DNA from: Bacillota bacterium
GTDB taxonomy: Bacteria > Bacillota > Dethiobacteria > Dethiobacterales > Dethiobacteraceae
Direction of reading: 5' to 3'
Length of the DNA stretch: 64,000 nucleotides
Assembly (NCBI GenBank): GCA_012800795.1
Contig: JAAZIQ010000048.1
Span: 1,279 to 65,278 of the forward strand
Part shown: positions 1 through 64,000 of the stretch, in pieces
Position numbering within the stretch: position 1 is the first letter of the stretch
Layout of the letters: every line of letters starts with the position of its first letter
The notes under the pieces: generated by a model
What the model was told of the DNA's origin: nothing
The model's database searches: none
The model's input: the letters and a program-made list of their open reading frames with translations, nothing else
Made by a program: the position numbers and the translations under genes

Positions 1-2
1 TT

Positions 3-536
3 TTCTTTGCCCTTACTTTACCGGAAGAAATAAAAACAAGCTTATTAGCTTTACGTAAAGGTCTTACCATTAAACCGAATGCCGTTAAATGGGTAGAAAA
101 AGAAAATTTGCATTTAACACTACACTTTGTCGGGGATGTCGATAACGCTCGTATCCCTCAATTATTACAAAAAGCAGCCGCTGCAGCCGCCGGTACTGCC
201 AAATTCACAGTAAGTGTTGAGGGGGTAGGCGTCTTTCCCTCTCTTTATCGTCCACGTGTGGTGTGGGCTGGAATCAAGAAAGGGCAAGCGGAAGTCATTG
301 CACTGGCTCAGGCATTAAAGCAAACTTTGGGCAGCGCACAAAAGCAGCCATTATCCCCCCATATTACCATTGGACGCATTAGATCAGGCAAACAGCTTGC
401 TATAGAGCCATTTTTGCAGCGGGAAGCCCAATTTTATGCCGGCACATTTGAAGTATCTTCCTTTACTTGTTTTACAAGTACTCTGACAAGACACGGACCG
501 ATTTATCGAATTATAAAAGAAATTCTTTTATCTTGA
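3..536 (+). CDS. thpR: 2H phosphoesterase, RNA 2',3'-cyclic phosphodiesterase / 2'-5' RNA ligase family (5' end outside window)
   Basis: Frame is open from the window edge. Two HxT/S motifs (HLTLHF, HITIGR) are typical of LigT/ThpR. Confidence 0.8.
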   Translation, partial: FFALTLPEEIKTSLLALRKGLTIKPNAVKWVEKENLHLTLHFVGDVDNARIPQLLQKAAAAAAGTAKFTVSVEGVGVFPSLYRPRVVWAGIKKGQAEVIALAQALKQTLGSAQKQPLSPHITIGRIRSGKQLAIEPFLQREAQFYAGTFEVSSFTCFTSTLTRHGPIYRIIKEILLS

Positions 537-578
537 TGCAGGAATAATACTATTGGGGGCGAACATTAATAGAAGAGG

Positions 579-592
579 GGAACAAATGTTTG
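579..592. promoter_or_regulatory. LexA (Cheo-type) box upstream of recA
   Basis: GGAACAAATGTTTG fits the Firmicute CGAAC-N4-GTTCG-type palindrome and lies 17 nt before the recA start. Confidence 0.65.
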
Positions 593-608
593 GTAGGAGG
601 TTTATTAA

Positions 609-1637
609 ATGGAAAAACAAAAAGCCTTGGAAATGGCTATTATGCAAATTGAAAGGCAATTTGGCAAAGGTTCAATAATGAAGCTTGGCGATACAGCCGA
701 ACGTATGAATTTGTCAGTAATTCCAACAGGCAGTTTGGCCTTGGATATAGCACTTGGCGTTGGCGGTTATCCCCGGGGCAGGGTAATTGAAATTTTTGGA
801 CCGGAATCTTCCGGGAAAACAACAGTAGCTCTGCATGCCATTGCAGAAGCGCAAAAAGCAGGGGGATATGCCGCTTTTATTGATGCAGAACATGCTCTGG
901 ACCCATCTTATGCCAAAAAACTGGGTGTTAATACTGATGAATTGCTGGTCTCACAGCCTGACACCGGTGAACAGGCACTAGAGATTGCAGAATCTTTGGT
1001 TCGTAGCGGTGCTATTGATGTAATTGTCATTGATTCTGTGGCCGCACTGGTACCAAAAGCAGAAATTGAAGGTGAAATGGGCGATGCACATGTTGGCTTG
1101 CAGGCTCGTTTAATGTCACAGGCTCTGCGTAAACTTTCCGGTGCTATTTCCAAGTCAAAAACTGTCGCTATTTTTATCAATCAAATTAGGGAAAAAGTAG
1201 GTGTAATGTTCGGCAATCCGGAAGTTACTCCGGGAGGGCGGGCATTGAAGTTTTATGCTTCAGTACGGCTGGATATCCGGCGCACCGAAGCATTGAAGCA
1301 GGGCGCCGATGTTGTCGGTAACCGGACCAGGGCAAAAGTGGTAAAAAACAAAGTGGCACCGCCTTTTAAGCAGGCTGATTTTGATATTATTTATGGTGAA
1401 GGTATATCACGGGAGGGAACAATTCTCGATCTAGGCGTCGATATTGATTTAATTCAGAAAAGCGGAGCTTGGTATTCATTTGGTGAAACCCGTTTAGGTC
1501 AAGGCCGCGAAAATGCCCGTCAATTCCTAAAAAACAATCAGGATATTGCACATAAAATTGAACAAAAAATTCGTGAAATCTTTAGCTTGCCGCTGTACAA
1601 CGAGCCTGCTAAGGAAGAAGACATAAAAAATGAGTGA
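609..1637 (+). CDS. recA: Recombinase RecA
   Basis: Walker [10 protein letters not shown], full-length RecA-like sequence, AGGAGG RBS upstream. Confidence 0.98.
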
Positions 1638-2088
1638 TCCACTTAAAAGAGCGCGCAGTATTGCCTACCGCCTTTTGGCCCGGCGCGCACGTACCGTTAA
1701 GCAGATGCGTACTAGTTTACTTAAGAAAAAAATACCGGCTGATATTTCTGAACAGCTTATTGCAGAACTGCAGACGGCGGGCTATTTAAATGATGTACAA
1801 TATATACAAAACTATGTTGAATATCAGCTGTCAAATTTTCGCGGACCGCTGTGGTTGCGTGCTTCTTTACTGCGTGCCGGTGTTAATGCCGAAATGATAG
1901 ATGAAATTTTACCCACTTATTTTCCCCCGGGGCGCGAAGAAGAACTAGCCATGGCATATCTTAAAAAAATAAAGAAAAAAATTCTTTTAACACCGCAAAA
2001 GGCTGCTCGCAGGCTTATTTACCGCGGCTTCAATAGGCAAGTCGTCTGGCAAGTAGTAAAAAGTTTGTATGAAAAGACTGAAGCATAG
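1630..2088 (+). CDS. recX: RecA regulator RecX
   Basis: Overlaps the recA stop by 8 nt. Size and helical-repeat sequence are typical of RecX. Confidence 0.85.
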
Positions 2089-2149
2089 ATTTCCTATTAG
2101 TTTTTTTGTTGTATGTTTGGGGTAAAATAGCAAAATAGACAGGCTTTCC

Positions 2150-2178
2150 TTGACATAATGCCATAAAAAAGATAAAAT
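2150..2178 (+). promoter_or_regulatory. Sigma-A-like promoter (TTGACA-17 nt-TAAAAT)
   Basis: Near-consensus hexamers read directly, about 200 nt upstream of rny. Confidence 0.5.
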
Positions 2179-2319
2179 TTATAACAGAAAAAGTTAACGT
2201 ATGTGCGTCTCCTGCTATCTGGATGTGTGGCTGAACAGCCTAAACATATATGCCTTCTACTGGTTAAAATCAATATATCAACAACGCAACCCAGTTGAGA
2301 TCGGTATGTGAAGCTTCTT

Positions 2320-2356
2320 ATAGCTGTGTGACTGCACAGCTATTTATTTTTCTTGT
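2320..2356 (+). terminator. Terminator-like hairpin inside the rny leader
   Basis: ATAGCTGTG/CACAGCTAT 9-bp stem followed by TTATTTTTCTTGTTT, ending about 30 nt before the rny start. Confidence 0.5.
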
Positions 2357-2385
2357 TTGGACCTTTAGAGCAGGAGGTGAAGTGC

Positions 2386-3927
2386 TTGGAAAACTTTTAT
2401 GTAATTCTTATAGTGATAATAACTACAATTTTGGCCGCAATCATAGGTTATTTAGCCCGCAAACAGATTGCAGAAAGAGCCATAGGTTCAGCTGAGCAAG
2501 CTGCTAAAACTATTCTTCAGGAAGCAGAAAAGCAGGCGCAGGCAATTAAGCGCGAAAAAATTATAGAAGCTAAAGAAGAAGTGCATAGACTGCGCCGTGA
2601 TTTAGAGCAGGAAAGCCGGGAACGGCGTGAAGAATTTAAACGCAGCGAGCGTAGGCTTTTGCAAAAAGAAGAAGCATTAGACAGAAAAATTGCACAAAAT
2701 GAACGCAAAGAAGAAGAAATTAAACAAAAAGAAATTGAAATTAACCAACTCCAGGAAAAAATAAAAGAAACGCTTCAAGAACAATTATCTGAACTGGAAA
2801 GGTTATCTGGCATGACAACCGAGGAAGCCAAAGAGATCCTGCTTTCGCGTGTTCGCGACGAAGTAAAGCATGATATGGCCATAATGATAAAAGAAATAGA
2901 AAGCCAGGCTAAAGAAGAGGCTGAAAAAAGGGCAAGGGAAGTTATCACCTATGCCATTCAAAAGTATGCGGCTGATCATGTCTCGGAAACAACAGTGTCT
3001 GTAGTTTCATTACCCAATGATGAAATGAAAGGTAGAATTATTGGCCGAGAAGGGCGAAATATTCGAGCACTTGAAACTTTAACAGGCATTGATTTAATAA
3101 TTGATGATACACCTGAGGCCGTAATCCTTTCCGGATTTGATCCTATCCGTCGGGAAATTGCGCGAATTGCTCTGGAAAAATTAGTGGCCGATGGGCGTAT
3201 TCATCCGGCCCGGATTGAAGAGATGGTGGAAAAAGCACGTCAGGAAGTGGAGACGCGTATACGTGAAGAAGGTGAGGCAGCAACCTTCGAAGCCGGCGTA
3301 CATGGGTTGCATCCTGAATTAATTAAATTACTAGGCCGTTTGCGCTATCGTACAAGTTACGGTCAAAATGTCTTAAAGCATTCTATTGAAGTTGCTCATT
3401 TGGCCGGAGCAATGGCAGCGGAGCTAGGGTTAGATGTTCAGTTTGCCAAGCGAGCCGGTTTATTACATGATATAGGTAAAGCTGTAGACCATGAAGTAGA
3501 AGGCCCACATGTTACTATTGGAGCTGATTTGGCCCGCAAATATAAGGAGTCACCTGAAATTGTTAATGCTATTGCAGCACATCATGGTGATGAGGAATTC
3601 TTAACTTTAGAAGCTGTATTAATCCAGGCAGCTGACGCTATCTCTGCAGCTCGGCCCGGCGCACGCCGTGAAACGCTGGAAGCATATATTAAACGCCTGG
3701 AAAAACTTGAACAAATCGCAGATTCTTTTGAAGGCGTAGAAAAAGCCTATGCTATCCAAGCAGGTCGGGAAATACGCATAATGGTTAAGCCGGAAAAGAT
3801 CGACGATCTAGCCAGTGTAACCATAGCGCGGGAGATAGTAAAACGTATTGAGGAAGAGTTGGAATATCCGGGTCAGATTAAAGTTACCGTTATTCGCGAG
3901 ACAAGAGCCGTTGATTATGCGAAATAA
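2386..3927 (+). CDS. rny: Ribonuclease Y
   Basis: N-terminal TM helix, coiled coil, KH ([12 protein letters not shown]) and HD (LLHDIGK) domains. Start set at TTG 2386, 8 nt after AGGAGG; the track start at 2353 lacks an RBS. Confidence 0.93.
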
Positions 3928-3940
3928 AATAAATTGCTAA

Positions 3941-3986
3941 AAACAGAACGGAAATCCAAGCGGAGATCCGTTCTGTTTATTTTTTG
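3941..3986 (+). terminator. Rho-independent terminator after rny
   Basis: AAACAGAACGGA/TCCGTTCTGTTT 12-bp stem plus T-run. Confidence 0.8.
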
Positions 3987-4100
3987 GCTAACACAAAATT
4001 GGAACAGGAATTTATTGTTTTCAATAATGAGAAGGATTTTCTTCATGCTTTATTGAATTAAACCTACCTATGCATTACTGCTATATGGAAAATTGGGGAG

Positions 4101-4625
4101 ATGATTAATTTGAGCCAAACTTCACCTCATAAAAATCACAATTATGCAACCAATCTACTTATTTCTTTGCTGATGCGTTTTCCTGAGATCATGTCAATTA
4201 ATTTTAATTTACCGCGCGATAAAGCCAAATTTACTTTTGTGTTAAAGGGCAAACCCAGTAAGGAAGAATTTGCTCATTTTACTTGGCTGCTGGAAGAGTC
4301 ATTTTTAACATTGCAGGAAATATCAGAAGAAACTGTTAAAGTAAAAACTAAACTGCAAAGCGCCCAAGACATAAGCATCTTAACCGTATCATCAAACACC
4401 TCCTGCTTATCGCTGGAAAGCATTCAATTAATTTGTGGAGTAGTATGTAGTGAGTTTTCTCATACCGTCATACGCGATGCCGATACATTAGAAACTTTTC
4501 ATGACGATGAATTAATGCGCCAGGAAGAAATTATCGATTATTTATTAAGCCGCAGCACTGCTGCAAAGGATGGCAATTTGGTGGCATTTCGTGACTCCGG
4601 TAAAGTTTTTGTCTATAATAAGTAA
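4101..4625 (+). CDS. Hypothetical protein (174 aa) between rny and ymdB
   Basis: GGGGAG RBS and a long ORF on the operon strand. No family recognised. Confidence 0.6.
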   Translation: MINLSQTSPHKNHNYATNLLISLLMRFPEIMSINFNLPRDKAKFTFVLKGKPSKEEFAHFTWLLEESFLTLQEISEETVKVKTKLQSAQDISILTVSSNTSCLSLESIQLICGVVCSEFSHTVIRDADTLETFHDDELMRQEEIIDYLLSRSTAAKDGNLVAFRDSGKVFVYNK

Positions 4626-4705
4626 AAAGGATCACATTTGTATATAAATAAGTATATAAATAGGTCATAGATGGTTTTCTCTTAATCTTTTGTGAGGTGT
4701 TTTGA

Positions 4706-5491
4706 GTGCGTTTTTTACTAATCGGTGATGTGGTAGGCAGACCGGGGCGCCACTGTGTCAGGGATTTATTACCTCGTATGATTGAAAATTATGGAATTGA
4801 TTTTGTGATTGCCAACGGTGAAAATATTGCCTCTGGGACTGGTTTCAATGAAAAAACCGCCATGGAGCTCTTTAGCTACGGCGTAAACGTCTTAACAATG
4901 GGTAACCATGTCTGGGATAAAAAAGAAGCCATTGATTATATCACAAAAGAAGAACGCATAGTACGGCCTATAAACTATCCGGCGGGAACCCCCGGACAGG
5001 GATACGCTCTTTTTAGCTGTCGGGGACAAGCTGTGGGTGTTATTAATGCTTGCGGACGTGTTTTTATGGCTGATTTGGACTGCCCATTCCGCACTGTCAA
5101 AAAAGCAGTGGAAGAATTGCGGCAGCAAACAAAAATCATTATAGTTGATTTTCACGCCGAGGCTACCTCAGAAAAAATTGCTTTGGGTAGATATTTAGAC
5201 GGACAAGTCTCGGCCGTGGTAGGAACTCACACCCATGTCCAAACTGCTGATGAACGCATCTTATCAGGCGGTACGGCTTATATTACTGATTTAGGGATGA
5301 CCGGACCCCTGGAATCGATCTTAGGAATTGAGCCTGAAATTGTTCTGCAAAAATTTCTCACTCAAATGCCGGTAAGATTCGAAGTGGCAAAAAAAGGGCC
5401 AATACAATTTAATGCAGTATTAATTGATGTTGATGAAGAAACCGGCTTGGCAACTAATATTACCAGAATTATTGATTTACATGAATTTTAA
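4706..5491 (+). CDS. ymdB: 2',3'-cyclic-nucleotide 2'-phosphodiesterase, YmdB family metallophosphoesterase
   Basis: GTG start after GAGGTG. GDVVGRPGR and NGEN motifs, with the conserved rny-ymdB neighbourhood. Confidence 0.9.
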   Translation: MRFLLIGDVVGRPGRHCVRDLLPRMIENYGIDFVIANGENIASGTGFNEKTAMELFSYGVNVLTMGNHVWDKKEAIDYITKEERIVRPINYPAGTPGQGYALFSCRGQAVGVINACGRVFMADLDCPFRTVKKAVEELRQQTKIIIVDFHAEATSEKIALGRYLDGQVSAVVGTHTHVQTADERILSGGTAYITDLGMTGPLESILGIEPEIVLQKFLTQMPVRFEVAKKGPIQFNAVLIDVDEETGLATNITRIIDLHEF

Positions 5492-5587
5492 TACAAATAT
5501 TTCATAAACATAGAAGGATTTTTTATGAAAGATGCTGAATTAATATTTTAAGTTATCTGAATAGTTTAAATTGCAGGAGGGTCAGCG

Positions 5588-5848
5588 ATGGAAGTATTAA
5601 AAGTTTCAGCAAAATCTAATCCGAATTCAGTGGCAGGTGCATTGGCAGGAGTACTTAGAGAAAGAGGCGCTGCAGAGATTCAGGCAATTGGGGCAGGTGC
5701 ACTTAATCAAGCGATCAAAGCTGTGGCTATAGCGCGAGGATTTGTTGCACCCAGCGGCATGGATTTAATTTGTATACCTGCATTCACTGACATTGTAATC
5801 GATGGGGAGGAACGTACAGCAATTAAATTGCTGGTCCAGCCCAGGTAG
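5588..5848 (+). CDS. spoVS: Stage V sporulation protein S
   Basis: 86 aa beginning MEVLKVSAKSNPNSVAGALAG, highly characteristic of SpoVS. Confidence 0.95.
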   Translation: MEVLKVSAKSNPNSVAGALAGVLRERGAAEIQAIGAGALNQAIKAVAIARGFVAPSGMDLICIPAFTDIVIDGEERTAIKLLVQPR

Positions 5849-5860
5849 ACAATAATATTA

Positions 5861-5887
5861 AACACCCTTTATCGGGTGTTTTTTTTG
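5861..5887 (+). terminator. Rho-independent terminator after spoVS
   Basis: ACACCC/GGGTGT stem plus T6. Confidence 0.8.
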
Positions 5888-5923
5888 CTTTTAAATCAGT
5901 GTATGATAAAGAAGAAGGGAGAG

Positions 5924-6916
5924 ATGAAAGTGAATGGCATCCTAAAAGATATTTTTATTGCTGATGGCCACTGCGACACTGTGCATCACTTTCGAGGCAC
6001 TGCAGGGTATAATTTTAGCAAGGCCAATAACATTGGACATATAGATTTGCCCCGCTTGCAAAAAGGAGGTGTCGCCTTACAGTTTTTTGCCTTGTTTGTT
6101 GAACCGGAATTTAAGCCCTTCCAAGCACTGCAGCGAACGCTGCAATTAATGGAACATTTTCTTTCTGAAATGAAAAAAAATGGCGATCAGATAAAAGTTA
6201 TTCGTACGCAACAGGATTTGGCAGAAGCCATAAAGCAGCAAAAGTTGGCGGCACTAATGAGTCTGGAGGGTGCTGAAGCCCTGGAAGCAGGAGTAGAAAT
6301 TTTGCAGATTTTTTTCCGTCTTGGCTTGCGCGGCGTTGGGTTGACATGGAACCAAAGGAACGGCTTAGCCGACGGAGTAAGCGTAGGTAAAGCTGCCGGA
6401 GGGCTAACTAAACTTGGAAAAACAATGGTGCAGGAAATGAACCGCCTGGGAATAATTGTAGATGGAGCGCATCTGGCGCCACGAGGCTTTTTTGACCTCC
6501 TGGAAACTTCAACAAAACCTGTTGTTATTTCACATGCCAATGCAGCTGCACTTTGCTCCCACCCGCGCAATCTATCTGATGAACAATTAAAGGCGTTGCG
6601 CGATCACGGAGGAGTTGTAGGACTAACCGTTTTTCCCGATTTTATAGTGGATGAAGGACCGGCAACTCTTGCAGATTTGTTGGATCATTTCTGTTATATT
6701 GCTGAACATTTTGGAACAGACATTTTAGCCATTGGCGCAGACTACGACGGCATAAAAAATACTGTGGAAGAATTAAGTGATGTCAGCAAAATGCCGCTTT
6801 TGCTTCATGGTTTATTAGAACGCGGCTTTAGCAAAAATGAAGTAAAAAAAATAGCAGGGGAAAACTTATTAAGGATTGTCCGTAGTACACTGCCAAAGGA
6901 GGAAGTTATATTTTGA
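5924..6916 (+). CDS. Membrane dipeptidase (peptidase M19 family)
   Basis: DGHCDT motif and M19-like length. Start moved to ATG 5924, which has an upstream GAAGGGAGA RBS. Confidence 0.85.
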   Translation: MKVNGILKDIFIADGHCDTVHHFRGTAGYNFSKANNIGHIDLPRLQKGGVALQFFALFVEPEFKPFQALQRTLQLMEHFLSEMKKNGDQIKVIRTQQDLAEAIKQQKLAALMSLEGAEALEAGVEILQIFFRLGLRGVGLTWNQRNGLADGVSVGKAAGGLTKLGKTMVQEMNRLGIIVDGAHLAPRGFFDLLETSTKPVVISHANAAALCSHPRNLSDEQLKALRDHGGVVGLTVFPDFIVDEGPATLADLLDHFCYIAEHFGTDILAIGADYDGIKNTVEELSDVSKMPLLLHGLLERGFSKNEVKKIAGENLLRIVRSTLPKEEVIF

Positions 6917-7749
6917 CAATTGTGGCTGATCTGCATGTGCACACAACTGCCAGTGATGGTCTATACTCTCCAGAAGAAGTGGTAAAGCTGGCTGCTCGTA
7001 AAGGGCTGCAGGCCCTGGCTGTAACAGATCATGACACAGTGGACGGTATTAAGGAGGCGCAGCTTACCGGTGAAAAAGTTGGCATTGAAGTTTGGCCGGG
7101 AATAGAATTAAGTACAGAGTACGAAGACAGTGAAATTCACCTGTTAGGTTTCGGCATAGACCCTGATGCCGTTTCACTTTTTACATTGCTGTCAAGGCTG
7201 CGTGAAAGCCGATTTGAACGCACGGAAAAAATAGTTGCCGTTTTAAAGAAAATGGATTATCAAATAACGATGGAAGAAATTTTGCAAGAGGCAGGAAATG
7301 CTGCTCCAGGCAGGGCACACATAGCGAGATTGCTTGTAAAAAAAGGGTATCGGAAAAATGTTCCGGAAGTATTTGCTACACTGCTGGATAAAGGTCAACC
7401 GGCTTATGTGAAAAGATATAAAATTACTCCGCAAGAAGCCATTGCTACCATCCGGGCTGCCGGGGGAGCAGCATGCTGGGCACATCCGGGCTTGGCAAAA
7501 AAAGATCATTTGTTGGCCCTATTTATCAAATATGGTTTACACGGCATAGAAGTATTTCATCCAGATCATTCAAATGCAGCAGAAAAAAAATATTTATCTT
7601 TAGCCCAGGAACCTGGACTGCTAATTACCGGTGGTTCCGATTTCCACGGAAAAGAAATGGGGTCGGCACGTGATTTAGGTGCTTCGGGCTTAAACGCCGC
7701 CAGATACCAAAGCTTTAAAAAATTTATGCATAAGATCAAAAGAATTTAG
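6913..7749 (+). CDS. PHP domain phosphoesterase (TrpH/YciV-like)
   Basis: DLHVHTTASDG N-terminus. The TTG start overlaps the dipeptidase stop. Confidence 0.85.
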   Translation: MTIVADLHVHTTASDGLYSPEEVVKLAARKGLQALAVTDHDTVDGIKEAQLTGEKVGIEVWPGIELSTEYEDSEIHLLGFGIDPDAVSLFTLLSRLRESRFERTEKIVAVLKKMDYQITMEEILQEAGNAAPGRAHIARLLVKKGYRKNVPEVFATLLDKGQPAYVKRYKITPQEAIATIRAAGGAACWAHPGLAKKDHLLALFIKYGLHGIEVFHPDHSNAAEKKYLSLAQEPGLLITGGSDFHGKEMGSARDLGASGLNAARYQSFKKFMHKIKRI

Positions 7750-7802
7750 AATCTCCTCTGATTATCATTTATTTATTTAAGTTGCTAAAGATAAAAATAA
7801 AA

Positions 7803-7882
7803 ATGAACCTCACAGAGGCGTTTGTTTGTTGCATGTAAACTTTTACAGTTTAGATACAACTTTCAGCATCTGTGAGGTTCAT
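7803..7882. repeat. 14-bp perfect inverted repeat with a 52-nt spacer
   Basis: ATGAACCTCACAGA (7803-7816) pairs with TCTGTGAGGTTCAT (7869-7882). Confidence 0.6.
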
Positions 7883-7998
7883 CTCTATTATTTCCGGCTT
7901 CACTGATTAATATTACGGTAATTTATGCCAATACAAAACATAATTCTGCCCTATTTCCATATAATGATAACGTAAATTGAGATTAAGGCGGGATTTTA

Positions 7999-9387
7999 GT
8001 GGAAGGGCAAAAAAAACAACTGCCACACCGGGTAATAATCTTATCTTTAGTAGCTGTATTTTTATTTTTTGCTTCAGGCCTAGATTATTATTATCATCGT
8101 GACCGAATTTATGCCGGGATAAATATTGACACAATCAATGTAGGTGGGTTAACAAAAGAAACTGCCAGGCAGCTGTTGGAAGACGAATTGCTAAAAAACA
8201 ATTTTGCGCAAAATTTGGTGGAGTTGCAAATCAATGAACAAGTGTATAGGAAAACTTTCGCAGAGCTGGGAATAACGGTTGATTTAAACAAGACTATTGA
8301 ATCTGCTTACCTAGTCGGTAGAAAGCTTTTACATCTTTTCCGCTACCCCCAACGTTTACAGCTGGCCCGTAAAAAAGCTACTATTTCGCCCTGCATACAG
8401 ATAGATCAGACAAAATTTCAAAACACCCTAAAAGAAATAGCTATCTCCACAGAAGAAGCTGCAGTTAATGCTTCTTTTAAGCTTTCTGCTGACCGAAAAA
8501 AAGTCGAAATTGAAGCTGATAAGCCCGGCAGAACAATAGACGTGCAGGAAACATACAGAATTGTACTGGAATCGGTAAAATCTTTTTTTGCACCGATCAG
8601 CGTTGAAGTGCCCATGTTAGAAATAAAGGCAGAAATTACAGCCGAGTATTTGGATTCTCTGGGCATTACGGAAGAAATCGCATCTTTTTCGACCGTGTTT
8701 TCAACTGCTAATGCTAATCGTGCCCATAATATTCGCTTGGCGGCCGCAGCTTTAGACAAAGCCTTGATTTTACCCAATACGGTTTTTTCCTTTAATGATA
8801 CGGTAGGTAATGCAACTGCTGCCAGGGGTTACCGTGCTGCACCTGTAATTGTCAACGGCAGATTGGTTGATGGTATTGGCGGCGGCATTTGCCAGGTATC
8901 TTCTACTCTTTACAATGCAGTATTATTGGCTGATCTGGAAATTATTGAACGTAGAAACCATGGCTTAGCCGTAAACTATTTGCCGCCCGGTTTAGATGCA
9001 ACCGTAGCTTACGGCAGCATCGACCTGAAATTTAAAAATTCTCGTTCTCATGCTTTGTGGCTGCGAACTTTTATTGATAACAATAAAATAACAGTAGCTT
9101 TATACGGAACTAAAATTCCAGGTCAGGAAGTGAGGGTATATACCAGCAATGTGCAAAAAATTCCTGCCGGAGAAAAAATTATTGAAACGGACAGTTTGCC
9201 CAAAGGCAAAAAAGAGTTAATTAGGGCAGGACAGCCAGGCTACCGGGCCACAGTATGGCGAGCTGTTTTTCTTAATGGGAAAGAGGAACGCAGGGAGAAA
9301 ATTTCCCAAGATACATATAAGGCTGTCCCAGCCGAATATAGAGTCGGGACGGCAGAAATTCCCGCCGAAGGCAGTTCAATAGAATAA
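7999..9387 (+). CDS. VanW family protein with C-terminal G5 domain
   Basis: N-terminal TM helix, VanW core (GGGICQVSSTLYNA) and a G5-like C-terminus. Confidence 0.85.
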   Translation: MEGQKKQLPHRVIILSLVAVFLFFASGLDYYYHRDRIYAGINIDTINVGGLTKETARQLLEDELLKNNFAQNLVELQINEQVYRKTFAELGITVDLNKTIESAYLVGRKLLHLFRYPQRLQLARKKATISPCIQIDQTKFQNTLKEIAISTEEAAVNASFKLSADRKKVEIEADKPGRTIDVQETYRIVLESVKSFFAPISVEVPMLEIKAEITAEYLDSLGITEEIASFSTVFSTANANRAHNIRLAAAALDKALILPNTVFSFNDTVGNATAARGYRAAPVIVNGRLVDGIGGGICQVSSTLYNAVLLADLEIIERRNHGLAVNYLPPGLDATVAYGSIDLKFKNSRSHALWLRTFIDNNKITVALYGTKIPGQEVRVYTSNVQKIPAGEKIIETDSLPKGKKELIRAGQPGYRATVWRAVFLNGKEERREKISQDTYKAVPAEYRVGTAEIPAEGSSIE

Positions 9388-9400
9388 AGCTAGAAATTAA

Positions 9401-9427
9401 AAGCTTGGCGCCGGCCGAGCTTTTTGT
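9401..9427 (+). terminator. Rho-independent terminator
   Basis: AGCTTGGC/GCCGAGCT stem, GCCG loop, T-run. Confidence 0.75.
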
Positions 9428-9444
9428 TATACTAAAGATGGCAG

Positions 9445-9458
9445 CGAACATAAGTTCG
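9445..9458. promoter_or_regulatory. LexA (Cheo) box upstream of dinB
   Basis: CGAACATAAGTTCG has perfect CGAAC-N4-GTTCG arms and lies 12 nt before the dinB start. Confidence 0.85.
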
Positions 9459-9469
9459 GGGTGATAATA

Positions 9470-10651
9470 ATGCGTTCCATTATTCATGTGGACATGAATG
9501 CATTTTTTGCTTCCTGCCACCAAGCGCAAAATCCTGGCTGGCGTGGTAAACCGCTACTTGTTGCAGGAGACCCTCAAAAACGCCATGGAATTATCCTCAC
9601 CGCTTCATATGAGGCTAGAAAGTATGGTGTAAAAACAGCTATTCCTGTCTGGCAGGCCAAAAAATTATGCCCTCAGGGAATATTTGTCCCGCCTGATCAC
9701 AGCCTTTATACTTCATATTCTAAAAAAATATTCGCCATTCTTAAAGAGTATACCCCTTTGGTGGAGCCTTTTTCCATTGATGAAGCCTGGCTGGATGTTA
9801 CAGGCTCTGAACGTTTGTTTGGCTCCGCAGAAGAAATCGGCCAAATGCTCCAAAAAAGAATTGCCAAGGAGCTGAAAATTCCCTGTTCAGTGGGAATAGC
9901 CGCCAATAAATTCTTAGCCAAAATGGCATCAGAAAGGCAAAAACCCCGTGGTTTTACAGTTTTGCGGCAGAGAGATATTCCCTCGGTACTTTGGCCTTTA
10001 CCAGTAGAAGAAATGGTAGGTGTAGGCAAGAAAATAGCACCTGCATTAAGAGAAATGGGCATTAAAACCATTGGACAGTTGGCGGCAATGCCAAAACGCC
10101 TACTTGTAAGTCGTTTTGGCATTATGGGAGAAATCTTATCTCAATTAGCCAACGGCATTGATGACTCACCGGTAGATCCGTATGTTTTTGATACTGCCAA
10201 GTCTATTGGTCATTCTATAACATTGCCGCGGGATATTGATAAACCTGAAGAAGTAGCACGTGTACTCCTGGACTTAAGTGAACGTGTAGGGCGTCGTCTA
10301 CGCCGGGGAGGCTATCTGGGGCGAACAATTACTTTGACTGTTAAGGATCAGAATTTTGTCAGTTCTACTCGTTCCTATACGCTGCAGGAAGCAACTTGTT
10401 TAACAGAAATCATTTACCGTACTGCACTGCAATTATATCAAACACATTTTGAGTCTTGGCGCAAAGTACGTTTACTAGGCATTGCCGTTTCTAAACTCCA
10501 ATTAAAGGAAAAAGGAAGTCAATTGACTCTTTGGGCCGACGAAACGGAGCGCTTAAACCGCCTTACTAAAGCAACCGATATGCTAAAAGACCGTTTCGGT
10601 GAAAGAATACTTTGTCGGGCTACACTTTTTCAAGGCCATCAGCCAGACTAA
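9470..10651 (+). CDS. dinB: DNA polymerase IV
   Basis: IIHVDMNAFFAS and SIDEAWLDVT Y-family motifs. Start set at ATG 9470. Confidence 0.93.
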   Translation: MRSIIHVDMNAFFASCHQAQNPGWRGKPLLVAGDPQKRHGIILTASYEARKYGVKTAIPVWQAKKLCPQGIFVPPDHSLYTSYSKKIFAILKEYTPLVEPFSIDEAWLDVTGSERLFGSAEEIGQMLQKRIAKELKIPCSVGIAANKFLAKMASERQKPRGFTVLRQRDIPSVLWPLPVEEMVGVGKKIAPALREMGIKTIGQLAAMPKRLLVSRFGIMGEILSQLANGIDDSPVDPYVFDTAKSIGHSITLPRDIDKPEEVARVLLDLSERVGRRLRRGGYLGRTITLTVKDQNFVSSTRSYTLQEATCLTEIIYRTALQLYQTHFESWRKVRLLGIAVSKLQLKEKGSQLTLWADETERLNRLTKATDMLKDRFGERILCRATLFQGHQPD

Positions 10652-10653
10652 AT

Positions 10654-10690
10654 AAAAAAAGCAAGCAGACAGATTGCCTGCTTGTTTTTA
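10654..10690. terminator. Bidirectional terminator between dinB and yggT
   Basis: GCAAGCAG/CTGCTTG stem flanked by an A-run and a T-run. Confidence 0.75.
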
Positions 10691-10704
10691 AAACTTGAGA
10701 TATA

Positions 10705-10968
10705 TTAAATGCTTAATAATGCTTGAATAACAACTTCGCGAATAAGGTTTAAAACGAAAAAGGCTAAAATGGGAGAGAAATCAATAGGTAAAGGGGTACG
10801 TGGTATTATACGTCGAAATGGCGCCAGCATGGGCTCCGTACCATCATAGAGAATACGAATAAGCGGCTGATTAGGATCATGGGGCAGCCAAGATAAAATT
10901 ACACGCAAAAATAATGCCCAATTAAGTATTTTAAAAAACAAATCGGCAACATGTACAGCCTGGAGCAT
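10705..10968 (-). CDS. YggT family membrane protein
   Basis: 87 aa with two TM helices and a YggT-like sequence. Confidence 0.8.
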   Translation of the reverse strand: MLQAVHVADLFFKILNWALFLRVILSWLPHDPNQPLIRILYDGTEPMLAPFRRIIPRTPLPIDFSPILAFFVLNLIREVVIQALLSI

Positions 10969-11055
10969 CTGACCAACTCCTTGTTTAACATCTTTTATAT
11001 TTTACCATAAGCAGATCTTTTTGTGTAGTCAAGATGCTTGAAAAGTACAGGCCGT

Positions 11056-11322
11056 TTATTTGTGCCAGATACGCTCGGCATAAAGCTCTTTTCCCTTAGT
11101 AGTAAAAAAATATACCTCTTCCGCATCGCCGGTACCGGTAGTCAGTAATGATTCTACTACAGGCCATTGTGACTTTGCGAAGCGTGCTGCAATGCCGCAG
11201 GAAGAGGAAATTATGCGGGGAACCGGTATCATGGTTACCTGCTGACCATTGCTTTTCATAATTTTTTCAAAGCGCAGAGCCTGCGAAGTTGAATAAAAGG
11301 TTGCTACATAATAATCGTTCAT
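11056..11322 (-). CDS. DUF3343 / putative Se-S carrier-like protein
   Basis: About 88 aa with a conserved PVPRIISSSCG motif. Start set at ATG 11322 after a GAGGGA RBS. Confidence 0.75.
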   Translation of the reverse strand: MNDYYVATFYSTSQALRFEKIMKSNGQQVTMIPVPRIISSSCGIAARFAKSQWPVVESLLTTGTGDAEEVYFFTTKGKELYAERIWHK

Positions 11323-11580
11323 CTTATCCCTCGCTTCAAAAAACACAATCACAGCTTCTGCTGCTAAAAATACCAATACTATCTTATCAAGCAGTAGCAA
11401 AAGTTACAAGGCGGATAAGAAGGAACAATTATCAATAACATAAATAAAAATTATAGATTATATCAATAGGCAATAATGTAATTAAAGCCGATAGAATTAT
11501 AGAAGTTAAGTTTATGGCAGGAGTTATGCTTGCCAATTACGAACAATATAAAACAACCAAAAAGGGAAAAGGTGTAATCA

Positions 11581-12492
11581 ATGGAATTTTATCAGTTAGA
11601 AGCATTTGTAATGGTTGCTGCTCTTCGTTCTTTTTCTCGGGCGGCGGAACATCTTTATTTAAGCCAGCCTACCATCAGCAGCCATGTTAAAGCACTGGAA
11701 AAAGAACTTGATACTCCGCTTTTTGACCGCGGCAAAAGTGAATTAATGTTAACACAAGCGGGAGAAATACTTTACCGCTATGCCAGGGATATGCTGGACA
11801 TGCGTACCAATGCTTTGAAGGAGTTAAACTCAGAAAAGGTAAAGGATGAGCATTTGGAAATTGCCGCCAGCTCAGTACCCTGTCAGTATTTACTGCCGGA
11901 AACTCTGACACTTTTTCTGCAGCAGTACGGTCCTGTTAATATCCGTCTTTATCAAAAAAACTCACGCACTGTTTGTGAAGAAGTTTTTCGCTACAATTAC
12001 CCCTTGGGAGTAGTGGGGGAAAAAATAAAAATTCCACAATTAAAGTACGAACCTTTAGTGGAAGATAAAATGGTGGTGGCTATTCCACAGCTGCCGGCTT
12101 ATGCTGATTTATTGGCTAAAGAAGAACTAACACTGCAGGATTTAGCCAACTATAAACTGCTTCTACGCGAAGAAGGTTCCGGGACACGTTCTCTCTTGGA
12201 ACAAGAGCTGCAGCAAGTAGGGCTTAGCATTAATTCTTTTCAATTGCAGATTTTTGACAATCAGGAAACCATAAAGCAAGCTGTTCGCCGCGGGCTTGGG
12301 ATAACTATTATTTCCCGTTTAGTGGTGGAAGACTATTTGCAGTTTAATATGTTGGCTGTTCGCCCGCTCCGGAACATACAGCTTAAACGCAATTTTTATC
12401 TTGTTACACATGCTAAACGCATACAGACACCTGCAGCCAAAGCTTTTATTACCTTTATACGTACTTATTTTTCTTCAGGAGGTCAACAATGA
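11581..12492 (+). CDS. LysR family transcriptional regulator
   Basis: N-terminal HTH (FSRAAEHLYLSQPTISSHVKALE) plus a LysR substrate-binding domain. Confidence 0.9.
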   Translation: MEFYQLEAFVMVAALRSFSRAAEHLYLSQPTISSHVKALEKELDTPLFDRGKSELMLTQAGEILYRYARDMLDMRTNALKELNSEKVKDEHLEIAASSVPCQYLLPETLTLFLQQYGPVNIRLYQKNSRTVCEEVFRYNYPLGVVGEKIKIPQLKYEPLVEDKMVVAIPQLPAYADLLAKEELTLQDLANYKLLLREEGSGTRSLLEQELQQVGLSINSFQLQIFDNQETIKQAVRRGLGITIISRLVVEDYLQFNMLAVRPLRNIQLKRNFYLVTHAKRIQTPAAKAFITFIRTYFSSGGQQ

Positions 12493-13646
12493 AAGAAATA
12501 TATGCAGACCATGCTGCCACCTCTTACCCTCGTCCGCCGCAAGTGGCAGAAGCTATGACCAACTATCTGCAAAACATTGGTTGTAACCCCGGGCGGGGCG
12601 GCTATCGTCGTTCTTTGGAGGCTGCCCGCATGGTGTATGAAACACGAGTGCTCCTGGCAGATTTTTTTCATGTTCCCCAGCCGGAACAAGTTGTTTTTAC
12701 TCCCAGTGTTACGTATTCACTAAATTTGGTCCTCAAAGGAGTGCTTACCTCCGGCGACCATGTCCTTATTTCTTCTATGGAACATAATGCCGTGGTACGG
12801 CCTTTAACACGCCTGGCGGCAGAACAGGGCATTCAGGTGGAACGTTTACCCTGCAATGCTGACGGTACCATGGATCCTTTGCAAGTGCGCCGGGCTTTAA
12901 AACCTAATACAAAATTAGTTGTACTTACCCATGCTTCCAATGTAACCGGTACTCTCTTACCGGTCTACGAAGTGGGAGAAATCCTGGCCAAAACAGATAC
13001 TTTATATTGTATAGATGCAGCCCAAACTGCCGGTACTGAAAAAGTTGATTTTCAGGATTTACGGTGTGATTACCTGGCTTTTACCGGACATAAAGGGCTT
13101 TTGGGACCTCCGGGGATAGGCGGACTCTGCTTAAGTGAACGTGCGTTGCTTGCAACTAATTCCTTGGTGGAAGGAGGTACCGGCAGCCGCTCTGAAGATG
13201 AAAATCAACCACAATTTTTACCGGATAAATTTGAAAGTGGAACACAAAATGCCCCCGGTATTGCCGGCTTGGCAGCCGGTATAAAAATTATTAATCAGGT
13301 CGGGTTGACTGCAATTAAAGAGAAAAAAAGAAATTTGACGGCAGCTTTTTTAGACGGAATTAGTGGCTTGCCTGGTATTCATATCTATGGTACAAAAGAC
13401 CCGAATCTCACTACCGCCACCGTTTCCATCAATATGGAAGGCATCGATAATGGTGATTTAAGCTTTATGCTGGAGCAGGGTTATGGTATTATGACACGCT
13501 CCGGTCTGCATTGTGCACCACTGGCACATCATACTATTGGGTCCTTTCCTGTAGGCACGCTGCGTTTTTCCTTTGGCTGGCAAAATACCATGGAGGAAAT
13601 TGAAACCATGATACAAGCCTTACGCGAAATCATAAAGGAGCATTAA
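12489..13646 (+). CDS. Class V aminotransferase, cysteine desulfurase / selenocysteine lyase family
   Basis: PLP-lysine motif FTGHKGL, active-site RSGLHCAP, ATGA overlap with the lysR stop. Confidence 0.85.
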   Translation: MKEIYADHAATSYPRPPQVAEAMTNYLQNIGCNPGRGGYRRSLEAARMVYETRVLLADFFHVPQPEQVVFTPSVTYSLNLVLKGVLTSGDHVLISSMEHNAVVRPLTRLAAEQGIQVERLPCNADGTMDPLQVRRALKPNTKLVVLTHASNVTGTLLPVYEVGEILAKTDTLYCIDAAQTAGTEKVDFQDLRCDYLAFTGHKGLLGPPGIGGLCLSERALLATNSLVEGGTGSRSEDENQPQFLPDKFESGTQNAPGIAGLAAGIKIINQVGLTAIKEKKRNLTAAFLDGISGLPGIHIYGTKDPNLTTATVSINMEGIDNGDLSFMLEQGYGIMTRSGLHCAPLAHHTIGSFPVGTLRFSFGWQNTMEEIETMIQALREIIKEH

Positions 13647-13652
13647 ACCGTA

Positions 13653-14117
13653 ATGACGTATGAAAATAAATTAAAGGCCTATATTCAAAAACATCAGCTG
13701 GCTGTAGAGCATTTAAGTTTTGATGTAAGTTGTCATTCAGTAGCTGATGCTGCGGCTGCAGTTGGTGCCCCACCTACTTATTTTGTTAAAAATATCTGTT
13801 TGCTCGGACCAAATAAAGAATTTGCCGTAGCTATTGTACGAGGAGAGGACCGCGTCTCCTTTAAAAAAGTTGCCCAACTGTTGGGAGTAAAAAAAATGCG
13901 TATGGCTAATGCAGCTGAAATTTTAGAATATACCGGTTATCCCTGTGGCGGTACACCCTCTTTTGGCTTTCCTGCCCTGTATTTAATGGATAAAGGTATT
14001 TTTTCTTTACCCTTTGTATACACTGGCGGTGGGTCTGAAACATCCTTAGTAAAGGCAACGCCACAAATTTTATTAGCTGCCAACAAGGCGCAAGTTGCTG
14101 ATATAATAAAAGTATAG
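13653..14117 (+). CDS. YbaK/EbsC-type aminoacyl-tRNA editing domain protein
   Basis: About 154 aa with a YbaK/ProX-like fold sequence, 7 nt after the desulfurase gene. Confidence 0.7.
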   Translation: MTYENKLKAYIQKHQLAVEHLSFDVSCHSVADAAAAVGAPPTYFVKNICLLGPNKEFAVAIVRGEDRVSFKKVAQLLGVKKMRMANAAEILEYTGYPCGGTPSFGFPALYLMDKGIFSLPFVYTGGGSETSLVKATPQILLAANKAQVADIIKV

Positions 14118-14172
14118 GATATACATAAAGTAGCCTGCTGGCAACTCATACTATAAAAAAGGAGTTGATAGC

Positions 14173-14352
14173 ATGGACAAAACAAGAGCTAAACAGATTA
14201 TTAATTCACCGGATAAAATCGAAGTCTATTATCAAGGCAAACCCGTGTGGTTGGAAAGTATTGAAGAAAATTCTGCTTATGTCACAGTAATGGGCACTTG
14301 TCGTACCATGACTGTACCATTGGCGGAATTAGAAGAAATTCAAACACATTAA
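14173..14352 (+). CDS. sspH: Small acid-soluble spore protein, H-type (59 aa; absent from the ORF track)
   Basis: MDKTRAKQIINSPDKIEVYYQGKPVWLESIEE resembles SspH. GGAG RBS, a CATACTA forespore-type -10 at 14147, and a strong terminator. Confidence 0.75.
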   Translation: MDKTRAKQIINSPDKIEVYYQGKPVWLESIEENSAYVTVMGTCRTMTVPLAELEEIQTH

Positions 14353-14356
14353 TAAA

Positions 14357-14397
14357 AAGATGACAGGGGCAGCTTAAAAGCCCTTGTCATCTTTTTG
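14357..14397 (+). terminator. Rho-independent terminator after sspH
   Basis: AAGATGACAGGGG/CCCTTGTCATCTT stem plus T-run. Confidence 0.85.
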
Positions 14398-14535
14398 TAT
14401 AACTTACGCAAACATTCTCCCAGTTATGATTGGCGCTTTGCATTTGGCACAAATTATATTACAATGATAACATATTAGTGACAAAGCCTAAAAACTATTT
14501 GATGAACACTCGTCCCCTTGTAAGGAGTGGAGTAA

Positions 14536-15852
14536 ATGCAAAAAAAATATACAATGACTGTTTTTGGTTGTCAGATGAATGAAAGAGATGCAGAAACAAT
14601 CCGCGGTTTTCTTGACGAATTGGGATATGAAGAAACGGAAGATGTAGCAGAAGCCGATTTAATCATAATGAATACCTGCGCTGTACGGGAAAAAGCCGAA
14701 GCAAAAGTATTGGGGAGAATAGGAAAATTAGGGCAGTTAAAAGAAAAAAAGCCCCATTTAACCATAGCTATTTGTGGCTGTATGGTACAGCAGGAAAAAG
14801 TTGCCAACTATATTAGGAAAAATTTTCCCTTTGTTGATTTAATTTTCGGCACCCATAATATTGCTTCATTTCCCGACCTGCTACAGCAGGCTCTTGACAG
14901 TGAAGAGACTGTAGTGGCACTCCGGGCAGAGGAAGGTAAGATTGTAGAAGGTTTACCGGTGCGTAGAACCGATAAATTTAAGGCCTGGGTTAATATTACT
15001 TATGGCTGCAATAATTTCTGCTCATACTGTATTGTCCCCTATGTCCGGGGACGAGAACGCAGCCGCTTGCCGGAAGAAATTATCCGGGAAATAAAGACTT
15101 TGGCAGAAAACGGCTACTTGGAAGTAACTTTGTTGGGTCAGAATGTTAATTCCTATGGTAAAGACTTGGCTAAACAAGTGGACTTTGCCGACTTACTGGC
15201 ACGGGTTGATCAGGAAACCGGTATTAAACGCATACGCTTTACGACATCACACCCACGTGATTTTACAGAAAAATTAGCCCGTACAATAGCTGACGGAAAA
15301 AATATTTGTGAACATATACATCTGCCTGTGCAGGCAGGAAGTAATCGTATTTTAAAACTAATGAACAGAGGTTACACACGCGAGCATTATTTACAGTTAG
15401 TGGAAATGATTCGCCAACATGAGCCAGACTGTGCACTTACCACAGATATAATTGTCGGGTTTCCGGGCGAAACAGAAGAGGATTTTGCGGCTACACTGGA
15501 TTTAGTAGATCAAGTAAGCTATGACGCCGCTTTTACCTTTCTTTACTCTCCCCGCTCAGGAACACCCGCAGCCGAAATGCCTGACCAAATTAGTGATGAG
15601 ATAAAAAAAGAACGTTTCCAGCGCCTTTTGGCCCTGCAGAATAAGCATAGTTTGCGCCACAACAAAAAATTAGTGGGGCAGAAGGTTGAAGTATTGGCGG
15701 AAGGACCAAGCAAGACAGATCCCACTGTCTTTACCGGAAGAACTCGCACAAATAAAGTGGTGAATTTTACCGGAGAAAATATTGAACCCGGCAAACTCAT
15801 TACTGTGGAAATTACTGAAGCCAGAACATGGAGTTTATTGGGGAGGAGCTAG
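14536..15852 (+). CDS. miaB: tRNA-i6A37 methylthiotransferase
   Basis: Radical-SAM CNNFCSYC motif with UPF0004 and TRAM domains. Confidence 0.95.
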   Translation: MQKKYTMTVFGCQMNERDAETIRGFLDELGYEETEDVAEADLIIMNTCAVREKAEAKVLGRIGKLGQLKEKKPHLTIAICGCMVQQEKVANYIRKNFPFVDLIFGTHNIASFPDLLQQALDSEETVVALRAEEGKIVEGLPVRRTDKFKAWVNITYGCNNFCSYCIVPYVRGRERSRLPEEIIREIKTLAENGYLEVTLLGQNVNSYGKDLAKQVDFADLLARVDQETGIKRIRFTTSHPRDFTEKLARTIADGKNICEHIHLPVQAGSNRILKLMNRGYTREHYLQLVEMIRQHEPDCALTTDIIVGFPGETEEDFAATLDLVDQVSYDAAFTFLYSPRSGTPAAEMPDQISDEIKKERFQRLLALQNKHSLRHNKKLVGQKVEVLAEGPSKTDPTVFTGRTRTNKVVNFTGENIEPGKLITVEITEARTWSLLGRS

Positions 15853-15853
15853 C

Positions 15854-18457
15854 TTGAAAAAAGAGACGCCGATGATTCAACAATATAAAAAGATCAAAGC
15901 CGAAAACCAGGATAAAATCCTTTTGTTTCGGGTTGGTGATTTCTATGAAATGTTTTTTGAGGATGCTAAAATTGCCGCCCGCGAGCTGGAAATAGTCCTT
16001 ACTTCCCGTGACAAAGAAGTTCCCATGGCGGGATTTCCCTACCATGCCCTTAATTCGTATTTAGGAAAATTAATTGACCGAGGTTATAAAGTTGCAATCT
16101 GTGAACAGGTAGAAGATCCGAAACTGTCTAAAGGAATAGTAAAACGCGAAGTAGTGCAGGTGATTACCCCCGGTACCGTTACAGAATCTTCATTATTAGA
16201 CGAAAAAAGCAACAATTATTTGGTTGCAGTCCATCTGACAAGCGGTGGAGTAGGGTTGGCGGCAGTCGATGTGTCCACAGGTCAGTTCAACATCACTCAA
16301 GCTTTAGGCAGCAGCTCAGGCCAGCTGCTGATAGACGAATTGGCACGACTGCAGCCTACAGAAATTTTAATTAATAAAGAAGCAGAACAAAATAAAAATT
16401 TACAGCAAGCTCTGCAGCGCATACAGCAGCGTGTACTTTTAAATAACTGCCCGGATAGCGACTTTAAACCCCAAAATGCACGACAAGTCCTTCTTAAACA
16501 ATTTGGTGAAAGCTATATAAAATATCTGACGGACAATAATCTGCAGTATGCTTTGACTGCAGCCGGAGCAGTCATTACTTATTTGCATAACACTCAACAA
16601 AGAGAACTAACCCATTTGCAAAAACCAACTTATTATGATCCACATGGCTTCATGGTCTTAGATGCAGCTACACGCCGTAATTTAGAACTAACTCGTACCA
16701 TACGGGAAGAAAGCAGGTACGGTTCCTTACTCTGGGTATTGGATAAAACACGAACTGCTCTGGGAGCGCGATTACTAAAACGCTGGTTGGAGCAGCCACT
16801 ACTTGATCCGGATAGAATTGAAGAGCGTTTAGATGCGGTAGAAGAATTTTTTAATAATTTTGCTTTGGGTGAACAGTTAACAAACCTACTGGAAAAAGTT
16901 TATGATTTAGAAAGATTGCTGGGGCGCGTACATAATGAAAATGCCAATGCACGCGACCTTATTGCTTTATGCTCAACACTGGCTGTACTGCCTGAAATCA
17001 GACAAGCACTAATGACGGGCGGCAGCTGTATGCAAAAGCTTGCTGTCAGGCTCCCGCAGTTGGAAGAACTCACATCTTACCTGCAAAATTCTTTGGCTGA
17101 TGACCCACCGCAGACTTTAAAAGAAGGTGGGTTAATTCGCTCTGGCTTTAATGCTGAATTGGATCGGCTGCGCGAGTATACAAAAAAAGGACGCAGCAGT
17201 ATTTTAGAAATAGAACTGCGGGAAAGGGAAAGGACCGGCATAAAATCTCTCAAAGTTGGCTACAACAAAGTGTTTGGATACTATATTGAAGTAACACGCA
17301 CAAATGTCCACTTAGTACCGGAAGATTATATACGCAAACAAACTTTAGCCAATGCCGAGCGGTACATTACACAGGAATTGAAAGAATATGAAAATGCCGT
17401 ACTGGGAGCAGAGGAAAAAATTATTGCTTTAGAATATGAACTTTTTCTCGCTGTGCGGGAAAAAGTAGCAGCATATACACTGGAAATACAGACTGCTGCC
17501 GCTGTGGTGGCAGAAATAGATGTTTATTTATCACTGGCAAAAACAGCTAGAATTAATAGATATGTAAGACCACAAATCGATTTAAGCAGTAGAATAGAAA
17601 TTAAAGAAGGCCGCCATCCGGTAGTAGAAAAAGTGATGCAGGACGAATTATTTGTACCCAACGATACTTTATTAGATGAAAAACGGCAAGTTATTCTCAT
17701 AACTGGCCCTAATATGGCCGGCAAGTCAACATATATGCGGCAGGTGGCACTAATTGTATTAATGGCACAAATAGGAAGTTTTGTTCCTGCACGCCAAGCT
17801 TCAATCGGCTTGGTAGATCGCATCTTTACCAGAATAGGCGCAGCCGACGATTTGGTTGGCGGTCAAAGTACATTTATGGTGGAAATGAGTGAAGTAGCCA
17901 ATATTTTAAGTAGTGCAACAAAAAGAAGCCTTGTTATTTTGGATGAGGTGGGAAGAGGTACTAGCACTTTTGACGGGATCAGTATAGCTCGGGCAGTGGT
18001 AGAATATCTGTGTCAAAAAATTAAAGCCCGCACACTTTTTGCCACACACTATCATGAATTAGTTGATTTAGCTTCTGCTTTCCCCGTGGTTCAGAATATG
18101 ACGACAGCAGTAAAAGAACGAGGGGAAGATATCATATTTTTGCATAAACTGGTTTACGGCACTGCGGATCACAGTTACGGTATTCAGGTGGCCCGCCTGG
18201 CCGGTTTACCAAAAGCAGTGCTGACCAGGGCAAAAGAAATCCTGCACTCATTGGAAGAGCCGGTGGAGGCAGAGCGTCAGGCAGCCCCGGCTGCTGAAAA
18301 AAACCAGCAATTAAGCTTGTTTGCTCTAGACCACAGAGTAACCGAAGAATTAAATAAAATTGCCAAAGTTGACCTGATGACAACCACCCCCGTTGAGGCT
18401 ATGCAATTACTTTATGCACTGCAGCAAGCTCTCAAAGGAGAGGAAGAAAATGAATAA
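15854..18457 (+). CDS. mutS: DNA mismatch repair protein MutS
   Basis: TPMIQQY N-terminus, Walker A GPNMAGKST. Start set at TTG 15854 after GGGAGGAG; the track start at 15782 overlaps miaB. Confidence 0.97.
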   Translation: MKKETPMIQQYKKIKAENQDKILLFRVGDFYEMFFEDAKIAARELEIVLTSRDKEVPMAGFPYHALNSYLGKLIDRGYKVAICEQVEDPKLSKGIVKREVVQVITPGTVTESSLLDEKSNNYLVAVHLTSGGVGLAAVDVSTGQFNITQALGSSSGQLLIDELARLQPTEILINKEAEQNKNLQQALQRIQQRVLLNNCPDSDFKPQNARQVLLKQFGESYIKYLTDNNLQYALTAAGAVITYLHNTQQRELTHLQKPTYYDPHGFMVLDAATRRNLELTRTIREESRYGSLLWVLDKTRTALGARLLKRWLEQPLLDPDRIEERLDAVEEFFNNFALGEQLTNLLEKVYDLERLLGRVHNENANARDLIALCSTLAVLPEIRQALMTGGSCMQKLAVRLPQLEELTSYLQNSLADDPPQTLKEGGLIRSGFNAELDRLREYTKKGRSSILEIELRERERTGIKSLKVGYNKVFGYYIEVTRTNVHLVPEDYIRKQTLANAERYITQELKEYENAVLGAEEKIIALEYELFLAVREKVAAYTLEIQTAAAVVAEIDVYLSLAKTARINRYVRPQIDLSSRIEIKEGRHPVVEKVMQDELFVPNDTLLDEKRQVILITGPNMAGKSTYMRQVALIVLMAQIGSFVPARQASIGLVDRIFTRIGAADDLVGGQSTFMVEMSEVANILSSATKRSLVILDEVGRGTSTFDGISIARAVVEYLCQKIKARTLFATHYHELVDLASAFPVVQNMTTAVKERGEDIIFLHKLVYGTADHSYGIQVARLAGLPKAVLTRAKEILHSLEEPVEAERQAAPAAEKNQQLSLFALDHRVTEELNKIAKVDLMTTTPVEAMQLLYALQQALKGEEENE

Positions 18458-20228
18458 AATACACATTCTAGATGAGGTTACAGCCAACAAAATTGCTGCC
18501 GGCGAAGTGATTGAGCGCCCCGCTGCCGTTGTTAAAGAATTGGTTGAAAATGCACTGGATGCCGGAGCAAAACATATTAATATTACGCTTAAAGAAGGCG
18601 GTTTAGAATTGATACGCGTAGTAGACGATGGCTGCGGCATGGCCGCAGAAGACGTGCCGCTTTCCCTGCAACGTCATGCCACCAGTAAGATTAAATCGGC
18701 GGATGATCTTTCTACAATCCATACTTTAGGTTTTCGCGGAGAAGCCCTACCCAGTATTGCCTCCGTCAGCCATTTCCGGCTTGTAACAAGACGCAGTGAA
18801 GATCCGGTCGGCACAGAAATAATTGTTCACGGGGGCAAAACCATTCGTCTTGAAGAAGCCGGCTCTCCACAAGGAACAGACGTTAAAGTGGAAAAATTAT
18901 TTTATAATACTCCGGCACGTCTTAAATTTATGAAAAGTGCAGCTGCAGAAACCGCACGAGTAACTGACATTGTGCAGCGCATTGCCGTAGCTTGGCCGCA
19001 AGTTGCTTTTACCCTAACAGTTAACGATAAAATAAAACTGGCAACACCGGGTACAGGCAAAATGGAAGATACCATAGCACAGGTTTTAGGACAGCAAAAT
19101 TTACGCCAACTAATTCCATTGCATTGGGAGGGCTCACTGCTGACATTGCGCGGTTTTGTAGCCAAACCGGCTCTAAGCCGTTCTAATCGTAACTTACAAT
19201 ATTTCTACGTTAATGGCAGGTCTGTGCGTTCACCGCTACTCGCAGATGCGCTGCAAACTGCTTACCATACACTTTTACCCCGCCATCGCTTTCCTGTAGC
19301 CATAATTATGCTGCAGATAAACCCGGAGCTTGTGGACGTAAATGTTCACCCGACAAAGCGAGAAGTTCGTTTTTCTCAGGAAAGGAGCATCTACCGACAA
19401 TTATTGGCAGGAGTCAAATCTACCTTACAGGGAGCATCGCTTGTGGGAGAGATGGCTTTGCCAACCCACCAACAGACAGCAAAAGAAACAGCGGCAGGCC
19501 TTTTTCGCCAAGGCTTATTTTTCAATAAAGAAAATACTTATCAAACACGACTGGACATTACTCCCCCAAAAGAAAATCCGACAGAAATGTTTATGACTGA
19601 AACTGATCGGATGCCGTCAGAAATAATTGATCCACCGGCAAGTTTTGTTTCAAGAAACTTCCCACAATTAACACCGGTGGGGCAATATCTTGCCACTTAC
19701 ATACTTGCCCAGTCGGAAGTAGGAGACCTTTATCTTATTGACCAGCACGCTGCCCATGAACGAATTTTATATGATATGATTAAAAAAGATTTATCAACGG
19801 GAAAATTACCGGTTCAGGAAATATTGCCGCAAACTTATACATTGGATGTAGTAACTACAGCGGTATTACAAAAAAACCTCAAGTCTCTGGCTCAATTAGG
19901 ATTAAATTTTGAAACATTTGGTAATAATACCTTTATACTCCGTTCAATGCCTTTATACATTAAAGATCAGATCAAACAACAGGAATTAGTGGAACTACTG
20001 ACACAACCGAATTTGGAACAAGAAAACGTATCTTTGTTTGAAAAGACAATGCAGATGATGGCATGTAAAGGGGCCATTAAAGCCAATCAGTCACTGGAGA
20101 AAAAAGAGATGGCGGCTTTGCTGACAAACCTAGCCGCTACGGCGGATCCTTATACCTGCCCTCACGGTCGCCCTACTGTCATGGTTATTACGGCCGAGAC
20201 AGTGGCAAGGAACTTCCGGAGGGGATAA
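18450..20228 (+). CDS. mutL: DNA mismatch repair protein MutL
   Basis: IHILDEVTANKIAAGEV N-terminus (GHKL ATPase). ATG 18450 overlaps the mutS stop. Confidence 0.96.
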   Translation: MNKIHILDEVTANKIAAGEVIERPAAVVKELVENALDAGAKHINITLKEGGLELIRVVDDGCGMAAEDVPLSLQRHATSKIKSADDLSTIHTLGFRGEALPSIASVSHFRLVTRRSEDPVGTEIIVHGGKTIRLEEAGSPQGTDVKVEKLFYNTPARLKFMKSAAAETARVTDIVQRIAVAWPQVAFTLTVNDKIKLATPGTGKMEDTIAQVLGQQNLRQLIPLHWEGSLLTLRGFVAKPALSRSNRNLQYFYVNGRSVRSPLLADALQTAYHTLLPRHRFPVAIIMLQINPELVDVNVHPTKREVRFSQERSIYRQLLAGVKSTLQGASLVGEMALPTHQQTAKETAAGLFRQGLFFNKENTYQTRLDITPPKENPTEMFMTETDRMPSEIIDPPASFVSRNFPQLTPVGQYLATYILAQSEVGDLYLIDQHAAHERILYDMIKKDLSTGKLPVQEILPQTYTLDVVTTAVLQKNLKSLAQLGLNFETFGNNTFILRSMPLYIKDQIKQQELVELLTQPNLEQENVSLFEKTMQMMACKGAIKANQSLEKKEMAALLTNLAATADPYTCPHGRPTVMVITAETVARNFRRG

Positions 20229-20231
20229 AAT

Positions 20232-21167
20232 ATGAAGAAATTAATTGTTATTGCCGGCCCTACAGCCGTCGGTAAATCTGCTGTAGCATTGGCACTTGCT
20301 CAAAAAATTGATGCGGAAATAATTTCTGCCGACTCAGTTCAGGTCTATAAAGGCCTTGATATTGGCTCTGCAAAACCGACAGCAGCAGAACGCCGCCAGA
20401 TTCCACATCATTTGCTTGATATTAAAGATCCCGGTGAAAATTACACCGTGGCAGACTTCCAAAAAGATGCAATGGCTGCCATAGATAATATAACGACCCG
20501 TGGTAAAATACCGATATTGGTGGGAGGAACAGGCCTTTATATTAGGGCAGTTGTGTGGGGTTTTGCCTTTAGTGAAAGCGGAGTAAATCATGCTCTGAGG
20601 CAAAAATTACGCGCCATAGCCAAAAGGGAAGGGAGCCAAGCACTATACCAAAGACTCCTTGCCGTTGACCCTCAGGCAGCAAAAAAAATACATCCCAATG
20701 ATTTGCGCCGGATTATACGCGCTCTGGAAGTATATAAGCAGAGTAAAAAGCCCATTTCAGAACAAGTACTTCAAACACCGCAACGTCCTGTCTATCAAGC
20801 GAAACAATTCATCCTCACCATGGAACGTGAATTATTATACAAACGAATTGAAAAACGCGTAGATAAAATGATAGCTGATGGCTTTGTCCTGGAAGTACAG
20901 CGTCTTTTAGCCAAAGGAGTTCCGCCAAATGCTAAGGCTATGCAAAGTTTAGGCTACAAACAAATAGTTTCTTATTTACTTGGTCAGCTGCCGCTGGCAG
21001 AAGCAATAGAACAAATAAAACGTGAAACCCGCCGTTTTGCCAAAAGACAATTAACTTGGTTCCGCCGTGAAAAGGAAGCCACTTGGATAAGGATGGATAA
21101 TATAAATCCCAATGAGGCCGCAGAAAATATTTTTCTGCGCCTTAGGCAGGATATTTCCAATAAATAG
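20232..21167 (+). CDS. miaA: tRNA dimethylallyltransferase
   Basis: P-loop GPTAVGKS and a full-length MiaA-like sequence. Confidence 0.95.
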   Translation: MKKLIVIAGPTAVGKSAVALALAQKIDAEIISADSVQVYKGLDIGSAKPTAAERRQIPHHLLDIKDPGENYTVADFQKDAMAAIDNITTRGKIPILVGGTGLYIRAVVWGFAFSESGVNHALRQKLRAIAKREGSQALYQRLLAVDPQAAKKIHPNDLRRIIRALEVYKQSKKPISEQVLQTPQRPVYQAKQFILTMERELLYKRIEKRVDKMIADGFVLEVQRLLAKGVPPNAKAMQSLGYKQIVSYLLGQLPLAEAIEQIKRETRRFAKRQLTWFRREKEATWIRMDNINPNEAAENIFLRLRQDISNK

Positions 21168-21185
21168 AGAATAAGGTATGATAGC

Positions 21186-21201
21186 ATATATATATATATA
21201 T
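21186..21201. repeat. (AT)8 dinucleotide repeat
   Basis: ATATATATATATATAT read directly, 15 nt upstream of the hfq start. Confidence 0.9.
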
Positions 21202-21215
21202 TGGAGGGGATTGGC

Positions 21216-21449
21216 ATGAACAAAGCTCCTGTCAATTTACAGGATAATTTTTTAAATATTGCACGGAAAGAAGATGCAATGCTCACAGTTTTTCTCATAA
21301 ACGGTTATCAGATTAAAGGTACAGTACGTAGTTTTGATAATTTTACCATCCTGCTAAATGCAGATAATAAACAGCAATTGATATATAAGCATGCCATATC
21401 CACCATTATTCCTTATCGAAATTTAAATTTAAATCAGCCGGAAGAATAA
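21216..21449 (+). CDS. hfq: RNA chaperone Hfq
   Basis: Sm motifs (NLQDNFLN, VFLINGYQIKG, YKHAISTI). ATG 21216 follows GGAGGGGA. Confidence 0.95.
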   Translation: MNKAPVNLQDNFLNIARKEDAMLTVFLINGYQIKGTVRSFDNFTILLNADNKQQLIYKHAISTIIPYRNLNLNQPEE

Positions 21450-21504
21450 TTCAACACCAATGCTCATATTCTTATTTGTATAAAAAATAATGCTAGTAGT
21501 AAAA

Positions 21505-21529
21505 GAAGCTGTTTTAACAGCTTTTTTTA
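21505..21529 (+). terminator. Rho-independent terminator after hfq
   Basis: AAGCTGTT/AACAGCTT stem plus T7. Confidence 0.7.
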
Positions 21530-21577
21530 TTGCAATTTAAAGGCCCCTGCATATAATGTTTCTATGGAGGGAAATGT

Positions 21578-22573
21578 ATGAAGCAAACCACCCGGTTTAG
21601 TTTAACCTACTCGCTGGAAAATAAAAAACTAAAACAAAGCCGGGAAGTTCGCAAAGAAACTGTGACGAAAACAATACAAGCAATGGAGCCAAACAAGGAA
21701 ACATTATATGCCACGGAATCAGGCAAAAATATACAGCAGCTGGTTAGTGAGCTCGATCAGCTGGTGGGATTAAATAAGGTTAAGGAGTTAGTAAAAGAAA
21801 TACATGCCTATGTTGAAATTTGCCGCAGGAGAGAACAGTTTCGCTTAAAAACTGAAAGCTTGGTCTTACATATGATTTTTAAAGGAAATCCCGGCACAGG
21901 TAAAACCACTGTGGCCCGTATCCTAGGAAAAATGTTGGCAGAACTAAAAGTCCTACCCAAAGGACATCTAATAGAAGTGGAAAGAGCAGACATAGTAGGC
22001 GAATATATTGGCCATACTGCACAAAAATGCCGTGAGCAAATCAAAAAGGCCATGGGAGGTATTCTTTTTATTGATGAAGCATATTCCTTGGCCCGGGGCG
22101 GGGAAAAGGATTTTGGCAAAGAAGCCATTGACACTCTTGTTAAAGCCATGGAAGATCACAAAAATAACCTGATTGTGATCCTGGCCGGCTATGAACGGGA
22201 AATGGAAAAATTTTTACGGACCAATCCCGGTTTACGATCCCGTTTTCCTATTCATTTGCAGTTTCCCGATTATAGCTGTGAAGAGCTGCTGGAGATAGCA
22301 CACAAAATGGTGGCAGAAAGACAATATCAGTTATCGATTGGTGCCAAAGAGTTTTTAAGTGAATATCTGCGAGAGCAGTTGAAAACAAGCAAAACAAATT
22401 TCAGCAATGCCCGCTTGGTACGCAACCTGATTGAAAAAGCCATCCGCCGGCAGGCTTTAAGATTAGTTAACCGCCATCTTTACAGCCGTGAAGAATTAAT
22501 GCTGCTGACACGAGAAGATTTCTCTCCCCTTGATCAGGAAGATTCAGAATTAAAATTGTGGCAGCATAATTAA
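21578..22573 (+). CDS. spoVK: Stage V sporulation protein K-type AAA+ ATPase
   Basis: GNPGTGKTTVARILG Walker A and CbxX/SpoVK-like architecture. Confidence 0.85.
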   Translation: MKQTTRFSLTYSLENKKLKQSREVRKETVTKTIQAMEPNKETLYATESGKNIQQLVSELDQLVGLNKVKELVKEIHAYVEICRRREQFRLKTESLVLHMIFKGNPGTGKTTVARILGKMLAELKVLPKGHLIEVERADIVGEYIGHTAQKCREQIKKAMGGILFIDEAYSLARGGEKDFGKEAIDTLVKAMEDHKNNLIVILAGYEREMEKFLRTNPGLRSRFPIHLQFPDYSCEELLEIAHKMVAERQYQLSIGAKEFLSEYLREQLKTSKTNFSNARLVRNLIEKAIRRQALRLVNRHLYSREELMLLTREDFSPLDQEDSELKLWQHN

Positions 22574-22597
22574 TAAATAAAACATAAATTGCTGTCC

Positions 22598-22645
22598 AAA
22601 TTCCTTTCTGCTAAAATAAAAAAGCGGAAAGGAAATTTTTTTATT
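22598..22645 (+). terminator. Terminator after spoVK
   Basis: AAATTCCTTTC/GAAAGGAAATTT stem (one bulge) plus T-run. Confidence 0.7.
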
Positions 22646-22666
22646 AATAGGAAAGGTTGAAAAAGG

Positions 22667-23905
22667 ATGTATGAAACTTTACAACAGCAGCTCCATTTAA
22701 TTGACATGCTGGAAGAAAAACTCAAACCACAATTTAAAGCAATAGAGAAAACAGCACTTATCAATCAGGCGCGTGTTTTAGAAGCTTTTCGCAAACTTCA
22801 AATTGATGAAATGTGTTTTACCGAGTCAACAGGTTATGGCTACAATGATTTAGGGCGAGAAAAATTAGACAGTCTTTATGCTTTGGTTTTTGGCGGAGAG
22901 GCAGGACTGGTCAGACCCCACTTTGTCTCGGGAACCCATGCAATTGCCGCTTCTCTTTATGGTATTCTTAAACCTGGAAACAGATTGGTATCACTCACCG
23001 GCAGGCCTTATGATACTTTACAGAAAGCACTGGGCTTAAATTCCCATTGCTTTGGCTGTTTAGCAGATTTTAATATATCTTATACCGAAGCAGATTTTAC
23101 AGATGGTGTCAACGATGAAGAATTGGATAAAATTTTGGCAGAGCCGGCAGATGTGATATTAATACAGCGATCGCGCGGTTATGCCAGCCGACGCTCACTA
23201 AGAACAGAGTATATTGCCGAAATTGTCAGAGCTGTTAAAACCCGGCAGCCGGCAGCCATAATTTTTGTTGATAATTGTTATGGCGAGTTTGTGGAAACAA
23301 TTGAACCTTGCCATGTTGGTGTCGACCTTTGTGCTGGTTCATTAATTAAAAATCCTGGAGCAGGAATAGCTCCAAGCGGTGGATATGTGGTTGGAAGAGC
23401 TGACTTGGTGGAAAAGGTTTCCTGGCGCTTAACGGCGCCGGGATTAGGCAGTGATTTAGGTGCTATGGGGAACGTAAAACGTCTTTATTATCAAGGTCTT
23501 TTTTTAGCACCGCATCAAGTTAGCCAAGCCTTAAAAGGCATGGTGCTGGCAGCAGCGCTTTTTGAACATTTAGGATTCCAAGTGAGTCCAAAAGCCAATG
23601 AGGCGCGGGGAGATATTGTACAGGCTATCCGTATGGGAGAAAGGGAGTTATTGGAGCAATTTTGCCTGGCTGTACAAGCCGTTTCGCCGATAGAAAGTTA
23701 TGTAGCACCGCAGCCGGCTCCAATGATAGGCTATCAAGATGAAATTATTATGGCTGCCGGAACCTTTGTCCAGGGTGCCAGTAGTGAATTTACCGCCGAT
23801 GCCCCATTGCGTCCCCCCTTTGAAGTATATCTGCAGGGCGGCCTTACTTATGAACATCAAAAATTGGCGCTGGCAGAAATACTGAAGCGCTTAAAGCTGA
23901 CTTGA
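22667..23905 (+). CDS. YnbB / aluminium-resistance family PLP enzyme (Met gamma-lyase-like)
   Basis: Sequence resembles the B. subtilis YnbB family and sits immediately upstream of glnA, as in Bacillus. Confidence 0.8.
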
Positions 23906-23931
23906 CACAATTTGCGTTATCCTTTTATAAT
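23902..23931 (+). promoter_or_regulatory. Sigma-A-like promoter for glnA (TTGACA-18 nt-TATAAT)
   Basis: Consensus hexamers overlap the ynbB stop codon. Confidence 0.5.
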
Positions 23932-23964
23932 CAGATTAAAATATTTTGCCAAAAAGGAAATAAA

Positions 23965-25296
23965 ATGGTCAAATCTAAAGAAGAAATTTTCGAATTGGTA
24001 AAGGAACTAAATATAAAATTTATTCGCCTCCAATTTGTTGATGTTTTAGGCATTTCAAAAAATGTTACTATACCGGTACAGCAGTTGGGAAAAGCTTTGG
24101 CCGGTGAATTAATGTTTGACGGTTCTTCAATTGAAGGCTTTGTTCGTATTGAAGAATCAGACATGTATTTAAGGCCGGATATAAGTACTTTTACAGTTTT
24201 CCCCTGGCAAACACAAAAAGGAGTAGCGGAAGCACGGCTAATTTGCGATATTTACAATCCTGACGGCACGCCATTTGCCGGCTGTCCTCGTAATACTTTG
24301 CGGCGTGTAATTGACAAGGCTGCAGCTCTCGGTTATACCATGTATGCAGGCCCTGAAGCGGAATTTTTTCTCTTTCAGAAGGATGCACACGGCCGTGCTA
24401 CTACCATCACTAATGACCGCGGCAGTTATTTTGATTTCTTGCCCGTTGATATGGGAGAAGCGGCTCGGCGGGATATGGTGCTGGCATTACAGGAAATGGG
24501 CTTTGAAATAGAGGCTTCGCATCATGAAATCGCACCAGGGCAACATGAAATTGCCTTTAAATATGCAGATGCTTTGACAACGGCAGATAATATTGCCACC
24601 TTTAAACTGGTGGTAAGGACCATAGCTTTGCAACATGATTTGCATGCCACTTTTATGCCTAAACCAATTTACGGTGTTGCCGGTTCCGGAATGCATACAC
24701 ATCAATCTCTTTTCAAAAATGGGCAAAACGCTTTTTATGATCCTGAATCCCGCTCACAATTGTCAGACACGGCACGCTATTATATCGGTGGCATATTAAA
24801 GCATGTCAAAGGTTTCTGTGCCATAACAAATCCCTTGGTTAATTCTTATAAGCGACTGGTTCCCGGATACGAAGCTCCCGTTTACATCGCCTGGAGCGAA
24901 CGTAATCGCAGCCCCCTTATTCGTATTCCGGCCAGACGCGGTGAAAGTACTCGTATTGAAATTCGCAATCCTGATCCCTCCTGTAATCCATATTTGGCGC
25001 TAGCAGTAACTTTGGCAGCGGGACTAGACGGAATTATAAATAAAATTGAACCACCAGATCCTGTAGATTTAAATATTTATGATTTGACACCACAAGAACG
25101 TAAAGAAATGGGTATTGAATCTTTACCCTTGGATTTGGGCGCAGCTCTATACGAGCTGTCCCAGAATGAAGTAATTAAAGAAACTTTGGGAGAACATATT
25201 TATAATCGTTTTATGGAAGCAAAATCAATAGAATGGAACCGCTATCGCAAACAGGTACATAAATGGGAATTGGACAACTATTTAACAATTTACTAG
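23965..25296 (+). CDS. glnA: Glutamine synthetase type I
   Basis: Full GS-I sequence ([20 protein letters not shown]). Start set at ATG 23965. Confidence 0.97.
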
Positions 25297-25305
25297 TTGT
25301 ATTTG

Positions 25306-25333
25306 GCCTGCATGGAAAACATGCAGGCTTTCA
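25306..25333 (+). terminator. Terminator after glnA
   Basis: GCCTGCATG/CATGCAGGC stem followed by TTTCAT. Confidence 0.7.
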
Positions 25334-25415
25334 TAATAAAAATCAAATAGCAAGCTAAAATTTAGTGAAAACTAATTGACAGAAGCACATATAAGTGTTA
25401 TTTTTGTTTATATCC

Positions 25416-25435
25416 TACCCCCCTGGGTGGGGGTA
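25416..25435. promoter_or_regulatory. CsoR-type operator-like GC palindrome
   Basis: TACCCCCCTGGGTGGGGGTA lies between a TTGACA promoter (25376) and the copA start. Confidence 0.55.
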
Positions 25436-25450
25436 TAGCGAGGTGTTTAA

Positions 25451-27883
25451 ATGTCTAAGCCACAAAGCTTGCAAAAAGAAACTCTAAAAGTAGGCGGAAT
25501 GAGCTGCGCTGCCTGTGCTAACAGCATTGAAAAGGCGCTGCAAAAAAAAGAAGGCATCAGCGAAGCTGCTGTCAATTTTGCTGCCGAAAAGCTTACCGTA
25601 ACTTACAACCCACAAAAAATTAGCAAGGAAGAGATAAGCCGTATTATTACTGAATTAGGTTATGAAGTGATTGAAGAGACAAAAGAAGCTGAAAATAAAA
25701 TAAGCTTACCGGTGACCGGTATGACTTGTGCTGCCTGTGCTGCAGCCATAGAGCGGGGGCTTGGCAAAATAGATGGAGTTAAGACAGCCGTTGTTAACTT
25801 TGCTGCGGAGAAGGTTACTGTAAGTTATGACAGTACAATAGTAAGCAGCAATGATATTATCAGTGTAATAGAGGAAATAGGCTACGGCGTGCGCAGCGAA
25901 GAAGTAATTGAGCAGCATAATACCGATGAACATGAAAGACGCCAACAAGCAGAAATGAGGGCCCGTAAGCGCACTTTATTTTTTGTTTTAGCTGTCACAT
26001 TAGTCACAGAAACCATGATGTTTTTGGAATATCGCTATCAAATCCAGGTCCCGCACCACAATTGGATTATGTTATTTGTTGCAACGCCCATTGTTTTTTG
26101 GGCGGGACTGCCGACGCACCGTGGTGCTTGGCGCTCTCTCCGCCACGGTAGTGCCAATATGGATGTATTAATTTCTTTAGGTTCACTTTCAGCCTACGGT
26201 TGGGGAATTGCTGCCTTTTTTCTCCCTAATGCCATCTCCTTTATGGGCATCTCCAGCATGATTATGGCATTTCATCTCTTAGGACGCTATCTGGAGGCCA
26301 TTGCCAAAAGTAAAACCTCCGGTGCAATTCGTAAACTACTGGAATTAGGAGCAAAAACTGCCCGTGTAATTATTGACGGTAAAGAGCAGGAAATTCCGGT
26401 AGAAAGAGTTAGGGTGGGCGATATACTGGTAGTGCGACCGGGGGAAAAAATTCCCGTTGACGGGGAAATTGTTAAAGGCACTACCACCATTGACGAATCA
26501 ATGGTCACCGGCGAAAGCTTGCCGGTAGAAAAATTCCCAGGCGATCCAGTGGTGGGAGCTACCATCAATAAAAACGGAACTATACAGTTTAAAGCAACAA
26601 AAGTCGGCAAAGATACCTTCCTGGCGCAAATAATCAAAATGGTAGAAGAAGCACAGGGATCTAAGGCTCCTATTCAAGAATTAGCCGATAAAGTAACGGG
26701 TTATTTTGTTCCGGTGGTTGTCATGATTGCTTTAATTACCTTTGCCGGCTGGCTCCTGTGGGGAGGTACAGGCTCGCTTGGTCGGGCAGTATTTGCCGCC
26801 ATTGCTGTATTGGTTATTGCCTGTCCCTGTGCTTTAGGTTTGGCAACGCCCACAGCCATTATGGTGGGCACCGGATTAGGCGCTGAAAATGGTATCTTAA
26901 TTAAAGATGCAGAAAGTTTGCAAACCCTGCTCGATGTTAACACCGTTATCTTTGATAAAACCGGTACCATCACAAAAGGAGAACCCTCCGTAACGGATTT
27001 GGTGATGATCAATGGCTTTGAAGAAGAGGAACTTTTAACATTGGCAGCCAGCGGCGAAACCGGCTCGGAACATCCATTGGGTCAAGCCATAGTGAATGAA
27101 GCAGAAAAAAGGGGGCTGGCATTAAAAGAAGCTTTCTCATTTACGGCAATCCCCGGTAAAGGAATTACTGCCACCGTTGACCAACAAGAAATCGTCATGG
27201 GTAATAGAAAGCTAATGGAAGAAAAAAACATTTCCTTAACTTCAGTTGAAGAAAAGTTAAAACAATTGGAGGAAGAAGGAAAAACAGCAATGCTAATGGC
27301 GGTAAATAACAATTTGGCCGGCATCATTGCCGTTGCAGACACGGTAAAAGAAGAAAGCCGCCAAGCAATTGAACAGCTGCATAAGGGTGGTTTATCCACT
27401 GTAATGCTGACCGGTGATAATGTGCGCACCGCCAAAGCAATTGCTGAAAAAGTTGGCATTACACGTGTTCTGGCACAGGTTTTACCAGATGAAAAAGAGG
27501 CAGAGGTAAGACGTCTGCAAGATGAAGGCCTTGTGGTTGCAATGGTAGGCGACGGGATTAATGATGCCCCGGCGCTGGCTCAAGCCAATGTGGGCATAGC
27601 TATAGGAACAGGAACGGATATCGCCATTGAAACTTCCGATATTACATTGATCCGTGGTGACTTGACATCTGTGGTGAAAGCCATAAATTTAGCAAAAGCC
27701 ACCTTTAAGATAATTAAACAAAATCTCTTTTGGGCCTTCGGTTATAATATTTTAGCCATACCCATTGCTAGCTCAGGGCGCCTAAACCCCGCCATTGCAG
27801 CTTTAGCCATGGCCATGTCATCAATATCTGTCCTACTAAATTCACTTCGTCTGCGGCGTGCAAAAATAAAAACGGAGTTGTAA
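25451..27883 (+). CDS. copA: Copper-translocating P1B-type ATPase
   Basis: Two HMA domains (GMSCAAC, GMTCAAC), CPC, DKTGT and GDGINDAP motifs. Confidence 0.96.
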
Positions 27884-27884
27884 A

Positions 27885-28511
27885 ATGTCTCGAGCAGAAA
27901 AAGCTAAAGCCATTCTAGAAATACTTCAGCAAAAGATACCGGCTCCTGCCACGGAACTTAAATTTAGCACTCCCTGGCAGCTACTGGTTGCTACAATACT
28001 TTCGGCACAATCAACAGATAAACAAGTAAATAAAGTGACAGAAAAACTTTTTGCTGCATATCCAGGACCACATGAAATACTAACATTAACTGAAGAAGAG
28101 CTGGCAGCTAAAATAAAAACACTGGGACTTTACCGTTCTAAAAGTAAATATATCCTGGCTACAGCACAAGAAATTGTTACAAAACATAACGGTAAAGTAC
28201 CGCAATCATTTTCTGAGTTGGTAAAACTGCCGGGAGTTGGCAGAAAAACAGCCAATGTCGTCTTGGCCAATGCCTTTGACATTCCTGCTCTGGCTGTTGA
28301 TACCCATGTTTTTCGTGTGGCCAGGCGTACAGGTTTAGCCAGTGGTAAATCAGTATTGGAAACAGAGAAAGAGCTTCATGAAATAATTCCTCGCCAGTTG
28401 TGGAAAGACGCACACCACTTACTTATTTTACACGGACGATATACCTGCAAAGCGCGCAACCCCCAATGTTTGCAGTGCCCCATTAGTTCCTTTTGTGATA
28501 AAGTAATGTAG
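27885..28511 (+). CDS. nth: Endonuclease III
   Basis: HhH-GPD motif LPGVGRKTANVV and a C-terminal 4Fe-4S Cys cluster. Confidence 0.95.
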   Translation: MSRAEKAKAILEILQQKIPAPATELKFSTPWQLLVATILSAQSTDKQVNKVTEKLFAAYPGPHEILTLTEEELAAKIKTLGLYRSKSKYILATAQEIVTKHNGKVPQSFSELVKLPGVGRKTANVVLANAFDIPALAVDTHVFRVARRTGLASGKSVLETEKELHEIIPRQLWKDAHHLLILHGRYTCKARNPQCLQCPISSFCDKVM

Positions 28512-28541
28512 ATTTAAAAAATCAAATAAAAAGGTTTTATT

Positions 28542-28580
28542 AAAAAAGTGCCTTCATCCTACTGATGAAAGCACTTTTTT
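28542..28580. terminator. Bidirectional terminator between nth and lexA
   Basis: AGTGCCTTCATC/GATGAAAGCACT stem flanked by A- and T-runs. Confidence 0.8.
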
Positions 28581-29190
28581 AATACAGATGCCGAAAGACT
28601 CCTATTACCTTGCCGATTATTTTTACTTCTCGAGAATAAATAGGCTCATAAAACTCATTTTCCGGCTGAAGACGAATATGTTCTTTTTCCTTATAAAAAC
28701 GCTTAACGGTTGCTTCGTCCTCCAAAAGGGCCACCACTATGTCACCATTTATTGCTGTATCCTGCCGCCTGACAATTACATAATCGCCATTTAGAATGCC
28801 GGCATTTAGCATACTATCCCCGCGTACACGTAATAAAAAAACTTCATCCTGGTGAACCATAACTTGGGGCAAAGGGAAATAATCTTCAATATTTTGTTCT
28901 GCATATATTGGTTCCCCTGCTGTTACCTGCCCCAAAACAGGAACTTGAACTACATTAGGGACAAAAGCAGGCGATGGTTCGTCCAATAATTCAATGGCTC
29001 TGGGTTTTGCCGGATCTCGGCGGATAAAGCCTTTTTCTTCAAGTTTGGCCAGATGTGCATGTACAGTAGAACTTGAAGAAAGGCCCACTGCTTCGCCAAT
29101 CTCGCGTACAGAAGGGGGATAGTTTTTTTCTCTAACTTCCTGCCTAATAAACTCCAAAATTTGCAACTGCCTAGGGGTTAAATTAGCCAT
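28579..29190 (-). CDS. lexA: SOS repressor LexA
   Basis: Winged-helix N-terminus, AGEP cleavage region, S24 peptidase domain (GDSM...K). Confidence 0.97.
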
Positions 29191-29238
29191 ATTTTAGCAC
29201 CTCTCTTTTCAAGATTATAACACAAAAACAGCTAAATG

Positions 29239-29252
29239 CAAACATTCGTTCG
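29239..29252. promoter_or_regulatory. LexA box 1 (lexA / yneA-like divergent region)
   Basis: CAAACATTCGTTCG. Confidence 0.75.
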
Positions 29253-29277
29253 GATTTTTTTGCCAAAACTATTGACA

Positions 29278-29291
29278 CGCACATATGTTCG
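29278..29291. promoter_or_regulatory. LexA box 2
   Basis: CGCACATATGTTCG, located between a TTGACA (29272) and a TTAAATTAT -10-like element. Confidence 0.75.
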
Positions 29292-29305
29292 TGTTAAATT
29301 ATAGC

Positions 29306-29319
29306 CAAACAAATGTTTG
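29306..29319. promoter_or_regulatory. LexA box 3
   Basis: CAAACAAATGTTTG, a perfect palindrome. Confidence 0.7.
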
Positions 29320-29330
29320 GGGGCTGTATT

Positions 29331-29645
29331 ATGAAAACATTGGCTGCTTATAGTTATAAAAGAAAGCGCAGACAAAAAAAGGTAATTAAATTAATCAAGA
29401 TAATTCTCTTTTGTACTCTATGGCTGGGAGTAACGGGAAGTATTTTCTTTAATAATAATATTGCTCGCGGGGAAGATCATTTTCCACAAACCATCATTGT
29501 AGAGGAGGGAGATACACTTTGGACACTGGCTGAACGTTATCTACCTGACAAAATTGATATCCGTACTTATATCCAGCAGATTAAAAAGCATAATCAATTG
29601 GAAGGATCATTAGTTTATCCCGGACAATTACTGGAACTGCCATAA
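29331..29645 (+). CDS. YneA-like SOS cell-division inhibitor (TM helix plus LysM)
   Basis: About 104 aa: basic N-terminus, one TM helix, LysM domain. Divergent from lexA with three LexA boxes, the same layout as B. subtilis yneA. Confidence 0.7.
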   Translation: MKTLAAYSYKRKRRQKKVIKLIKIILFCTLWLGVTGSIFFNNNIARGEDHFPQTIIVEEGDTLWTLAERYLPDKIDIRTYIQQIKKHNQLEGSLVYPGQLLELP

Positions 29646-29836
29646 ATATTTTTTTTTGCTTTGGCAATAATAAGGGAAAATCTGCCGGGGTGAAAAATAG
29701 ATGGATAATAAAATACCGTGGAATCGTCAGGAAATATTTCACGATGAAATTGATCAATTCCCCTTATTTGATTATTTCCCTTATCTGGCAAAAGAATCTT
29801 CTGCAGGAGAATCAAGTGCGGATTCTTCAAACCAAG

Positions 29837-29864
29837 AAGGCGTTTAGTAATACGCCTTTTTTTA
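29837..29864 (+). terminator. Rho-independent terminator
   Basis: AAGGCGT/ACGCCTT stem plus T-run. Confidence 0.75.
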
Positions 29865-29886
29865 TTAAAAATGCCAGCTAAAATTG

Positions 29887-31419
29887 CTAGCATTGATTTT
29901 CTTCCTCCTTTTGCAGGGCTAATAATTTGTTTAAACCATTCAAATATGCACGTACGGAAGCCTCAACAATATCTGTTGAAGTGCCGCGTCCCACAACAGT
30001 TTTATTTTCGTATCTCAGGATGATAGATACCTCGCCTAAGGCATCACGCCCCTCCGTAACACCGCGCAGATTGTAGTTTTCCAGACGCGGCTGAAAACCT
30101 GTGATTTTATCGATGGCGTTGTAGGCAGCATCTAGCGGACCGCTGCCGGTCTGCATTTCCACATAAATCTCATTATCTTTTCTAAGTTTAACAATCGCTG
30201 CCGGTATACTGTTGGAACCACCAATAGTCTGTAAATATTCTAAACTATAAACTGTTTGAGCATATGTAATCTTTTCATTCATCAGTGCTTCCAGATCATC
30301 ACTTAATACTTCTTTTTTTCTTACGGCCAGTTCCAGAAAGCGTGTATAGAATTCTGCAAACTCTTCTTCAGTTAGGGAATAACCTAATTCCTTTAACTGA
30401 TTATATACTGCATGACGTCCGGAATGGGCTGTCAAGGCCATATTGGCAGCTTTGCCGCCTATCAAGTCAGCATTAATAATTTCGTAAGTTGCAGTATTTT
30501 TAAAAATGCCTTCCTGATGAAAATCAGCAGAATGCACAAAGGCATTAGTTCCGACCACTGCTTTATTGACCGGTATAGGTACTCCCATTAAGTTTGATAC
30601 TAAACGGCTTGTTTTATAAATTTCATCCATTTTAATCTCATGATAATAGTTTTGGAAAAAATCATGACGAATTAGCATTGCTACAACGATTTCTTCCAAC
30701 GCAGCATTTCCTGCCCGCTCACCAATACCATTAATATTGCATTCAATTTGACGTGCACCATTTTGTATGGCAGCGAGGGAATTAGCAACGGCCAGTCCCA
30801 GATCATTATGACAGTGAACACTAACGATAGTCTTATCAATATTGGGAACTCTATTCATAATATTACGAATCAAGCCCCCAAATTGTTCCGGCACTGCGTA
30901 ACCAACAGTGTCAGGAATATTAATTACAGTGGCTCCAGCATCAATCACAGCTTCAATAATACGACACATATAATCAAGTTCGCTTCTTGTTGCATCTACT
31001 AGAGAATATTGAATATCTGTAGTATACTGTTTTGCATATTTTACTGCTTCTACACCGATTTTTAAGACTGCTTCCGGGTCTTTACCTAATTGATATTGTA
31101 TATGGATAGGTGAAGAAGAAAGAATAATATGTATGCGGGGCCGCGGTGAATCTTTAATTGCTTCCCAGGCAGCATCAATATCCGCTTTTGAAGCCCGTGC
31201 CAAAGCTGTAATAATAGGTCCTCTCACTTCTCTGGCTATTTTCTGGACTGCCTTAAAATCATCGGGAGAAGAAAAGGGGGTCCCACATTCGATAACATCC
31301 ACATTGAGTTTTGCCAATTGCTGGGCAATCTTCAATTTTTCCTCTAAATTTAGTTTAGCCCCAAGGGATTGTTCTCCGTCGCGCAGCGTAGAATCAAAAA
31401 TCATTATTTTTTCAGCCAT
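29887..31419 (-). CDS. 2-isopropylmalate synthase / (R)-citramalate synthase family
   Basis: IFDSTLRDGEQS, HCHNDLGLA and a C-terminal LeuA-dimer domain. Start set at ATG 31419 after GGGGAGG. Confidence 0.9.
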   Translation of the reverse strand: MAEKIMIFDSTLRDGEQSLGAKLNLEEKLKIAQQLAKLNVDVIECGTPFSSPDDFKAVQKIAREVRGPIITALARASKADIDAAWEAIKDSPRPRIHIILSSSPIHIQYQLGKDPEAVLKIGVEAVKYAKQYTTDIQYSLVDATRSELDYMCRIIEAVIDAGATVINIPDTVGYAVPEQFGGLIRNIMNRVPNIDKTIVSVHCHNDLGLAVANSLAAIQNGARQIECNINGIGERAGNAALEEIVVAMLIRHDFFQNYYHEIKMDEIYKTSRLVSNLMGVPIPVNKAVVGTNAFVHSADFHQEGIFKNTATYEIINADLIGGKAANMALTAHSGRHAVYNQLKELGYSLTEEEFAEFYTRFLELAVRKKEVLSDDLEALMNEKITYAQTVYSLEYLQTIGGSNSIPAAIVKLRKDNEIYVEMQTGSGPLDAAYNAIDKITGFQPRLENYNLRGVTEGRDALGEVSIILRYENKTVVGRGTSTDIVEASVRAYLNGLNKLLALQKEEENQC

Positions 31420-31670
31420 AAATAAATCCTCCCCATTTACTTTAAACAACACTATACTAACATAAAAAAACTTTTCGCCGTTTTATGGCGATAAGTTTAG
31501 CAGTCAATCTAATATGATGGATACATCCAGATGCTTGCAAACTTTTTGCCATATGGAAATTTTAAAATATCATAACAAAAAAATGCAAAAAGTCAAGGAT
31601 TTGTGTGATTTGGGATTTTTATGTGTAACCAGCTATAATAGATACAAAAAAAGTCAAATAGGGTGAACAA

Positions 31671-32645
31671 ATGGAAGGTAAATTTTTTGCTGCCCTAGAT
31701 GTGGGTGGAACAAAAATTTATACTGTCGTCGCTAACGAGAAACTGCAGATTTTGGCACAACAGGAAAGGCCCACTGCGGCGGCAGCTGGTCCTAAGGCGG
31801 TAATAGAGCAAATATACTTTTCACTGCAGCAAACAACAGCTAAAGCAAAAATCAAGAAAAACGATTTACAGGCAGTAGGTATTTGTATTGCCGGCTTTTA
31901 TGATCACCGACGTAAGCTGCTGCGCAATTCGCCAAATCTTAAAGGGTGGGATGATATAGCCCTAAGCGAGATAATGGCAAAAAAAATAGGCCTACCGGTT
32001 CTGGTGGAAAATGACGCCAACGCCGCAGCTTTAGGCGAAGCATTGTACGGTGCAGCTTATGGACATGATAATGTTGTTTTTATTACAGTTAGTACAGGTA
32101 TTGGTGCAGGGCTAATTCTAAATAACAAGATCTATCGAGGAGAAGAGGGCTTTGCCGGTGAATTGGGTCATGTAATAGTAGCTCCCGGAGGTCCTCTGTG
32201 CGGCTGTGGTCAGCGCGGCTGTTTAGAAGCTATGGCTTCAGGTACAGCCATTGCACGAGAAGCACAATCCGCCATAGATGCTCATAAAAACACAATTTTA
32301 AAAAAACTGGCGGCAGAAAAGACTATCAACGCCAAAGATGTTTTTGCCGCAGCCGCACAAAATGACACTTTGGCGCAAGACATTGTCAATAAGGCTTTTT
32401 TTTATCTTGCCATTGGCACAGCCAATATCATTAATCTTTTAAATCCTTCTGTGGTGGTTCTGGGTGGCGGAATAATGAATAACGCCGATAAATTTTTATT
32501 TCAAGCTTTGCAAAAGAATATAATAAGTTATACCTCTGCTGCAATGCAAAATATTCAAATTAAACGGGCAATTCTGGGTCCGGAAGCAGGAGTAAAAGGA
32601 ATGCTAGGCCTTCTGAGGGCAAATGGCGAAAAAGGCAGGTCTTAA
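31671..32645 (+). CDS. ROK family glucokinase
   Basis: DVGGTK, ENDANAAALGE and Zn motif CGCGQRGCLE. Confidence 0.85.
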   Translation: MEGKFFAALDVGGTKIYTVVANEKLQILAQQERPTAAAAGPKAVIEQIYFSLQQTTAKAKIKKNDLQAVGICIAGFYDHRRKLLRNSPNLKGWDDIALSEIMAKKIGLPVLVENDANAAALGEALYGAAYGHDNVVFITVSTGIGAGLILNNKIYRGEEGFAGELGHVIVAPGGPLCGCGQRGCLEAMASGTAIAREAQSAIDAHKNTILKKLAAEKTINAKDVFAAAAQNDTLAQDIVNKAFFYLAIGTANIINLLNPSVVVLGGGIMNNADKFLFQALQKNIISYTSAAMQNIQIKRAILGPEAGVKGMLGLLRANGEKGRS

Positions 32646-32704
32646 CTGTTTTGGCAGGATAAATTACTTAAAATGTAGAATTTGCATTACACAGAGGTGA
32701 TAAG

Positions 32705-33391
32705 ATGATAGAAGCAATATTATTTGATTTAGACGGTACATTGCTTGATGTTGATATGGATGATTTCCTAGATCGCTATATGCTGAAGTTAGCAGCATGT
32801 TTCTCCGCAGACGAAAAGAGCTTTACAAAAAATCTCTGGACTTCGACCAGCGCCATGATTAATAATAAAGACCCTCAAATTACCAATGAAGAAGCTTTTA
32901 TGGAGCACTTTTTAACTTGGATTAACCATCCCCGCAACGAGGTAATGCAAAGAATTCATGATTTTTACGAAAAAGTATTTCCTACCTTACAAGCCACAGC
33001 GGGCCCCTTTCCTCATACAGAAGCAGCAGTAGCTGCAGCCCGCAAACTGCAGTGTCCCTTAGTACTGGCCACCAATCCCATTTTTCCCATGGTCGCCATT
33101 CGGCACCGCATGAAGTGGGCAGGCTTGCAGGAAAAAGATTTTGCACTAATTACGGCATATGAGAATATGCATTTTGCTAAACCCAATCCCGACTACTATT
33201 TGGAAATCGCCCAAATACTTGGCGTTAATCCTGCACGATGCCTTATGGTAGGAAATGATCCGGTATTTGATATCCGTGCAGCAGCTGAAGCAGGACTAAT
33301 CACATACTTTGTGGATGAATCACTTCCGGGTTTAAATAAAAACAGAGGGCGTCTTGCCGACTTCCCGCAGTTTCTTAACTCATTAACATAG
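32705..33391 (+). CDS. HAD superfamily hydrolase
   Basis: FDLDGTLLD motif I and GNDPVFD motif IV. Confidence 0.8.
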   Translation: MIEAILFDLDGTLLDVDMDDFLDRYMLKLAACFSADEKSFTKNLWTSTSAMINNKDPQITNEEAFMEHFLTWINHPRNEVMQRIHDFYEKVFPTLQATAGPFPHTEAAVAAARKLQCPLVLATNPIFPMVAIRHRMKWAGLQEKDFALITAYENMHFAKPNPDYYLEIAQILGVNPARCLMVGNDPVFDIRAAAEAGLITYFVDESLPGLNKNRGRLADFPQFLNSLT

Positions 33392-33408
33392 GTAGAGGAG
33401 GAAAATTC

Positions 33409-35211
33409 ATGTCGCTTCCATACAAAGAAACAAAATTACATGAAGTGTCGCAGCACTTGGTGGATGTGGCCATGGGGCGCAAACCGGCTGACTTGGTTAT
33501 TCGTAACGCCAGTTTAGTAAATGTGCATACAGCCGAAATAATCCCGCGAACAGACGTTGCCATAGCCTTTGGACGAATTGCGCTGGTAGGTCAGGCAAAA
33601 CATACAATTGGTGATAATACAGTAGTCATTGATGCCGATGGAGCTTATTTGACACCGGGTTTTTTAGACGGTCACATTCATGTCGAAAGCAGTATGGTAA
33701 CAGTTACCGGATTTGCACAAGCAGTCATTCCCTTTGGTACAACAGGTATTTTCATGGATCCTCACGAAATTGCCAACGTCCTGGGTGTAGAGGGTATTCG
33801 CCTCATGCATGAAGAAGGCAAGAATGTTCCTCTACGGGTCTTTACTACCGTTCCTTCTTGTGTTCCTGCTGCACCGGGAATGGAAGATGCAGGAGCCAAG
33901 CTCGGCCCTGAAGACATTAGAGAAGTACTTACTTGGGATGGTGTAGTAGGCCTCGGGGAAATGATGAATTACCCCGGTGTGCTGGCAAACAACACAGATG
34001 TACAAGCCATCATAAAAGAAACACTGGCAGCCAATAAGGTTGTCACAGGTCATTTTGCCATGCCGGCAACTGATCATCATTTGCAAGCCTATTTAGCTGC
34101 CGGTATTACTTCCTGTCATGAATCTGTTACAAAAGAAGATACATTGGCTAAATTACGCAGTGGTATGTACACAATGCTACGTGAAGGTTCTGCCTGGCAT
34201 GATGTAAAAGAAACTATCCGTGCCGTGACTGAACATCAAATAGATACTAGTTTTTGTCTTCTCTGTTCAGATGATACACACCCTGAAACTATACTTTCTC
34301 GCGGACATTTAAATTATGTTGTCAAAAGAGCCATCGAAGAAGGACTAAACCCAATTCGCGCGATACAAATGGTCACTATTAATACGGCACGTTATTTCCG
34401 CTGTGACGGAGATCTAGGCAGCATAGCCCCCGGCAAATATGCCGATCTGCTTTTAATCTCAGATCTTACCCGCGTAACAGTTGATAATGTAATCATTGCC
34501 GGCACCATTGTGGCGGAAAATGGGAAAATATTAATAAAGACATCCACGCCGCAATACCCGGATTTTGCCCGCAAGTCTTTACGTCTGGCAAAACCACTGC
34601 AAACAAAAGATTTTCACATTTCCGCCCCACAAAGCAAGGGTACTGCAAAAGTTCGCGTGATACAAATAGAAGAAGCACAGGTTACTACACATGAACAAAT
34701 AAGAACTGTTCCTATAAGAGATGGGCTAATTTGTGCCGACCCGACAACCGACTTAGCTAAAATTGCCGTATTTGACCGTCACCATGAAAACGGCAGTTAT
34801 GCTTTAGGATTTGTCACCGGTTTTGGCTTCACCCACGGCGCCGTAGCCTCCACTGTAGCTCACGACAGCCACAACTTATTAATTGTCGGCACCAATGATG
34901 AAGATATGGCATTAGCCGGAAATGTTCTGGTAGAGCAGGGAGGAGGAATGGTAGCAGTAGCTGACGGCAAGGTACTGGCTCTTGTTTCCTTACCGGTGGC
35001 CGGTTTAATGTCAGACCGCCCGGTTGAAGAAGTAGCTGCTGCGGTGGCGAAACTTTCTAAGGCCTGGAAGGAATTGGGCTGCAGTTTACTTTCTCCTTTT
35101 ATGACTATGGCCATGTTATCTTTGCCGGTAATTCCGTCCTTACGCCTCACAAACCGTGGGCTAGTCAATGTTAATAATTTCTCCATCACCAATCTCATTT
35201 TGGACGAGTAA
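33409..35211 (+). CDS. ade: Adenine deaminase
   Basis: Amidohydrolase FLDGHIHVESSM motif and about 600 aa, typical of Ade. Confidence 0.88.
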   Translation: MSLPYKETKLHEVSQHLVDVAMGRKPADLVIRNASLVNVHTAEIIPRTDVAIAFGRIALVGQAKHTIGDNTVVIDADGAYLTPGFLDGHIHVESSMVTVTGFAQAVIPFGTTGIFMDPHEIANVLGVEGIRLMHEEGKNVPLRVFTTVPSCVPAAPGMEDAGAKLGPEDIREVLTWDGVVGLGEMMNYPGVLANNTDVQAIIKETLAANKVVTGHFAMPATDHHLQAYLAAGITSCHESVTKEDTLAKLRSGMYTMLREGSAWHDVKETIRAVTEHQIDTSFCLLCSDDTHPETILSRGHLNYVVKRAIEEGLNPIRAIQMVTINTARYFRCDGDLGSIAPGKYADLLLISDLTRVTVDNVIIAGTIVAENGKILIKTSTPQYPDFARKSLRLAKPLQTKDFHISAPQSKGTAKVRVIQIEEAQVTTHEQIRTVPIRDGLICADPTTDLAKIAVFDRHHENGSYALGFVTGFGFTHGAVASTVAHDSHNLLIVGTNDEDMALAGNVLVEQGGGMVAVADGKVLALVSLPVAGLMSDRPVEEVAAAVAKLSKAWKELGCSLLSPFMTMAMLSLPVIPSLRLTNRGLVNVNNFSITNLILDE

Positions 35212-35236
35212 TGGAAAACAAAAAACAGGAAATACT

Positions 35237-35266
35237 AAAAGAGCTCTGAGATTGAGCTCTTTTTTA
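35237..35266 (+). terminator. Rho-independent terminator after ade
   Basis: AAAAGAGCTC/GAGCTCTTTT stem plus T-run. Confidence 0.85.
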
Positions 35267-35290
35267 GTATAAGAGAAAGGTGAGATCTCC

Positions 35291-35671
35291 ATGAAATCAA
35301 GGGTAGTACTGGCGGAATTTCGCTCAAAGGATACTGCCAAGCAGGCAGTACAAAAACTGGACGAGCACGGTATTAGAAATGTCTCTTTGCAGCAAATTGG
35401 CAACACACCTATCGAAGGTATAGATACCATGAGTAATGCCTATGCAGGCGAATTGCCGCTCTTTGCACGCGGCATCAAAGGCAGCGACATTGCCATTGAA
35501 GGAAGAACCGATGCTTTACTTTACAACCGGGAGTCAGCTGAAAAAATAATGGGAGAAGGGAATAAAGTCGTAAATGCTTATCTTATTACAGTAGAAGCCA
35601 CCACCCAGGAGGAAACACGGTTAGTAGAAAAAATTTTGCGGCAATACGGAGCCGCTATCCACATCAAATAA
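35291..35671 (+). CDS. Hypothetical protein (126 aa)
   Basis: AAAGGTGAG RBS and a clean ORF. No confident family (the N-terminus is vaguely general-stress YflT-like). Confidence 0.55.
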   Translation: MKSRVVLAEFRSKDTAKQAVQKLDEHGIRNVSLQQIGNTPIEGIDTMSNAYAGELPLFARGIKGSDIAIEGRTDALLYNRESAEKIMGEGNKVVNAYLITVEATTQEETRLVEKILRQYGAAIHIK

Positions 35672-35698
35672 GACAAAATTATAAAAACTCCTCCTCAT

Positions 35699-35743
35699 AT
35701 AGCTTATATCTATTACTCAAATTGCTTTATAGGTATAAGCTAT
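35699..35743. repeat. 15-bp inverted repeat (14/15) with a 15-nt spacer
   Basis: ATAGCTTATATCTAT pairs with ATAGGTATAAGCTAT, followed by TTTTACTTT. It could be a terminator for the upstream ORF or an operator for yedE. Confidence 0.6.
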
Positions 35744-35815
35744 TTTACTTTCCTTCAACTATACACTTAACATTTATAAGTAGAGTCTAGAATAATGAAA
35801 GGGAGGAGTTAGCAC

Positions 35816-36901
35816 TTGAAAAACTTTTTAGCATCACGACGCGGAATCATATTTGTTGGCGGCGTTATTGGAATTTTAGCAGCATTTCTGCAAAAATTGG
35901 GCAACCCTGGCAACATGGGTATTTGTGTAGCCTGCTTTGAGCGCGATATTGCAGGAGGGTTGGGGCTCCATAGAGCACCCATTGTTCAATATGTACGTCC
36001 GGAAATAATCGGTCTTGTTTTAGGTGCTTTTATAGCTGCTTATCTTTTTAAAGAATTTAAACCTCGCTCGGGCTCCGCTCCGCTTGTCAGATTTATTCTC
36101 GGAGCTTTTGCCATGATTGGAGCACTAGTCTTTTTAGGTTGTCCCTGGAGAGCTTTACTTCGTTTGGCAGGCGGAGATGGCAACGCCATTTTAGGTTTAC
36201 TTGGATTAACAGTCGGTGTTTGGATCGGTACCATCTTTTTGAAAAACGGTTATACTTTAGGACGTACACAAAAAACTTACAAAGCTGCCGGCTTTGTTTT
36301 CCCCTTGCTAATGGTGGGACTATTAGTAGCTGTGCTGCTCAACCCTCAAGTTGAAGGGGCAGAAAAAAGCGGTATTTTATTTTACAGCCTCGAAGGTCCT
36401 GGATCAATGCATGCACCGCTTATAATCTCACTTTTATTTGCTATAGTCATAGGCTTTTTGGCACAGCGTAGCCGTTTTTGCACCATGGGGGCAGTGCGAG
36501 ACTTGATTTTATTTAAGCACACACATCTTTTCAGCGGCGTAGTCAGTTTAGTAGTTGCAGCATTTATCACCAATATTATCTTTAAACAATTTAATCCTGG
36601 TTTTAGCGGTCAACCGGTAGCGCATACAATGCATCTCTGGAATTTTGCCGGCATGGTATTAGCAGGATTGGCTTTTGCTTTAGCCGGAGGTTGCCCCGGC
36701 CGACAGCTCTTTTTGGCAGGTGAAGGTGACGGCGATGCTGCCATTTTTGCCCTCGGCATGATAATAGGAGCCGCATTCGCCCATAATTTTGGCTTGGCCA
36801 GCTCAACCGCAGGTGCTACACCTGCTGGTATGGTAGCAACAGTAATAGGTCTAATAGTCTGCATGCTAATAGGTCTTACCATGAGAGAAAAAGTAGTCTA
36901 A
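35816..36901 (+). CDS. YedE/YeeE family sulfur/selenium-compound transporter
   Basis: Multi-TM protein with two conserved Cys loops (GICVACFERD, SRFCTMGAVRD). TTG start after GGGAGGAG. Confidence 0.85.
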   Translation: MKNFLASRRGIIFVGGVIGILAAFLQKLGNPGNMGICVACFERDIAGGLGLHRAPIVQYVRPEIIGLVLGAFIAAYLFKEFKPRSGSAPLVRFILGAFAMIGALVFLGCPWRALLRLAGGDGNAILGLLGLTVGVWIGTIFLKNGYTLGRTQKTYKAAGFVFPLLMVGLLVAVLLNPQVEGAEKSGILFYSLEGPGSMHAPLIISLLFAIVIGFLAQRSRFCTMGAVRDLILFKHTHLFSGVVSLVVAAFITNIIFKQFNPGFSGQPVAHTMHLWNFAGMVLAGLAFALAGGCPGRQLFLAGEGDGDAAIFALGMIIGAAFAHNFGLASSTAGATPAGMVATVIGLIVCMLIGLTMREKVV

Positions 36902-36914
36902 GGAGGTGCAAAAG

Positions 36915-37130
36915 ATGAGTAAAATAATAGACGCTAGGGGCCTTTCCTGCCCACAGCCTGTTATGTTAACTATTAATGAGCTAGAAAATACCACTGAAAC
37001 TCAACTGGAAATCTTGGTTGACACCGATACTGCAAAAGAAAATGTAACCCGAGCCATAACTTCACAAGGATGGCAGGTTGCAAAAATTGAAACTTTGGAT
37101 GATGAATATAAAATAGTCATAAAAAAATAA
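36915..37130 (+). CDS. TusA/SirA (YedF/YeeD)-like sulfurtransferase
   Basis: DARGLSCPQP CPxP motif, 71 aa, AAGGAGG RBS. Confidence 0.8.
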   Translation: MSKIIDARGLSCPQPVMLTINELENTTETQLEILVDTDTAKENVTRAITSQGWQVAKIETLDDEYKIVIKK

Positions 37131-37152
37131 GCTTATCAATTTTTAGGGAACT

Positions 37153-37198
37153 AAAGCCCCACCTTCCACGTCAAAAAAGAAATGGGAGGTGGGGCTTT
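37153..37198 (+). other. 12-bp GC-rich hairpin covering the SD and start of the next gene
   Basis: AAAGCCCCACCT pairs with AGGTGGGGCTTT. The 3' arm contains GGAGGTGGGG and the TTG at 37197. Confidence 0.6.
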
Positions 37199-37523
37199 GC
37201 GTAAGCTTACATTTTTATTATTCTTTGTTATTGCAATGCTTCTAACAGCCTGCGCCAACAATAAAACTTTTACTGCCACTGTGCTGGAAAACAATGAAAC
37301 TTCAATACTGGTGCAGCCTGAAGCTAATGCCACAGAGGCAAAATCGGCTGATAAAATAACAATTTCACTTAAAGATGCAGTCATTTTAGATATCAATGAA
37401 ACCAAAACAAATGTTTCTGAAATTAAAGTTGGTAAAAAAATCGAAATTTCTTATGACGGTGTCATTGCTGAAAGTTACCCGGCGCAAATTAACAATTGCT
37501 ATCAGATAAAACTGTTAGATTAG
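37197..37523 (+). CDS. Small lipoprotein (DUF3221/YobA-like)
   Basis: Lipobox LLTAC and an AESYPAQ motif near the C-terminus. Start is uncertain (TTG 37197 or ATG 37182). Confidence 0.7.
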   Translation: MRKLTFLLFFVIAMLLTACANNKTFTATVLENNETSILVQPEANATEAKSADKITISLKDAVILDINETKTNVSEIKVGKKIEISYDGVIAESYPAQINNCYQIKLLD

Positions 37524-37581
37524 CAGTACAAAAAAGAGAGGAGCAATTACTAAAAAATTGCCCTCTCATAAAATTTTAATA

Positions 37582-37609
37582 ACGTCCGATAATATATATT
37601 ATGTTAACT
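37582..37609. other. dif: dif chromosome-dimer resolution site (Xer recombinase target)
   Basis: ACGTCCGATAATATATATTATGTTAACT matches 24/28 of B. subtilis dif as I recall it. It lies in an AT-rich gene-free gap at the coding-strand switch. Confidence 0.8.
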
Positions 37610-37904
37610 ATGCGATATTTTAAAAGAAAATAGAATTCAGTTTTGTTATACGTTGAAATAAATTTTAACGAAAAAAATGCATCCGATTATATTGAGGAAA
37701 CTCATACTCATACAAAGTCAATCCTATCAAATTCACTATTACCCAAAGAAAAATTAATTAAAATAGCCAAAAGCATGGATAACTAGTAAGTAGTAAAAAA
37801 ATAAAATATTATTTATAACGAATTACCTCCTTTTACGTTTATATTCTAGAAGCAATAAAAAGGGTAATATTTTGGTTATAGAGTAGAAAGCTGCTTCTTC
37901 TTGA

Positions 37905-38676
37905 TCATGCTTTCTTTAAAGTAACAACAACCAATTCCGGCCGATTAAAAACACGGACGGGGAAAATACTGTTCCCTAGACCACGACTTACAACCATGGA
38001 GGTGGCACCACTGCTGTAGACTCCAGCGGTATATTGGGGAAATAGGCCTTGGTTAGGCGCTATTAAACCGCCGATAAAGGGCAATCTTATTTGTCCTCCA
38101 TGGGCGTGACCGCTAAAAACCAAGTCTATCTGCAGATCACTGTATAATTCAAAAAGCTCCGGACGGTGGGAAAGCAGGATGTTAAATTTGGTGTCTATAC
38201 CGTCTAACAAGTTTTTCAGTTCAGCTTCAACATAACGGGAACCATCATCCCATAGGTAGGATTCTTCACTTTGATGGACGGCAGGATCGGCTAAACCTAA
38301 AAGACCGATCCTGCCTCCTTTTTTTTCAATTACTGCGTATGAATTATCCATGATATTTACATTTAATACTTCTAATTTTCTTTTTAAAGTAGTATAAAGA
38401 CCGGATAACTGCTCATGGTTACCCGAAACATAGTATGTAGGCGCTACTTTTACTACTTCTCGCATAAATTTTTCTGCCGCTTCAATATTTGTATTTCGCC
38501 GATCAATGAGGTCCCCCGTTATCACAATTATCTCAGGATTTAGCTTCCTGATTTTTTCTATTAGTTTGCCTTGAAAATCTTTATTATGCAGATCTGAAAT
38601 GTGTGCAATTGTAAAATTATTGAAAGCCGCAGGTAATTTAGGACTGGCATTTGATCCATTTTTTCCTGTTTCCCAT
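37905..38676 (-). pseudogene. Calcineurin-like metallophosphoesterase, frameshifted at an A6 run near the 5' end
   Basis: ATG 38676 has an AGAGAGG RBS but stops after 12 codons. The +1 frame continues into ...FTIAHISDLH...GDLIDR...GNHE...GHAHGG. Confidence 0.7.
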
Positions 38677-38714
38677 AAATAACCTCTCTAAATTACGGCT
38701 TAAAAGCATTATTA

Positions 38715-40076
38715 TTAGTTACCTGAACTTACTGCTGCCTGCAGCACCGTCCCTGCCACAGCCGCCGCAGCCCCGCTGCCACTGCCGCCATTTTCTATCA
38801 ACACCACAAAAGCCAGCGGATAATCATCCCTTGCTAAAAAGCCTGCAAACCAGGCATGCGGCCTCTTTCCTTGTCCCACTTCGGCCGTACCCGATTTAGC
38901 ACAAAGCTCAAGGTTTTTAAAGTTGTGCTCGCCATAAACACTTTTCGTATTATTTCTCATCATAGCCTTAAGTTTGGCAGCAGTTTCAGCTGATAAGATT
39001 TGTTTTTTTTGAATTCTTGATAAGAAACTATTGTTTTCTGCAATTAATTTTGGTGGAATGAGCACACCATTATTTGCAATTGCACCCACGAAAGCCATAA
39101 AGTTTAGTGGATTTGCCGTATTAGTGTATTGGCCGATGCCGGCCCAAGCCAGTTCTACATCAGCTGCATTTATAACATTCACTTTGCCTATGGCGGTTTT
39201 GATTCCATCCAACTCCAGAGATGAATTAAAACCGGCTAGATTCGCATATTTCTGTAAAGTGCTTGCCCCCAATTCCAAGGAAATTTGTGCAAAAGCTACA
39301 TTACAGGAATGAGCCAGAGCCTGCTCAAATGTGACGCTGCCATGCTCCCTCAAACAAGTAACCATATCAGCTCCAATTTTCATTTTCCCTTCGCAGTGGT
39401 AAAGTTTACTCTCAAGCCCAGGAAGATTATCCAGGGCAGCAGCAGCTGTAACCAGCTTAAAAATGGAACCCGGAGGATAAACAGATGAAAGAAAACGGTT
39501 AAGATAAACCCCTTCATATTGCTCTGGTGAACCTTCAATATTGGGAGGATTTGCCGGATCAAAGGACGGTGAACTAACCATACAAAGAATTTCCCCCGTC
39601 TGGTAATTATAAACCCCTACTGCTCCTTTACGGCCGTTAAGCGCTTTGTATGCTGTTGCACATAACTTGCCTTCCAAAGTAAGGTAAAGATCAGCACTGT
39701 CACCCATTTTTCCCCGAAATCGATATACTCCATTTAGCAGGTTCCAACCGATTAAATGTTCCCCAAATGCAACTTTAACACCGGTTGCAACGTTGTTGTG
39801 CAGATCTCCGACTGCATGCATCAGGGCGGTACGGACGGCCTTATCCTGATGAAATTTTGTACTGCCATCCTTTACTTCCAGCAAAATCTCACCTGAACGA
39901 TCGTATATACTGCCGGAAGCCTTTAACTTTCCATTATTAAAAAGATGCTTGTTGGTGGGATGCTGCACCCAGGCGGAAGCATGGTTTAAATACTGTATGA
40001 TAAAGGCTGCAATGCCAAAAACAAGCAGGCTTGATAATAAAAATAAAACAACTGAACGTTTAAACAATAGCTTCAT
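38715..40076 (-). CDS. Class B penicillin-binding protein (PbpA/FtsI-type transpeptidase)
   Basis: TM anchor and SxxK (SIFK), SxN (SCN), KSG (KSGT) motifs. Start set at ATG 40076. Confidence 0.9.
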   Translation of the reverse strand: MKLLFKRSVVLFLLSSLLVFGIAAFIIQYLNHASAWVQHPTNKHLFNNGKLKASGSIYDRSGEILLEVKDGSTKFHQDKAVRTALMHAVGDLHNNVATGVKVAFGEHLIGWNLLNGVYRFRGKMGDSADLYLTLEGKLCATAYKALNGRKGAVGVYNYQTGEILCMVSSPSFDPANPPNIEGSPEQYEGVYLNRFLSSVYPPGSIFKLVTAAAALDNLPGLESKLYHCEGKMKIGADMVTCLREHGSVTFEQALAHSCNVAFAQISLELGASTLQKYANLAGFNSSLELDGIKTAIGKVNVINAADVELAWAGIGQYTNTANPLNFMAFVGAIANNGVLIPPKLIAENNSFLSRIQKKQILSAETAAKLKAMMRNNTKSVYGEHNFKNLELCAKSGTAEVGQGKRPHAWFAGFLARDDYPLAFVVLIENGGSGSGAAAAVAGTVLQAAVSSGN

Positions 40077-40112
40077 GCGACTCACCTTTGTTCCATTCTG
40101 TGCCCAAATTAG

Positions 40113-41831
40113 TTATTGTTTTACAGAGCGAATTAATGCCAATAGTGCCCACGAGGTTATCATAGAAGAGCCACCATTGGAGATAAACGGAATGGTTACA
40201 CCGGTTAGTGGCAAAATGTCTGTTGAACCTAAAACATTTAATGCTGTCTGTACCACAAGAATAGTGGCTGCTCCACAGGCAGAAATGGTATAGAATGCCG
40301 AACGGCTGTTGCCCGCTAAAAGAACTGGATAGATACCCAAAAAAACAATTATTGAAACTACCACCAGCGCAATCAGAAGTCCCCATTCCTCACAAAGTAT
40401 ACCAAAAACCAAATCAGTATCGGCTGCAATTACATTAACCAAGTAGCCGTTACCGCCGCCTACACCTAAAAGGCCACCGCTGGCAGCGGCTATCATTGTG
40501 CGTGTTTGTTGATAACCAGAGGTATTGGCGAACTGCCAGGCTCTTCTCCATACTGCAAAACGTTTAGTAACATAAGGAACAAATGCCACAACTCCTATAC
40601 CGACAAAGAAAGCAGCTGCCACCAATAGAGCAAGTGAGCGAATATCTCCTGATTGCATAAACGCCATTATTACAAAAGCAGCAAAAAAAACTAATGCCGT
40701 GCCAAAATCTCTTATGAGGACAAGTGTCAGAATACAGGCACAAGAAAAAGCAATAAAAGCAGCCATATTGCGTGTTGTAAGCAGCCTATCCAATGTAGCC
40801 GTACCGGCCAATACAAAAGCCACCTTCACAAACTCCATAGGTTGAAAGGTGATAAAGCCAAGGTTTATCCAGTTTTTTGCACCGAAATAGGTTTCCCCCA
40901 GTGCCAGATTCATAACCAGCAACACAAGGGCACCACTCATTAAGAAATATTTTATTTTTACCGCTTGCCCCAGCTTCTGAAATAGAAAGTCAATCACAGT
41001 ATAAACTGTCATACCGATTAGAATTGCAGTAAGCTGTTTGTAAAGTGAATTTGGTGCTGCTGATGCCACAATGAGCATATTCATCCCGCAAAGAAAATAA
41101 GCAAGCAAAACCATTTCAAGAGCATTACGCTTGTAGCAGCGTAAAAGCAGGTAATGAGAACATTCTGCCAAAAGCAAAAGCAAGATACTCGCCGGCAGTG
41201 CGGGCATAACAGCAGATCCTTTTGCAACAACAAGCTGTAAAGCTCCCAGTAGCTGATAGATTAAAATTAAAAGCAAAGTGAAAGTAGTTGTGCTTCTTCT
41301 ATTTTCTGATATTTTACCTAAAGGTTCAGTCTCAGCAGCTAACAGCAGCAAATCTAAGCCTGCCAAAGTAATTGTATCTCCGAAATTTAGTGTCTGCCGC
41401 CCCTCTATCTCAGCTCCGTTAACCTTTATGCCGCCCTTGGAGCCTAGATCGGTAATGGACCAAATGCCATCATGAAATGTAAGCACGGCATGATTTCTAG
41501 AAATAAATGGCAGATTTATCATGATATCGGAGTTTTTGCCGCGCCCGATCATGCTTTCCCAACTTGTAATGGGGAACCAGATATCATTAAACAGATACAG
41601 GTTACCCCAAATGGTTTTTGTTTTTCTCTCGCGCAAAAGCGGCAAAACACACCATAAAAATATTATTATAGATAATATGGGAAGTATCCATCTTACTAAA
41701 AAGGTATAATAATCTCCTGTTACAGAAAAAATCTTAAGAGTTATAACGGGCCTTTTAACAAATTTAAGCAAGTTGTTTATATCCTGCTGTACAATTTGTT
41801 TTACACTTTCCAGAAAACTAATCATTTTCAC
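40113..41831 (-). CDS. FHA domain fused to a SEDS (FtsW/RodA/SpoVE) glycosyltransferase
   Basis: N-terminal TM helix, FHA signature (GRGKNSDIMINLPFISRNHAVL...DLGSKGGIKVNG), then a roughly 10-TM SEDS core. Confidence 0.9.
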   Translation of the reverse strand: MKMISFLESVKQIVQQDINNLLKFVKRPVITLKIFSVTGDYYTFLVRWILPILSIIIFLWCVLPLLRERKTKTIWGNLYLFNDIWFPITSWESMIGRGKNSDIMINLPFISRNHAVLTFHDGIWSITDLGSKGGIKVNGAEIEGRQTLNFGDTITLAGLDLLLLAAETEPLGKISENRRSTTTFTLLLILIYQLLGALQLVVAKGSAVMPALPASILLLLLAECSHYLLLRCYKRNALEMVLLAYFLCGMNMLIVASAAPNSLYKQLTAILIGMTVYTVIDFLFQKLGQAVKIKYFLMSGALVLLVMNLALGETYFGAKNWINLGFITFQPMEFVKVAFVLAGTATLDRLLTTRNMAAFIAFSCACILTLVLIRDFGTALVFFAAFVIMAFMQSGDIRSLALLVAAAFFVGIGVVAFVPYVTKRFAVWRRAWQFANTSGYQQTRTMIAAASGGLLGVGGGNGYLVNVIAADTDLVFGILCEEWGLLIALVVVSIIVFLGIYPVLLAGNSRSAFYTISACGAATILVVQTALNVLGSTDILPLTGVTIPFISNGGSSMITSWALLALIRSVKQ

Positions 41832-41837
41832 TTACCT

Positions 41838-41934
41838 TTTCCCTTACTTTCACTTCCTTATTATTTCTCTATATTCTTTAGCGAACCTGCTTGAACTTCC
41901 TCTCAATTATTATATTGCTTTCCCTTACTGTCAC
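41838..41934. repeat. 16-nt direct repeat (15/16), copies 81 bp apart
   Basis: TTTCCCTTACTTTCAC (41838) and TTTCCCTTACTGTCAC (41919), in the divergent promoter region. Confidence 0.5.
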
Positions 41935-42020
41935 ACTCAAGTATTGAAAAACATATACTACTTTAGGCTTACTGCAGTAAAGAAAAATATCTACAATTGA
42001 TCAAGGAAGGTAGGTATAAA

Positions 42021-42830
42021 ATGAAAAGTCCTCAATGTCATAAGTGTTTATGTGAATATAATCGCCTTACTGAGGCACGCTTTTGGTCAAGAATCCTTAT
42101 GGAACACGCTCTGTTTATTCAATTGGGGTTAGCGCCCAATGAAGAAAAGCTCAGCGCTGAAGCGCAAAGATTTGTAGATTTGTTTGATAATTTATTAAAC
42201 AGGCTAAATAAAGTAAAAAGACTAAATCCGGAGTTATTGGAAGAATTAATAGAAGCAGTAAAAGCTATTATTGAGTTTAAGGCAAAAGTTTTAAGACTTA
42301 TTATTCAATGTAAAATGCGGCCCGGCAGTAATTATCCCTTATTGTTGGACCATATCAGAAGAGAAGCGGAACGCTTTTTAAATCTCTTAACAACACCTGT
42401 AGCAGAAGATGCGCTGACTCTCTTGCTGCAGCAAGAAGTTTTCTGGTTACGCATCATGAAGGAGCATATTGAATTTATCATTCATTTATTAGATCCATCC
42501 GAAAGAGAACTTCTAGAACAAGCACATGAGTTTAGAAAGACATTCTCCAGGTTACTGGAAACTGCCCGAGATTTAGATTCCATGGCAGAAACATCACCTG
42601 GTAAATTTAATGATGTGATACAATTTACTAAAAATGTAATTCAACATACTAAACAGCTTAGCAATTTTAAAGCAGCGGCATTTGAACTGGATGAAGCATG
42701 TAAAATCTTGGGGATTATTGCCGACCCTCTGCTACTCGACCATGTTCGGCGTGAAGCAGACAAATTCCTTTCTGAACTAGATGAACTGTTACCTGAAGTT
42801 GAAAAGTGCTACTTCGGCCAAGTAAGATAA
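42021..42830 (+). CDS. DUF2935 family protein
   Basis: Duplicated helical modules with repeated FW...MEH..F motifs. Start set at ATG 42021. Confidence 0.7.
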   Translation: MKSPQCHKCLCEYNRLTEARFWSRILMEHALFIQLGLAPNEEKLSAEAQRFVDLFDNLLNRLNKVKRLNPELLEELIEAVKAIIEFKAKVLRLIIQCKMRPGSNYPLLLDHIRREAERFLNLLTTPVAEDALTLLLQQEVFWLRIMKEHIEFIIHLLDPSERELLEQAHEFRKTFSRLLETARDLDSMAETSPGKFNDVIQFTKNVIQHTKQLSNFKAAAFELDEACKILGIIADPLLLDHVRREADKFLSELDELLPEVEKCYFGQVR

Positions 42831-42853
42831 ACTTCTTTTTACAATATGGACAA

Positions 42854-42892
42854 AAGGGAGTACCCATATATAGCTGGGACTCCCTCTTTTTT
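42854..42892 (+). terminator. Rho-independent terminator
   Basis: AGGGAGT/ACTCCCT stem plus T6. Confidence 0.8.
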
Positions 42893-42992
42893 GTTGTGAA
42901 CACATCAGAAAATAACTTGCTGTAGACAGATTGCGGTAGAATACTCGTTAAATAAAAAGAATGGTTCGCGCTGCTGAACAATCTTTTTCTCT

Positions 42993-43208
42993 TTATTCTT
43001 TAGCTGCTAAAACCTTCTTGATTACTTCAATTTTTTCCTCTAAGGCTTTAATTTCTACTTCATATTTCTTTACGGTGCTTCCGGGCAAATGAATGCCGGT
43101 CTGCCCTAGAACAATTTTTCTTTCTTCCCGTATATCTTCAAGTTCCTCCTGCAGTTGGCTCAACAGCTGCTCCAACTCATTCCTTTCCATTTTTCCATAT
43201 TCCCGCAT
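42993..43208 (-). CDS. Hypothetical coiled-coil protein (71 aa)
   Basis: GGAGGAGG RBS, 23 nt downstream of purC, heptad-rich acidic sequence. Confidence 0.5.
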   Translation of the reverse strand: MREYGKMERNELEQLLSQLQEELEDIREERKIVLGQTGIHLPGSTVKKYEVEIKALEEKIEVIKKVLAAKE

Positions 43209-43231
43209 AAGCCTCCTCCAAGCATTTCCAA

Positions 43232-43912
43232 TTATTGATGCAGTACCAGTTGTGCTAATTCTAAAGGAGCAATATGCCGGCCACCCTTATAAGCACGCAT
43301 ATTTCCACCTGATATTTCATCAATTAAAACTATTTGATCATTAATTTTGCCAAACTCAAATTTTATATCGTACAGCTCTATATTAACCTTAGCCAGCTCT
43401 TCCTTAACCACCTCGGCAATTGTTTTAGTTAAATCTTTAATTTCTTTATATTCATCCGCCGTTAGAATCCCCAGCATCACCAGGGCATCTTTATTTATAA
43501 AGGGATCACCTTTTTCATCATCTTTAATGGTAAACTCCACAAGAGCATCAAGGGGCTGGCCAGGCTGCACATATTTCTCATAGCGGCGCAAAAAACTACC
43601 CACCGCTCGATAACGGCAAATTACTTCTAACCCTTCGCCAAAAACCACAGCAGGCTTGACTTTCATTGTTGCTTTTTCAATATCTGCTGCTATATAATGA
43701 GTCGGTATAGCTTTTGACTGTAAGATTTCGAAAAAATGTTTTGTTAAAAGCAAACCGGCCTTGCCTGCACCTTCAATGGTCAGCCCAACTGTGTTGGCAC
43801 CAGGGTCAAATACTCCATCTTCGCCGGTACAATCATCCTTGAATTTAAGCAAATAATTACCGTCAGCTAGTGCATAAACATCTTTGGTCTTACCTTTATA
43901 AAGCAGCTCCAT
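43232..43912 (-). CDS. purC: SAICAR synthetase
   Basis: LLYKGKTKDVY N-terminus and a full-length PurC-like sequence. Confidence 0.93.
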   Translation of the reverse strand: MELLYKGKTKDVYALADGNYLLKFKDDCTGEDGVFDPGANTVGLTIEGAGKAGLLLTKHFFEILQSKAIPTHYIAADIEKATMKVKPAVVFGEGLEVICRYRAVGSFLRRYEKYVQPGQPLDALVEFTIKDDEKGDPFINKDALVMLGILTADEYKEIKDLTKTIAEVVKEELAKVNIELYDIKFEFGKINDQIVLIDEISGGNMRAYKGGRHIAPLELAQLVLHQ

Positions 43913-44026
43913 TATATTATCCCCTTCTCCTATATCTATTTTATTTTACACAAAAAACCAGCATAGTTTCAAGAGAAATAACCAGTTTTCTGAGTAAAAC
44001 CGTTTGCAAGTTAAAAGTTGTGTAAT

Positions 44027-44683
44027 TTATGAAAATAGGCTAAAATTAGGCAGCAAAAACAAGACGGTAATAAAATGGCAGGCGCTTCCGGCCAACACAA
44101 AAAGATGCCAAATAGCATGATTATATTTTATCTGCTGCAGGGCAAAAAAGATGGTACCCACACTGTAAAAAACGCCACCGGCTATTAAAAACTTAAAACC
44201 TATACTAGTCATGCCGGCAATAATGGGTTTAATGGCAACTAAAATAAAAAAGCCCATTGCTACATATAAAAGAGTAGAAAAAACAATATGTTTATTTATA
44301 TAAAATATCTTATAAATAATCCCTAAGATCGCCACCGCCCAGATAATAGCTAGTATATATAAACCTATTCCCTCTCTTAAAATAGTCAAAGTTATGGGGG
44401 TATAACTACCTGCAATTGTCAAATAGATACAGGCATGATCTATAATTTTAAGCACTTTTTTAGCCTTTCCTTTTGGGAAACCATGATAAAGCGTTGAAGC
44501 TATATACAAAAAAACATGACTAACACCAAAGACAGTAAAGGAAATCCTGTGCCATATATTGCCATACCTGTTGGCATAAACAATTAAAACAATCAGGGCG
44601 GGAATTGCTAAACAGGCACCAATCCCATGCGATATTGCATTTACTATTTCTTCTTCTTTGGTAAGCTCTCTTACTTTTACCAT
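44027..44683 (-). CDS. Hemolysin III / PAQR family membrane protein
   Basis: Seven TM helices with conserved HGIG, DH and H..V motifs. Confidence 0.9.
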   Translation of the reverse strand: MVKVRELTKEEEIVNAISHGIGACLAIPALIVLIVYANRYGNIWHRISFTVFGVSHVFLYIASTLYHGFPKGKAKKVLKIIDHACIYLTIAGSYTPITLTILREGIGLYILAIIWAVAILGIIYKIFYINKHIVFSTLLYVAMGFFILVAIKPIIAGMTSIGFKFLIAGGVFYSVGTIFFALQQIKYNHAIWHLFVLAGSACHFITVLFLLPNFSLFS

Positions 44684-44874
44684 CTTCTGCCTCTCCCTCT
44701 CAATTCAGTGCTTTTCTTCGTTAAAGTTCGTAAAGAAAGATCCAAGCAGCTCTCATTGTAATATAATTTCTTACTATTTTCAACTTAACTGTTTAACCCT
44801 CTTCCTGCCAAATGTTGTTTTTTATTCCCTCTTAGTTTATACTATTACCAAAAGTGGGAAGGAAGGTGATCCTA

Positions 44875-45393
44875 ATGAGCTTTATTGAACTTGCCCAAAA
44901 ACGCTATTCTGTCCGCCAATATCAAGCAAAAAAAGTTGAGCAGGATAAAATAGAAGCCATTTTAGCGGCAGGCAGATTAGCTCCAACAGCTGTGAACAAA
45001 CAGCCGCAAAAAATTTTGGTCGTTAATACTGAAGAAGGTCTGGAAAAGTTAAAAAAGGCAGCAAATATTCATGGTGCCCCGCTGGCATTTATAGTTTGTG
45101 CCGACCACTCAATTAGTTGGAAAAGGCGCTATGATGGCATGGATTCAGGAGTAATTGACGTTACAATAGTTACAACATATATGATGCTGGCAGCCACGGA
45201 ACATGGTTTAGGTTCCATTTGGGTCTGCCATTTTAATCCTGAGCTATTAAAGTCTGAATTCAAACTACCTGAAGAAATTGAACCGGTCAATATTTTAGGC
45301 GTTGGTTATGCTGCTGGGCCAGCAAAATCTCCGAATAGATATGCACAAGATCGCAAACCGCTAAGTGAGACAGTTTTTTATGAAAAATTTTAG
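44875..45393 (+). CDS. Nitroreductase family protein
   Basis: RYSVRQY N-terminal motif and about 172 aa. Start set at ATG 44875. Confidence 0.85.
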   Translation: MSFIELAQKRYSVRQYQAKKVEQDKIEAILAAGRLAPTAVNKQPQKILVVNTEEGLEKLKKAANIHGAPLAFIVCADHSISWKRRYDGMDSGVIDVTIVTTYMMLAATEHGLGSIWVCHFNPELLKSEFKLPEEIEPVNILGVGYAAGPAKSPNRYAQDRKPLSETVFYEKF

Positions 45394-45402
45394 CTTATTA
45401 TT

Positions 45403-45433
45403 AATGCCCGCTATCAATAGCAGGGCATTTTAT
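45403..45433. terminator. Bidirectional terminator
   Basis: AATGCCC/GGGCATT stem. Confidence 0.75.
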
Positions 45434-45435
45434 AT

Positions 45436-45912
45436 TTAGCAATTTAGTTTTAAGCGCTTTGCTGTGATTTTTTCTACTGTTAATTTTAAAACTGTAACAT
45501 TTGCTACGGATTCATTTGTAAAATTATAATTTGCACCAGCATCATACTTATCCATTATTGCTTTCAGGCCTAAAAGTTTTTCCTGACCGTATACTTGGCA
45601 TATCCTGCCATAACCTATTATACTTTCATATTCCATAGTATAGCTGCAGGCCTCTTCTCTTTTAATTAATTTATGATCACAATCCATTTCGAAGGCCACA
45701 TGTGGGTTATTGGCCATTAAGCTCATTTTCTTGCCGCTACCGGCACCATGAAAGTATAAGAACAGAGCATCATCAGTTACGATAAAACCAAAGTTTAGTG
45801 GAACTATGTATGGATATTCTCTGTCAAAAAAGGCTAATCTGCAGACATCGCACTTTTTAATAATTTTTATTATCTCATTTCTTTCTACAACTTGACGATC
45901 CTTACGCCTCAT
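45436..45912 (-). CDS. PNPOx-like FMN-binding protein (NimA-like)
   Basis: MRRKDRQV N-terminus typical of this family. Start set at ATG 45912 after GGGAAGGGAG. Confidence 0.8.
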   Translation of the reverse strand: MRRKDRQVVERNEIIKIIKKCDVCRLAFFDREYPYIVPLNFGFIVTDDALFLYFHGAGSGKKMSLMANNPHVAFEMDCDHKLIKREEACSYTMEYESIIGYGRICQVYGQEKLLGLKAIMDKYDAGANYNFTNESVANVTVLKLTVEKITAKRLKLNC

Positions 45913-45940
45913 AAATCTCCCTTCCCTTATGTTATTTAAT

Positions 45941-45972
45941 AAAAAAGTGCCGTTAATTTGCGGCACTTTTTG
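45941..45972. terminator. Bidirectional terminator
   Basis: A6-GTGCCG...CGGCAC-T5. Confidence 0.8.
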
Positions 45973-45974
45973 TT

Positions 45975-46118
45975 TTATAAATGGTATGATAGAAAGCGGA
46001 AAATTTCTTTCTCTATCTCCATAAAAATATCTAATAAATATACCTGCTCATCCTCAGATAAATTATATTTTTCAATTAATTCTTCTCGCGAAAGAACACT
46101 CCCGTACTTTTTCTCCAT
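45975..46118 (-). CDS. Small hypothetical protein (47 aa; below the ORF-track cutoff)
   Basis: Strong GGAGAGAAGGGGAG RBS and an ATG 26 nt after the upstream gene. Translates to MEKKYGSVLSREELIEKYNLSEDEQVYLLDIFMEIEKEIFRFLSYHL. Confidence 0.4.
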   Translation of the reverse strand: MEKKYGSVLSREELIEKYNLSEDEQVYLLDIFMEIEKEIFRFLSYHL

Positions 46119-46144
46119 AACTCCCCTTCTCTCCTTTTTCAGCT

Positions 46145-47293
46145 TTAATATTTACCGTACTCTTTTACAAATTCAATGACGGCCTGTAAATTTTCGGTTT
46201 TAAAGTCACTGCCACGAATGGCCGCTTTACTTGCAGAAAAAATATAATTTCCGCCAACAGCCAAATTGTCCAATGTTCTCTTTGCTTCTTCTATACACTC
46301 CTCTTTAGTACCTGTCTTCAAAACTATAGCCGGAAAACCATGGCTGAAAACATGGCGTGTCGTTACTTTTTCTGCTATCAGCTTCTGGTCGGAATCCTCA
46401 AAAGCAAGTTTAACCGTACCTGGCAAATCGTTTAAGAGGTCAAGATGTGGATCCCAGTTCTGCTCACAGAAAATTGAAGGCATAAATCCTTCTTCCTGAG
46501 TGGCTATTATTAATTTTTTAAAGGTTGGCCACCAAAACTTCTCCACTTCTTTGGGACGCATAAAAGGCGGCATATGTAAGGGATAACTAATGCAAGGTAT
46601 GGCACCCCTTTTAGGCGTATTTTTTATTTGTCTGATTTCATACTCCAGCACGGCTTCGCATGCCTCAAGTACCCACTGTGGCTTTCTCTTAATATCTATT
46701 AAAATTGTCGAAAAACTACGAATATAATCAGCGATAAAATCAAAAGGCGCCCACAGTAAACCACACATCCCTATCACATTGGCCCGCTGATATTTTTCAA
46801 CTAATCTAGGTCCCATGCCGGCAAACTTCGAAGCCACCACATCGCGCGCTATTTTTATTTTTATATTTCCCAGCAGCGGATCCTCCTGTAAAATTCCAAA
46901 TACACGCGGCTGTATTTTTCTCACTATAAACTCAAAGGGATCTTTAATAAACTCGGGGTATTCATCAAATTCCAACGGCGCAATGTCGGGATGCTGATAA
47001 AAACCATCGGCGCCCGGCTGCATGAATTTTTGATCTACATACCGGTAGACGGCAGCCTGACTGAAAGGATTCGTCGGCAGTGTGTCAGAGTCAAAAAGAC
47101 GCGCCATTTCTTCAGCTGCCTCATAAATTCTTTCCGGACTATATAAGTCGCGCAAAAGATTGTAACCAACTTTTTCGAGTGCAGCCTCTACTGTTATGCC
47201 AATACTAATGGGGACCCTGGCAGGCCTTTTACCGCTATGGACATCGAGAAATAATTGGTTTCTTTCTTCTTGCAAAGTTTGTTGCGCACACAT
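46145..47293 (-). CDS. Uroporphyrinogen decarboxylase (URO-D) superfamily protein, MtaA/CmuA-like methyltransferase candidate
   Basis: Length and N-terminal region (GKRPARVPI) resemble the URO-D/MtaA family. The assignment is tentative. Confidence 0.55.
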   Translation of the reverse strand: MCAQQTLQEERNQLFLDVHSGKRPARVPISIGITVEAALEKVGYNLLRDLYSPERIYEAAEEMARLFDSDTLPTNPFSQAAVYRYVDQKFMQPGADGFYQHPDIAPLEFDEYPEFIKDPFEFIVRKIQPRVFGILQEDPLLGNIKIKIARDVVASKFAGMGPRLVEKYQRANVIGMCGLLWAPFDFIADYIRSFSTILIDIKRKPQWVLEACEAVLEYEIRQIKNTPKRGAIPCISYPLHMPPFMRPKEVEKFWWPTFKKLIIATQEEGFMPSIFCEQNWDPHLDLLNDLPGTVKLAFEDSDQKLIAEKVTTRHVFSHGFPAIVLKTGTKEECIEEAKRTLDNLAVGGNYIFSASKAAIRGSDFKTENLQAVIEFVKEYGKY

Positions 47294-47462
47294 TTATTAA
47301 TCCACCTCCAAAATTATTGTACATCTTTCCCATGTCGCAAAAATCTTTATAGTGAAAAATCACAAAGAAGAACCATTATTATAATATCACTGGAGAAGAA
47401 AGCATGTCAATCAATTGCAAATTATCATATTTGTCTGACTATATTGCCCAAAAATTTTTCTT

Positions 47463-47652
47463 CTACTTTTTAAAGCGGTTCCCTGTATTTAACAAAATAA
47501 CGGCAACTATGATGGCAATTGCAAAAATACTCCAGCTAATTATTAAAATATCAGTGCTTTTTCGCTGACAGCTATAATAATACCGAAAATTGTCAGATAA
47601 GAAGCAAGTAATAAAAGGAAATTGCCCACAAAACGTGTTAATGCATTTTCAT
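47463..47652 (-). pseudogene. Possible decayed small 2-TM membrane protein gene
   Basis: AAGGAG RBS plus ATG, then a stop after 4 codons. Two other frames carry hydrophobic stretches (FVGNFLLLLASYLTIFGIIIAV; SWSIFAIAIIVAVILL). Confidence 0.3.
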
Positions 47653-47706
47653 TATATTTTTCCTTATTTCTTACTCCTTATAATGTAATAATTTTTAATC
47701 ATGCTG

Positions 47707-48675
47707 CTATTTATCTTTAAAAAAAGGAGCGATAATATCTATGCGATTAGTCCAAATACCGCCGCTGTAATCTTTCGGCAGCTTCTGCAAATCTTCTTTA
47801 GTATCAAATCCCTCTGACCATTTGCCGGATCCATTAACAATTATAATGCGTGTATTGACAGTATCCATTCTCTGCACAAAACGATGCGGCCACCCCCAGA
47901 GAAAACAGGCATAATTTATAGGTAAATGTAATTGTGTATTTCGTAAGCTCCGGGGAATATAGCCTGTCCAACCAATTAAAAGATAGGATAATAAAGCTCT
48001 TTTCATAGTTGCCTTAGACATAACACGAAGATCTGGCAGCCTCTCCTGCAGCACAGCAATGGGTCCGTCAGCACCATAAACCGACAATAACTTCAATCTA
48101 TCTGTAGGCAATGTTGAGAGGTAATCAGCAAGTTTTTCGCCGGCTTCCTTATCCTCACTTTTAAGATGTAGCAGTAATTCTTGTTCGGGAAATGCAGCCA
48201 GCACTTCTTCAAGCGCCGGCATTAAGCCTACTCCCTTGCCGCGGAAAGGATAAGTCCTGCCGTTATCTGCTGTATAGCCATAACCAATGTCAAGCTGCTT
48301 TAGTTCTTTCAGAGTATACTCCCTTACAGCTCCGCTGCCATTTGTCCGATAATCCAATAACCAATCATGGAAAACTGCAAATTGGCCATCTTTAGTAAGC
48401 TGAATATCCAGTTCTACTATATCAGCACCGGCCGCAAAGGCAGCCTGCATTGAAGCTATAGTGTTTTCTAAATAAGGATGTTCCGGTTCATAAATAATGG
48501 CAGCTGTGTTGGTATCCGCCGTAAGGCCTTCCATAGGAAAGGTTTGAGCTAAGCCCCGGTGCGCCAACAAATAAGGTCGCCCTGATTTGCTGACAAATAT
48601 AGAACTATTATTAATAAAGATAAAACAGATAAGCAAAAAACAAACAAATAGTATTTTTTTTGTTTTAGAGCCCAC
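47707..48675 (-). CDS. Glycerophosphodiester phosphodiesterase family, membrane-anchored
   Basis: HRG...ENT...GADIVELDIQLTKDG..VFHD motifs and an N-terminal TM helix. Confidence 0.85.
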   Translation of the reverse strand: MGSKTKKILFVCFLLICFIFINNSSIFVSKSGRPYLLAHRGLAQTFPMEGLTADTNTAAIIYEPEHPYLENTIASMQAAFAAGADIVELDIQLTKDGQFAVFHDWLLDYRTNGSGAVREYTLKELKQLDIGYGYTADNGRTYPFRGKGVGLMPALEEVLAAFPEQELLLHLKSEDKEAGEKLADYLSTLPTDRLKLLSVYGADGPIAVLQERLPDLRVMSKATMKRALLSYLLIGWTGYIPRSLRNTQLHLPINYACFLWGWPHRFVQRMDTVNTRIIIVNGSGKWSEGFDTKEDLQKLPKDYSGGIWTNRIDIIAPFFKDK

Positions 48676-48691
48676 TTTTTCTCACCCTTTA

Positions 48692-49960
48692 TCAATATTT
48701 AAGCTGCTTAAAACTATGATTGTCATAAACAAATCTGCTTTTCTTTTGCTTTCGTTTGCGCCTTATAAAAAATACTAAAAATAGCAGCAAAACTGCCGGC
48801 GCAGCGACAATAGAATAATAAGGCCTGCTGTTGGAGTTTTCTTCTGTAATTGTCAGGTTAGCCTGACCCAGCTCAGAATACATTAAATTGTTTGTTTCTT
48901 TTAAATTAAAACTAATCTGTATTACTGTTTGATTAGGACTGCTCAGTAGCAGCTTTATATTTGCTTTAATATCCGAATCTTTTAAGCTCTGATGCACTAA
49001 TCTTTCAATCTTAGCCGGATTAAATTTTAAGTTTTCCGCTTTATCCAGTTCCAATTCTGCACGGCGCTCTTCCACCAGACTGCTTGCGGCAAAAGATACC
49101 GTCCTAAATTCATTAAACCCATATTCCAATAATTTAACTGTATCTTTATATTTACTGTCAGCGGTTGGACTGCTTAAAACCACTACAATCAGTTTTCTTT
49201 CCCCTTTTTGGGCTGCTGTTACTAAAGTATGTCGAGCCTCCGGCGTCCAGCCGCTTTTACTGGCAATTACCCCCATATCCTGTATTTCACCGTTTATAAG
49301 TGAGTTGGTACTGTTTAAATATCTTGTTTCCGGCTGCTTATTGGTAGGAACTATTTCAAAACGTTTTTTACTGAAAATAGTAAGAAATTGGGGATTTTTA
49401 ATAGCCTCTCTTAATATCTTGGCCATATCATAAGCAGTGGTATAGTGATTACTTGCATGTAAACCGTGTGCATTGGCAAAATTCGTATTTTCTGCCCCCA
49501 AATCCTTTGCTTTTTCATTCATCAACTTAGCAAAGGAAGCCAAATCACCGGCAATATACTCGGCTATCCCATTGGCCGCATCATTGGCAGAAGCAATGGA
49601 AAGTGCGTAAAGAGCTTGTTCCAAAGTTATTACTTCATCTACATCCAATGCTATATGTGATGTTCCTCTGCCGATAGAAAAAACGGCTTCTCTGCTCACA
49701 ATAATCTTATCTTCCAAATTCCCCTTCTCCAGAGCCAACATTGCTGTCATAATTTTTGTAATGGATGCCGGGTAATGCCGCTGATTCATATTTTTTTCAT
49801 ACAAAACTTGTCCCGTCTCTGCATTCATTAACACCGCTGCTTCTGACTCTAAAACAGGGGGCTTGACCTGGGCAAACATTTTAGTAGGAAAAACAAGATT
49901 AATAAGCAAAATTAGTCCAACTGCTATAACCATTATTTTATGTTTTTCATTGACCAGCAT
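48692..49960 (-). CDS. D-alanyl-D-alanine carboxypeptidase (S11)
   Basis: Signal/TM segment, SITK (SxxK) motif, C-terminal anchor. Confidence 0.9.
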   Translation of the reverse strand: MLVNEKHKIMVIAVGLILLINLVFPTKMFAQVKPPVLESEAAVLMNAETGQVLYEKNMNQRHYPASITKIMTAMLALEKGNLEDKIIVSREAVFSIGRGTSHIALDVDEVITLEQALYALSIASANDAANGIAEYIAGDLASFAKLMNEKAKDLGAENTNFANAHGLHASNHYTTAYDMAKILREAIKNPQFLTIFSKKRFEIVPTNKQPETRYLNSTNSLINGEIQDMGVIASKSGWTPEARHTLVTAAQKGERKLIVVVLSSPTADSKYKDTVKLLEYGFNEFRTVSFAASSLVEERRAELELDKAENLKFNPAKIERLVHQSLKDSDIKANIKLLLSSPNQTVIQISFNLKETNNLMYSELGQANLTITEENSNSRPYYSIVAAPAVLLLFLVFFIRRKRKQKKSRFVYDNHSFKQLKY

Positions 49961-50170
49961 CTTATTTACCTCAAGTGGAATTTTAAACTTTAATAATTAT
50001 TGAAAAAACTTAACATAACTAAATACTAACATATCTATTGATATCAAACAATAAAGAGATTCTATTTACAATAATTTGGTGAAGGCAATAATCACCGGAC
50101 AAAAATTAGTAGCTGAAATCTCCGGGAAAGGCTTGACTGCTGCAGAGAAAAAGATGTATATTTTAGATAA

Positions 50171-50212
50171 ATATATCCACTATGGATACATATACATATC
50201 ATCTGGATATAT
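50171..50212. promoter_or_regulatory. 9-bp perfect inverted repeat, candidate PadR operator
   Basis: ATATATCCA-N24-TGGATATAT, 24 nt upstream of the padR start. Confidence 0.45.
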
Positions 50213-50235
50213 GTTTGTAGAAAGCAGGTTTAGCT

Positions 50236-50547
50236 ATGGTACGGGAGCAGCTGCAAAGTTTGACAGAGCCCATGTATTATATATTACTTGCGTTGACTAA
50301 GCCGCTTCACGGCTACGCCATTATGCAAAAGGTTGAAGAAATTTCAGGCGGTAGCTTTGTAGTAGGTCCGGGGACTTTATACCGTTTGTTGGCGCGTTTT
50401 GAAAAGGAAAAAATTATTCGGCAGTATGATGATGACGGACGGCGCAAGACATATCTAATTACGGCGAAAGGATACCAAGTTTTACAGAATGAATACCGGC
50501 GCTTAAAAAGACTTGTGGCCAACGGAAAGAATATTTTGGGGGAGTAG
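50236..50547 (+). CDS. PadR family transcriptional regulator
   Basis: YILLALTKPLHGYAIMQKVEE winged-HTH signature. Confidence 0.9.
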   Translation: MVREQLQSLTEPMYYILLALTKPLHGYAIMQKVEEISGGSFVVGPGTLYRLLARFEKEKIIRQYDDDGRRKTYLITAKGYQVLQNEYRRLKRLVANGKNILGE

Positions 50548-50553
50548 AAAAAA

Positions 50554-51690
50554 GTGAGTGAGCCAAAATACACAAAACGTTACCGTTTTTTGCGAACATG
50601 GCAGATTGCCGAAAATGAAGCTTGGTTTACTGCGATGTCGGCTCAGGGCCTTCACCTTCATAGTATAGGCGGTTTTTTTGCCACTTTTTTGTACGGAGAG
50701 CCGGCTGATTATATCTATTCAATTGAGCCGACAGACAAAGAAATAGAAAATGAGGAAAAATTAGCTCTTTATAAAGATGCCGGCTGGGAACTGGTGGCAG
50801 AGATGGAGGAGCTGCAAGTCTTTCGTGCTCCCGCCCATAGCAATGTCAAACCAATACACACGGACCACAACATTTATCTTGAACTACTACAGCAAAGAAA
50901 AAAAGCGCTTTTTAAATCAACGCTGCTTGGTTTACTTGCCGGATTTATTTATATTGCTTTCTCGCTTTATAGATGGCCTATACTCGCTACATTTCTCGGT
51001 TTTCTCTTCTTACTGCCATATTTCTTTGTCTTTCCCTTCTTTCAGATGGTACTGGATTATTACTATTTGTACAAATATGTTAAACAGGTAAAGTTATATG
51101 AACAAAATAGGACGGATTACCACCAAGCCATAAAAAAACGTAAAATTATTAAAGGGTCAATTTGGCTAATCGAACTGCTTTTTCTAGGTTCAATGTTACA
51201 CCTGGTCTATCAGGCAAAAGCAACTAAACCTTTGTCTTTGGCGCCGGAGTATATACTAACCTTGGAGGAAATATATGGTAATAAGAAAATTGAACTACCT
51301 GCTGAATATAAAGACAAAAATATTTTTTCCACCGCTCAGTCCTTAGGTTTCACTTGGATTGATTATGCTAATTATGCCAAGATAGATGGCAAATTTACAG
51401 TCATTTACGGTAACGTTTTCCTGGCCAAAAACCTTTTCACTGCACGGCAGATGGTAAAAGCTTTAGTGCTACATTGGGAAAAACCTCCTACTGTCTTTAA
51501 AAAAATAACAGAATATACGGACAGTCTTCAAAACCCTGGCTTTGATGAACTGTATTTTACAGGTAATTACACCAGCGGCATAGGAGTTATTATTGCACGT
51601 CAGGGCAATTATGTCTTCGATATTTCTTTTAGCCGGGACGGCCGGTTGGTACTGGAGGCACTATATCGCAAAACTGCTCAATTACGATGA
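50554..51690 (+). CDS. DUF2812 membrane protein with an extra C-terminal domain
   Basis: DUF2812-like N-terminus (ENEAWFTAMSAQGLHL), TM helices, and about 170 further residues. Confidence 0.75.
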   Translation: MSEPKYTKRYRFLRTWQIAENEAWFTAMSAQGLHLHSIGGFFATFLYGEPADYIYSIEPTDKEIENEEKLALYKDAGWELVAEMEELQVFRAPAHSNVKPIHTDHNIYLELLQQRKKALFKSTLLGLLAGFIYIAFSLYRWPILATFLGFLFLLPYFFVFPFFQMVLDYYYLYKYVKQVKLYEQNRTDYHQAIKKRKIIKGSIWLIELLFLGSMLHLVYQAKATKPLSLAPEYILTLEEIYGNKKIELPAEYKDKNIFSTAQSLGFTWIDYANYAKIDGKFTVIYGNVFLAKNLFTARQMVKALVLHWEKPPTVFKKITEYTDSLQNPGFDELYFTGNYTSGIGVIIARQGNYVFDISFSRDGRLVLEALYRKTAQLR

Positions 51691-51717
51691 AATTCTGGTT
51701 TTGGGGAAGTGAGGCAA

Positions 51718-52830
51718 ATGGAAAAAAATAACCCAAACTTAAAGTTGTATTTACTATTGCTGCTACCTGCAGGAATAATATTAAGCTATCTGGCGCAAAT
51801 TTCCCCAACCTGGATCGAAAAAAATTATGCCCAAGTATTTTTCCCGGCTTTTAATCAAGTCCTAAGTCGCACCACAGGACAGCTTCCTTTTTCAGTGGCT
51901 GAAATTTTAGTTTCTTTTTTGGTATTAGCCCTAGTAATTAGCATTTGTCGTTTGTTGCTTAGAATAATCAGACGGCAAGCAAAACCAAAACGGCTACTTG
52001 TAAATTTCCTGCTAAATATCCTTGTAATCATCAGCATCCTTTATTTTAGTTTTAATATCCTCTGGGGGTTAAACTACTATCGCCAGCCCTTTGCCGCCAT
52101 TGCCGGTTTAGAAATCAAACCGGCTACTGTTACAGAATTAGAAGAGCTCTGCCGCTTTTTAATTGCACAAGCCAATTCACTGCGCGCAGAGCTGGAGGAA
52201 GATCAATTTGGTGTAATGCAATTACGTGCAGGACGTGAAAAGGTTTTTAAAACTGCAGAATTAGGTTTTTCCAAAGCAGCAAACTTATATCCGCAATTGG
52301 GTGGAATTTACGGCCGTCCCAAAGCAGTCCTCTTTTCAAAATTCTTATCTTATGCCGGCATTACCGGCATCTATTTCCCCTTTACGGGTGAAGCAAATGT
52401 TAATATCTCCATTCCTGATTGTATGCTGCCGGCCACAACCTGCCATGAAATGGCACACCAGCGCGGTTTTGCCCGCGAAGACGAAGCCAATTATCTTGCC
52501 TATCTCAGCTGTTTAATGCATCCTGATCCGGACTTTCAGTATTCAGGCACTCTTCTTGCCCTTATTAATGCCATGAATGCTCTTTACCGGCATGCTCCCG
52601 AAAAAGCTTTACTTTTACAGGAAGAATACGGTGAGGGATTGCAGAGGGATTTACTACATAGGAGAAAGTTCTGGCAGCTATATGAAGGCCCCTTGGAGGA
52701 AATTTCACGTGAAATAAATGATACATATCTTAAAGCAAACCGACAGGCAGATGGCATACAAAGCTACGGCAGAATGGTGGATCTGTTGCTAGCTGCTTAC
52801 AGGGAAAAGCAAAAAGGCACAACCCCTTAA
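51718..52830 (+). CDS. DUF3810 family membrane protein with HExxH motif
   Basis: N-terminal TM helices and TCHEMAHQRGF (HExxH plus a downstream E). Confidence 0.7.
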   Translation: MEKNNPNLKLYLLLLLPAGIILSYLAQISPTWIEKNYAQVFFPAFNQVLSRTTGQLPFSVAEILVSFLVLALVISICRLLLRIIRRQAKPKRLLVNFLLNILVIISILYFSFNILWGLNYYRQPFAAIAGLEIKPATVTELEELCRFLIAQANSLRAELEEDQFGVMQLRAGREKVFKTAELGFSKAANLYPQLGGIYGRPKAVLFSKFLSYAGITGIYFPFTGEANVNISIPDCMLPATTCHEMAHQRGFAREDEANYLAYLSCLMHPDPDFQYSGTLLALINAMNALYRHAPEKALLLQEEYGEGLQRDLLHRRKFWQLYEGPLEEISREINDTYLKANRQADGIQSYGRMVDLLLAAYREKQKGTTP

Positions 52831-52863
52831 AATGGGTGCGCCTTTTTCGCTGCTTGATAAATA

Positions 52864-53556
52864 TCATCCAGCAGTTAATTCCTCCAGCTGCTCTTTTACG
52901 CCCTCGCTCACAAGACCGCCATGATAACAAATAACCTGCTCTATTTCATAAGCAAGAAGTTTCTTTAAAGATGTTTTAGCTTCTGCCAGATCAAGCGTAA
53001 AAACGGGATCCGGTCCTAATAATTTTCCGTCTTTTGCTACAATACTGTCGCCGGTAATTAACGTCTTGCTTGGTTTATGATACAAACAAATATGCCCCGG
53101 TGTGTGACCTGGCGTGTGAATTACAATAATACCTCCGCAATATGGCAACTCCTGGCCATCATGGAGCAATTTATCTACTTTTACCGCCTGCCGTTTTAAA
53201 TATGATTGCCGCCTTTCAGCTTGTTGTTCTGGCGGGAGAGCTGTAATTGACTTTTCTATTTTTGCCAACAAATGTTCTTTTCCCTCAATATAAGGCGCTT
53301 CTTCTGCATGGACAAAAACAGTAACGGTCTGCACCGCAGCAGCTAGAATCTCCGGAATACTGCCAAGATGATCCCTGTCATGGTGAGTAATAATAATTTT
53401 GTTAAGCCGTGAAAAAGGTATTCCCTGCTTTTCAAACGCCTGCTGAATTTCAGCCTGCATATTTGGTAACCCTGCGTCTATTAAGATTACATCCCTATCA
53501 TCCCAAAGAAGGGTAGCATTAAAAATCTGTCCATTTCCGGCAGCTAGTGGGAGCAT
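52864..53556 (-). CDS. MBL-fold metallo-hydrolase
   Basis: HHDRDHLG (HxHxDH) motif. Start set at ATG 53556 after AAGGAG. Confidence 0.85.
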   Translation of the reverse strand: MLPLAAGNGQIFNATLLWDDRDVILIDAGLPNMQAEIQQAFEKQGIPFSRLNKIIITHHDRDHLGSIPEILAAAVQTVTVFVHAEEAPYIEGKEHLLAKIEKSITALPPEQQAERRQSYLKRQAVKVDKLLHDGQELPYCGGIIVIHTPGHTPGHICLYHKPSKTLITGDSIVAKDGKLLGPDPVFTLDLAEAKTSLKKLLAYEIEQVICYHGGLVSEGVKEQLEELTAG

Positions 53557-53796
53557 CTCAACTCCTTTAGAAATTTTCACCCTTGTCCTACCTCCCCTAT
53601 TTTTCCCATTTGAGGCACATCCTTTTGTGGAACGACAAGACTTTTGTAGATCCCTCTCCGACAAAACTACTCACACTTCATTGACTGAATTGTATTTATA
53701 TTTTACTAAAATCTTAGCAAAACTACAACTAAACACATAAACATAGATTTTTTGTAATGTTTGATCGCCTCATCTGCCATATTGCCTAAAATTAAA

Positions 53797-54636
53797 TTAA
53801 ATGCGCTGAAAGAATATTCCCAAAGTGTTCGGTCCGCAATGTGCCGCAATTGTCGAACCAGCCTCTGAAACAATAATTTCTTTAAATTCAGCATGTTTTA
53901 AGATTTCTGTTTTTACCGACGCCACTGTTTGTGGGGAACAGGCGGCATGTGTTAAATAAATTCTTTGTAAATCAAGATCTTTACGTTCCGCCAGTTTGTC
54001 CTCAATATAACGCTTCACCGCTTTTTCGAACGAACCTCTGTATTTTTTGCCCACTGTCATTTTCCCGTCCATTACTTCAATGCACGGCCTTATATTCAAC
54101 AGCTTTGTAGCTTGCAGCGCAAGACCAGAACACCGTCCCCCGCGGTACAAATAATCTAAACGATCAATAACGAAACTCCCCTCTGTCTTTTCTATTATCT
54201 CCTTTAACTTTTGACATATTTCCTCTGGAGTATGACCCTTCTCAGCTAATAAAGATGCCTCCAGCGCAAGCAGTCCGGCACCGGTAGATAGGCTTTGCGA
54301 GTCTATGACATATACATCTGGGAAACTTTGTGCTGCTAAAACGGCATTTTGATAACATGAGGAAAAACCCGAGCCCAATGAAATATGAATTACAGGACAA
54401 TTTTGTGAAGTCAATTCAGCAAAATACGTATGGAACTGATGGATATTAATAGCTGCAGTTTTACACGTTTTCCCTTCACCGTCTACAGACTTAAAAATAT
54501 CGGAAGGTTGAATTTCCTCACCATCAATATAGCTCTGCTCCCCTACAATCACTGTGAGCGGTATGATTGAAATATTATACTCTGTTAAAAGCTGTGGTGT
54601 CAGATCACAAGCACTGTCTGCACTAATTTTAATCAT
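53797..54636 (-). CDS. DegV family fatty-acid-binding protein
   Basis: MIKISADSACDL N-terminus and about 279 aa, typical of DegV. Confidence 0.9.
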   Translation of the reverse strand: MIKISADSACDLTPQLLTEYNISIIPLTVIVGEQSYIDGEEIQPSDIFKSVDGEGKTCKTAAINIHQFHTYFAELTSQNCPVIHISLGSGFSSCYQNAVLAAQSFPDVYVIDSQSLSTGAGLLALEASLLAEKGHTPEEICQKLKEIIEKTEGSFVIDRLDYLYRGGRCSGLALQATKLLNIRPCIEVMDGKMTVGKKYRGSFEKAVKRYIEDKLAERKDLDLQRIYLTHAACSPQTVASVKTEILKHAEFKEIIVSEAGSTIAAHCGPNTLGIFFQRI

Positions 54637-54674
54637 TGACCCTTCCTCCTTCTTTTTCTCTGGATCTTTACTTT

Positions 54675-54860
54675 TTATTCAACAGCAACAGGTAAAGTAA
54701 CAGTGAAGGTAGAGCCTTCATTTAATTACTTTTATCTATCTTCTCGATTCTATATCAAAATTGCCTTCTCTGCTTCCTTAAACAGCCTTATTGAGCTGCA
54801 GCAACGGATTTATTACACTCGCAAAATCTTATCATCTTCAACAACAAGAATAGTAACCAT
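54675..54860 (-). pseudogene. Relic of a two-component system (response-regulator N-terminus joined to histidine-kinase C-terminus)
   Basis: GGGAGGTG RBS then MVTILVVEDDKILRV-stop. Downstream frames read EGNFDIESRR-stop and LNEGSTFTVTLPVAVE-stop, which look like an HATPase_c tail. Confidence 0.7.
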
Positions 54861-55080
54861 TATAGGTCACCTCCCATCTTATTATTGCCACAAGTAAAAA
54901 GCAAGGCAATTAGCGGCATAAGGCTAAATATATCTTGGTGTAGCTTACCAAAATACCAAAACAATTTAATATGAACTAACCGTATATTTTTTTTACAAGA
55001 CCCCTTAAAAGTCCTTAGCATAAGAACACTTGTTTTTAGTTTTATTTACCGCAAACTTTTGCCCCTACCGCCACATAACA

Positions 55081-55115
55081 AAAAGTATTGCGTAAAAAAC
55101 TCGCAATACTTTTAT
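55081..55115. terminator. Bidirectional terminator
   Basis: AAGTATTGCG/CGCAATACTT 10-bp stem flanked by A- and T-runs. Confidence 0.8.
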
Positions 55116-55168
55116 TATAGCGCTATAATTAATTAATTTATAGTCCCATTATTAATCAATAGTTACTA

Positions 55169-56020
55169 TTAGGCAGATGGGGATCTATACAGAAGGGGAG
55201 CAAACTGGCCATACAGCTGCATATTTTTTCCCAGATGCATAATATGATTATATAACTCCGGTGCTTTTTCCCTGAGTAATTCAATCTTATCAACAATAGA
55301 GTTTACTCCATTGGTTAAGCTGCGATAAAGATCACAAAGCAATTTATTTTTCCATTGCATTATCCGTTCTATTTCAGGCATACGCGTAGAAGGTTGAGCT
55401 GTTCGTGGTTTTATAAAATCAAAACTAATAGTATTAGCTTCAATTTTTATTTCTTCTTTTTTATAACCGACATTCTGTAATCCTTTGCAAAATGCTGTCA
55501 GCATCAAATCATCTTTTAAAGTAATGGTTGCTGACATCGATAATTCTGACGGCTCGGAAAACTCGCCCAAAATAAAGCCTGTAAGCCACCAATGTTTAGC
55601 AGCTCTTGTAAAGAGCGGTTTTTTATTTTTGTAAAGAGTACATGACATAAAAAGTAAATCTTCATCTCCGGCGCAATCAAAAAAGGGTCCTGAAAAAATA
55701 TTGGGAATTTCAATATCTTCCCGATCTGTATAATAAACACCTATTTCACAACCTGTAACCATGCCGTATTGCCCTTTCCAGAATTGAATAAGCCAACGTT
55801 TCTGATCATAATTAAAATAAATAGGCTCACAATCTACAATCATACTTAATGGTGCTAACATTTCATCATATAAACGACAATAACCGTAATTACGCTGCCA
55901 TGCATCACAGTGTGAGTAGAAAATATCCTGAATAGGGTCATACTTATAACCTGCTTTAGCCAAAGCCAGGTCTAAACCGGTATTTCCTGTGCCGCACGGC
56001 AAAGAACTCCTGTTAGTCAC
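55169..56020 (-). CDS. Hypothetical protein, DUF4474-like (family recalled from memory)
   Basis: GTG start after GGGGGAAGGA. Motifs YDPIQDIFYS, AWQRNYGY and FWKGQYG. No signal peptide. Confidence 0.65.
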   Translation of the reverse strand: MTNRSSLPCGTGNTGLDLALAKAGYKYDPIQDIFYSHCDAWQRNYGYCRLYDEMLAPLSMIVDCEPIYFNYDQKRWLIQFWKGQYGMVTGCEIGVYYTDREDIEIPNIFSGPFFDCAGDEDLLFMSCTLYKNKKPLFTRAAKHWWLTGFILGEFSEPSELSMSATITLKDDLMLTAFCKGLQNVGYKKEEIKIEANTISFDFIKPRTAQPSTRMPEIERIMQWKNKLLCDLYRSLTNGVNSIVDKIELLREKAPELYNHIMHLGKNMQLYGQFAPLLYRSPSA

Positions 56021-56078
56021 ATTCCTTCCCCCTTAAGAAACGTTAATCACTAATACAGAGTATTAAACTGAGGGGGAA

Positions 56079-56858
56079 ATGCCACTTACTTTAAGTAAAA
56101 GATGCCAATTTAAAAGTAATTGCATATATTATACTATGATGATCACGCGCTTTTTTAATCCATTATTTCAGATAATTAGTCATATGGAACTTGCTGAGGC
56201 TATCATCACCATTCTTGCTAATGACGGTAAAAAAAATATTGTTGAAATATTTAACGATACAAGCAGTGGTCTAAATTTGATAAAGATCTTAGCAGAAGGA
56301 ACTCGTGCAGCAGATATACCGTTTTCAGGAGGCTATATTTGTACGCTGTGGCACTTTCATCATCCTTGGTCCCATCGGGGCTATTTGACAAAAAAAAGTT
56401 CTGCCAATGTCACTGCCGAATTATTTGCTGCTGCTGAAAAACTGTGGCTTGAAGGTAATAAAGAAAAAGCCGTCTTCCAGTTGGGCAGGGCTTTGCATCT
56501 ACTGCAGGATATTTTTATCCCCCATCATAGCGGCATTACTGCTGTGAAAGGGCATGGAGATTTAGAAAAGTGGCTGACGGATAATTGGAAAAAGTATAGA
56601 GTTGAAAGCGGAGGTTTTTATCACTGGTCTGAAAAATTTTGTGACGCTGATGGCAATTGCCATTCTGTAAATAGTGCTAATCCCTATGACTGGATTGATT
56701 ACGGCAGCCATCTTTCCTTTGCTTGGTATCGTGAATTTTTTGCTAATAGCAAATACAATGAAGAAACATTTAAGAAAGCCGCAAAGCTAATTATTCCTAA
56801 TGCACTCAAATTTTCTGCCGGTTTTGTCCATTTATTTTTCTCTCAATTTTACCATTAG
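56079..56858 (+). CDS. Zinc-dependent phospholipase C family protein
   Basis: His-rich Zn motifs WHFHHPW and HLLQDIFIPHH. No signal peptide. Start is uncertain (ATG 56079 has a GAGGGGG RBS). Confidence 0.7.
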   Translation: MPLTLSKRCQFKSNCIYYTMMITRFFNPLFQIISHMELAEAIITILANDGKKNIVEIFNDTSSGLNLIKILAEGTRAADIPFSGGYICTLWHFHHPWSHRGYLTKKSSANVTAELFAAAEKLWLEGNKEKAVFQLGRALHLLQDIFIPHHSGITAVKGHGDLEKWLTDNWKKYRVESGGFYHWSEKFCDADGNCHSVNSANPYDWIDYGSHLSFAWYREFFANSKYNEETFKKAAKLIIPNALKFSAGFVHLFFSQFYH

Positions 56859-56875
56859 AAATTTTAACCAGCGCT

Positions 56876-56918
56876 AAAGACGGCCTTTCCCCGCAGGTAA
56901 AGGCCGTCTTTATTATTT
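56876..56918. terminator. Bidirectional terminator
   Basis: AAAGACGGCCTTT/AAAGGCCGTCTTT 13-bp stem. Confidence 0.85.
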
Positions 56919-57251
56919 ATTTAATTCCTCATTAATAATAATATCTGCTTTCTTCATCAAATTTGTAAAGGCTTCGTATGCTTGAAAATAACGAGCCAAA
57001 GTGGCGTTAGCAGCTGCTTTATGCTGCTGCTGATACAACTTCTCGTATTCTTCGGTTACCGGGAGCCCTTCTGCATGTAATTCCTGAATTCTTTCCTGAA
57101 TTTTTTCCATGGCCATTACAATGTCTTGTGCCGTTGGATCGAGTTGAATTCGCGCCTGTGCTGCGCGTAAATTGCTAAATTCCTCCGTTTTTTTAAGTTC
57201 TTTTGCCAGCTCTAAGGCTGCAGATTCTATAGTAATGATAATCACCTCCAC
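56913..57251 (-). CDS. YlbF/YmcA-like (UPF0342) protein
   Basis: About 110-aa helical protein with the YlbF-like pattern (F..L..A...I..D..A). Confidence 0.6.
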   Translation of the reverse strand: MEVIIITIESAALELAKELKKTEEFSNLRAAQARIQLDPTAQDIVMAMEKIQERIQELHAEGLPVTEEYEKLYQQQHKAAANATLARYFQAYEAFTNLMKKADIIINEELNK

Positions 57252-57308
57252 TTCAGCTATTCTCTCTATTTTTTTAATATCCTTTTTTATTGTTACAAAA
57301 AATCTTTT

Positions 57309-58010
57309 TTATTTTATCCCTATATGTAATGCTATGATGCCGCCGCAAAATGAATAAACCTGCACCCATTTAAAGCCAACTGAGGTAAAGAGATCGGCCA
57401 ACCGTTCTTTATCTGGAAAATGCAGCGTAGATTTCTGCAGCCAAGAATAGGCCTGGTAATTATTTGTCAAAATTTTTCCCAACAAAGGCATCACATAACA
57501 AAAATATAACAAGTAAAGTTGTTTAAATACAGGAATAGTAGGCAGAGACATATCCAAACAAACAGCCTGCCCTGCAGGTTTTAAAACCCGGTACATTTCC
57601 TGCAGCACTTGACGATAATTTGTGGTGTTGCGAAGGCCAAAACCAATGGTCACAATATCAAAAAAATCATTATTAAACGGTATTTGCAGCGCATTACCTA
57701 AATAAAGTTTAACATTGTGCAGTTGTGACCTTTTTATTTTTTCTCTACAGTGGGCCAACATTGACGGGCTAAAATCCAGGGCAAAGACTTTACCTTTCTC
57801 TTCTATCCTTTTGGCTAAAAGTACAGTCCAGTCCCCTGTTCCGCAGCATAAATCAAGGATATAATCATCCTGTTTAAAATTAATATAAGTTAAACTCTTT
57901 TTACGCCAAGTCTGATGTTGTTTAAAACTAATAACAGCATTCATTTGATCATAGTAATCTGCAATGGATTCGAAAATTTTCCAGACTTGGCTTTCCACAG
58001 GCTGTGACAT
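57309..58010 (-). CDS. menG: Demethylmenaquinone methyltransferase (UbiE/MenG)
   Basis: YDQMN N-terminal motif and SAM motif LDLCCGTGD. Confidence 0.9.
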   Translation of the reverse strand: MSQPVESQVWKIFESIADYYDQMNAVISFKQHQTWRKKSLTYINFKQDDYILDLCCGTGDWTVLLAKRIEEKGKVFALDFSPSMLAHCREKIKRSQLHNVKLYLGNALQIPFNNDFFDIVTIGFGLRNTTNYRQVLQEMYRVLKPAGQAVCLDMSLPTIPVFKQLYLLYFCYVMPLLGKILTNNYQAYSWLQKSTLHFPDKERLADLFTSVGFKWVQVYSFCGGIIALHIGIK

Positions 58011-58270
58011 TTAATCACCCTCTGGTTTGTAAGCAATAAAATTAACTATACCAATAAAAGTAATTTTTTGCAGGAAATATTCACCATAAACAGAAATCAG
58101 GTAATGGAAATAACATTAAATTGTTATAGCTATCGCTTTTATTTTTACATATTTAAGGCGTTCTTACCCTAGGCAGTATTTTTTACTAATCTTCTGTCAG
58201 TTTCCATTCTTCTGTCTTATAACCGGCTCTTTTATTGCTTTGTAGGTGCCAGTCAAAGGAATGAGTGCTT

Positions 58271-59719
58271 ATGAAAATTTTATTCAAAAATATTAATCTC
58301 TCAGCACTATCTTTGGGTATCCGCGAAAAAATAGTAGGTATGTGGCTAATAATTGTCATCGTCATGGGCATTTGGTTCGCTTGGCAATCGGAATATCTTA
58401 CCCACCGTGTAATGGTCAATGATTTACAAGCCAACGGCATTTTACTTGCCCGCAATGTAGCAGCCTACTGCGCTGAAGCCATTTCCGTACAAAACTTTCA
58501 CACTTTGCCGCAAATATTAGCAGATACAATGGAAAACAATACGGACCTTGCTTATATATATCTTTTTGATTCAGAAAAAAATATAATCCATCACACTCAT
58601 GCAACCGACTGCCCTCCATTAGAACTCCCCGATTTCCCAACCATAAGCACGGAAAACTGTTTTAACACAAAAACTTTCAAAATAAATTCTAACAGAATTC
58701 ACGACATAATCGTTCCCATTTCTAACTTTGGTTGGGTACGCTTGGGAATAACAGAAATTAGTCTGGGAAAACAATTGTCACAAACTCGCCGTACAGTGGC
58801 ATTAACTATTTTAGGCATAGTCACATTAGGCTGCCTTGCCACAATTCTCTATACCAATAAATTGCTGCAGCCACTTCAGGAATTAATTGCTGCTACCCGA
58901 TCTTTAACTGCCGGTGATTTTAGCGTTAGGGTAGCTGTACGCAGCCAAGACGAAATAGGACAATTGGCAGCATCCTTTAATTCAATGGCAGAAAAATTAG
59001 ATTCTTACAAACTCATCAATATCAAAAATCAGACCGAATTAGCTCGAACGGAAAAAATGCGGATAGAATTAGTAAAACATCTAATCACAGCACAAGAAGA
59101 AGAGCGTAAGCGCATTGCCAGAGAATTACATGATGAAACCTCCCAATCTCTGACAGCTTTGAAACTAGGCTTAAAAACAATAGAAGAAGCCACATCAATA
59201 TCAGAGATTAAAAATATTAGTAAAGATTTACGGCAAATGCTGGGGGCTACTTTGGCAGAGATAACGTCCATTTCGCGTAATTTGCGCCCCAGTGTTTTGG
59301 ATGATATGGGATTACACGCTGCCTTAGTCCGCTTTATTGAAGAAACCTCCAAGCGTATCGAACAGAAGATAGTTTTTAAGAGTGAAGGTTTAAATATTCA
59401 TAGATTTCCTTTCTATATTGAAACGGCAGTGTATCGTATTATCCAGGAAGCAGTAACTAATAGTATAAAGCATGCCGGAGCAACAAATATTTTTATTAGT
59501 GTGAACTACGATGGAAATAATTTGATTGGAATTATTCACGATAATGGTGTCGGGTTTAAACCTGATCTAGTATTAGATGGCAGCGAGCCGCAAAAAGGCT
59601 TAGGTTTGTTTGGCATGCAGGAACGAGCTGCCTTTATTGGAGGTTCTCTCACCATTGATTCTGATCTTGGTCAGGGTACAACCATTACCGTCACTGTGCC
59701 AAATGTTAAACAAGTATAA
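58271..59719 (+). CDS. Sensor histidine kinase, HisKA_3 (NarX/LiaS-type) with HAMP
   Basis: Two TM helices flank a sensor domain of about 150 aa, then HAMP, the H-box HDETSQSL and HATPase_c. No response regulator gene is adjacent. Confidence 0.9.
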   Translation: MKILFKNINLSALSLGIREKIVGMWLIIVIVMGIWFAWQSEYLTHRVMVNDLQANGILLARNVAAYCAEAISVQNFHTLPQILADTMENNTDLAYIYLFDSEKNIIHHTHATDCPPLELPDFPTISTENCFNTKTFKINSNRIHDIIVPISNFGWVRLGITEISLGKQLSQTRRTVALTILGIVTLGCLATILYTNKLLQPLQELIAATRSLTAGDFSVRVAVRSQDEIGQLAASFNSMAEKLDSYKLINIKNQTELARTEKMRIELVKHLITAQEEERKRIARELHDETSQSLTALKLGLKTIEEATSISEIKNISKDLRQMLGATLAEITSISRNLRPSVLDDMGLHAALVRFIEETSKRIEQKIVFKSEGLNIHRFPFYIETAVYRIIQEAVTNSIKHAGATNIFISVNYDGNNLIGIIHDNGVGFKPDLVLDGSEPQKGLGLFGMQERAAFIGGSLTIDSDLGQGTTITVTVPNVKQV

Positions 59720-59720
59720 A

Positions 59721-59750
59721 GCAGCCGGCAATTGATTCCGGCTGCTGTTA
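59721..59750. terminator. Bidirectional terminator between the kinase and the fdh operon
   Basis: GCAGCCGG/CCGGCTGC stem. Confidence 0.8.
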
Positions 59751-59753
59751 ATT

Positions 59754-60539
59754 TTATTTAGTCTCTTGACCCGGGGAATTGACTTTTTCGTTTTGACGTT
59801 TATTATCCCAAAGCAATAATGCAACCAGTGCCACGACAAGGATCCGGAGAGGGCGAAAAATTGCATTCCAAATATATGCCGACACAGGAACTTTTGGATT
59901 GTTCGGCAGTCCGTACTTTTCCGGTTCATCTTTTAGAATATACATAACTGCGGTTCCGCCCAGTTCCTCTAAACCATAAATACGGGAATTTGTATAGCCT
60001 TCTGCAATCAGTTGGTTTACCCTTTTATGCGCCAATTCCACCATTTCCGCACGAGTACCAAAATTTATGGCCCCGGTGGGACAAGCTTTGGCACAAGCTG
60101 GAGTTAAACCTATCACCTGCCGGTCAGAGCACAATGTACATTTTTGCGAAACATTTTCCTTTTGGTTGAAAGCCATAACTTTAAAAGTACAGCTGGCGAC
60201 ACAATAGTTGCAGCCAATGCATTTGCGCGGATCTGTTACTACAGCTCCTCTATCTGTATGACTTATGGCCCCGGCGGGACAAACCTTTTCACAAGCAGCA
60301 TCCGTACAATGCATACAACCTTTTTTAGCAAAATACCACTTCATTTCACCGGTCGTTTCATCTTCATGTTCTCGAAATACAACTCTCGTCCATGAATTGG
60401 CGGTAAAGCGAACAGGGTTCTCATAATAACCGGTAAATGTGGTATCTTCAGCAGGAAGTCCGTTCCACTGCTTGCAGGCCACTTGACAGGCACGACAACC
60501 AATACACTTTGATGTATCTATTAATTTTGAAGTTAGCAT
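59754..60539 (-). CDS. Formate dehydrogenase iron-sulfur subunit (FdnH-like) with C-terminal TM anchor
   Basis: Four CxxCxxCxxxC-type clusters and a C-terminal hydrophobic helix LRILVVALVALLLW. Confidence 0.9.
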   Translation of the reverse strand: MLTSKLIDTSKCIGCRACQVACKQWNGLPAEDTTFTGYYENPVRFTANSWTRVVFREHEDETTGEMKWYFAKKGCMHCTDAACEKVCPAGAISHTDRGAVVTDPRKCIGCNYCVASCTFKVMAFNQKENVSQKCTLCSDRQVIGLTPACAKACPTGAINFGTRAEMVELAHKRVNQLIAEGYTNSRIYGLEELGGTAVMYILKDEPEKYGLPNNPKVPVSAYIWNAIFRPLRILVVALVALLLWDNKRQNEKVNSPGQETK

Positions 60540-60542
60540 ATT

Positions 60543-63542
60543 TTAGACCACCTTCCTTATATTGCAGAGAAAGGCCTTGTATTCGGGTATACTTGTATTC
60601 GCATCACCAATGGAAGGCACAAGATCATTGACAATATCTCCTCTGTTTAATCCCATATAGCCCCAGTGAAATGGCATGCCCACTATTTCCCGCAATTCGC
60701 CATTAATCAGAAGCGGTTTTAAGCGTGGTGTAATACAAGCAATGGCGGCAATTTCTTTTTTACGGTAACTGCTGACTAAAACTTTATCTCCATTCTTTAT
60801 ATTTAATTTTTCTGCTAAGGTCGGGCTGATTTCGATAAATAACTCGGGCATTAATTCATTTAGCCAGGGAGTATTTCTGGTCATAATTCCTGACTGCCAG
60901 TGTTCAGTAACACGGTAAGTCGAGATAATATAAGGATAATTGTCATCTCCGGCTTCCGCCAAATGATTTTCATACCAAATTTTTGACACGGGATTAAATT
61001 GGACAGTTGTGGAGAGTAAATTGCGAATGGGACTCTCCGCCGGCTCATAATGCTCTGGGAACGGACCGTCTGCCATGGTATTGGCAAATAGTCTTGCCTG
61101 CTGTTCCGGCAGCATTATAAATGGACTTTGAGCAGTAGCGTCGGGAGGAACATTGGCATTAAAATCAGGCACATCATTGCGCTGCCATGTGGAACCATCC
61201 CACCACATTAAAGGAATTTCAGGATTCCAGGGCTTACCCTGGGGATCAGCAGAGCAACGATTGTATATTATGCGTCTGTTCAACGGCCAAGCAAATGCCC
61301 ATTGGGCATTAGTGCCAATCCCTGTTTCCTCCTTAATACGGCTTTTGCAGGCTGGGTTTGTAGTGTTATTATAATATCCACTGTAAATCCAACAGCCACA
61401 AGCAGTACTGCCATCATCTGCCAGATTGGTAAAGTCCTGTATAAGAGTGCCCGTTCTGGTATCGTAGCCGTTAATTTCCATGGCCACTTTATTGGCATCG
61501 GGCTCCTCTCCATAATCCCAAACCATATTTAAGATTGGATCAGGAAACGGTCCCGGATTTTTTTCATATTCTGCCCGAATAGCTTTGAAAAGGCGATCAA
61601 CAATCCAAAGATCCGTTTTAGCATCACCTAATGGTTCTTGTGCCTGATAACGCCATTGAATCCAGCGGCCGCTGTTAGCAACGGTACCTTCACGCTCATA
61701 TGAAGCAGAAGCAGGCAGTAAAAATACCTCTGTATCAATTTTTGTCGGATCAACCCCCGGCTCTTTCCAAAAAGCAGCTGTTTCATTTTCAAATATATCA
61801 ATAGAAACGAGCCAATCAAGATTTTTTGTATAGTTGCGTTTATCAGAAGCACTGGGTCCGGTTACGGCAGGATTGTCTGCCCAGCAGATCATGCCCTTTA
61901 TTTCACCTTCACCCATATACTTATACATGCCGATATGAGAGCGATCTTTATCGTCTAATTTTGGTAAATAATCATAACAATAATCATTTTCTTTAGTGGC
62001 AGCATCCCCATACCAAGCTTTAAGCATACTGATTAAAAATTTAGGTTTATTAGCCCAGTAGCCGCTGGAGGGGGTTTCCTTTTCCAGGTATGCTGCTAAA
62101 TTTTCATGCTGAGCAGCTTTTGGCATGTTTAAATAGCCTGGCAGGAGATGATAAAGCATAGCCATGTCCGTAGAGCCTTGAACGTTAGCCTGGCCACGCT
62201 GTGCATTCACGCCGCCGCCGGGAATGCCAATGTTGCCGAGCAGCAGCTGCAGGCAAGCAATAGCACGTACATTTTGCGAACCATGCGTAAATTGTGTTAT
62301 ACCCATAGCATAAAGAATATTACCGGCTTTGCCAGCCTGACCAGTACTGGCATACAGCTCGGCCACTGCCTTTAATTTCTCAGACGGGCAGCCCGTAATC
62401 TTGCTAACAGTTTGTAGATCATAACGTTCGTAATGTTTTTTCATTAACTGCAGCACCGATTGAGGATCTTTTGCTGCAGGATCTTTTTTTATGCTGCCGT
62501 CTTCATTTAATTGATAACTCCAAGAGCTTTTATCATAAATAACAACGCGGTCTTCCGCCTCTAGGGCTCCTGAAAACAACCCGTCTTTAAAAGAATAGTC
62601 CGGATTAACAAGATAAGTGGCATTGGTATAGTTTAATACATATTCTTTGTGATAAAGTTCATTTGACAGGATGTAATTGATAATGTAGCCCAAAAAAGCA
62701 ATATTGGTACCCGGCCGTATCGGTGCATATAAATCAGCCACGGCGGCAGTACGGGTGAAACGTGGGTCCACTACTATCAGCTTAGCTCCCCTTTCTGCGC
62801 GGGCACGTTCAATCCATTTCATGGAAATGGGATGGTTTTCCGCCGGGTTACAGCCAAAAGCCATTATCACATCGGAATTTTTATAATCAATCCAGTGGTT
62901 CGTCATTGCACCCCGTCCAAATGTGTTGCCCAGACCGGCAACGGTGGAGGAGTGTCAGAGACGGGCACAGTGGTCAATATTTATAATTCCAAGTGCCCGA
63001 ATCATTTTTTGGTAAAGATAATTCTCTTCATTGGTGCAGGTAGCGCTACCCAAATGAGCAATCGCCCTAGTCCGGTTAACTGTCACCCCATTTTCATCGA
63101 CTCTTTCAAAAGTTGAGTCCCTTGTTTCTTTGATGCGTTTGGCAATTTCCGTTATAGCCCAATCCCAGTCTACTTCCTGCCACTCTGTAGCTCGTTTAGC
63201 CCGATAGAGTACTTTTTTCACGCGTTTCGGGTTTTCAACCGCCTCTCCCTGTTGATTATAAACGTAAGAAAGATTAAAAACCGAACTGCCTTTACTGCAT
63301 AAAGAACCTTCATTGATGGGATGATCGGGATCACCTTCTGCACCTACGACTTTATTATTTTGTACATAGCAGATTATTCCACATCCCACTGAACAATATG
63401 GACAAATTGTAGTAACTTCCTTTGCATATTGCACAGGTACTCCTGCAGCCTCAGCACTGTCGAAAAAGCCAAAGTTGGCTAAAGTAACAGTACCAAGAGC
63501 TACACCTGTAAGTTTAAGAAAATCTCGGCGGGATAATTTCAT
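60543..63542 (-). CDS. Formate dehydrogenase catalytic subunit (FdnG-type), selenocysteine-containing, Tat-exported
   Basis: Track ORFs 62955..63542 and 60543..62906 are in frame across TGA at 62955-62957, giving [27 protein letters not shown]. Tat motif SRRDFLK. Confidence 0.93.
62925..62942 (-). promoter_or_regulatory. SECIS-like hairpin downstream of the UGA
   Basis: GUUGCC-GGUCUG-GGCAAC starts 12 nt 3' of the UGA. The GGUC-containing loop resembles the E. coli fdhF SECIS apex. Confidence 0.7.
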
Positions 63543-63561
63543 TTATTTATTTCACCTCCTA

Positions 63562-64000
63562 TTAGTTTTTTACAGCAACTTCGGTTTCGGTAGAAATATT
63601 ACTTTGCAGCATCGCTTGTGTTTTCTGCTCACCGAATTTTGATCTTTTAGTTAAACGGTCAATTAAGGGAACAAAAGCATTCATTATTAAAATGGCAAAC
63701 GCAACTCCTTCAGTTGGTGCAAGCAAGACGCGGAATATTACCACAATAATGCCGATGCAGACACCAAAAATAATTTGACCTTTTTTTGTTATGGGGCTGG
63801 TAACCCAATCGGTAGCCATGAAGAAAGCACCTAATAACAACCCCCCGCTTAGTAAGTGATAGACAGGATGCTGTCCCAGTAAAGCCATACCAATAAAAAC
63901 GGTAGCCATCATAGAGACGGGTATGTGCCAAGTAATATGTTTTTTGTAAAGTAAATAGGCCCCCCCTAATAGCAAGGCAAAGGCTGATGATTCTGCTATA
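63562..64000 (-). CDS. RnfD/NqrB-like membrane subunit (5' end outside window)
   Basis: FMATDWVTSP motif and a multi-TM sequence. The frame stays open to the window edge. Confidence 0.8.
   Translation of the reverse strand, partial: IAESSAFALLLGGAYLLYKKHITWHIPVSMMATVFIGMALLGQHPVYHLLSGGLLLGAFFMATDWVTSPITKKGQIIFGVCIGIIVVIFRVLLAPTEGVAFAILIMNAFVPLIDRLTKRSKFGEQKTQAMLQSNISTETEVAVKN

Follow-up and report, generated by a model that had tools for sequence, protein, structure and literature searches.

Of the four genes at positions 11056–14117 of the window (the whole 64,000-nucleotide stretch of DNA analysed), three form a bacterial selenium-handling module of an already described type, and the fourth is an aminoacyl-tRNA deacylase gene that is most likely a housekeeping passenger. 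A known selenium module, comprising a lysR_Se-sclA operon, DUF3343 and yedE-yedF, together with such a passenger probably explains the locus as a whole. Modules of the LysR_Se/lyase/DUF3343 type have been published (PMC5322559, PMC2276186, Johnstone et al. 2021 preprint) and are represented in NCBIfam; since the links of LysR_Se, DUF3343, YedE/YedF and the TIGR01977 lyase to selenium date from 2008–2015, the locus contributes little to selenium biology itself. On the minus strand, the gene at 11056–11322 encodes an 88-residue protein of the DUF3343 family (PF11823, "putative Se/S carrier"), which matches PF11823 over its full length (66.9 bits against a gathering score of 25 bits; E=1e-18) and displays the conserved cysteine in the motif ISSSCG. 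Its start is the ATG at 11322, while the longest open reading frame extends to 11400. Divergent from it, across a spacer of 258 bp (11323–11580), three genes follow one another on the plus strand. These encode LysR_Se, a selenium-metabolism-associated LysR-family regulator (11581–12492, 303 aa; NF040786), an SclA-type class V PLP enzyme that is a probable selenocysteine lyase or cysteine desulfurase (12489–13646, 385 aa; TIGR01977; Aminotran_5, E=1e-88) and a YbaK-like INS-superfamily aminoacyl-tRNA deacylase, a lineage-restricted accessory (13653–14117, 154 aa; PF04073 tRNA_edit, 90.2 bits, E=1e-25). The stop of lysR overlaps the start of the lyase gene in the ATGA at 12489–12492, and 6 nt separate the lyase stop from the ATG of the YbaK-like gene, with an AAGGAG 13 nt upstream of that ATG. 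No terminator was found between sclA and the deacylase gene, and no Rfam family accounts for either the leader or the spacer. The preliminary description of this DNA had recognised the four genes, the divergent orientation of DUF3343 and LysR, the 258-bp region, the ATGA overlap, the SSSCG motif of DUF3343 and the HK and SGLHC sites of the lyase (GHK and SGLHC in the translation), all of which are borne out by open reading frames, translations and family matches. It had placed the YbaK-like gene 7 nt downstream of the lyase gene, where the start codon begins at the seventh base.

The regulator matches NF040786 ("selenium metabolism-associated LysR") at 299.7 bits, above the cut-off of 250, over positions 1–296 of the 298 in the model, and displays the HTH_1 plus LysR_substrate architecture. 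Its host is a selD-containing, Sec-decoding organism, as expected for members of NF040786. The full-length match above cut-off, the domain architecture, the selD/Sec-decoding genome and the adjoining selenium-related genes are all shared with the LysR_Se subfamily (NF040786; Lin et al. 2015, PMC5322559; archaeal HrsM), reported solely from selD-containing organisms (PMC5322559); the window differs in adding a predicted ATAG-N7-CTAT tandem box and a predicted yedEF target. Lin et al. (2015) also describe a proline in the substrate-binding domain as specific to the subfamily. The earlier proposal that a LysR regulator, a NifS-like lyase and DUF3343 constitute a selenium-linked module thus holds, with NF040786 and TIGR01977 both passed and the Sec trait present in the host. 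In all 20 fetched Dethiobacteraceae loci lysR lies directly upstream of the lyase gene at the same site, and sclA orthologues at 67–86% identity occur in 23 of 23 family genomes, so that the conserved core of the locus is the lysR-lyase pair. DUF3343 adjoins lysR in 15 of 20 family genomes. Across the phylum, 190 of 301 genomes contain a LysR_Se that scores above cut-off; among the 30 best loci, 12 have an SclA-like gene next to it.

Selenoprotein machinery in the host genome comprises selD with an in-frame TGA, selA and a fragment of selB. The Sec-containing formate dehydrogenase alpha subunit anticipated at 60543–63542 is confirmed on the minus strand, as a 999-residue protein with a single in-frame TGA in HCARLUHSST, and the gene of an Fe-S subunit lies directly downstream (59754–60539). 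This UGA-containing formate dehydrogenase shows the Sec trait in use. ARAGORN detected no tRNA-Sec in the assembly, and the best Rfam match (45 bits against 47) is an ordinary 76-nt tRNA; as selB sits at a contig end, the missing tRNA-Sec is most likely an assembly gap. All 22 Dethiobacteraceae genomes tested carry selD, a distribution that provides no selD-less genome for contrast within the family.

The class V enzyme matches TIGR01977 over its full length at 458.6 bits (cut-off 377), a clade whose members have long been put forward as selenocysteine lyases and which is tied to selD by phylogenetic profiling (Haft & Self 2008, PMC2276186). Its segments FTGHKG and RSGLHCAP contain the PLP lysine and the catalytic cysteine, matching K202 and C341 of Enterococcus faecalis SclA. 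With that protein (EF_2568; TIGR01977; PMC2276186; Johnstone et al. 2021) the 385-residue window enzyme shares the clade, a short N-terminus, both of these residues and the H99-equivalent histidine. In contrast, it carries an asparagine at the H100 position (EHN), it scores 441.9 bits against the NF040779 SclA exception model, below the cut-off of 525, and its gene is paired with lysR_Se instead of standing beside selD in an SDMH cluster. Because of the score below the SclA cut-off, a Sec preference is only putative and the enzyme could be a cysteine desulfurase. That it is mainly such an enzyme, supplying sulfur to DUF3343/TusA-type carriers in a relay that merely co-occurs with selenium genes, is unlikely. 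The sub-threshold SclA score, a match to SufS at 268 bits and the annotation of DUF3343 and YedF/TusA as Se/S carriers are consistent with a sulfur relay, as is the tighter binding of L-cysteine than of L-selenocysteine by E. faecalis SclA, which is nevertheless Sec-specific in catalysis (preprint 10.1101/2020.02.07.939272). Against it stand this catalytic specificity of the characterised member and the profile link between TIGR01977 and selD (PMC2276186), together with a regulator that passes a selenium-specific LysR equivalog whose subfamily is reported from selD-containing organisms only (PMC5322559), a partner transporter that passes seleno_YedE, and two other class V paralogues in the genome available for Fe-S work. 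In the preferred selenium reading, free L-selenocysteine would be the substrate of the SclA-type enzyme, whose active-site cysteine would take up the selenium and hand it on in the direction of SelD, where selenophosphate is made; the enzyme may also act on sulfur from cysteine, and DUF3343 would be a small cysteine-based carrier.

The divergent spacer contains exact copies of TATCAATA at 11430 and 11461, a motif that occurs nine times in the window, where shuffling predicts 3.4. The repeats had been noted before at a spacing of 30 nt, which is in fact 31 nt, and the suggestion that they could be LysR sites gains ground, as they constitute the right halves of two conserved, predicted LysR-type boxes of the form ATAG-N7-CTAT. 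Box 1 (GGAACAATTATCAAT, 11422–11436) is degenerate, with 4 of 8 core positions, holds the first TATCAATA copy and aligns with the family ATAG-N7-CTAT box located ~117–137 nt upstream of lysR. Box 2 (ATAGATTATATCAAT, 11453–11467) retains 7 of 8 core positions and the T-N11-A dyad and holds the second copy; a same-genus relative presents the perfect dyad ATAGATTATATCTAT at this position. Within the family, boxes upstream of lysR reach a density of 3.9/kb compared with 0.38/kb genome-wide, a ~10-fold difference, and their position is conserved across the upstream regions, while they are missing in four of the five family genomes without divergent genes. Of 30 LysR_Se loci from other families, four have perfect boxes upstream of the regulator gene, and three of these four are SclA-adjacent. 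Closer to the promoter, a conserved plus-strand element, GCAGGA-N16-18-T(G/A)CGAA.A.TAT (11517–11549), displays invariant GCAGGA and CGAA in an alignment of eight genomes and can be made out by eye, in slightly varying form, in almost all of the 21 upstream regions from the family, including those where divergent genes are absent. Its GGCAGGA portion was considered as a sigma-54 promoter and rejected, since relatives do not conserve the -12 GC and the invariant TGCGAA stands at the wrong distance.

A second predicted target of LysR_Se is located 22 kb from the lysR locus, where yedE, encoding a putative selenium transporter of 361 aa, and a TusA/YedF-like gene of 74 aa occupy 35816–37130 on the plus strand. 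The yedE product (35816–36901) passes TIGR04112 seleno_YedE at 492.5 bits (cut-off 200); the 74-residue protein matches the YedF model in its TusA domain only, at 57 bits and below cut-off, and the Pfam domains of the pair are PF04143 and PF01206. Tandem perfect LysR-type boxes, ATAGCTTATATCTAT and ATAGGTATAAGCTAT (35699–35743), are positioned 30 nt apart and 73 nt upstream of yedE. The 1.67-Mb genome contains 22 perfect boxes, and this is the only pair among them at a spacing of 27–35 nt. In the yedE-yedF-DUF3343 neighbourhood described by Lin et al. (2015), as here, a DUF3343 gene with the conserved cysteine adjoins selenium genes, and relatives of the host keep the full yedE-yedF-DUF3343 operon divergent from lysR_Se; the window differs in that yedE-yedF has moved away with its own tandem boxes and DUF3343 alone stays at lysR. 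Comparative footprinting thus provides a concrete candidate operator for the bacterial LysR_Se subfamily, tandem ATAG-N7-CTAT boxes, for which no published operator was found in the literature searched. From these alignments we infer that LysR_Se binds the two T-N11-A dyad boxes of the divergent promoter region, which are spaced by ~30 bp. The predicted regulon would consist of the divergent DUF3343, the regulator's own lysR-sclA operon, a two-gene core probably co-transcribed and translationally coupled through the ATGA overlap, and the relocated yedE-yedF selenium-uptake pair.

The deacylase displays the single-domain INS fold but is not the YbaK/EbsC-type protein it had been called. Although it shares the Pfam domain and the fold with YbaK, a Cys-tRNAPro deacylase (TM 0.87 to 1DBU), it is only 22–23% identical to it and reaches 62.4 bits against the YbaK equivalog TIGR00011, well short of the cut-off of 153.25, and a profile comparison with Haemophilus influenzae YbaK gives only 39 bits, so that the YbaK/EbsC name is inappropriate. 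The nearest solved structures, at 28–31% identity, are those of Thermus thermophilus ProX TTHA1699 (2CX5, and 2Z0K, the ProX-AlaSA complex) and Aeropyrum pernix APE2540 (1WDV), with TM values of 0.92 to 2CX5 and 0.90 to 1WDV for a model of pLDDT 95.3. The INS lysine and the GXXXP loop are invariant in the subfamily alignment as K46 and G99-G100-T101-P102, and the equivalent lysine and GGxP loop are conserved in ProX and APE2540. In contrast, the subfamily presents three invariant cysteines and one histidine that the solved relatives lack, with C27-H28-S29, C49 and C98 in place of T-R-T, I/V and V/I, respectively; this Cys/His signature is invariant across aligned diverse representatives from several bacterial phyla. 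TTHA1699 serves as the ProXp-x representative (PMC11295145), a class defined by clade membership plus Abu-tRNA deacylation with A73 preference, and the window protein may belong to ProXp-7, -8 or -9, which are uncharacterised families. It is the product of the sole tRNA_edit (PF04073) gene in the genome, and the host ProRS, like that of T. thermophilus, is of family I without an INS domain. The only INS-type editor of the genome alongside a ProRS lacking an editing domain makes housekeeping tRNA proofreading the likeliest role. The protein would thus be a stand-alone proofreader for this ProRS or, alternatively, would clear related misacylation such as that with Ala, Cys or aminobutyrate. As 9 of 22 other family genomes are without any INS-type editor, housekeeping here means useful but dispensable.

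Carriers of the deacylase were located with an alignment-based profile, which was required because a single-protein query against genome contigs gave no matches. Among 21 family genomes, made up of the window and 20 fetched loci, the gene comes after sclA in five, namely the window and four of the fetched loci. The same-genus relative lacks it. In 77 other carrier species no homologue of SclA, LysR or DUF3343 occurs within 6 kb of it, and in 13 further carriers from the phylum it is never near, or on one contig with, a listed LysR_Se gene. Clustering of the neighbours of the 77 homologues revealed no general partner; the neighbours it gave were specific to single clades, largely Binatia, which contributes many genomes. 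selD is present in 28 of 58 other carriers and absent from 30. Membership of the deacylase in the module in which it had been placed is therefore unsupported: the four genes, proposed to be checked for co-conservation with selD, are not co-conserved, and the deacylase family occurs about equally with and without selD. For the deacylase, these are most of the outcomes that the preliminary description had named as speaking against its proposal. The coupling of a tRNA deacylase with a Sec lyase is lineage-restricted, patchy and selD-independent, and should not be propagated as marking a selenium gene. On the passenger explanation, the gene would have entered or stayed in the operon through one lineage-specific insertion or retention, with no selenium-specific role.

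The distribution within the family sits less easily with a passenger. In Dethiobacteraceae every member of the subfamily comes immediately after sclA, at a gap of ~2–20 nt that is kept in carriers whose proteins have diverged to 60–68% identity, a pattern that would also fit real functional coupling. In this lineage the deacylase could then have a function within the selenium operon, clearing Sec-tRNA(Cys) formed by CysRS and Sec-tRNA(Pro) formed by ProRS; co-induced under abundant Se/Sec, it would complement the destruction of free Sec by SclA in a two-layer defence against random Sec incorporation. This is improbable, even though the gene lies 6 nt behind sclA, has an AAGGAG of its own, is separated from sclA by no terminator, keeps this adjacency in 5–6 diverged genomes and encodes the invariant Cys/His set, to which the thiol-specific chemistry reported for true YbaK (PMC11295145) lends some interest. 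The gene is missing in ~3/4 of the family genomes that keep lysR-sclA and selD, the same-genus sister included; linkage is lacking in the 77 and 13 other carriers; the Cys/His signature is invariant in aligned representatives although 30 of 58 carriers lack selD; and a constant position would be expected if one insertion had been inherited vertically. It is equally doubtful that a Dethiobacteraceae subclade recruited a widespread, uncharacterised INS deacylase, with invariant Cys27-His28-Ser29, Cys49 and Cys98 surrounding the catalytic lysine and the GGTP loop, into the LysR_Se operon against Sec- or Cys-misacylated tRNAs; if true, this would be the first case of proofreading dedicated to preventing non-programmed selenocysteine incorporation. 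In a comparison with the same-genus junction, which fits deletion and insertion alike, the 3' flank aligns from just past the deacylase stop, but an apparent 5' remnant scores no better than shuffles.

The complete arrangement, with yedE-yedF-DUF3343 divergent from lysR, sclA and the YbaK-like gene, is present in a cultured relative, Dethiobacter alkaliphilus.

Four genes make up the locus, all present as the preliminary description had read them and all confirmed by Pfam. The DUF3343 gene (11056–11322, minus strand; start ATG at 11322; product of 88 aa containing an ISSSCG motif; PF11823) is divergent from a LysR regulator gene (11581–12492; HTH_1 and LysR_substrate), which is followed by the gene of a class V PLP enzyme, the lyase (12489–13646; GHK and SGLHC motifs; Aminotran_5), and by that of a YbaK-like protein, the deacylase (13653–14117; tRNA_edit). 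The lyase ATG and the LysR TGA overlap as ATGA, and the deacylase, preceded by AAGGAG, starts 6 nt past the lyase stop. Beyond the operon lies a gene of 59 codons for an SspH small acid-soluble spore protein (14173–14352), whose position is kept in most Dethiobacteraceae genomes.

The regulator matches the NCBIfam model NF040786, 'selenium metabolism-associated LysR' (LysR_Se), with 299.7 bits against a cut-off of 250. The lyase matches TIGR01977 (458.6 bits, cut-off 377) and falls under the threshold of the SclA exception model (441.9 versus 525 bits). Phylogenetic profiling in 2008 put forward TIGR01977/EF_2568 as a selenocysteine lyase (PMC2276186), and the E. faecalis enzyme (EF_2568) was later characterised under the name SclA. 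The selenium link of LysR_Se and DUF3343 was reported by Lin et al. 2015 (PMC5322559), where neither YbaK nor any deacylase is mentioned. As a whole, the locus belongs to a kind of selenium module that was known before, and the initial observation of it was correct.

The host, a MAG of 1.67 Mb and about 90% completeness from the same family as Dethiobacter alkaliphilus, carries selA as well as a selD with an in-frame TGA, encoding a Sec-containing SelD (contig C85:9431–11921). A selB fragment adjoins selD directly upstream and is cut off by the contig end. No tRNA-Sec was found in the host assembly; its gene probably lies just past that end. The FDH selenoprotein is real, with a single TGA in HCARLUHSST, although its gene lies on the minus strand. 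Directly downstream of this Sec-containing FDH alpha gene, on the same strand, 59754–60539 encodes a 4Fe-4S ferredoxin-type subunit with many CxxCxxC motifs, presumably FdhB.

The lyase has an orthologue in 23 of 23 family genomes, at 67–86% identity, and is preceded by lysR in all 20 fetched family loci, at one syntenic site flanked by dinB/yggT on one side and sspH/miaB/mutS on the other. Divergent from lysR, 11 family genomes carry yedE-yedF-DUF3343, three and the window carry DUF3343 without yedE-yedF, and five carry neither; one locus is truncated by a contig end. Behind the lyase, the YbaK-like gene is found in only 4 of the 20 fetched loci, besides the window and one extra metagenome bin. 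It is missing from a same-genus genome whose lyase is 86% identical and sister at 100/99 support, where about 62 nt stand in place of window 13647–14120. On the lyase tree the carriers require at least three gains or losses, at least two of them forced by well-supported branches.

The deacylase family is large (905 matches at E ≤ 1e-5) and strongly conserved, with about 50% identity across Bacillota, Binatia, Chloroflexota, CPR bacteria, DPANN archaea and Methanosarcina. Among the loci of 80 species, SclA, LysR or DUF3343 occurs within 6 kb of the deacylase only in three Dethiobacteraceae, and in 0 of 77 species outside that family. Sampling of 301 genomes of the phylum gave LysR_Se above cut-off in 190 and the deacylase in 14; apart from the window's genome, none of this sample has the deacylase beside a listed LysR_Se gene, the nearest being 21 kb off. 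Of the deacylase carriers, 7 of 13 in the phylum and 21 of 45 elsewhere have selD, leaving 30 of 58 without it, and neighbourhood comparison found no conserved deacylase neighbour outside closely related clades. Given this patchiness in the family, the missing linkage elsewhere, the carriers without selD and the lack of a conserved neighbour, the proposed four-gene module is in essence refuted as regards the deacylase, though not as regards the LysR–lyase core. The likeliest reading of the unusual YbaK-like partner is that of a housekeeping passenger restricted to this lineage. Selenium-specific proofreading by the deacylase is improbable on these distributions, and is retained as an outside chance because in Dethiobacteraceae the subfamily sits only after sclA, the lyase gene, and is tightly coupled to it.

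A housekeeping function also agrees with the relatives of the protein. The proposed YbaK-type identity did not hold, the equivalog scoring 62 bits against 153. Profile search and a confident structural model (pLDDT 95.3) place T. thermophilus ProX (2CX5, and 2Z0K for the complex with AlaSA) and APE2540 (1WDV) nearest, with TM 0.90–0.92 and 28–31% identity, whereas true YbaK reaches TM 0.87. A 2024 review (PMC11295145) has 2CX5 stand for ProXp-x, an aminobutyryl-tRNA deacylase, and gives ProXp-7, -8 and -9 as uncharacterised. In the subfamily alignment A1 (26 representatives) C27, S29, C49 and C98 are invariant and H28 nearly so, while 1WDV and 2CX5 display T-R-T in place of C27-H28-S29, I/V at C49 and V/I at C98; these conserved residues could make up a metal-binding site or line a pocket with thiols. 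The deacylase is the sole PF04073 gene in the host genome, and the host ProRS (contig C92:9267–10682) belongs to family I, the archaeal/eukaryote-like type (TIGR00408, 642 bits), and has no INS editing domain. The best-supported role is therefore housekeeping trans-editing that corrects ProRS errors or a related misacylation. Of the family genomes lacking the YbaK-like gene, nine have an INS protein of another subfamily at a different place (≤29% identity) and nine more have no INS-type editor at all; INS editors are thus interchangeable and dispensable in Dethiobacteraceae.

The short repeat TATCAATA, noticed in the DUF3343–lysR spacer as a possible LysR site, occurs exactly at 11430 and 11461. 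The two copies are the right halves of two dyad boxes, ATAG-N7-CTAT (T-N11-A LysR-type), which lie about 30 bp apart and 97–137 nt upstream of lysR in the family upstream alignment. Box 1 (11422–11436) is degenerate, with 4 of 8 core positions, and box 2 (11453–11467) has 7 of 8. Box density is 3.9/kb upstream of family lysR genes versus 0.38/kb genome-wide, and the boxes are missing in four of the five family genomes without divergent yedE/DUF3343 genes. A genome-wide scan of the host returned 22 perfect boxes, and the only perfect pair at about 30-bp spacing (35699–35743) is followed, after 73 nt, by a seleno_YedE gene (492 bits) and a TusA/YedF-like gene, the pair and both genes together spanning window 35699–37130. 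Among 30 LysR_Se loci of other families, four likewise have perfect boxes upstream of LysR_Se, and three of the four are SclA-adjacent. Box conservation, enrichment and the perfect pair at yedE support the repeats as putative LysR-binding sites, and the regulon of LysR_Se predicted from these sequences comprises DUF3343, yedEF and lysR-sclA.

The yedE and TusA/YedF-like genes stand 22 kb from lysR_Se. Window YedE is only 48% identical to that of D. alkaliphilus, which is divergent from lysR there, and the window yedE may therefore be a relocated or paralogous copy. A second element, GCAGGA-N16-18-TGCGAA.A.TAT (11517–11549), lies 30–65 nt upstream of lysR. It has no Rfam match, and a sigma-54 identity was rejected, the element not being sigma-54-like. 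It is recognisable in nearly all 21 Dethiobacteraceae upstream regions, including those of genomes without divergent genes.

Follow-up and report, generated by a model that had tools for sequence, protein, structure and literature searches.

A 28-bp sequence at a replichore junction is very probably the chromosomal dif site of an uncultured biogas-reactor Bacillota bacterium

Introduction

The locus described here raises the question of whether a 28-bp sequence, located in a gene-free spacer where the prevailing orientation of genes changes, is the dif site of a bacterial chromosome, and, if so, what the DNA around it reveals about the place where the two replichores meet. An initial annotation of the window, i.e., the whole 64-kb stretch of DNA that was analysed, had suggested both, as it described a dif site at a coding-strand switch and concluded that the window spans the replication terminus. 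The analysis reported here followed up these claims within the window and in related sequences. The 28-mer fits the profile of published dif sites, is present once in the window, resides in non-coding DNA where gene orientation and skew switch, and is conserved in other genomes, all of which are features of a dif site. Considering this, it was concluded with high confidence that this sequence (37582-37609) represents the chromosomal dif site of an uncultured biogas-reactor Bacillota bacterium.

Sequence and layout of the site

The 28-mer ACGTCCGATAATATATATTATGTTAACT locates to positions 37582-37609 of the window on the + strand, and both its sequence and its coordinates were found to be exactly as first annotated. 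It is composed of two arms and a centre (ACGTCCGATAA / TATATA / TTATGTTAACT) and thus shows the 11-6-11 layout. The left 11-bp arm ACGTCCGATAA (37582-37592, + strand) is the putative site of a recombinase of the XerC/CodV type, an assignment that was made by position and by analogy with E. coli and B. subtilis. Likewise, the right 11-bp arm TTATGTTAACT (37599-37609, + strand) would serve a recombinase of the XerD/RipX type, and the 6-bp centre TATATA (37593-37598, + strand) is the presumed place of strand exchange. The arms of ACGTCCGATAATATATATTATGTTAACT are partly palindromic, in that their inner bases ATAA and TTAT are mutually complementary.

The B. subtilis 168 dif site was reported to be ACTTCCTAGAATATATATTATGTAAACT at position 1,942,542 (Kono et al. 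2011 Table S1, PMC3025954), and the sequence which the initial annotation had used agrees with it. The identity of 24/28 between this site and the window site, as aligned by hand at that time, was likewise obtained again. Across the whole window (~128,000 positions, both strands), the next-best match to B. subtilis dif amounts to 18/28, a value which was found at seven positions besides 37582-37609, with 18 further positions reaching 17/28. Among 100 dinucleotide-preserving shuffles, zero matches within 3 mismatches were obtained. For scoring, a position weight matrix was built from the 17 distinct Firmicutes dif sites listed by Kono et al. 2011 (Table S1, PMC3025954), and this matrix assigned 41.7 bits to ACGTCCGATAATATATATTATGTTAACT, the published sites themselves scoring 25.7-44.9 bits when evaluated by leave-one-out. 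The second match of the matrix was the reverse strand of the very same site (7.8 bits), and the best unrelated position within the window scored 3.2 bits. ACGTCCGATAATATATATTATGTTAACT is single copy within the 64-kb window, and the matrix scan identified no second dif-like site of at least 14 bits in the window, so that nothing points to an integrated element between two copies of dif.

Gene orientation and skew around the site

When ORFs supported by Pfam or by length were counted as genes, 30 of the 33 genes left of dif were found to locate to the + strand (1-37523, positive GC skew), and 18 of the 25 genes to its right to the - strand (37905-64000, negative GC skew), the former stretch being assigned to the end of one replichore and the latter to the end of the other. 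The difference in orientation is pronounced (30+/3- left versus 7+/18- right of dif; Fisher p=9e-7). The orientation switch described initially is therefore real and its right-hand count of 18/25 stands, though the left-hand estimate of 32/36 had to be revised to 30/33.

Cumulative G-C reaches its window maximum of 907 at 27680 and amounts to 899 at 37000-37500, with a dip over the minus-strand lexA and leuA-like genes (28.6-31.5 kb) in between, and from dif onwards it declines steadily to the end of the window (64 kb). Owing to this dip, the skew shift takes the shape of a 10-kb plateau (27.7-37.5 kb), with dif at the right-hand end, from where the values fall. The skew was determined to be 0.082 for co-oriented genes versus 0.053 for head-on genes, which identifies it as mostly a coding-strand effect. 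GC skew was hence rejected as support independent of gene orientation, and both together were taken as one line of evidence instead of two.

A plateau of this length, together with the dominance of coding-strand bias over the skew, would also be compatible with a chromosomal dif at 37582-37609 next to which the replication forks meet elsewhere nearby, such that the orientation and skew switch only approximates the replichore junction. This accords with the work of Kono et al. 2011 (PMC3025954), in which termination was argued to occur near dif, but not strictly at it. However, it is at dif itself that cumulative G-C starts to fall steadily, and such a displacement of the forks is considered to be quite unlikely; the identity of the site would remain unaffected by it. 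With regard to the initial statement that the window spans the replication terminus, the location of dif at the replichore junction was retained, whereas the term "replication terminus" should read "replichore junction".

Next to the site itself, the initial annotation had pointed to three copies of the octamer GAGAAGGG, which it took to be the SpoIIIE-orienting octamer of B. subtilis, an identification confirmed by published work (PMC3384302 and PMC5869595). The positions, strands and orientation of these copies (3047-3054, + strand; 43922-43929 and 46124-46131, both - strand) were right, but exhaustive scanning raised their total from three to six, as the copies at 35553-35560 (+ strand), 49722-49729 (- strand) and 54236-54243 (- strand) had been missed. 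When the orientation of GAGAAGGG was counted, all six copies turned out to point toward dif and none away from it. According to Markov models of order 1-4, 0.65-1.0 copies would be expected toward dif and 0.2-0.3 away from it, and the six copies observed hence correspond to a roughly six-fold leading-strand enrichment. However, octamers of the A3G5 type, i.e., those with the composition of GAGAAGGG, are together already 81% co-oriented in the window, and for this reason the orientation of GAGAAGGG alone adds little. In total, 65 octamers, GAGAAGGG among them, reach a ratio of at least 6:0 within the window, and an unbiased ranking identified A-rich coding words as the most polar octamers (e.g., AAAAGAAA with 26:1 and AAAGAAAC with 14:0). 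All six copies of GAGAAGGG reside on the sense strand of local co-oriented genes, four of them inside ORFs and two just upstream. One of these, the copy at 43922-43929, is positioned 9 nt upstream of the ATG of the gene 43232-43912 and may hence also act as ribosome-binding site. As its polarity is no greater than that of similar words, GAGAAGGG was rejected as independent support for dif; the octamers are compatible with the dif interpretation and add little to it. No guiding motif common to the Firmicutes was found in published work, the motif of Lactococcus being GAAGAAG (Nolivos et al., PMC3384302), and the real guiding motif is beyond the reach of a 64-kb window.

Gene content of the window and the spacer

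The gene content of the window is clearly that of chromosomal housekeeping DNA. On the left side, the order is recA, recX, rny, ymdB, a dinB-like gene, miaB, mutS, mutL and miaA, followed by genes for a spoVK-like AAA protein and a ynbB-like protein, glnA, copA, nth and lexA. After lexA, genes for a yneA-like LysM protein, a leuA/cimA-like synthase, a ROK kinase and a HAD hydrolase are found, to which adenine deaminase, yedE/tusA and DUF3221 genes are joined before dif is reached. On the map of B. subtilis 168, recA, rny, ymdB, mutS, mutL, miaA, spoVK, glnA and lexA likewise precede dif in this order, with recA, mutSL, glnA and lexA also approaching it from the same direction. Among the 58 window ORFs, Pfam identified no tyrosine recombinase of the Phage_integrase family, and no FtsK/SpoIIIE gene was found in the window; the existence of the partner enzymes of the site is hence an assumption.

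The site itself resides within a gap between two convergent genes, i.e., the DUF3221 gene (+ strand), which ends at 37523, and the Metallophos gene (- strand), which ends at 37905. This gap (37524-37904), which had been announced as a 380-bp AT-rich and gene-free one, was measured to comprise 381 bp with a GC content of 25.7% as compared to 40.8% for the window, and no ORF of at least 50 aa was found in it. An Rfam scan of the whole window at the gathering threshold identified no family, and hence no known RNA in the gap. Located 3' of the DUF3221 gene and 13 nt before dif, a hairpin (GAGAGGAGCAATT...AATTGCCCTCTC, 37537-37568) was read from the sequence, which is probably the transcription terminator of the DUF3221 gene. 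For this region, a terminator scan predicted a terminator-like site solely on the minus strand (37541-37563).

As a side observation, the Metallophos gene next to dif (37905-38648, - strand) was found to be devoid of its 5' end, the first 41 codons being absent. Its frame is open and homologous to the 288-aa orthologue of the related contig L111 (introduced below) up to position 38648 (83% identity over 247 aa). The GTG at 38525 is not preceded by any ATG, GTG or TTG. The gene is likely a pseudogene or encodes a shortened protein.

Directly left of dif, a yedE-like Sulf_transp gene and tusA are located (35816-37130, + strand), and a Se/S-carrier-like gene was identified at 11056-11400 (- strand). 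Gene sets composed of yedE-like, tusA and Se/S-carrier genes are linked to selenium or sulfur handling, and their presence fits the likely selenoprotein gene at 60-63 kb. There, two ORFs (60543-62906 and 62955-63542, both - strand) share the same frame and are separated by one TGA (62955-62957). The 195-aa ORF encodes a TAT signal together with an Fe4S4 domain, and the 787-aa ORF a molybdopterin oxidoreductase, both within 60543-63542. The context of the TGA (HCARL*HSSTVAGLGNTFGRGAMTNHW) resembles the selenocysteine site of formate dehydrogenase, and a hairpin (GUUGCC-GGUCUG-GGCAAC) 12 nt downstream of it looks like a bacterial SECIS element, for which the Rfam scan gave no match at the gathering score. 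The region 60543-63542 (- strand) is thus probably one selenoprotein gene of ~1000 codons. Two further ORFs of the window, at 46145-47293 (- strand, 382 aa) and 4101-4625 (+ strand, 174 aa), gave no Pfam match at E<=0.001.

Within tusA, a stretch of 13 nt that exactly repeats the right dif arm and two flanking bases (TTATGTTAACTAT, 36961-36973, + strand) was encountered, which was dismissed as a coincidence. This stretch encodes the conserved CPQPVMLT motif, its DNA is not conserved in L111, and neither a dif-like centre nor a left arm is found next to it.

A syntenic relative and the possibility of a mobile element

The closest relative among the matches listed is L111 (JAAZJT010000012.1), a Bacillota MAG contig from an anaerobic digester which represents a different species-level MAG. 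Its nucleotide identity to the window amounts to 79-84% via yedE, tusA and DUF3221, and again for Metallophos and DUF2935. L111 keeps 27/28 dif bases, only the last one being changed from T to C, and the hairpin is present at the same place with a diverged sequence. The retention of these 27 bases between two diverged flanks is what would be expected for a non-coding site with a function. Homology of the window to L111 ends exactly at the right edge of dif. Beyond this point, the window possesses an AT-rich spacer of 295 bp (37609-37897), whereas L111 possesses 1.16 kb of other DNA (2406-3566) with ORFs of 150 aa and 89 aa. Further to the right, a 3.2-kb block of the window (38715-41831, - strand), with genes for a penicillin-binding transpeptidase and an FHA-domain FtsW/RodA fusion, was found to be absent from L111, hence pointing to an indel in the vicinity of the terminus.

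A homology break of this kind, followed by different DNA, could also be explained if the 28-mer were not the chromosomal dif but dif-like DNA of a mobile element (IMEX, microvirus prophage) or a plasmid dimer-resolution site, and dif-like sequences with 82-96% identity over 24-41 nt do exist on Bacillus/Priestia plasmids and in gut microviruses. However, neither the 64 kb nor L111 harbours a second dif-like site, both flanks consist of housekeeping genes whose order is conserved, and the matches to phage and plasmid records do not reach past dif into the flanks. Moreover, the 295 bp right of dif are without an ORF of at least 50 aa, and gene orientation and skew flip at dif, all of which argues against such an origin and renders it very improbable. 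Some Microviridae integrate by using the Xer recombinases of their hosts, and the small gut microviruses OM869611.1, OQ686876.1, PQ006509.1 and MK496805.1 were found to carry stretches of 24-27 nt which are 92-96% identical to the window dif.

With the 28-mer taken as the chromosomal dif, the homology break at its right edge led to the idea that Xer recombination at dif might insert or remove small, integrase-less cargo and thereby reshape the terminus in this lineage. A 5'-truncated gene and the 3.2-kb indel are found just beyond the break, and related signs were observed at dif elsewhere, namely an assembly fork (L016/L068) and a partial tandem copy (L082). Nevertheless, this idea is regarded as a speculative and rather unlikely one.

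The site in other genomes

The same DNA, including the identical site, was found in four independent metagenome assemblies, and exact look-ups of the DUF3221 protein and of RecA led only to contigs of 1.4-8 kb from metagenomes of biogas fermenters. A scan for the 24-nt core TCCGATAATATATATTATGTTAAC, in which each species was represented by one genome, yielded at least 119 loci, the core being present once per contig in the genomes of at least 119 other species; among the matches listed, one MAG (JASMTQ01) carries it on two contigs (L016 and L068). The core loci among the matches listed derive mostly from Bacillota (Alicyclobacillus, Brevibacillus, Aneurinibacillus, Marinococcus, Dethiobacter, Pelotomaculum and many MAGs) and in part from other phyla. 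The exact 28-mer is found in at least 24 genomes (24 of the 118 usable loci listed), among them Alicyclobacillus, Aneurinibacillus and Dethiobacter. When the 118 loci among the matches listed were compared, information content outside the 28-mer was found to drop to the AT-rich background within 2-3 bases. In these core-sharing loci, the left arm is the more variable one, its three outermost bases being subject to variation, and the last base of the right arm is T in 103 of the 118.

The skew was testable at 67 of the listed loci, i.e., those with at least 1.5 kb on each side of the core. The terminus pattern, which is positive skew to the left and negative skew to the right, was observed at 44 of these 67 loci, independent of the direction in which the site is written, and the reverse, origin-like pattern at two. 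In the complete records of Aneurinibacillus (CP116887) and Alicyclobacillus fastidiosus (CP104067), the identical 28-mer locates to 51.5% and 53.0% of the sequence respectively, positions which fit a terminus only if both records start at the origin. A second dif-like site of at least 14 bits was absent from the listed loci, except for a weak inverted one in the Tumebacillus locus L035 (5638-5715), which scores 17 bits and resides 50 bp from the main site.

That the 28-mer might be a chance AT-rich near-palindrome in an AT-rich spacer, as the GC content of 26% of this spacer and the composition of the central 16 bases of the site (all A/T but one G) could suggest, is excluded by the match scores (24/28 versus 18/28 elsewhere in the window; 41.7 versus 3.2 bits), by the zero matches obtained from shuffles and by conservation (27/28 in L111 with diverged flanks; an identical core at skew switches in more than 100 other genomes), so that its probability is negligible. 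All feasible tests within the window and in related sequences are in agreement with a chromosomal dif at the replichore junction.

Several further observations were made at the core loci. The two contigs of JASMTQ01 (L016 and L068) have the left flank and dif in common and continue with different DNA, i.e., they form an assembly fork, as would arise if dif carried an insertion in a fraction of the population. In L082 (~6440-6495, minus orientation), a partial second copy (ATAACAATATATTATGTTAACT) is located 3 nt upstream of the full site. The leuA/cimA-like synthase gene of the window (29887-31452, - strand) lies 6 kb from dif, and homologues with 64-67% nucleotide identity were found ~0.5 kb or less from the core in eight loci (L017, L058, L063, L071, L075, L085, L116 and L121), the titles of which name Bacillota, Dethiobacter/Dethiobacteria, Syntrophomonadaceae and, for one MAG, Desulfovibrionaceae. 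The synthase gene may hence be a conserved neighbour of the terminus.

In nine loci from small-genome gut Bacilli (Coprosoma-like, CAG:822; L006, L007, L012, L014, L019, L024, L064, L114 and L124), the core directly adjoins the end of a gene, the C-terminal part of which is conserved in sequence from locus to locus. In L024, the only one of them examined in this respect, the protein that ends at the stop codon of this gene is 261 aa long and HTH-like at its N-terminus. A right flank following the core (tgtatataaaagaaaatttgagtag) is conserved in the gut Bacilli loci as well, and those with enough flanking DNA show positive skew on both flanks, unlike most other listed loci. This neighbour of the core may represent a dif-associated gene or element. 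Finally, L105 (DASQNU010000188.1), which is labelled as Candidatus Bathyarchaeia archaeon, carries a dif of the Brevibacillus type (GAGTCCGATAATATATATTATGTTAACA) and is probably a misbinned bacterial contig.

A model for the function of the site

The model suggested for the site is based on analogy with the XerCD/dif system of E. coli and the CodV-RipX/dif system of B. subtilis. It assumes that an odd number of crossovers between sister chromosomes would yield a dimer, and that two tyrosine recombinases would then act at dif, one of them binding to the left arm ACGTCCGATAA and the other one to the right arm TTATGTTAACT. At the division septum, the recombinases would pair two copies of dif, and their exchange of strands over the TATATA centre would then release two monomers. 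Here, a septal DNA pump of the FtsK/SpoIIIE type, steered by polar G-rich words on each replichore, may serve to bring the dif copies together. For the site at 37582-37609, the pairing of recombinases with the arms, the dependence on FtsK, a guiding role of GAGAAGGG and the recombination reaction as such are what we infer from the two model systems.

Significance and comparison with known dif sites

The site fixes the replichore junction on a genome that is known only from metagenomes, and may be used for orienting and closing assemblies, for checking bins and for the reading of strand bias. It is also a further example of a highly conserved 28-mer which is common to several phyla. As Firmicutes dif sites have been routinely predicted by profile methods since 2007-2011, no open question of dimer resolution is answered by it.

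The closest published site is the dif of Macrococcus caseolyticus (ACTTCCGATAATATATATTATGTAAACT), which is identical to the window site at 26/28 positions (Kono et al. 2011 Table S1, PMC3025954). Bacillus anthracis dif (ACTGCCTATAATATATATTATGTTAACT) reaches 25/28 with a right arm identical to TTATGTTAACT, and the sites of B. cereus, S. aureus, Brevibacillus brevis and Leuconostoc citreum likewise reach 25/28 each (Kono et al. 2011 Table S1, PMC3025954). The centre TATATA is common to the window site and to B. subtilis, S. aureus and B. anthracis dif, and the exact 28-mer ACGTCCGATAATATATATTATGTTAACT was not found within the table text of the same publication (Kono et al. 2011, PMC3025954).

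With B. subtilis dif, the window site has in common its length of 28 bp, the 11-6-11 layout, the identical centre, 24/28 bases in total and the non-coding position at a replichore junction. The two sites differ by four substitutions, of which three fall in the left arm (positions 3, 7 and 9), where the window site reads CCGATAA and B. subtilis dif CCTAGAA, and one in the right arm (position 24). With respect to guiding sequences of the SRS/KOPS type, the likeness consists in the B. subtilis octamer GAGAAGGG being present six times and always directed toward dif, where about one copy was expected, whereas the difference is a polarity which in the window does not exceed that of similar words. 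B. subtilis dif is resolved by CodV and RipX, while the E. coli site works with XerC, XerD and FtsK, and the dependence on FtsK/SpoIIIE was reported to be looser in B. subtilis than in E. coli.

The E. coli dif site (GGTGCGCATAATGTATATTATGTTAAAT, with TTATGTTAAAT as its XerD arm) is of the same architecture and identical to the window site at 20/28 positions. The two arms differ markedly in their contribution to this value. The XerD arm TTATGTTAAAT matches TTATGTTAACT at 10/11 positions, which bears out the right-arm sharing noted at first, the 9-mer TTATGTTAA being common to both, whereas the XerC arm matches ACGTCCGATAA at only 5/11 positions. The centre is TATATA in the window site and TGTATA in E. 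coli dif. Taken together, the dif site at 37582-37609 is a routine further instance of the well-known XerCD/dif family, found in an uncharacterised organism.
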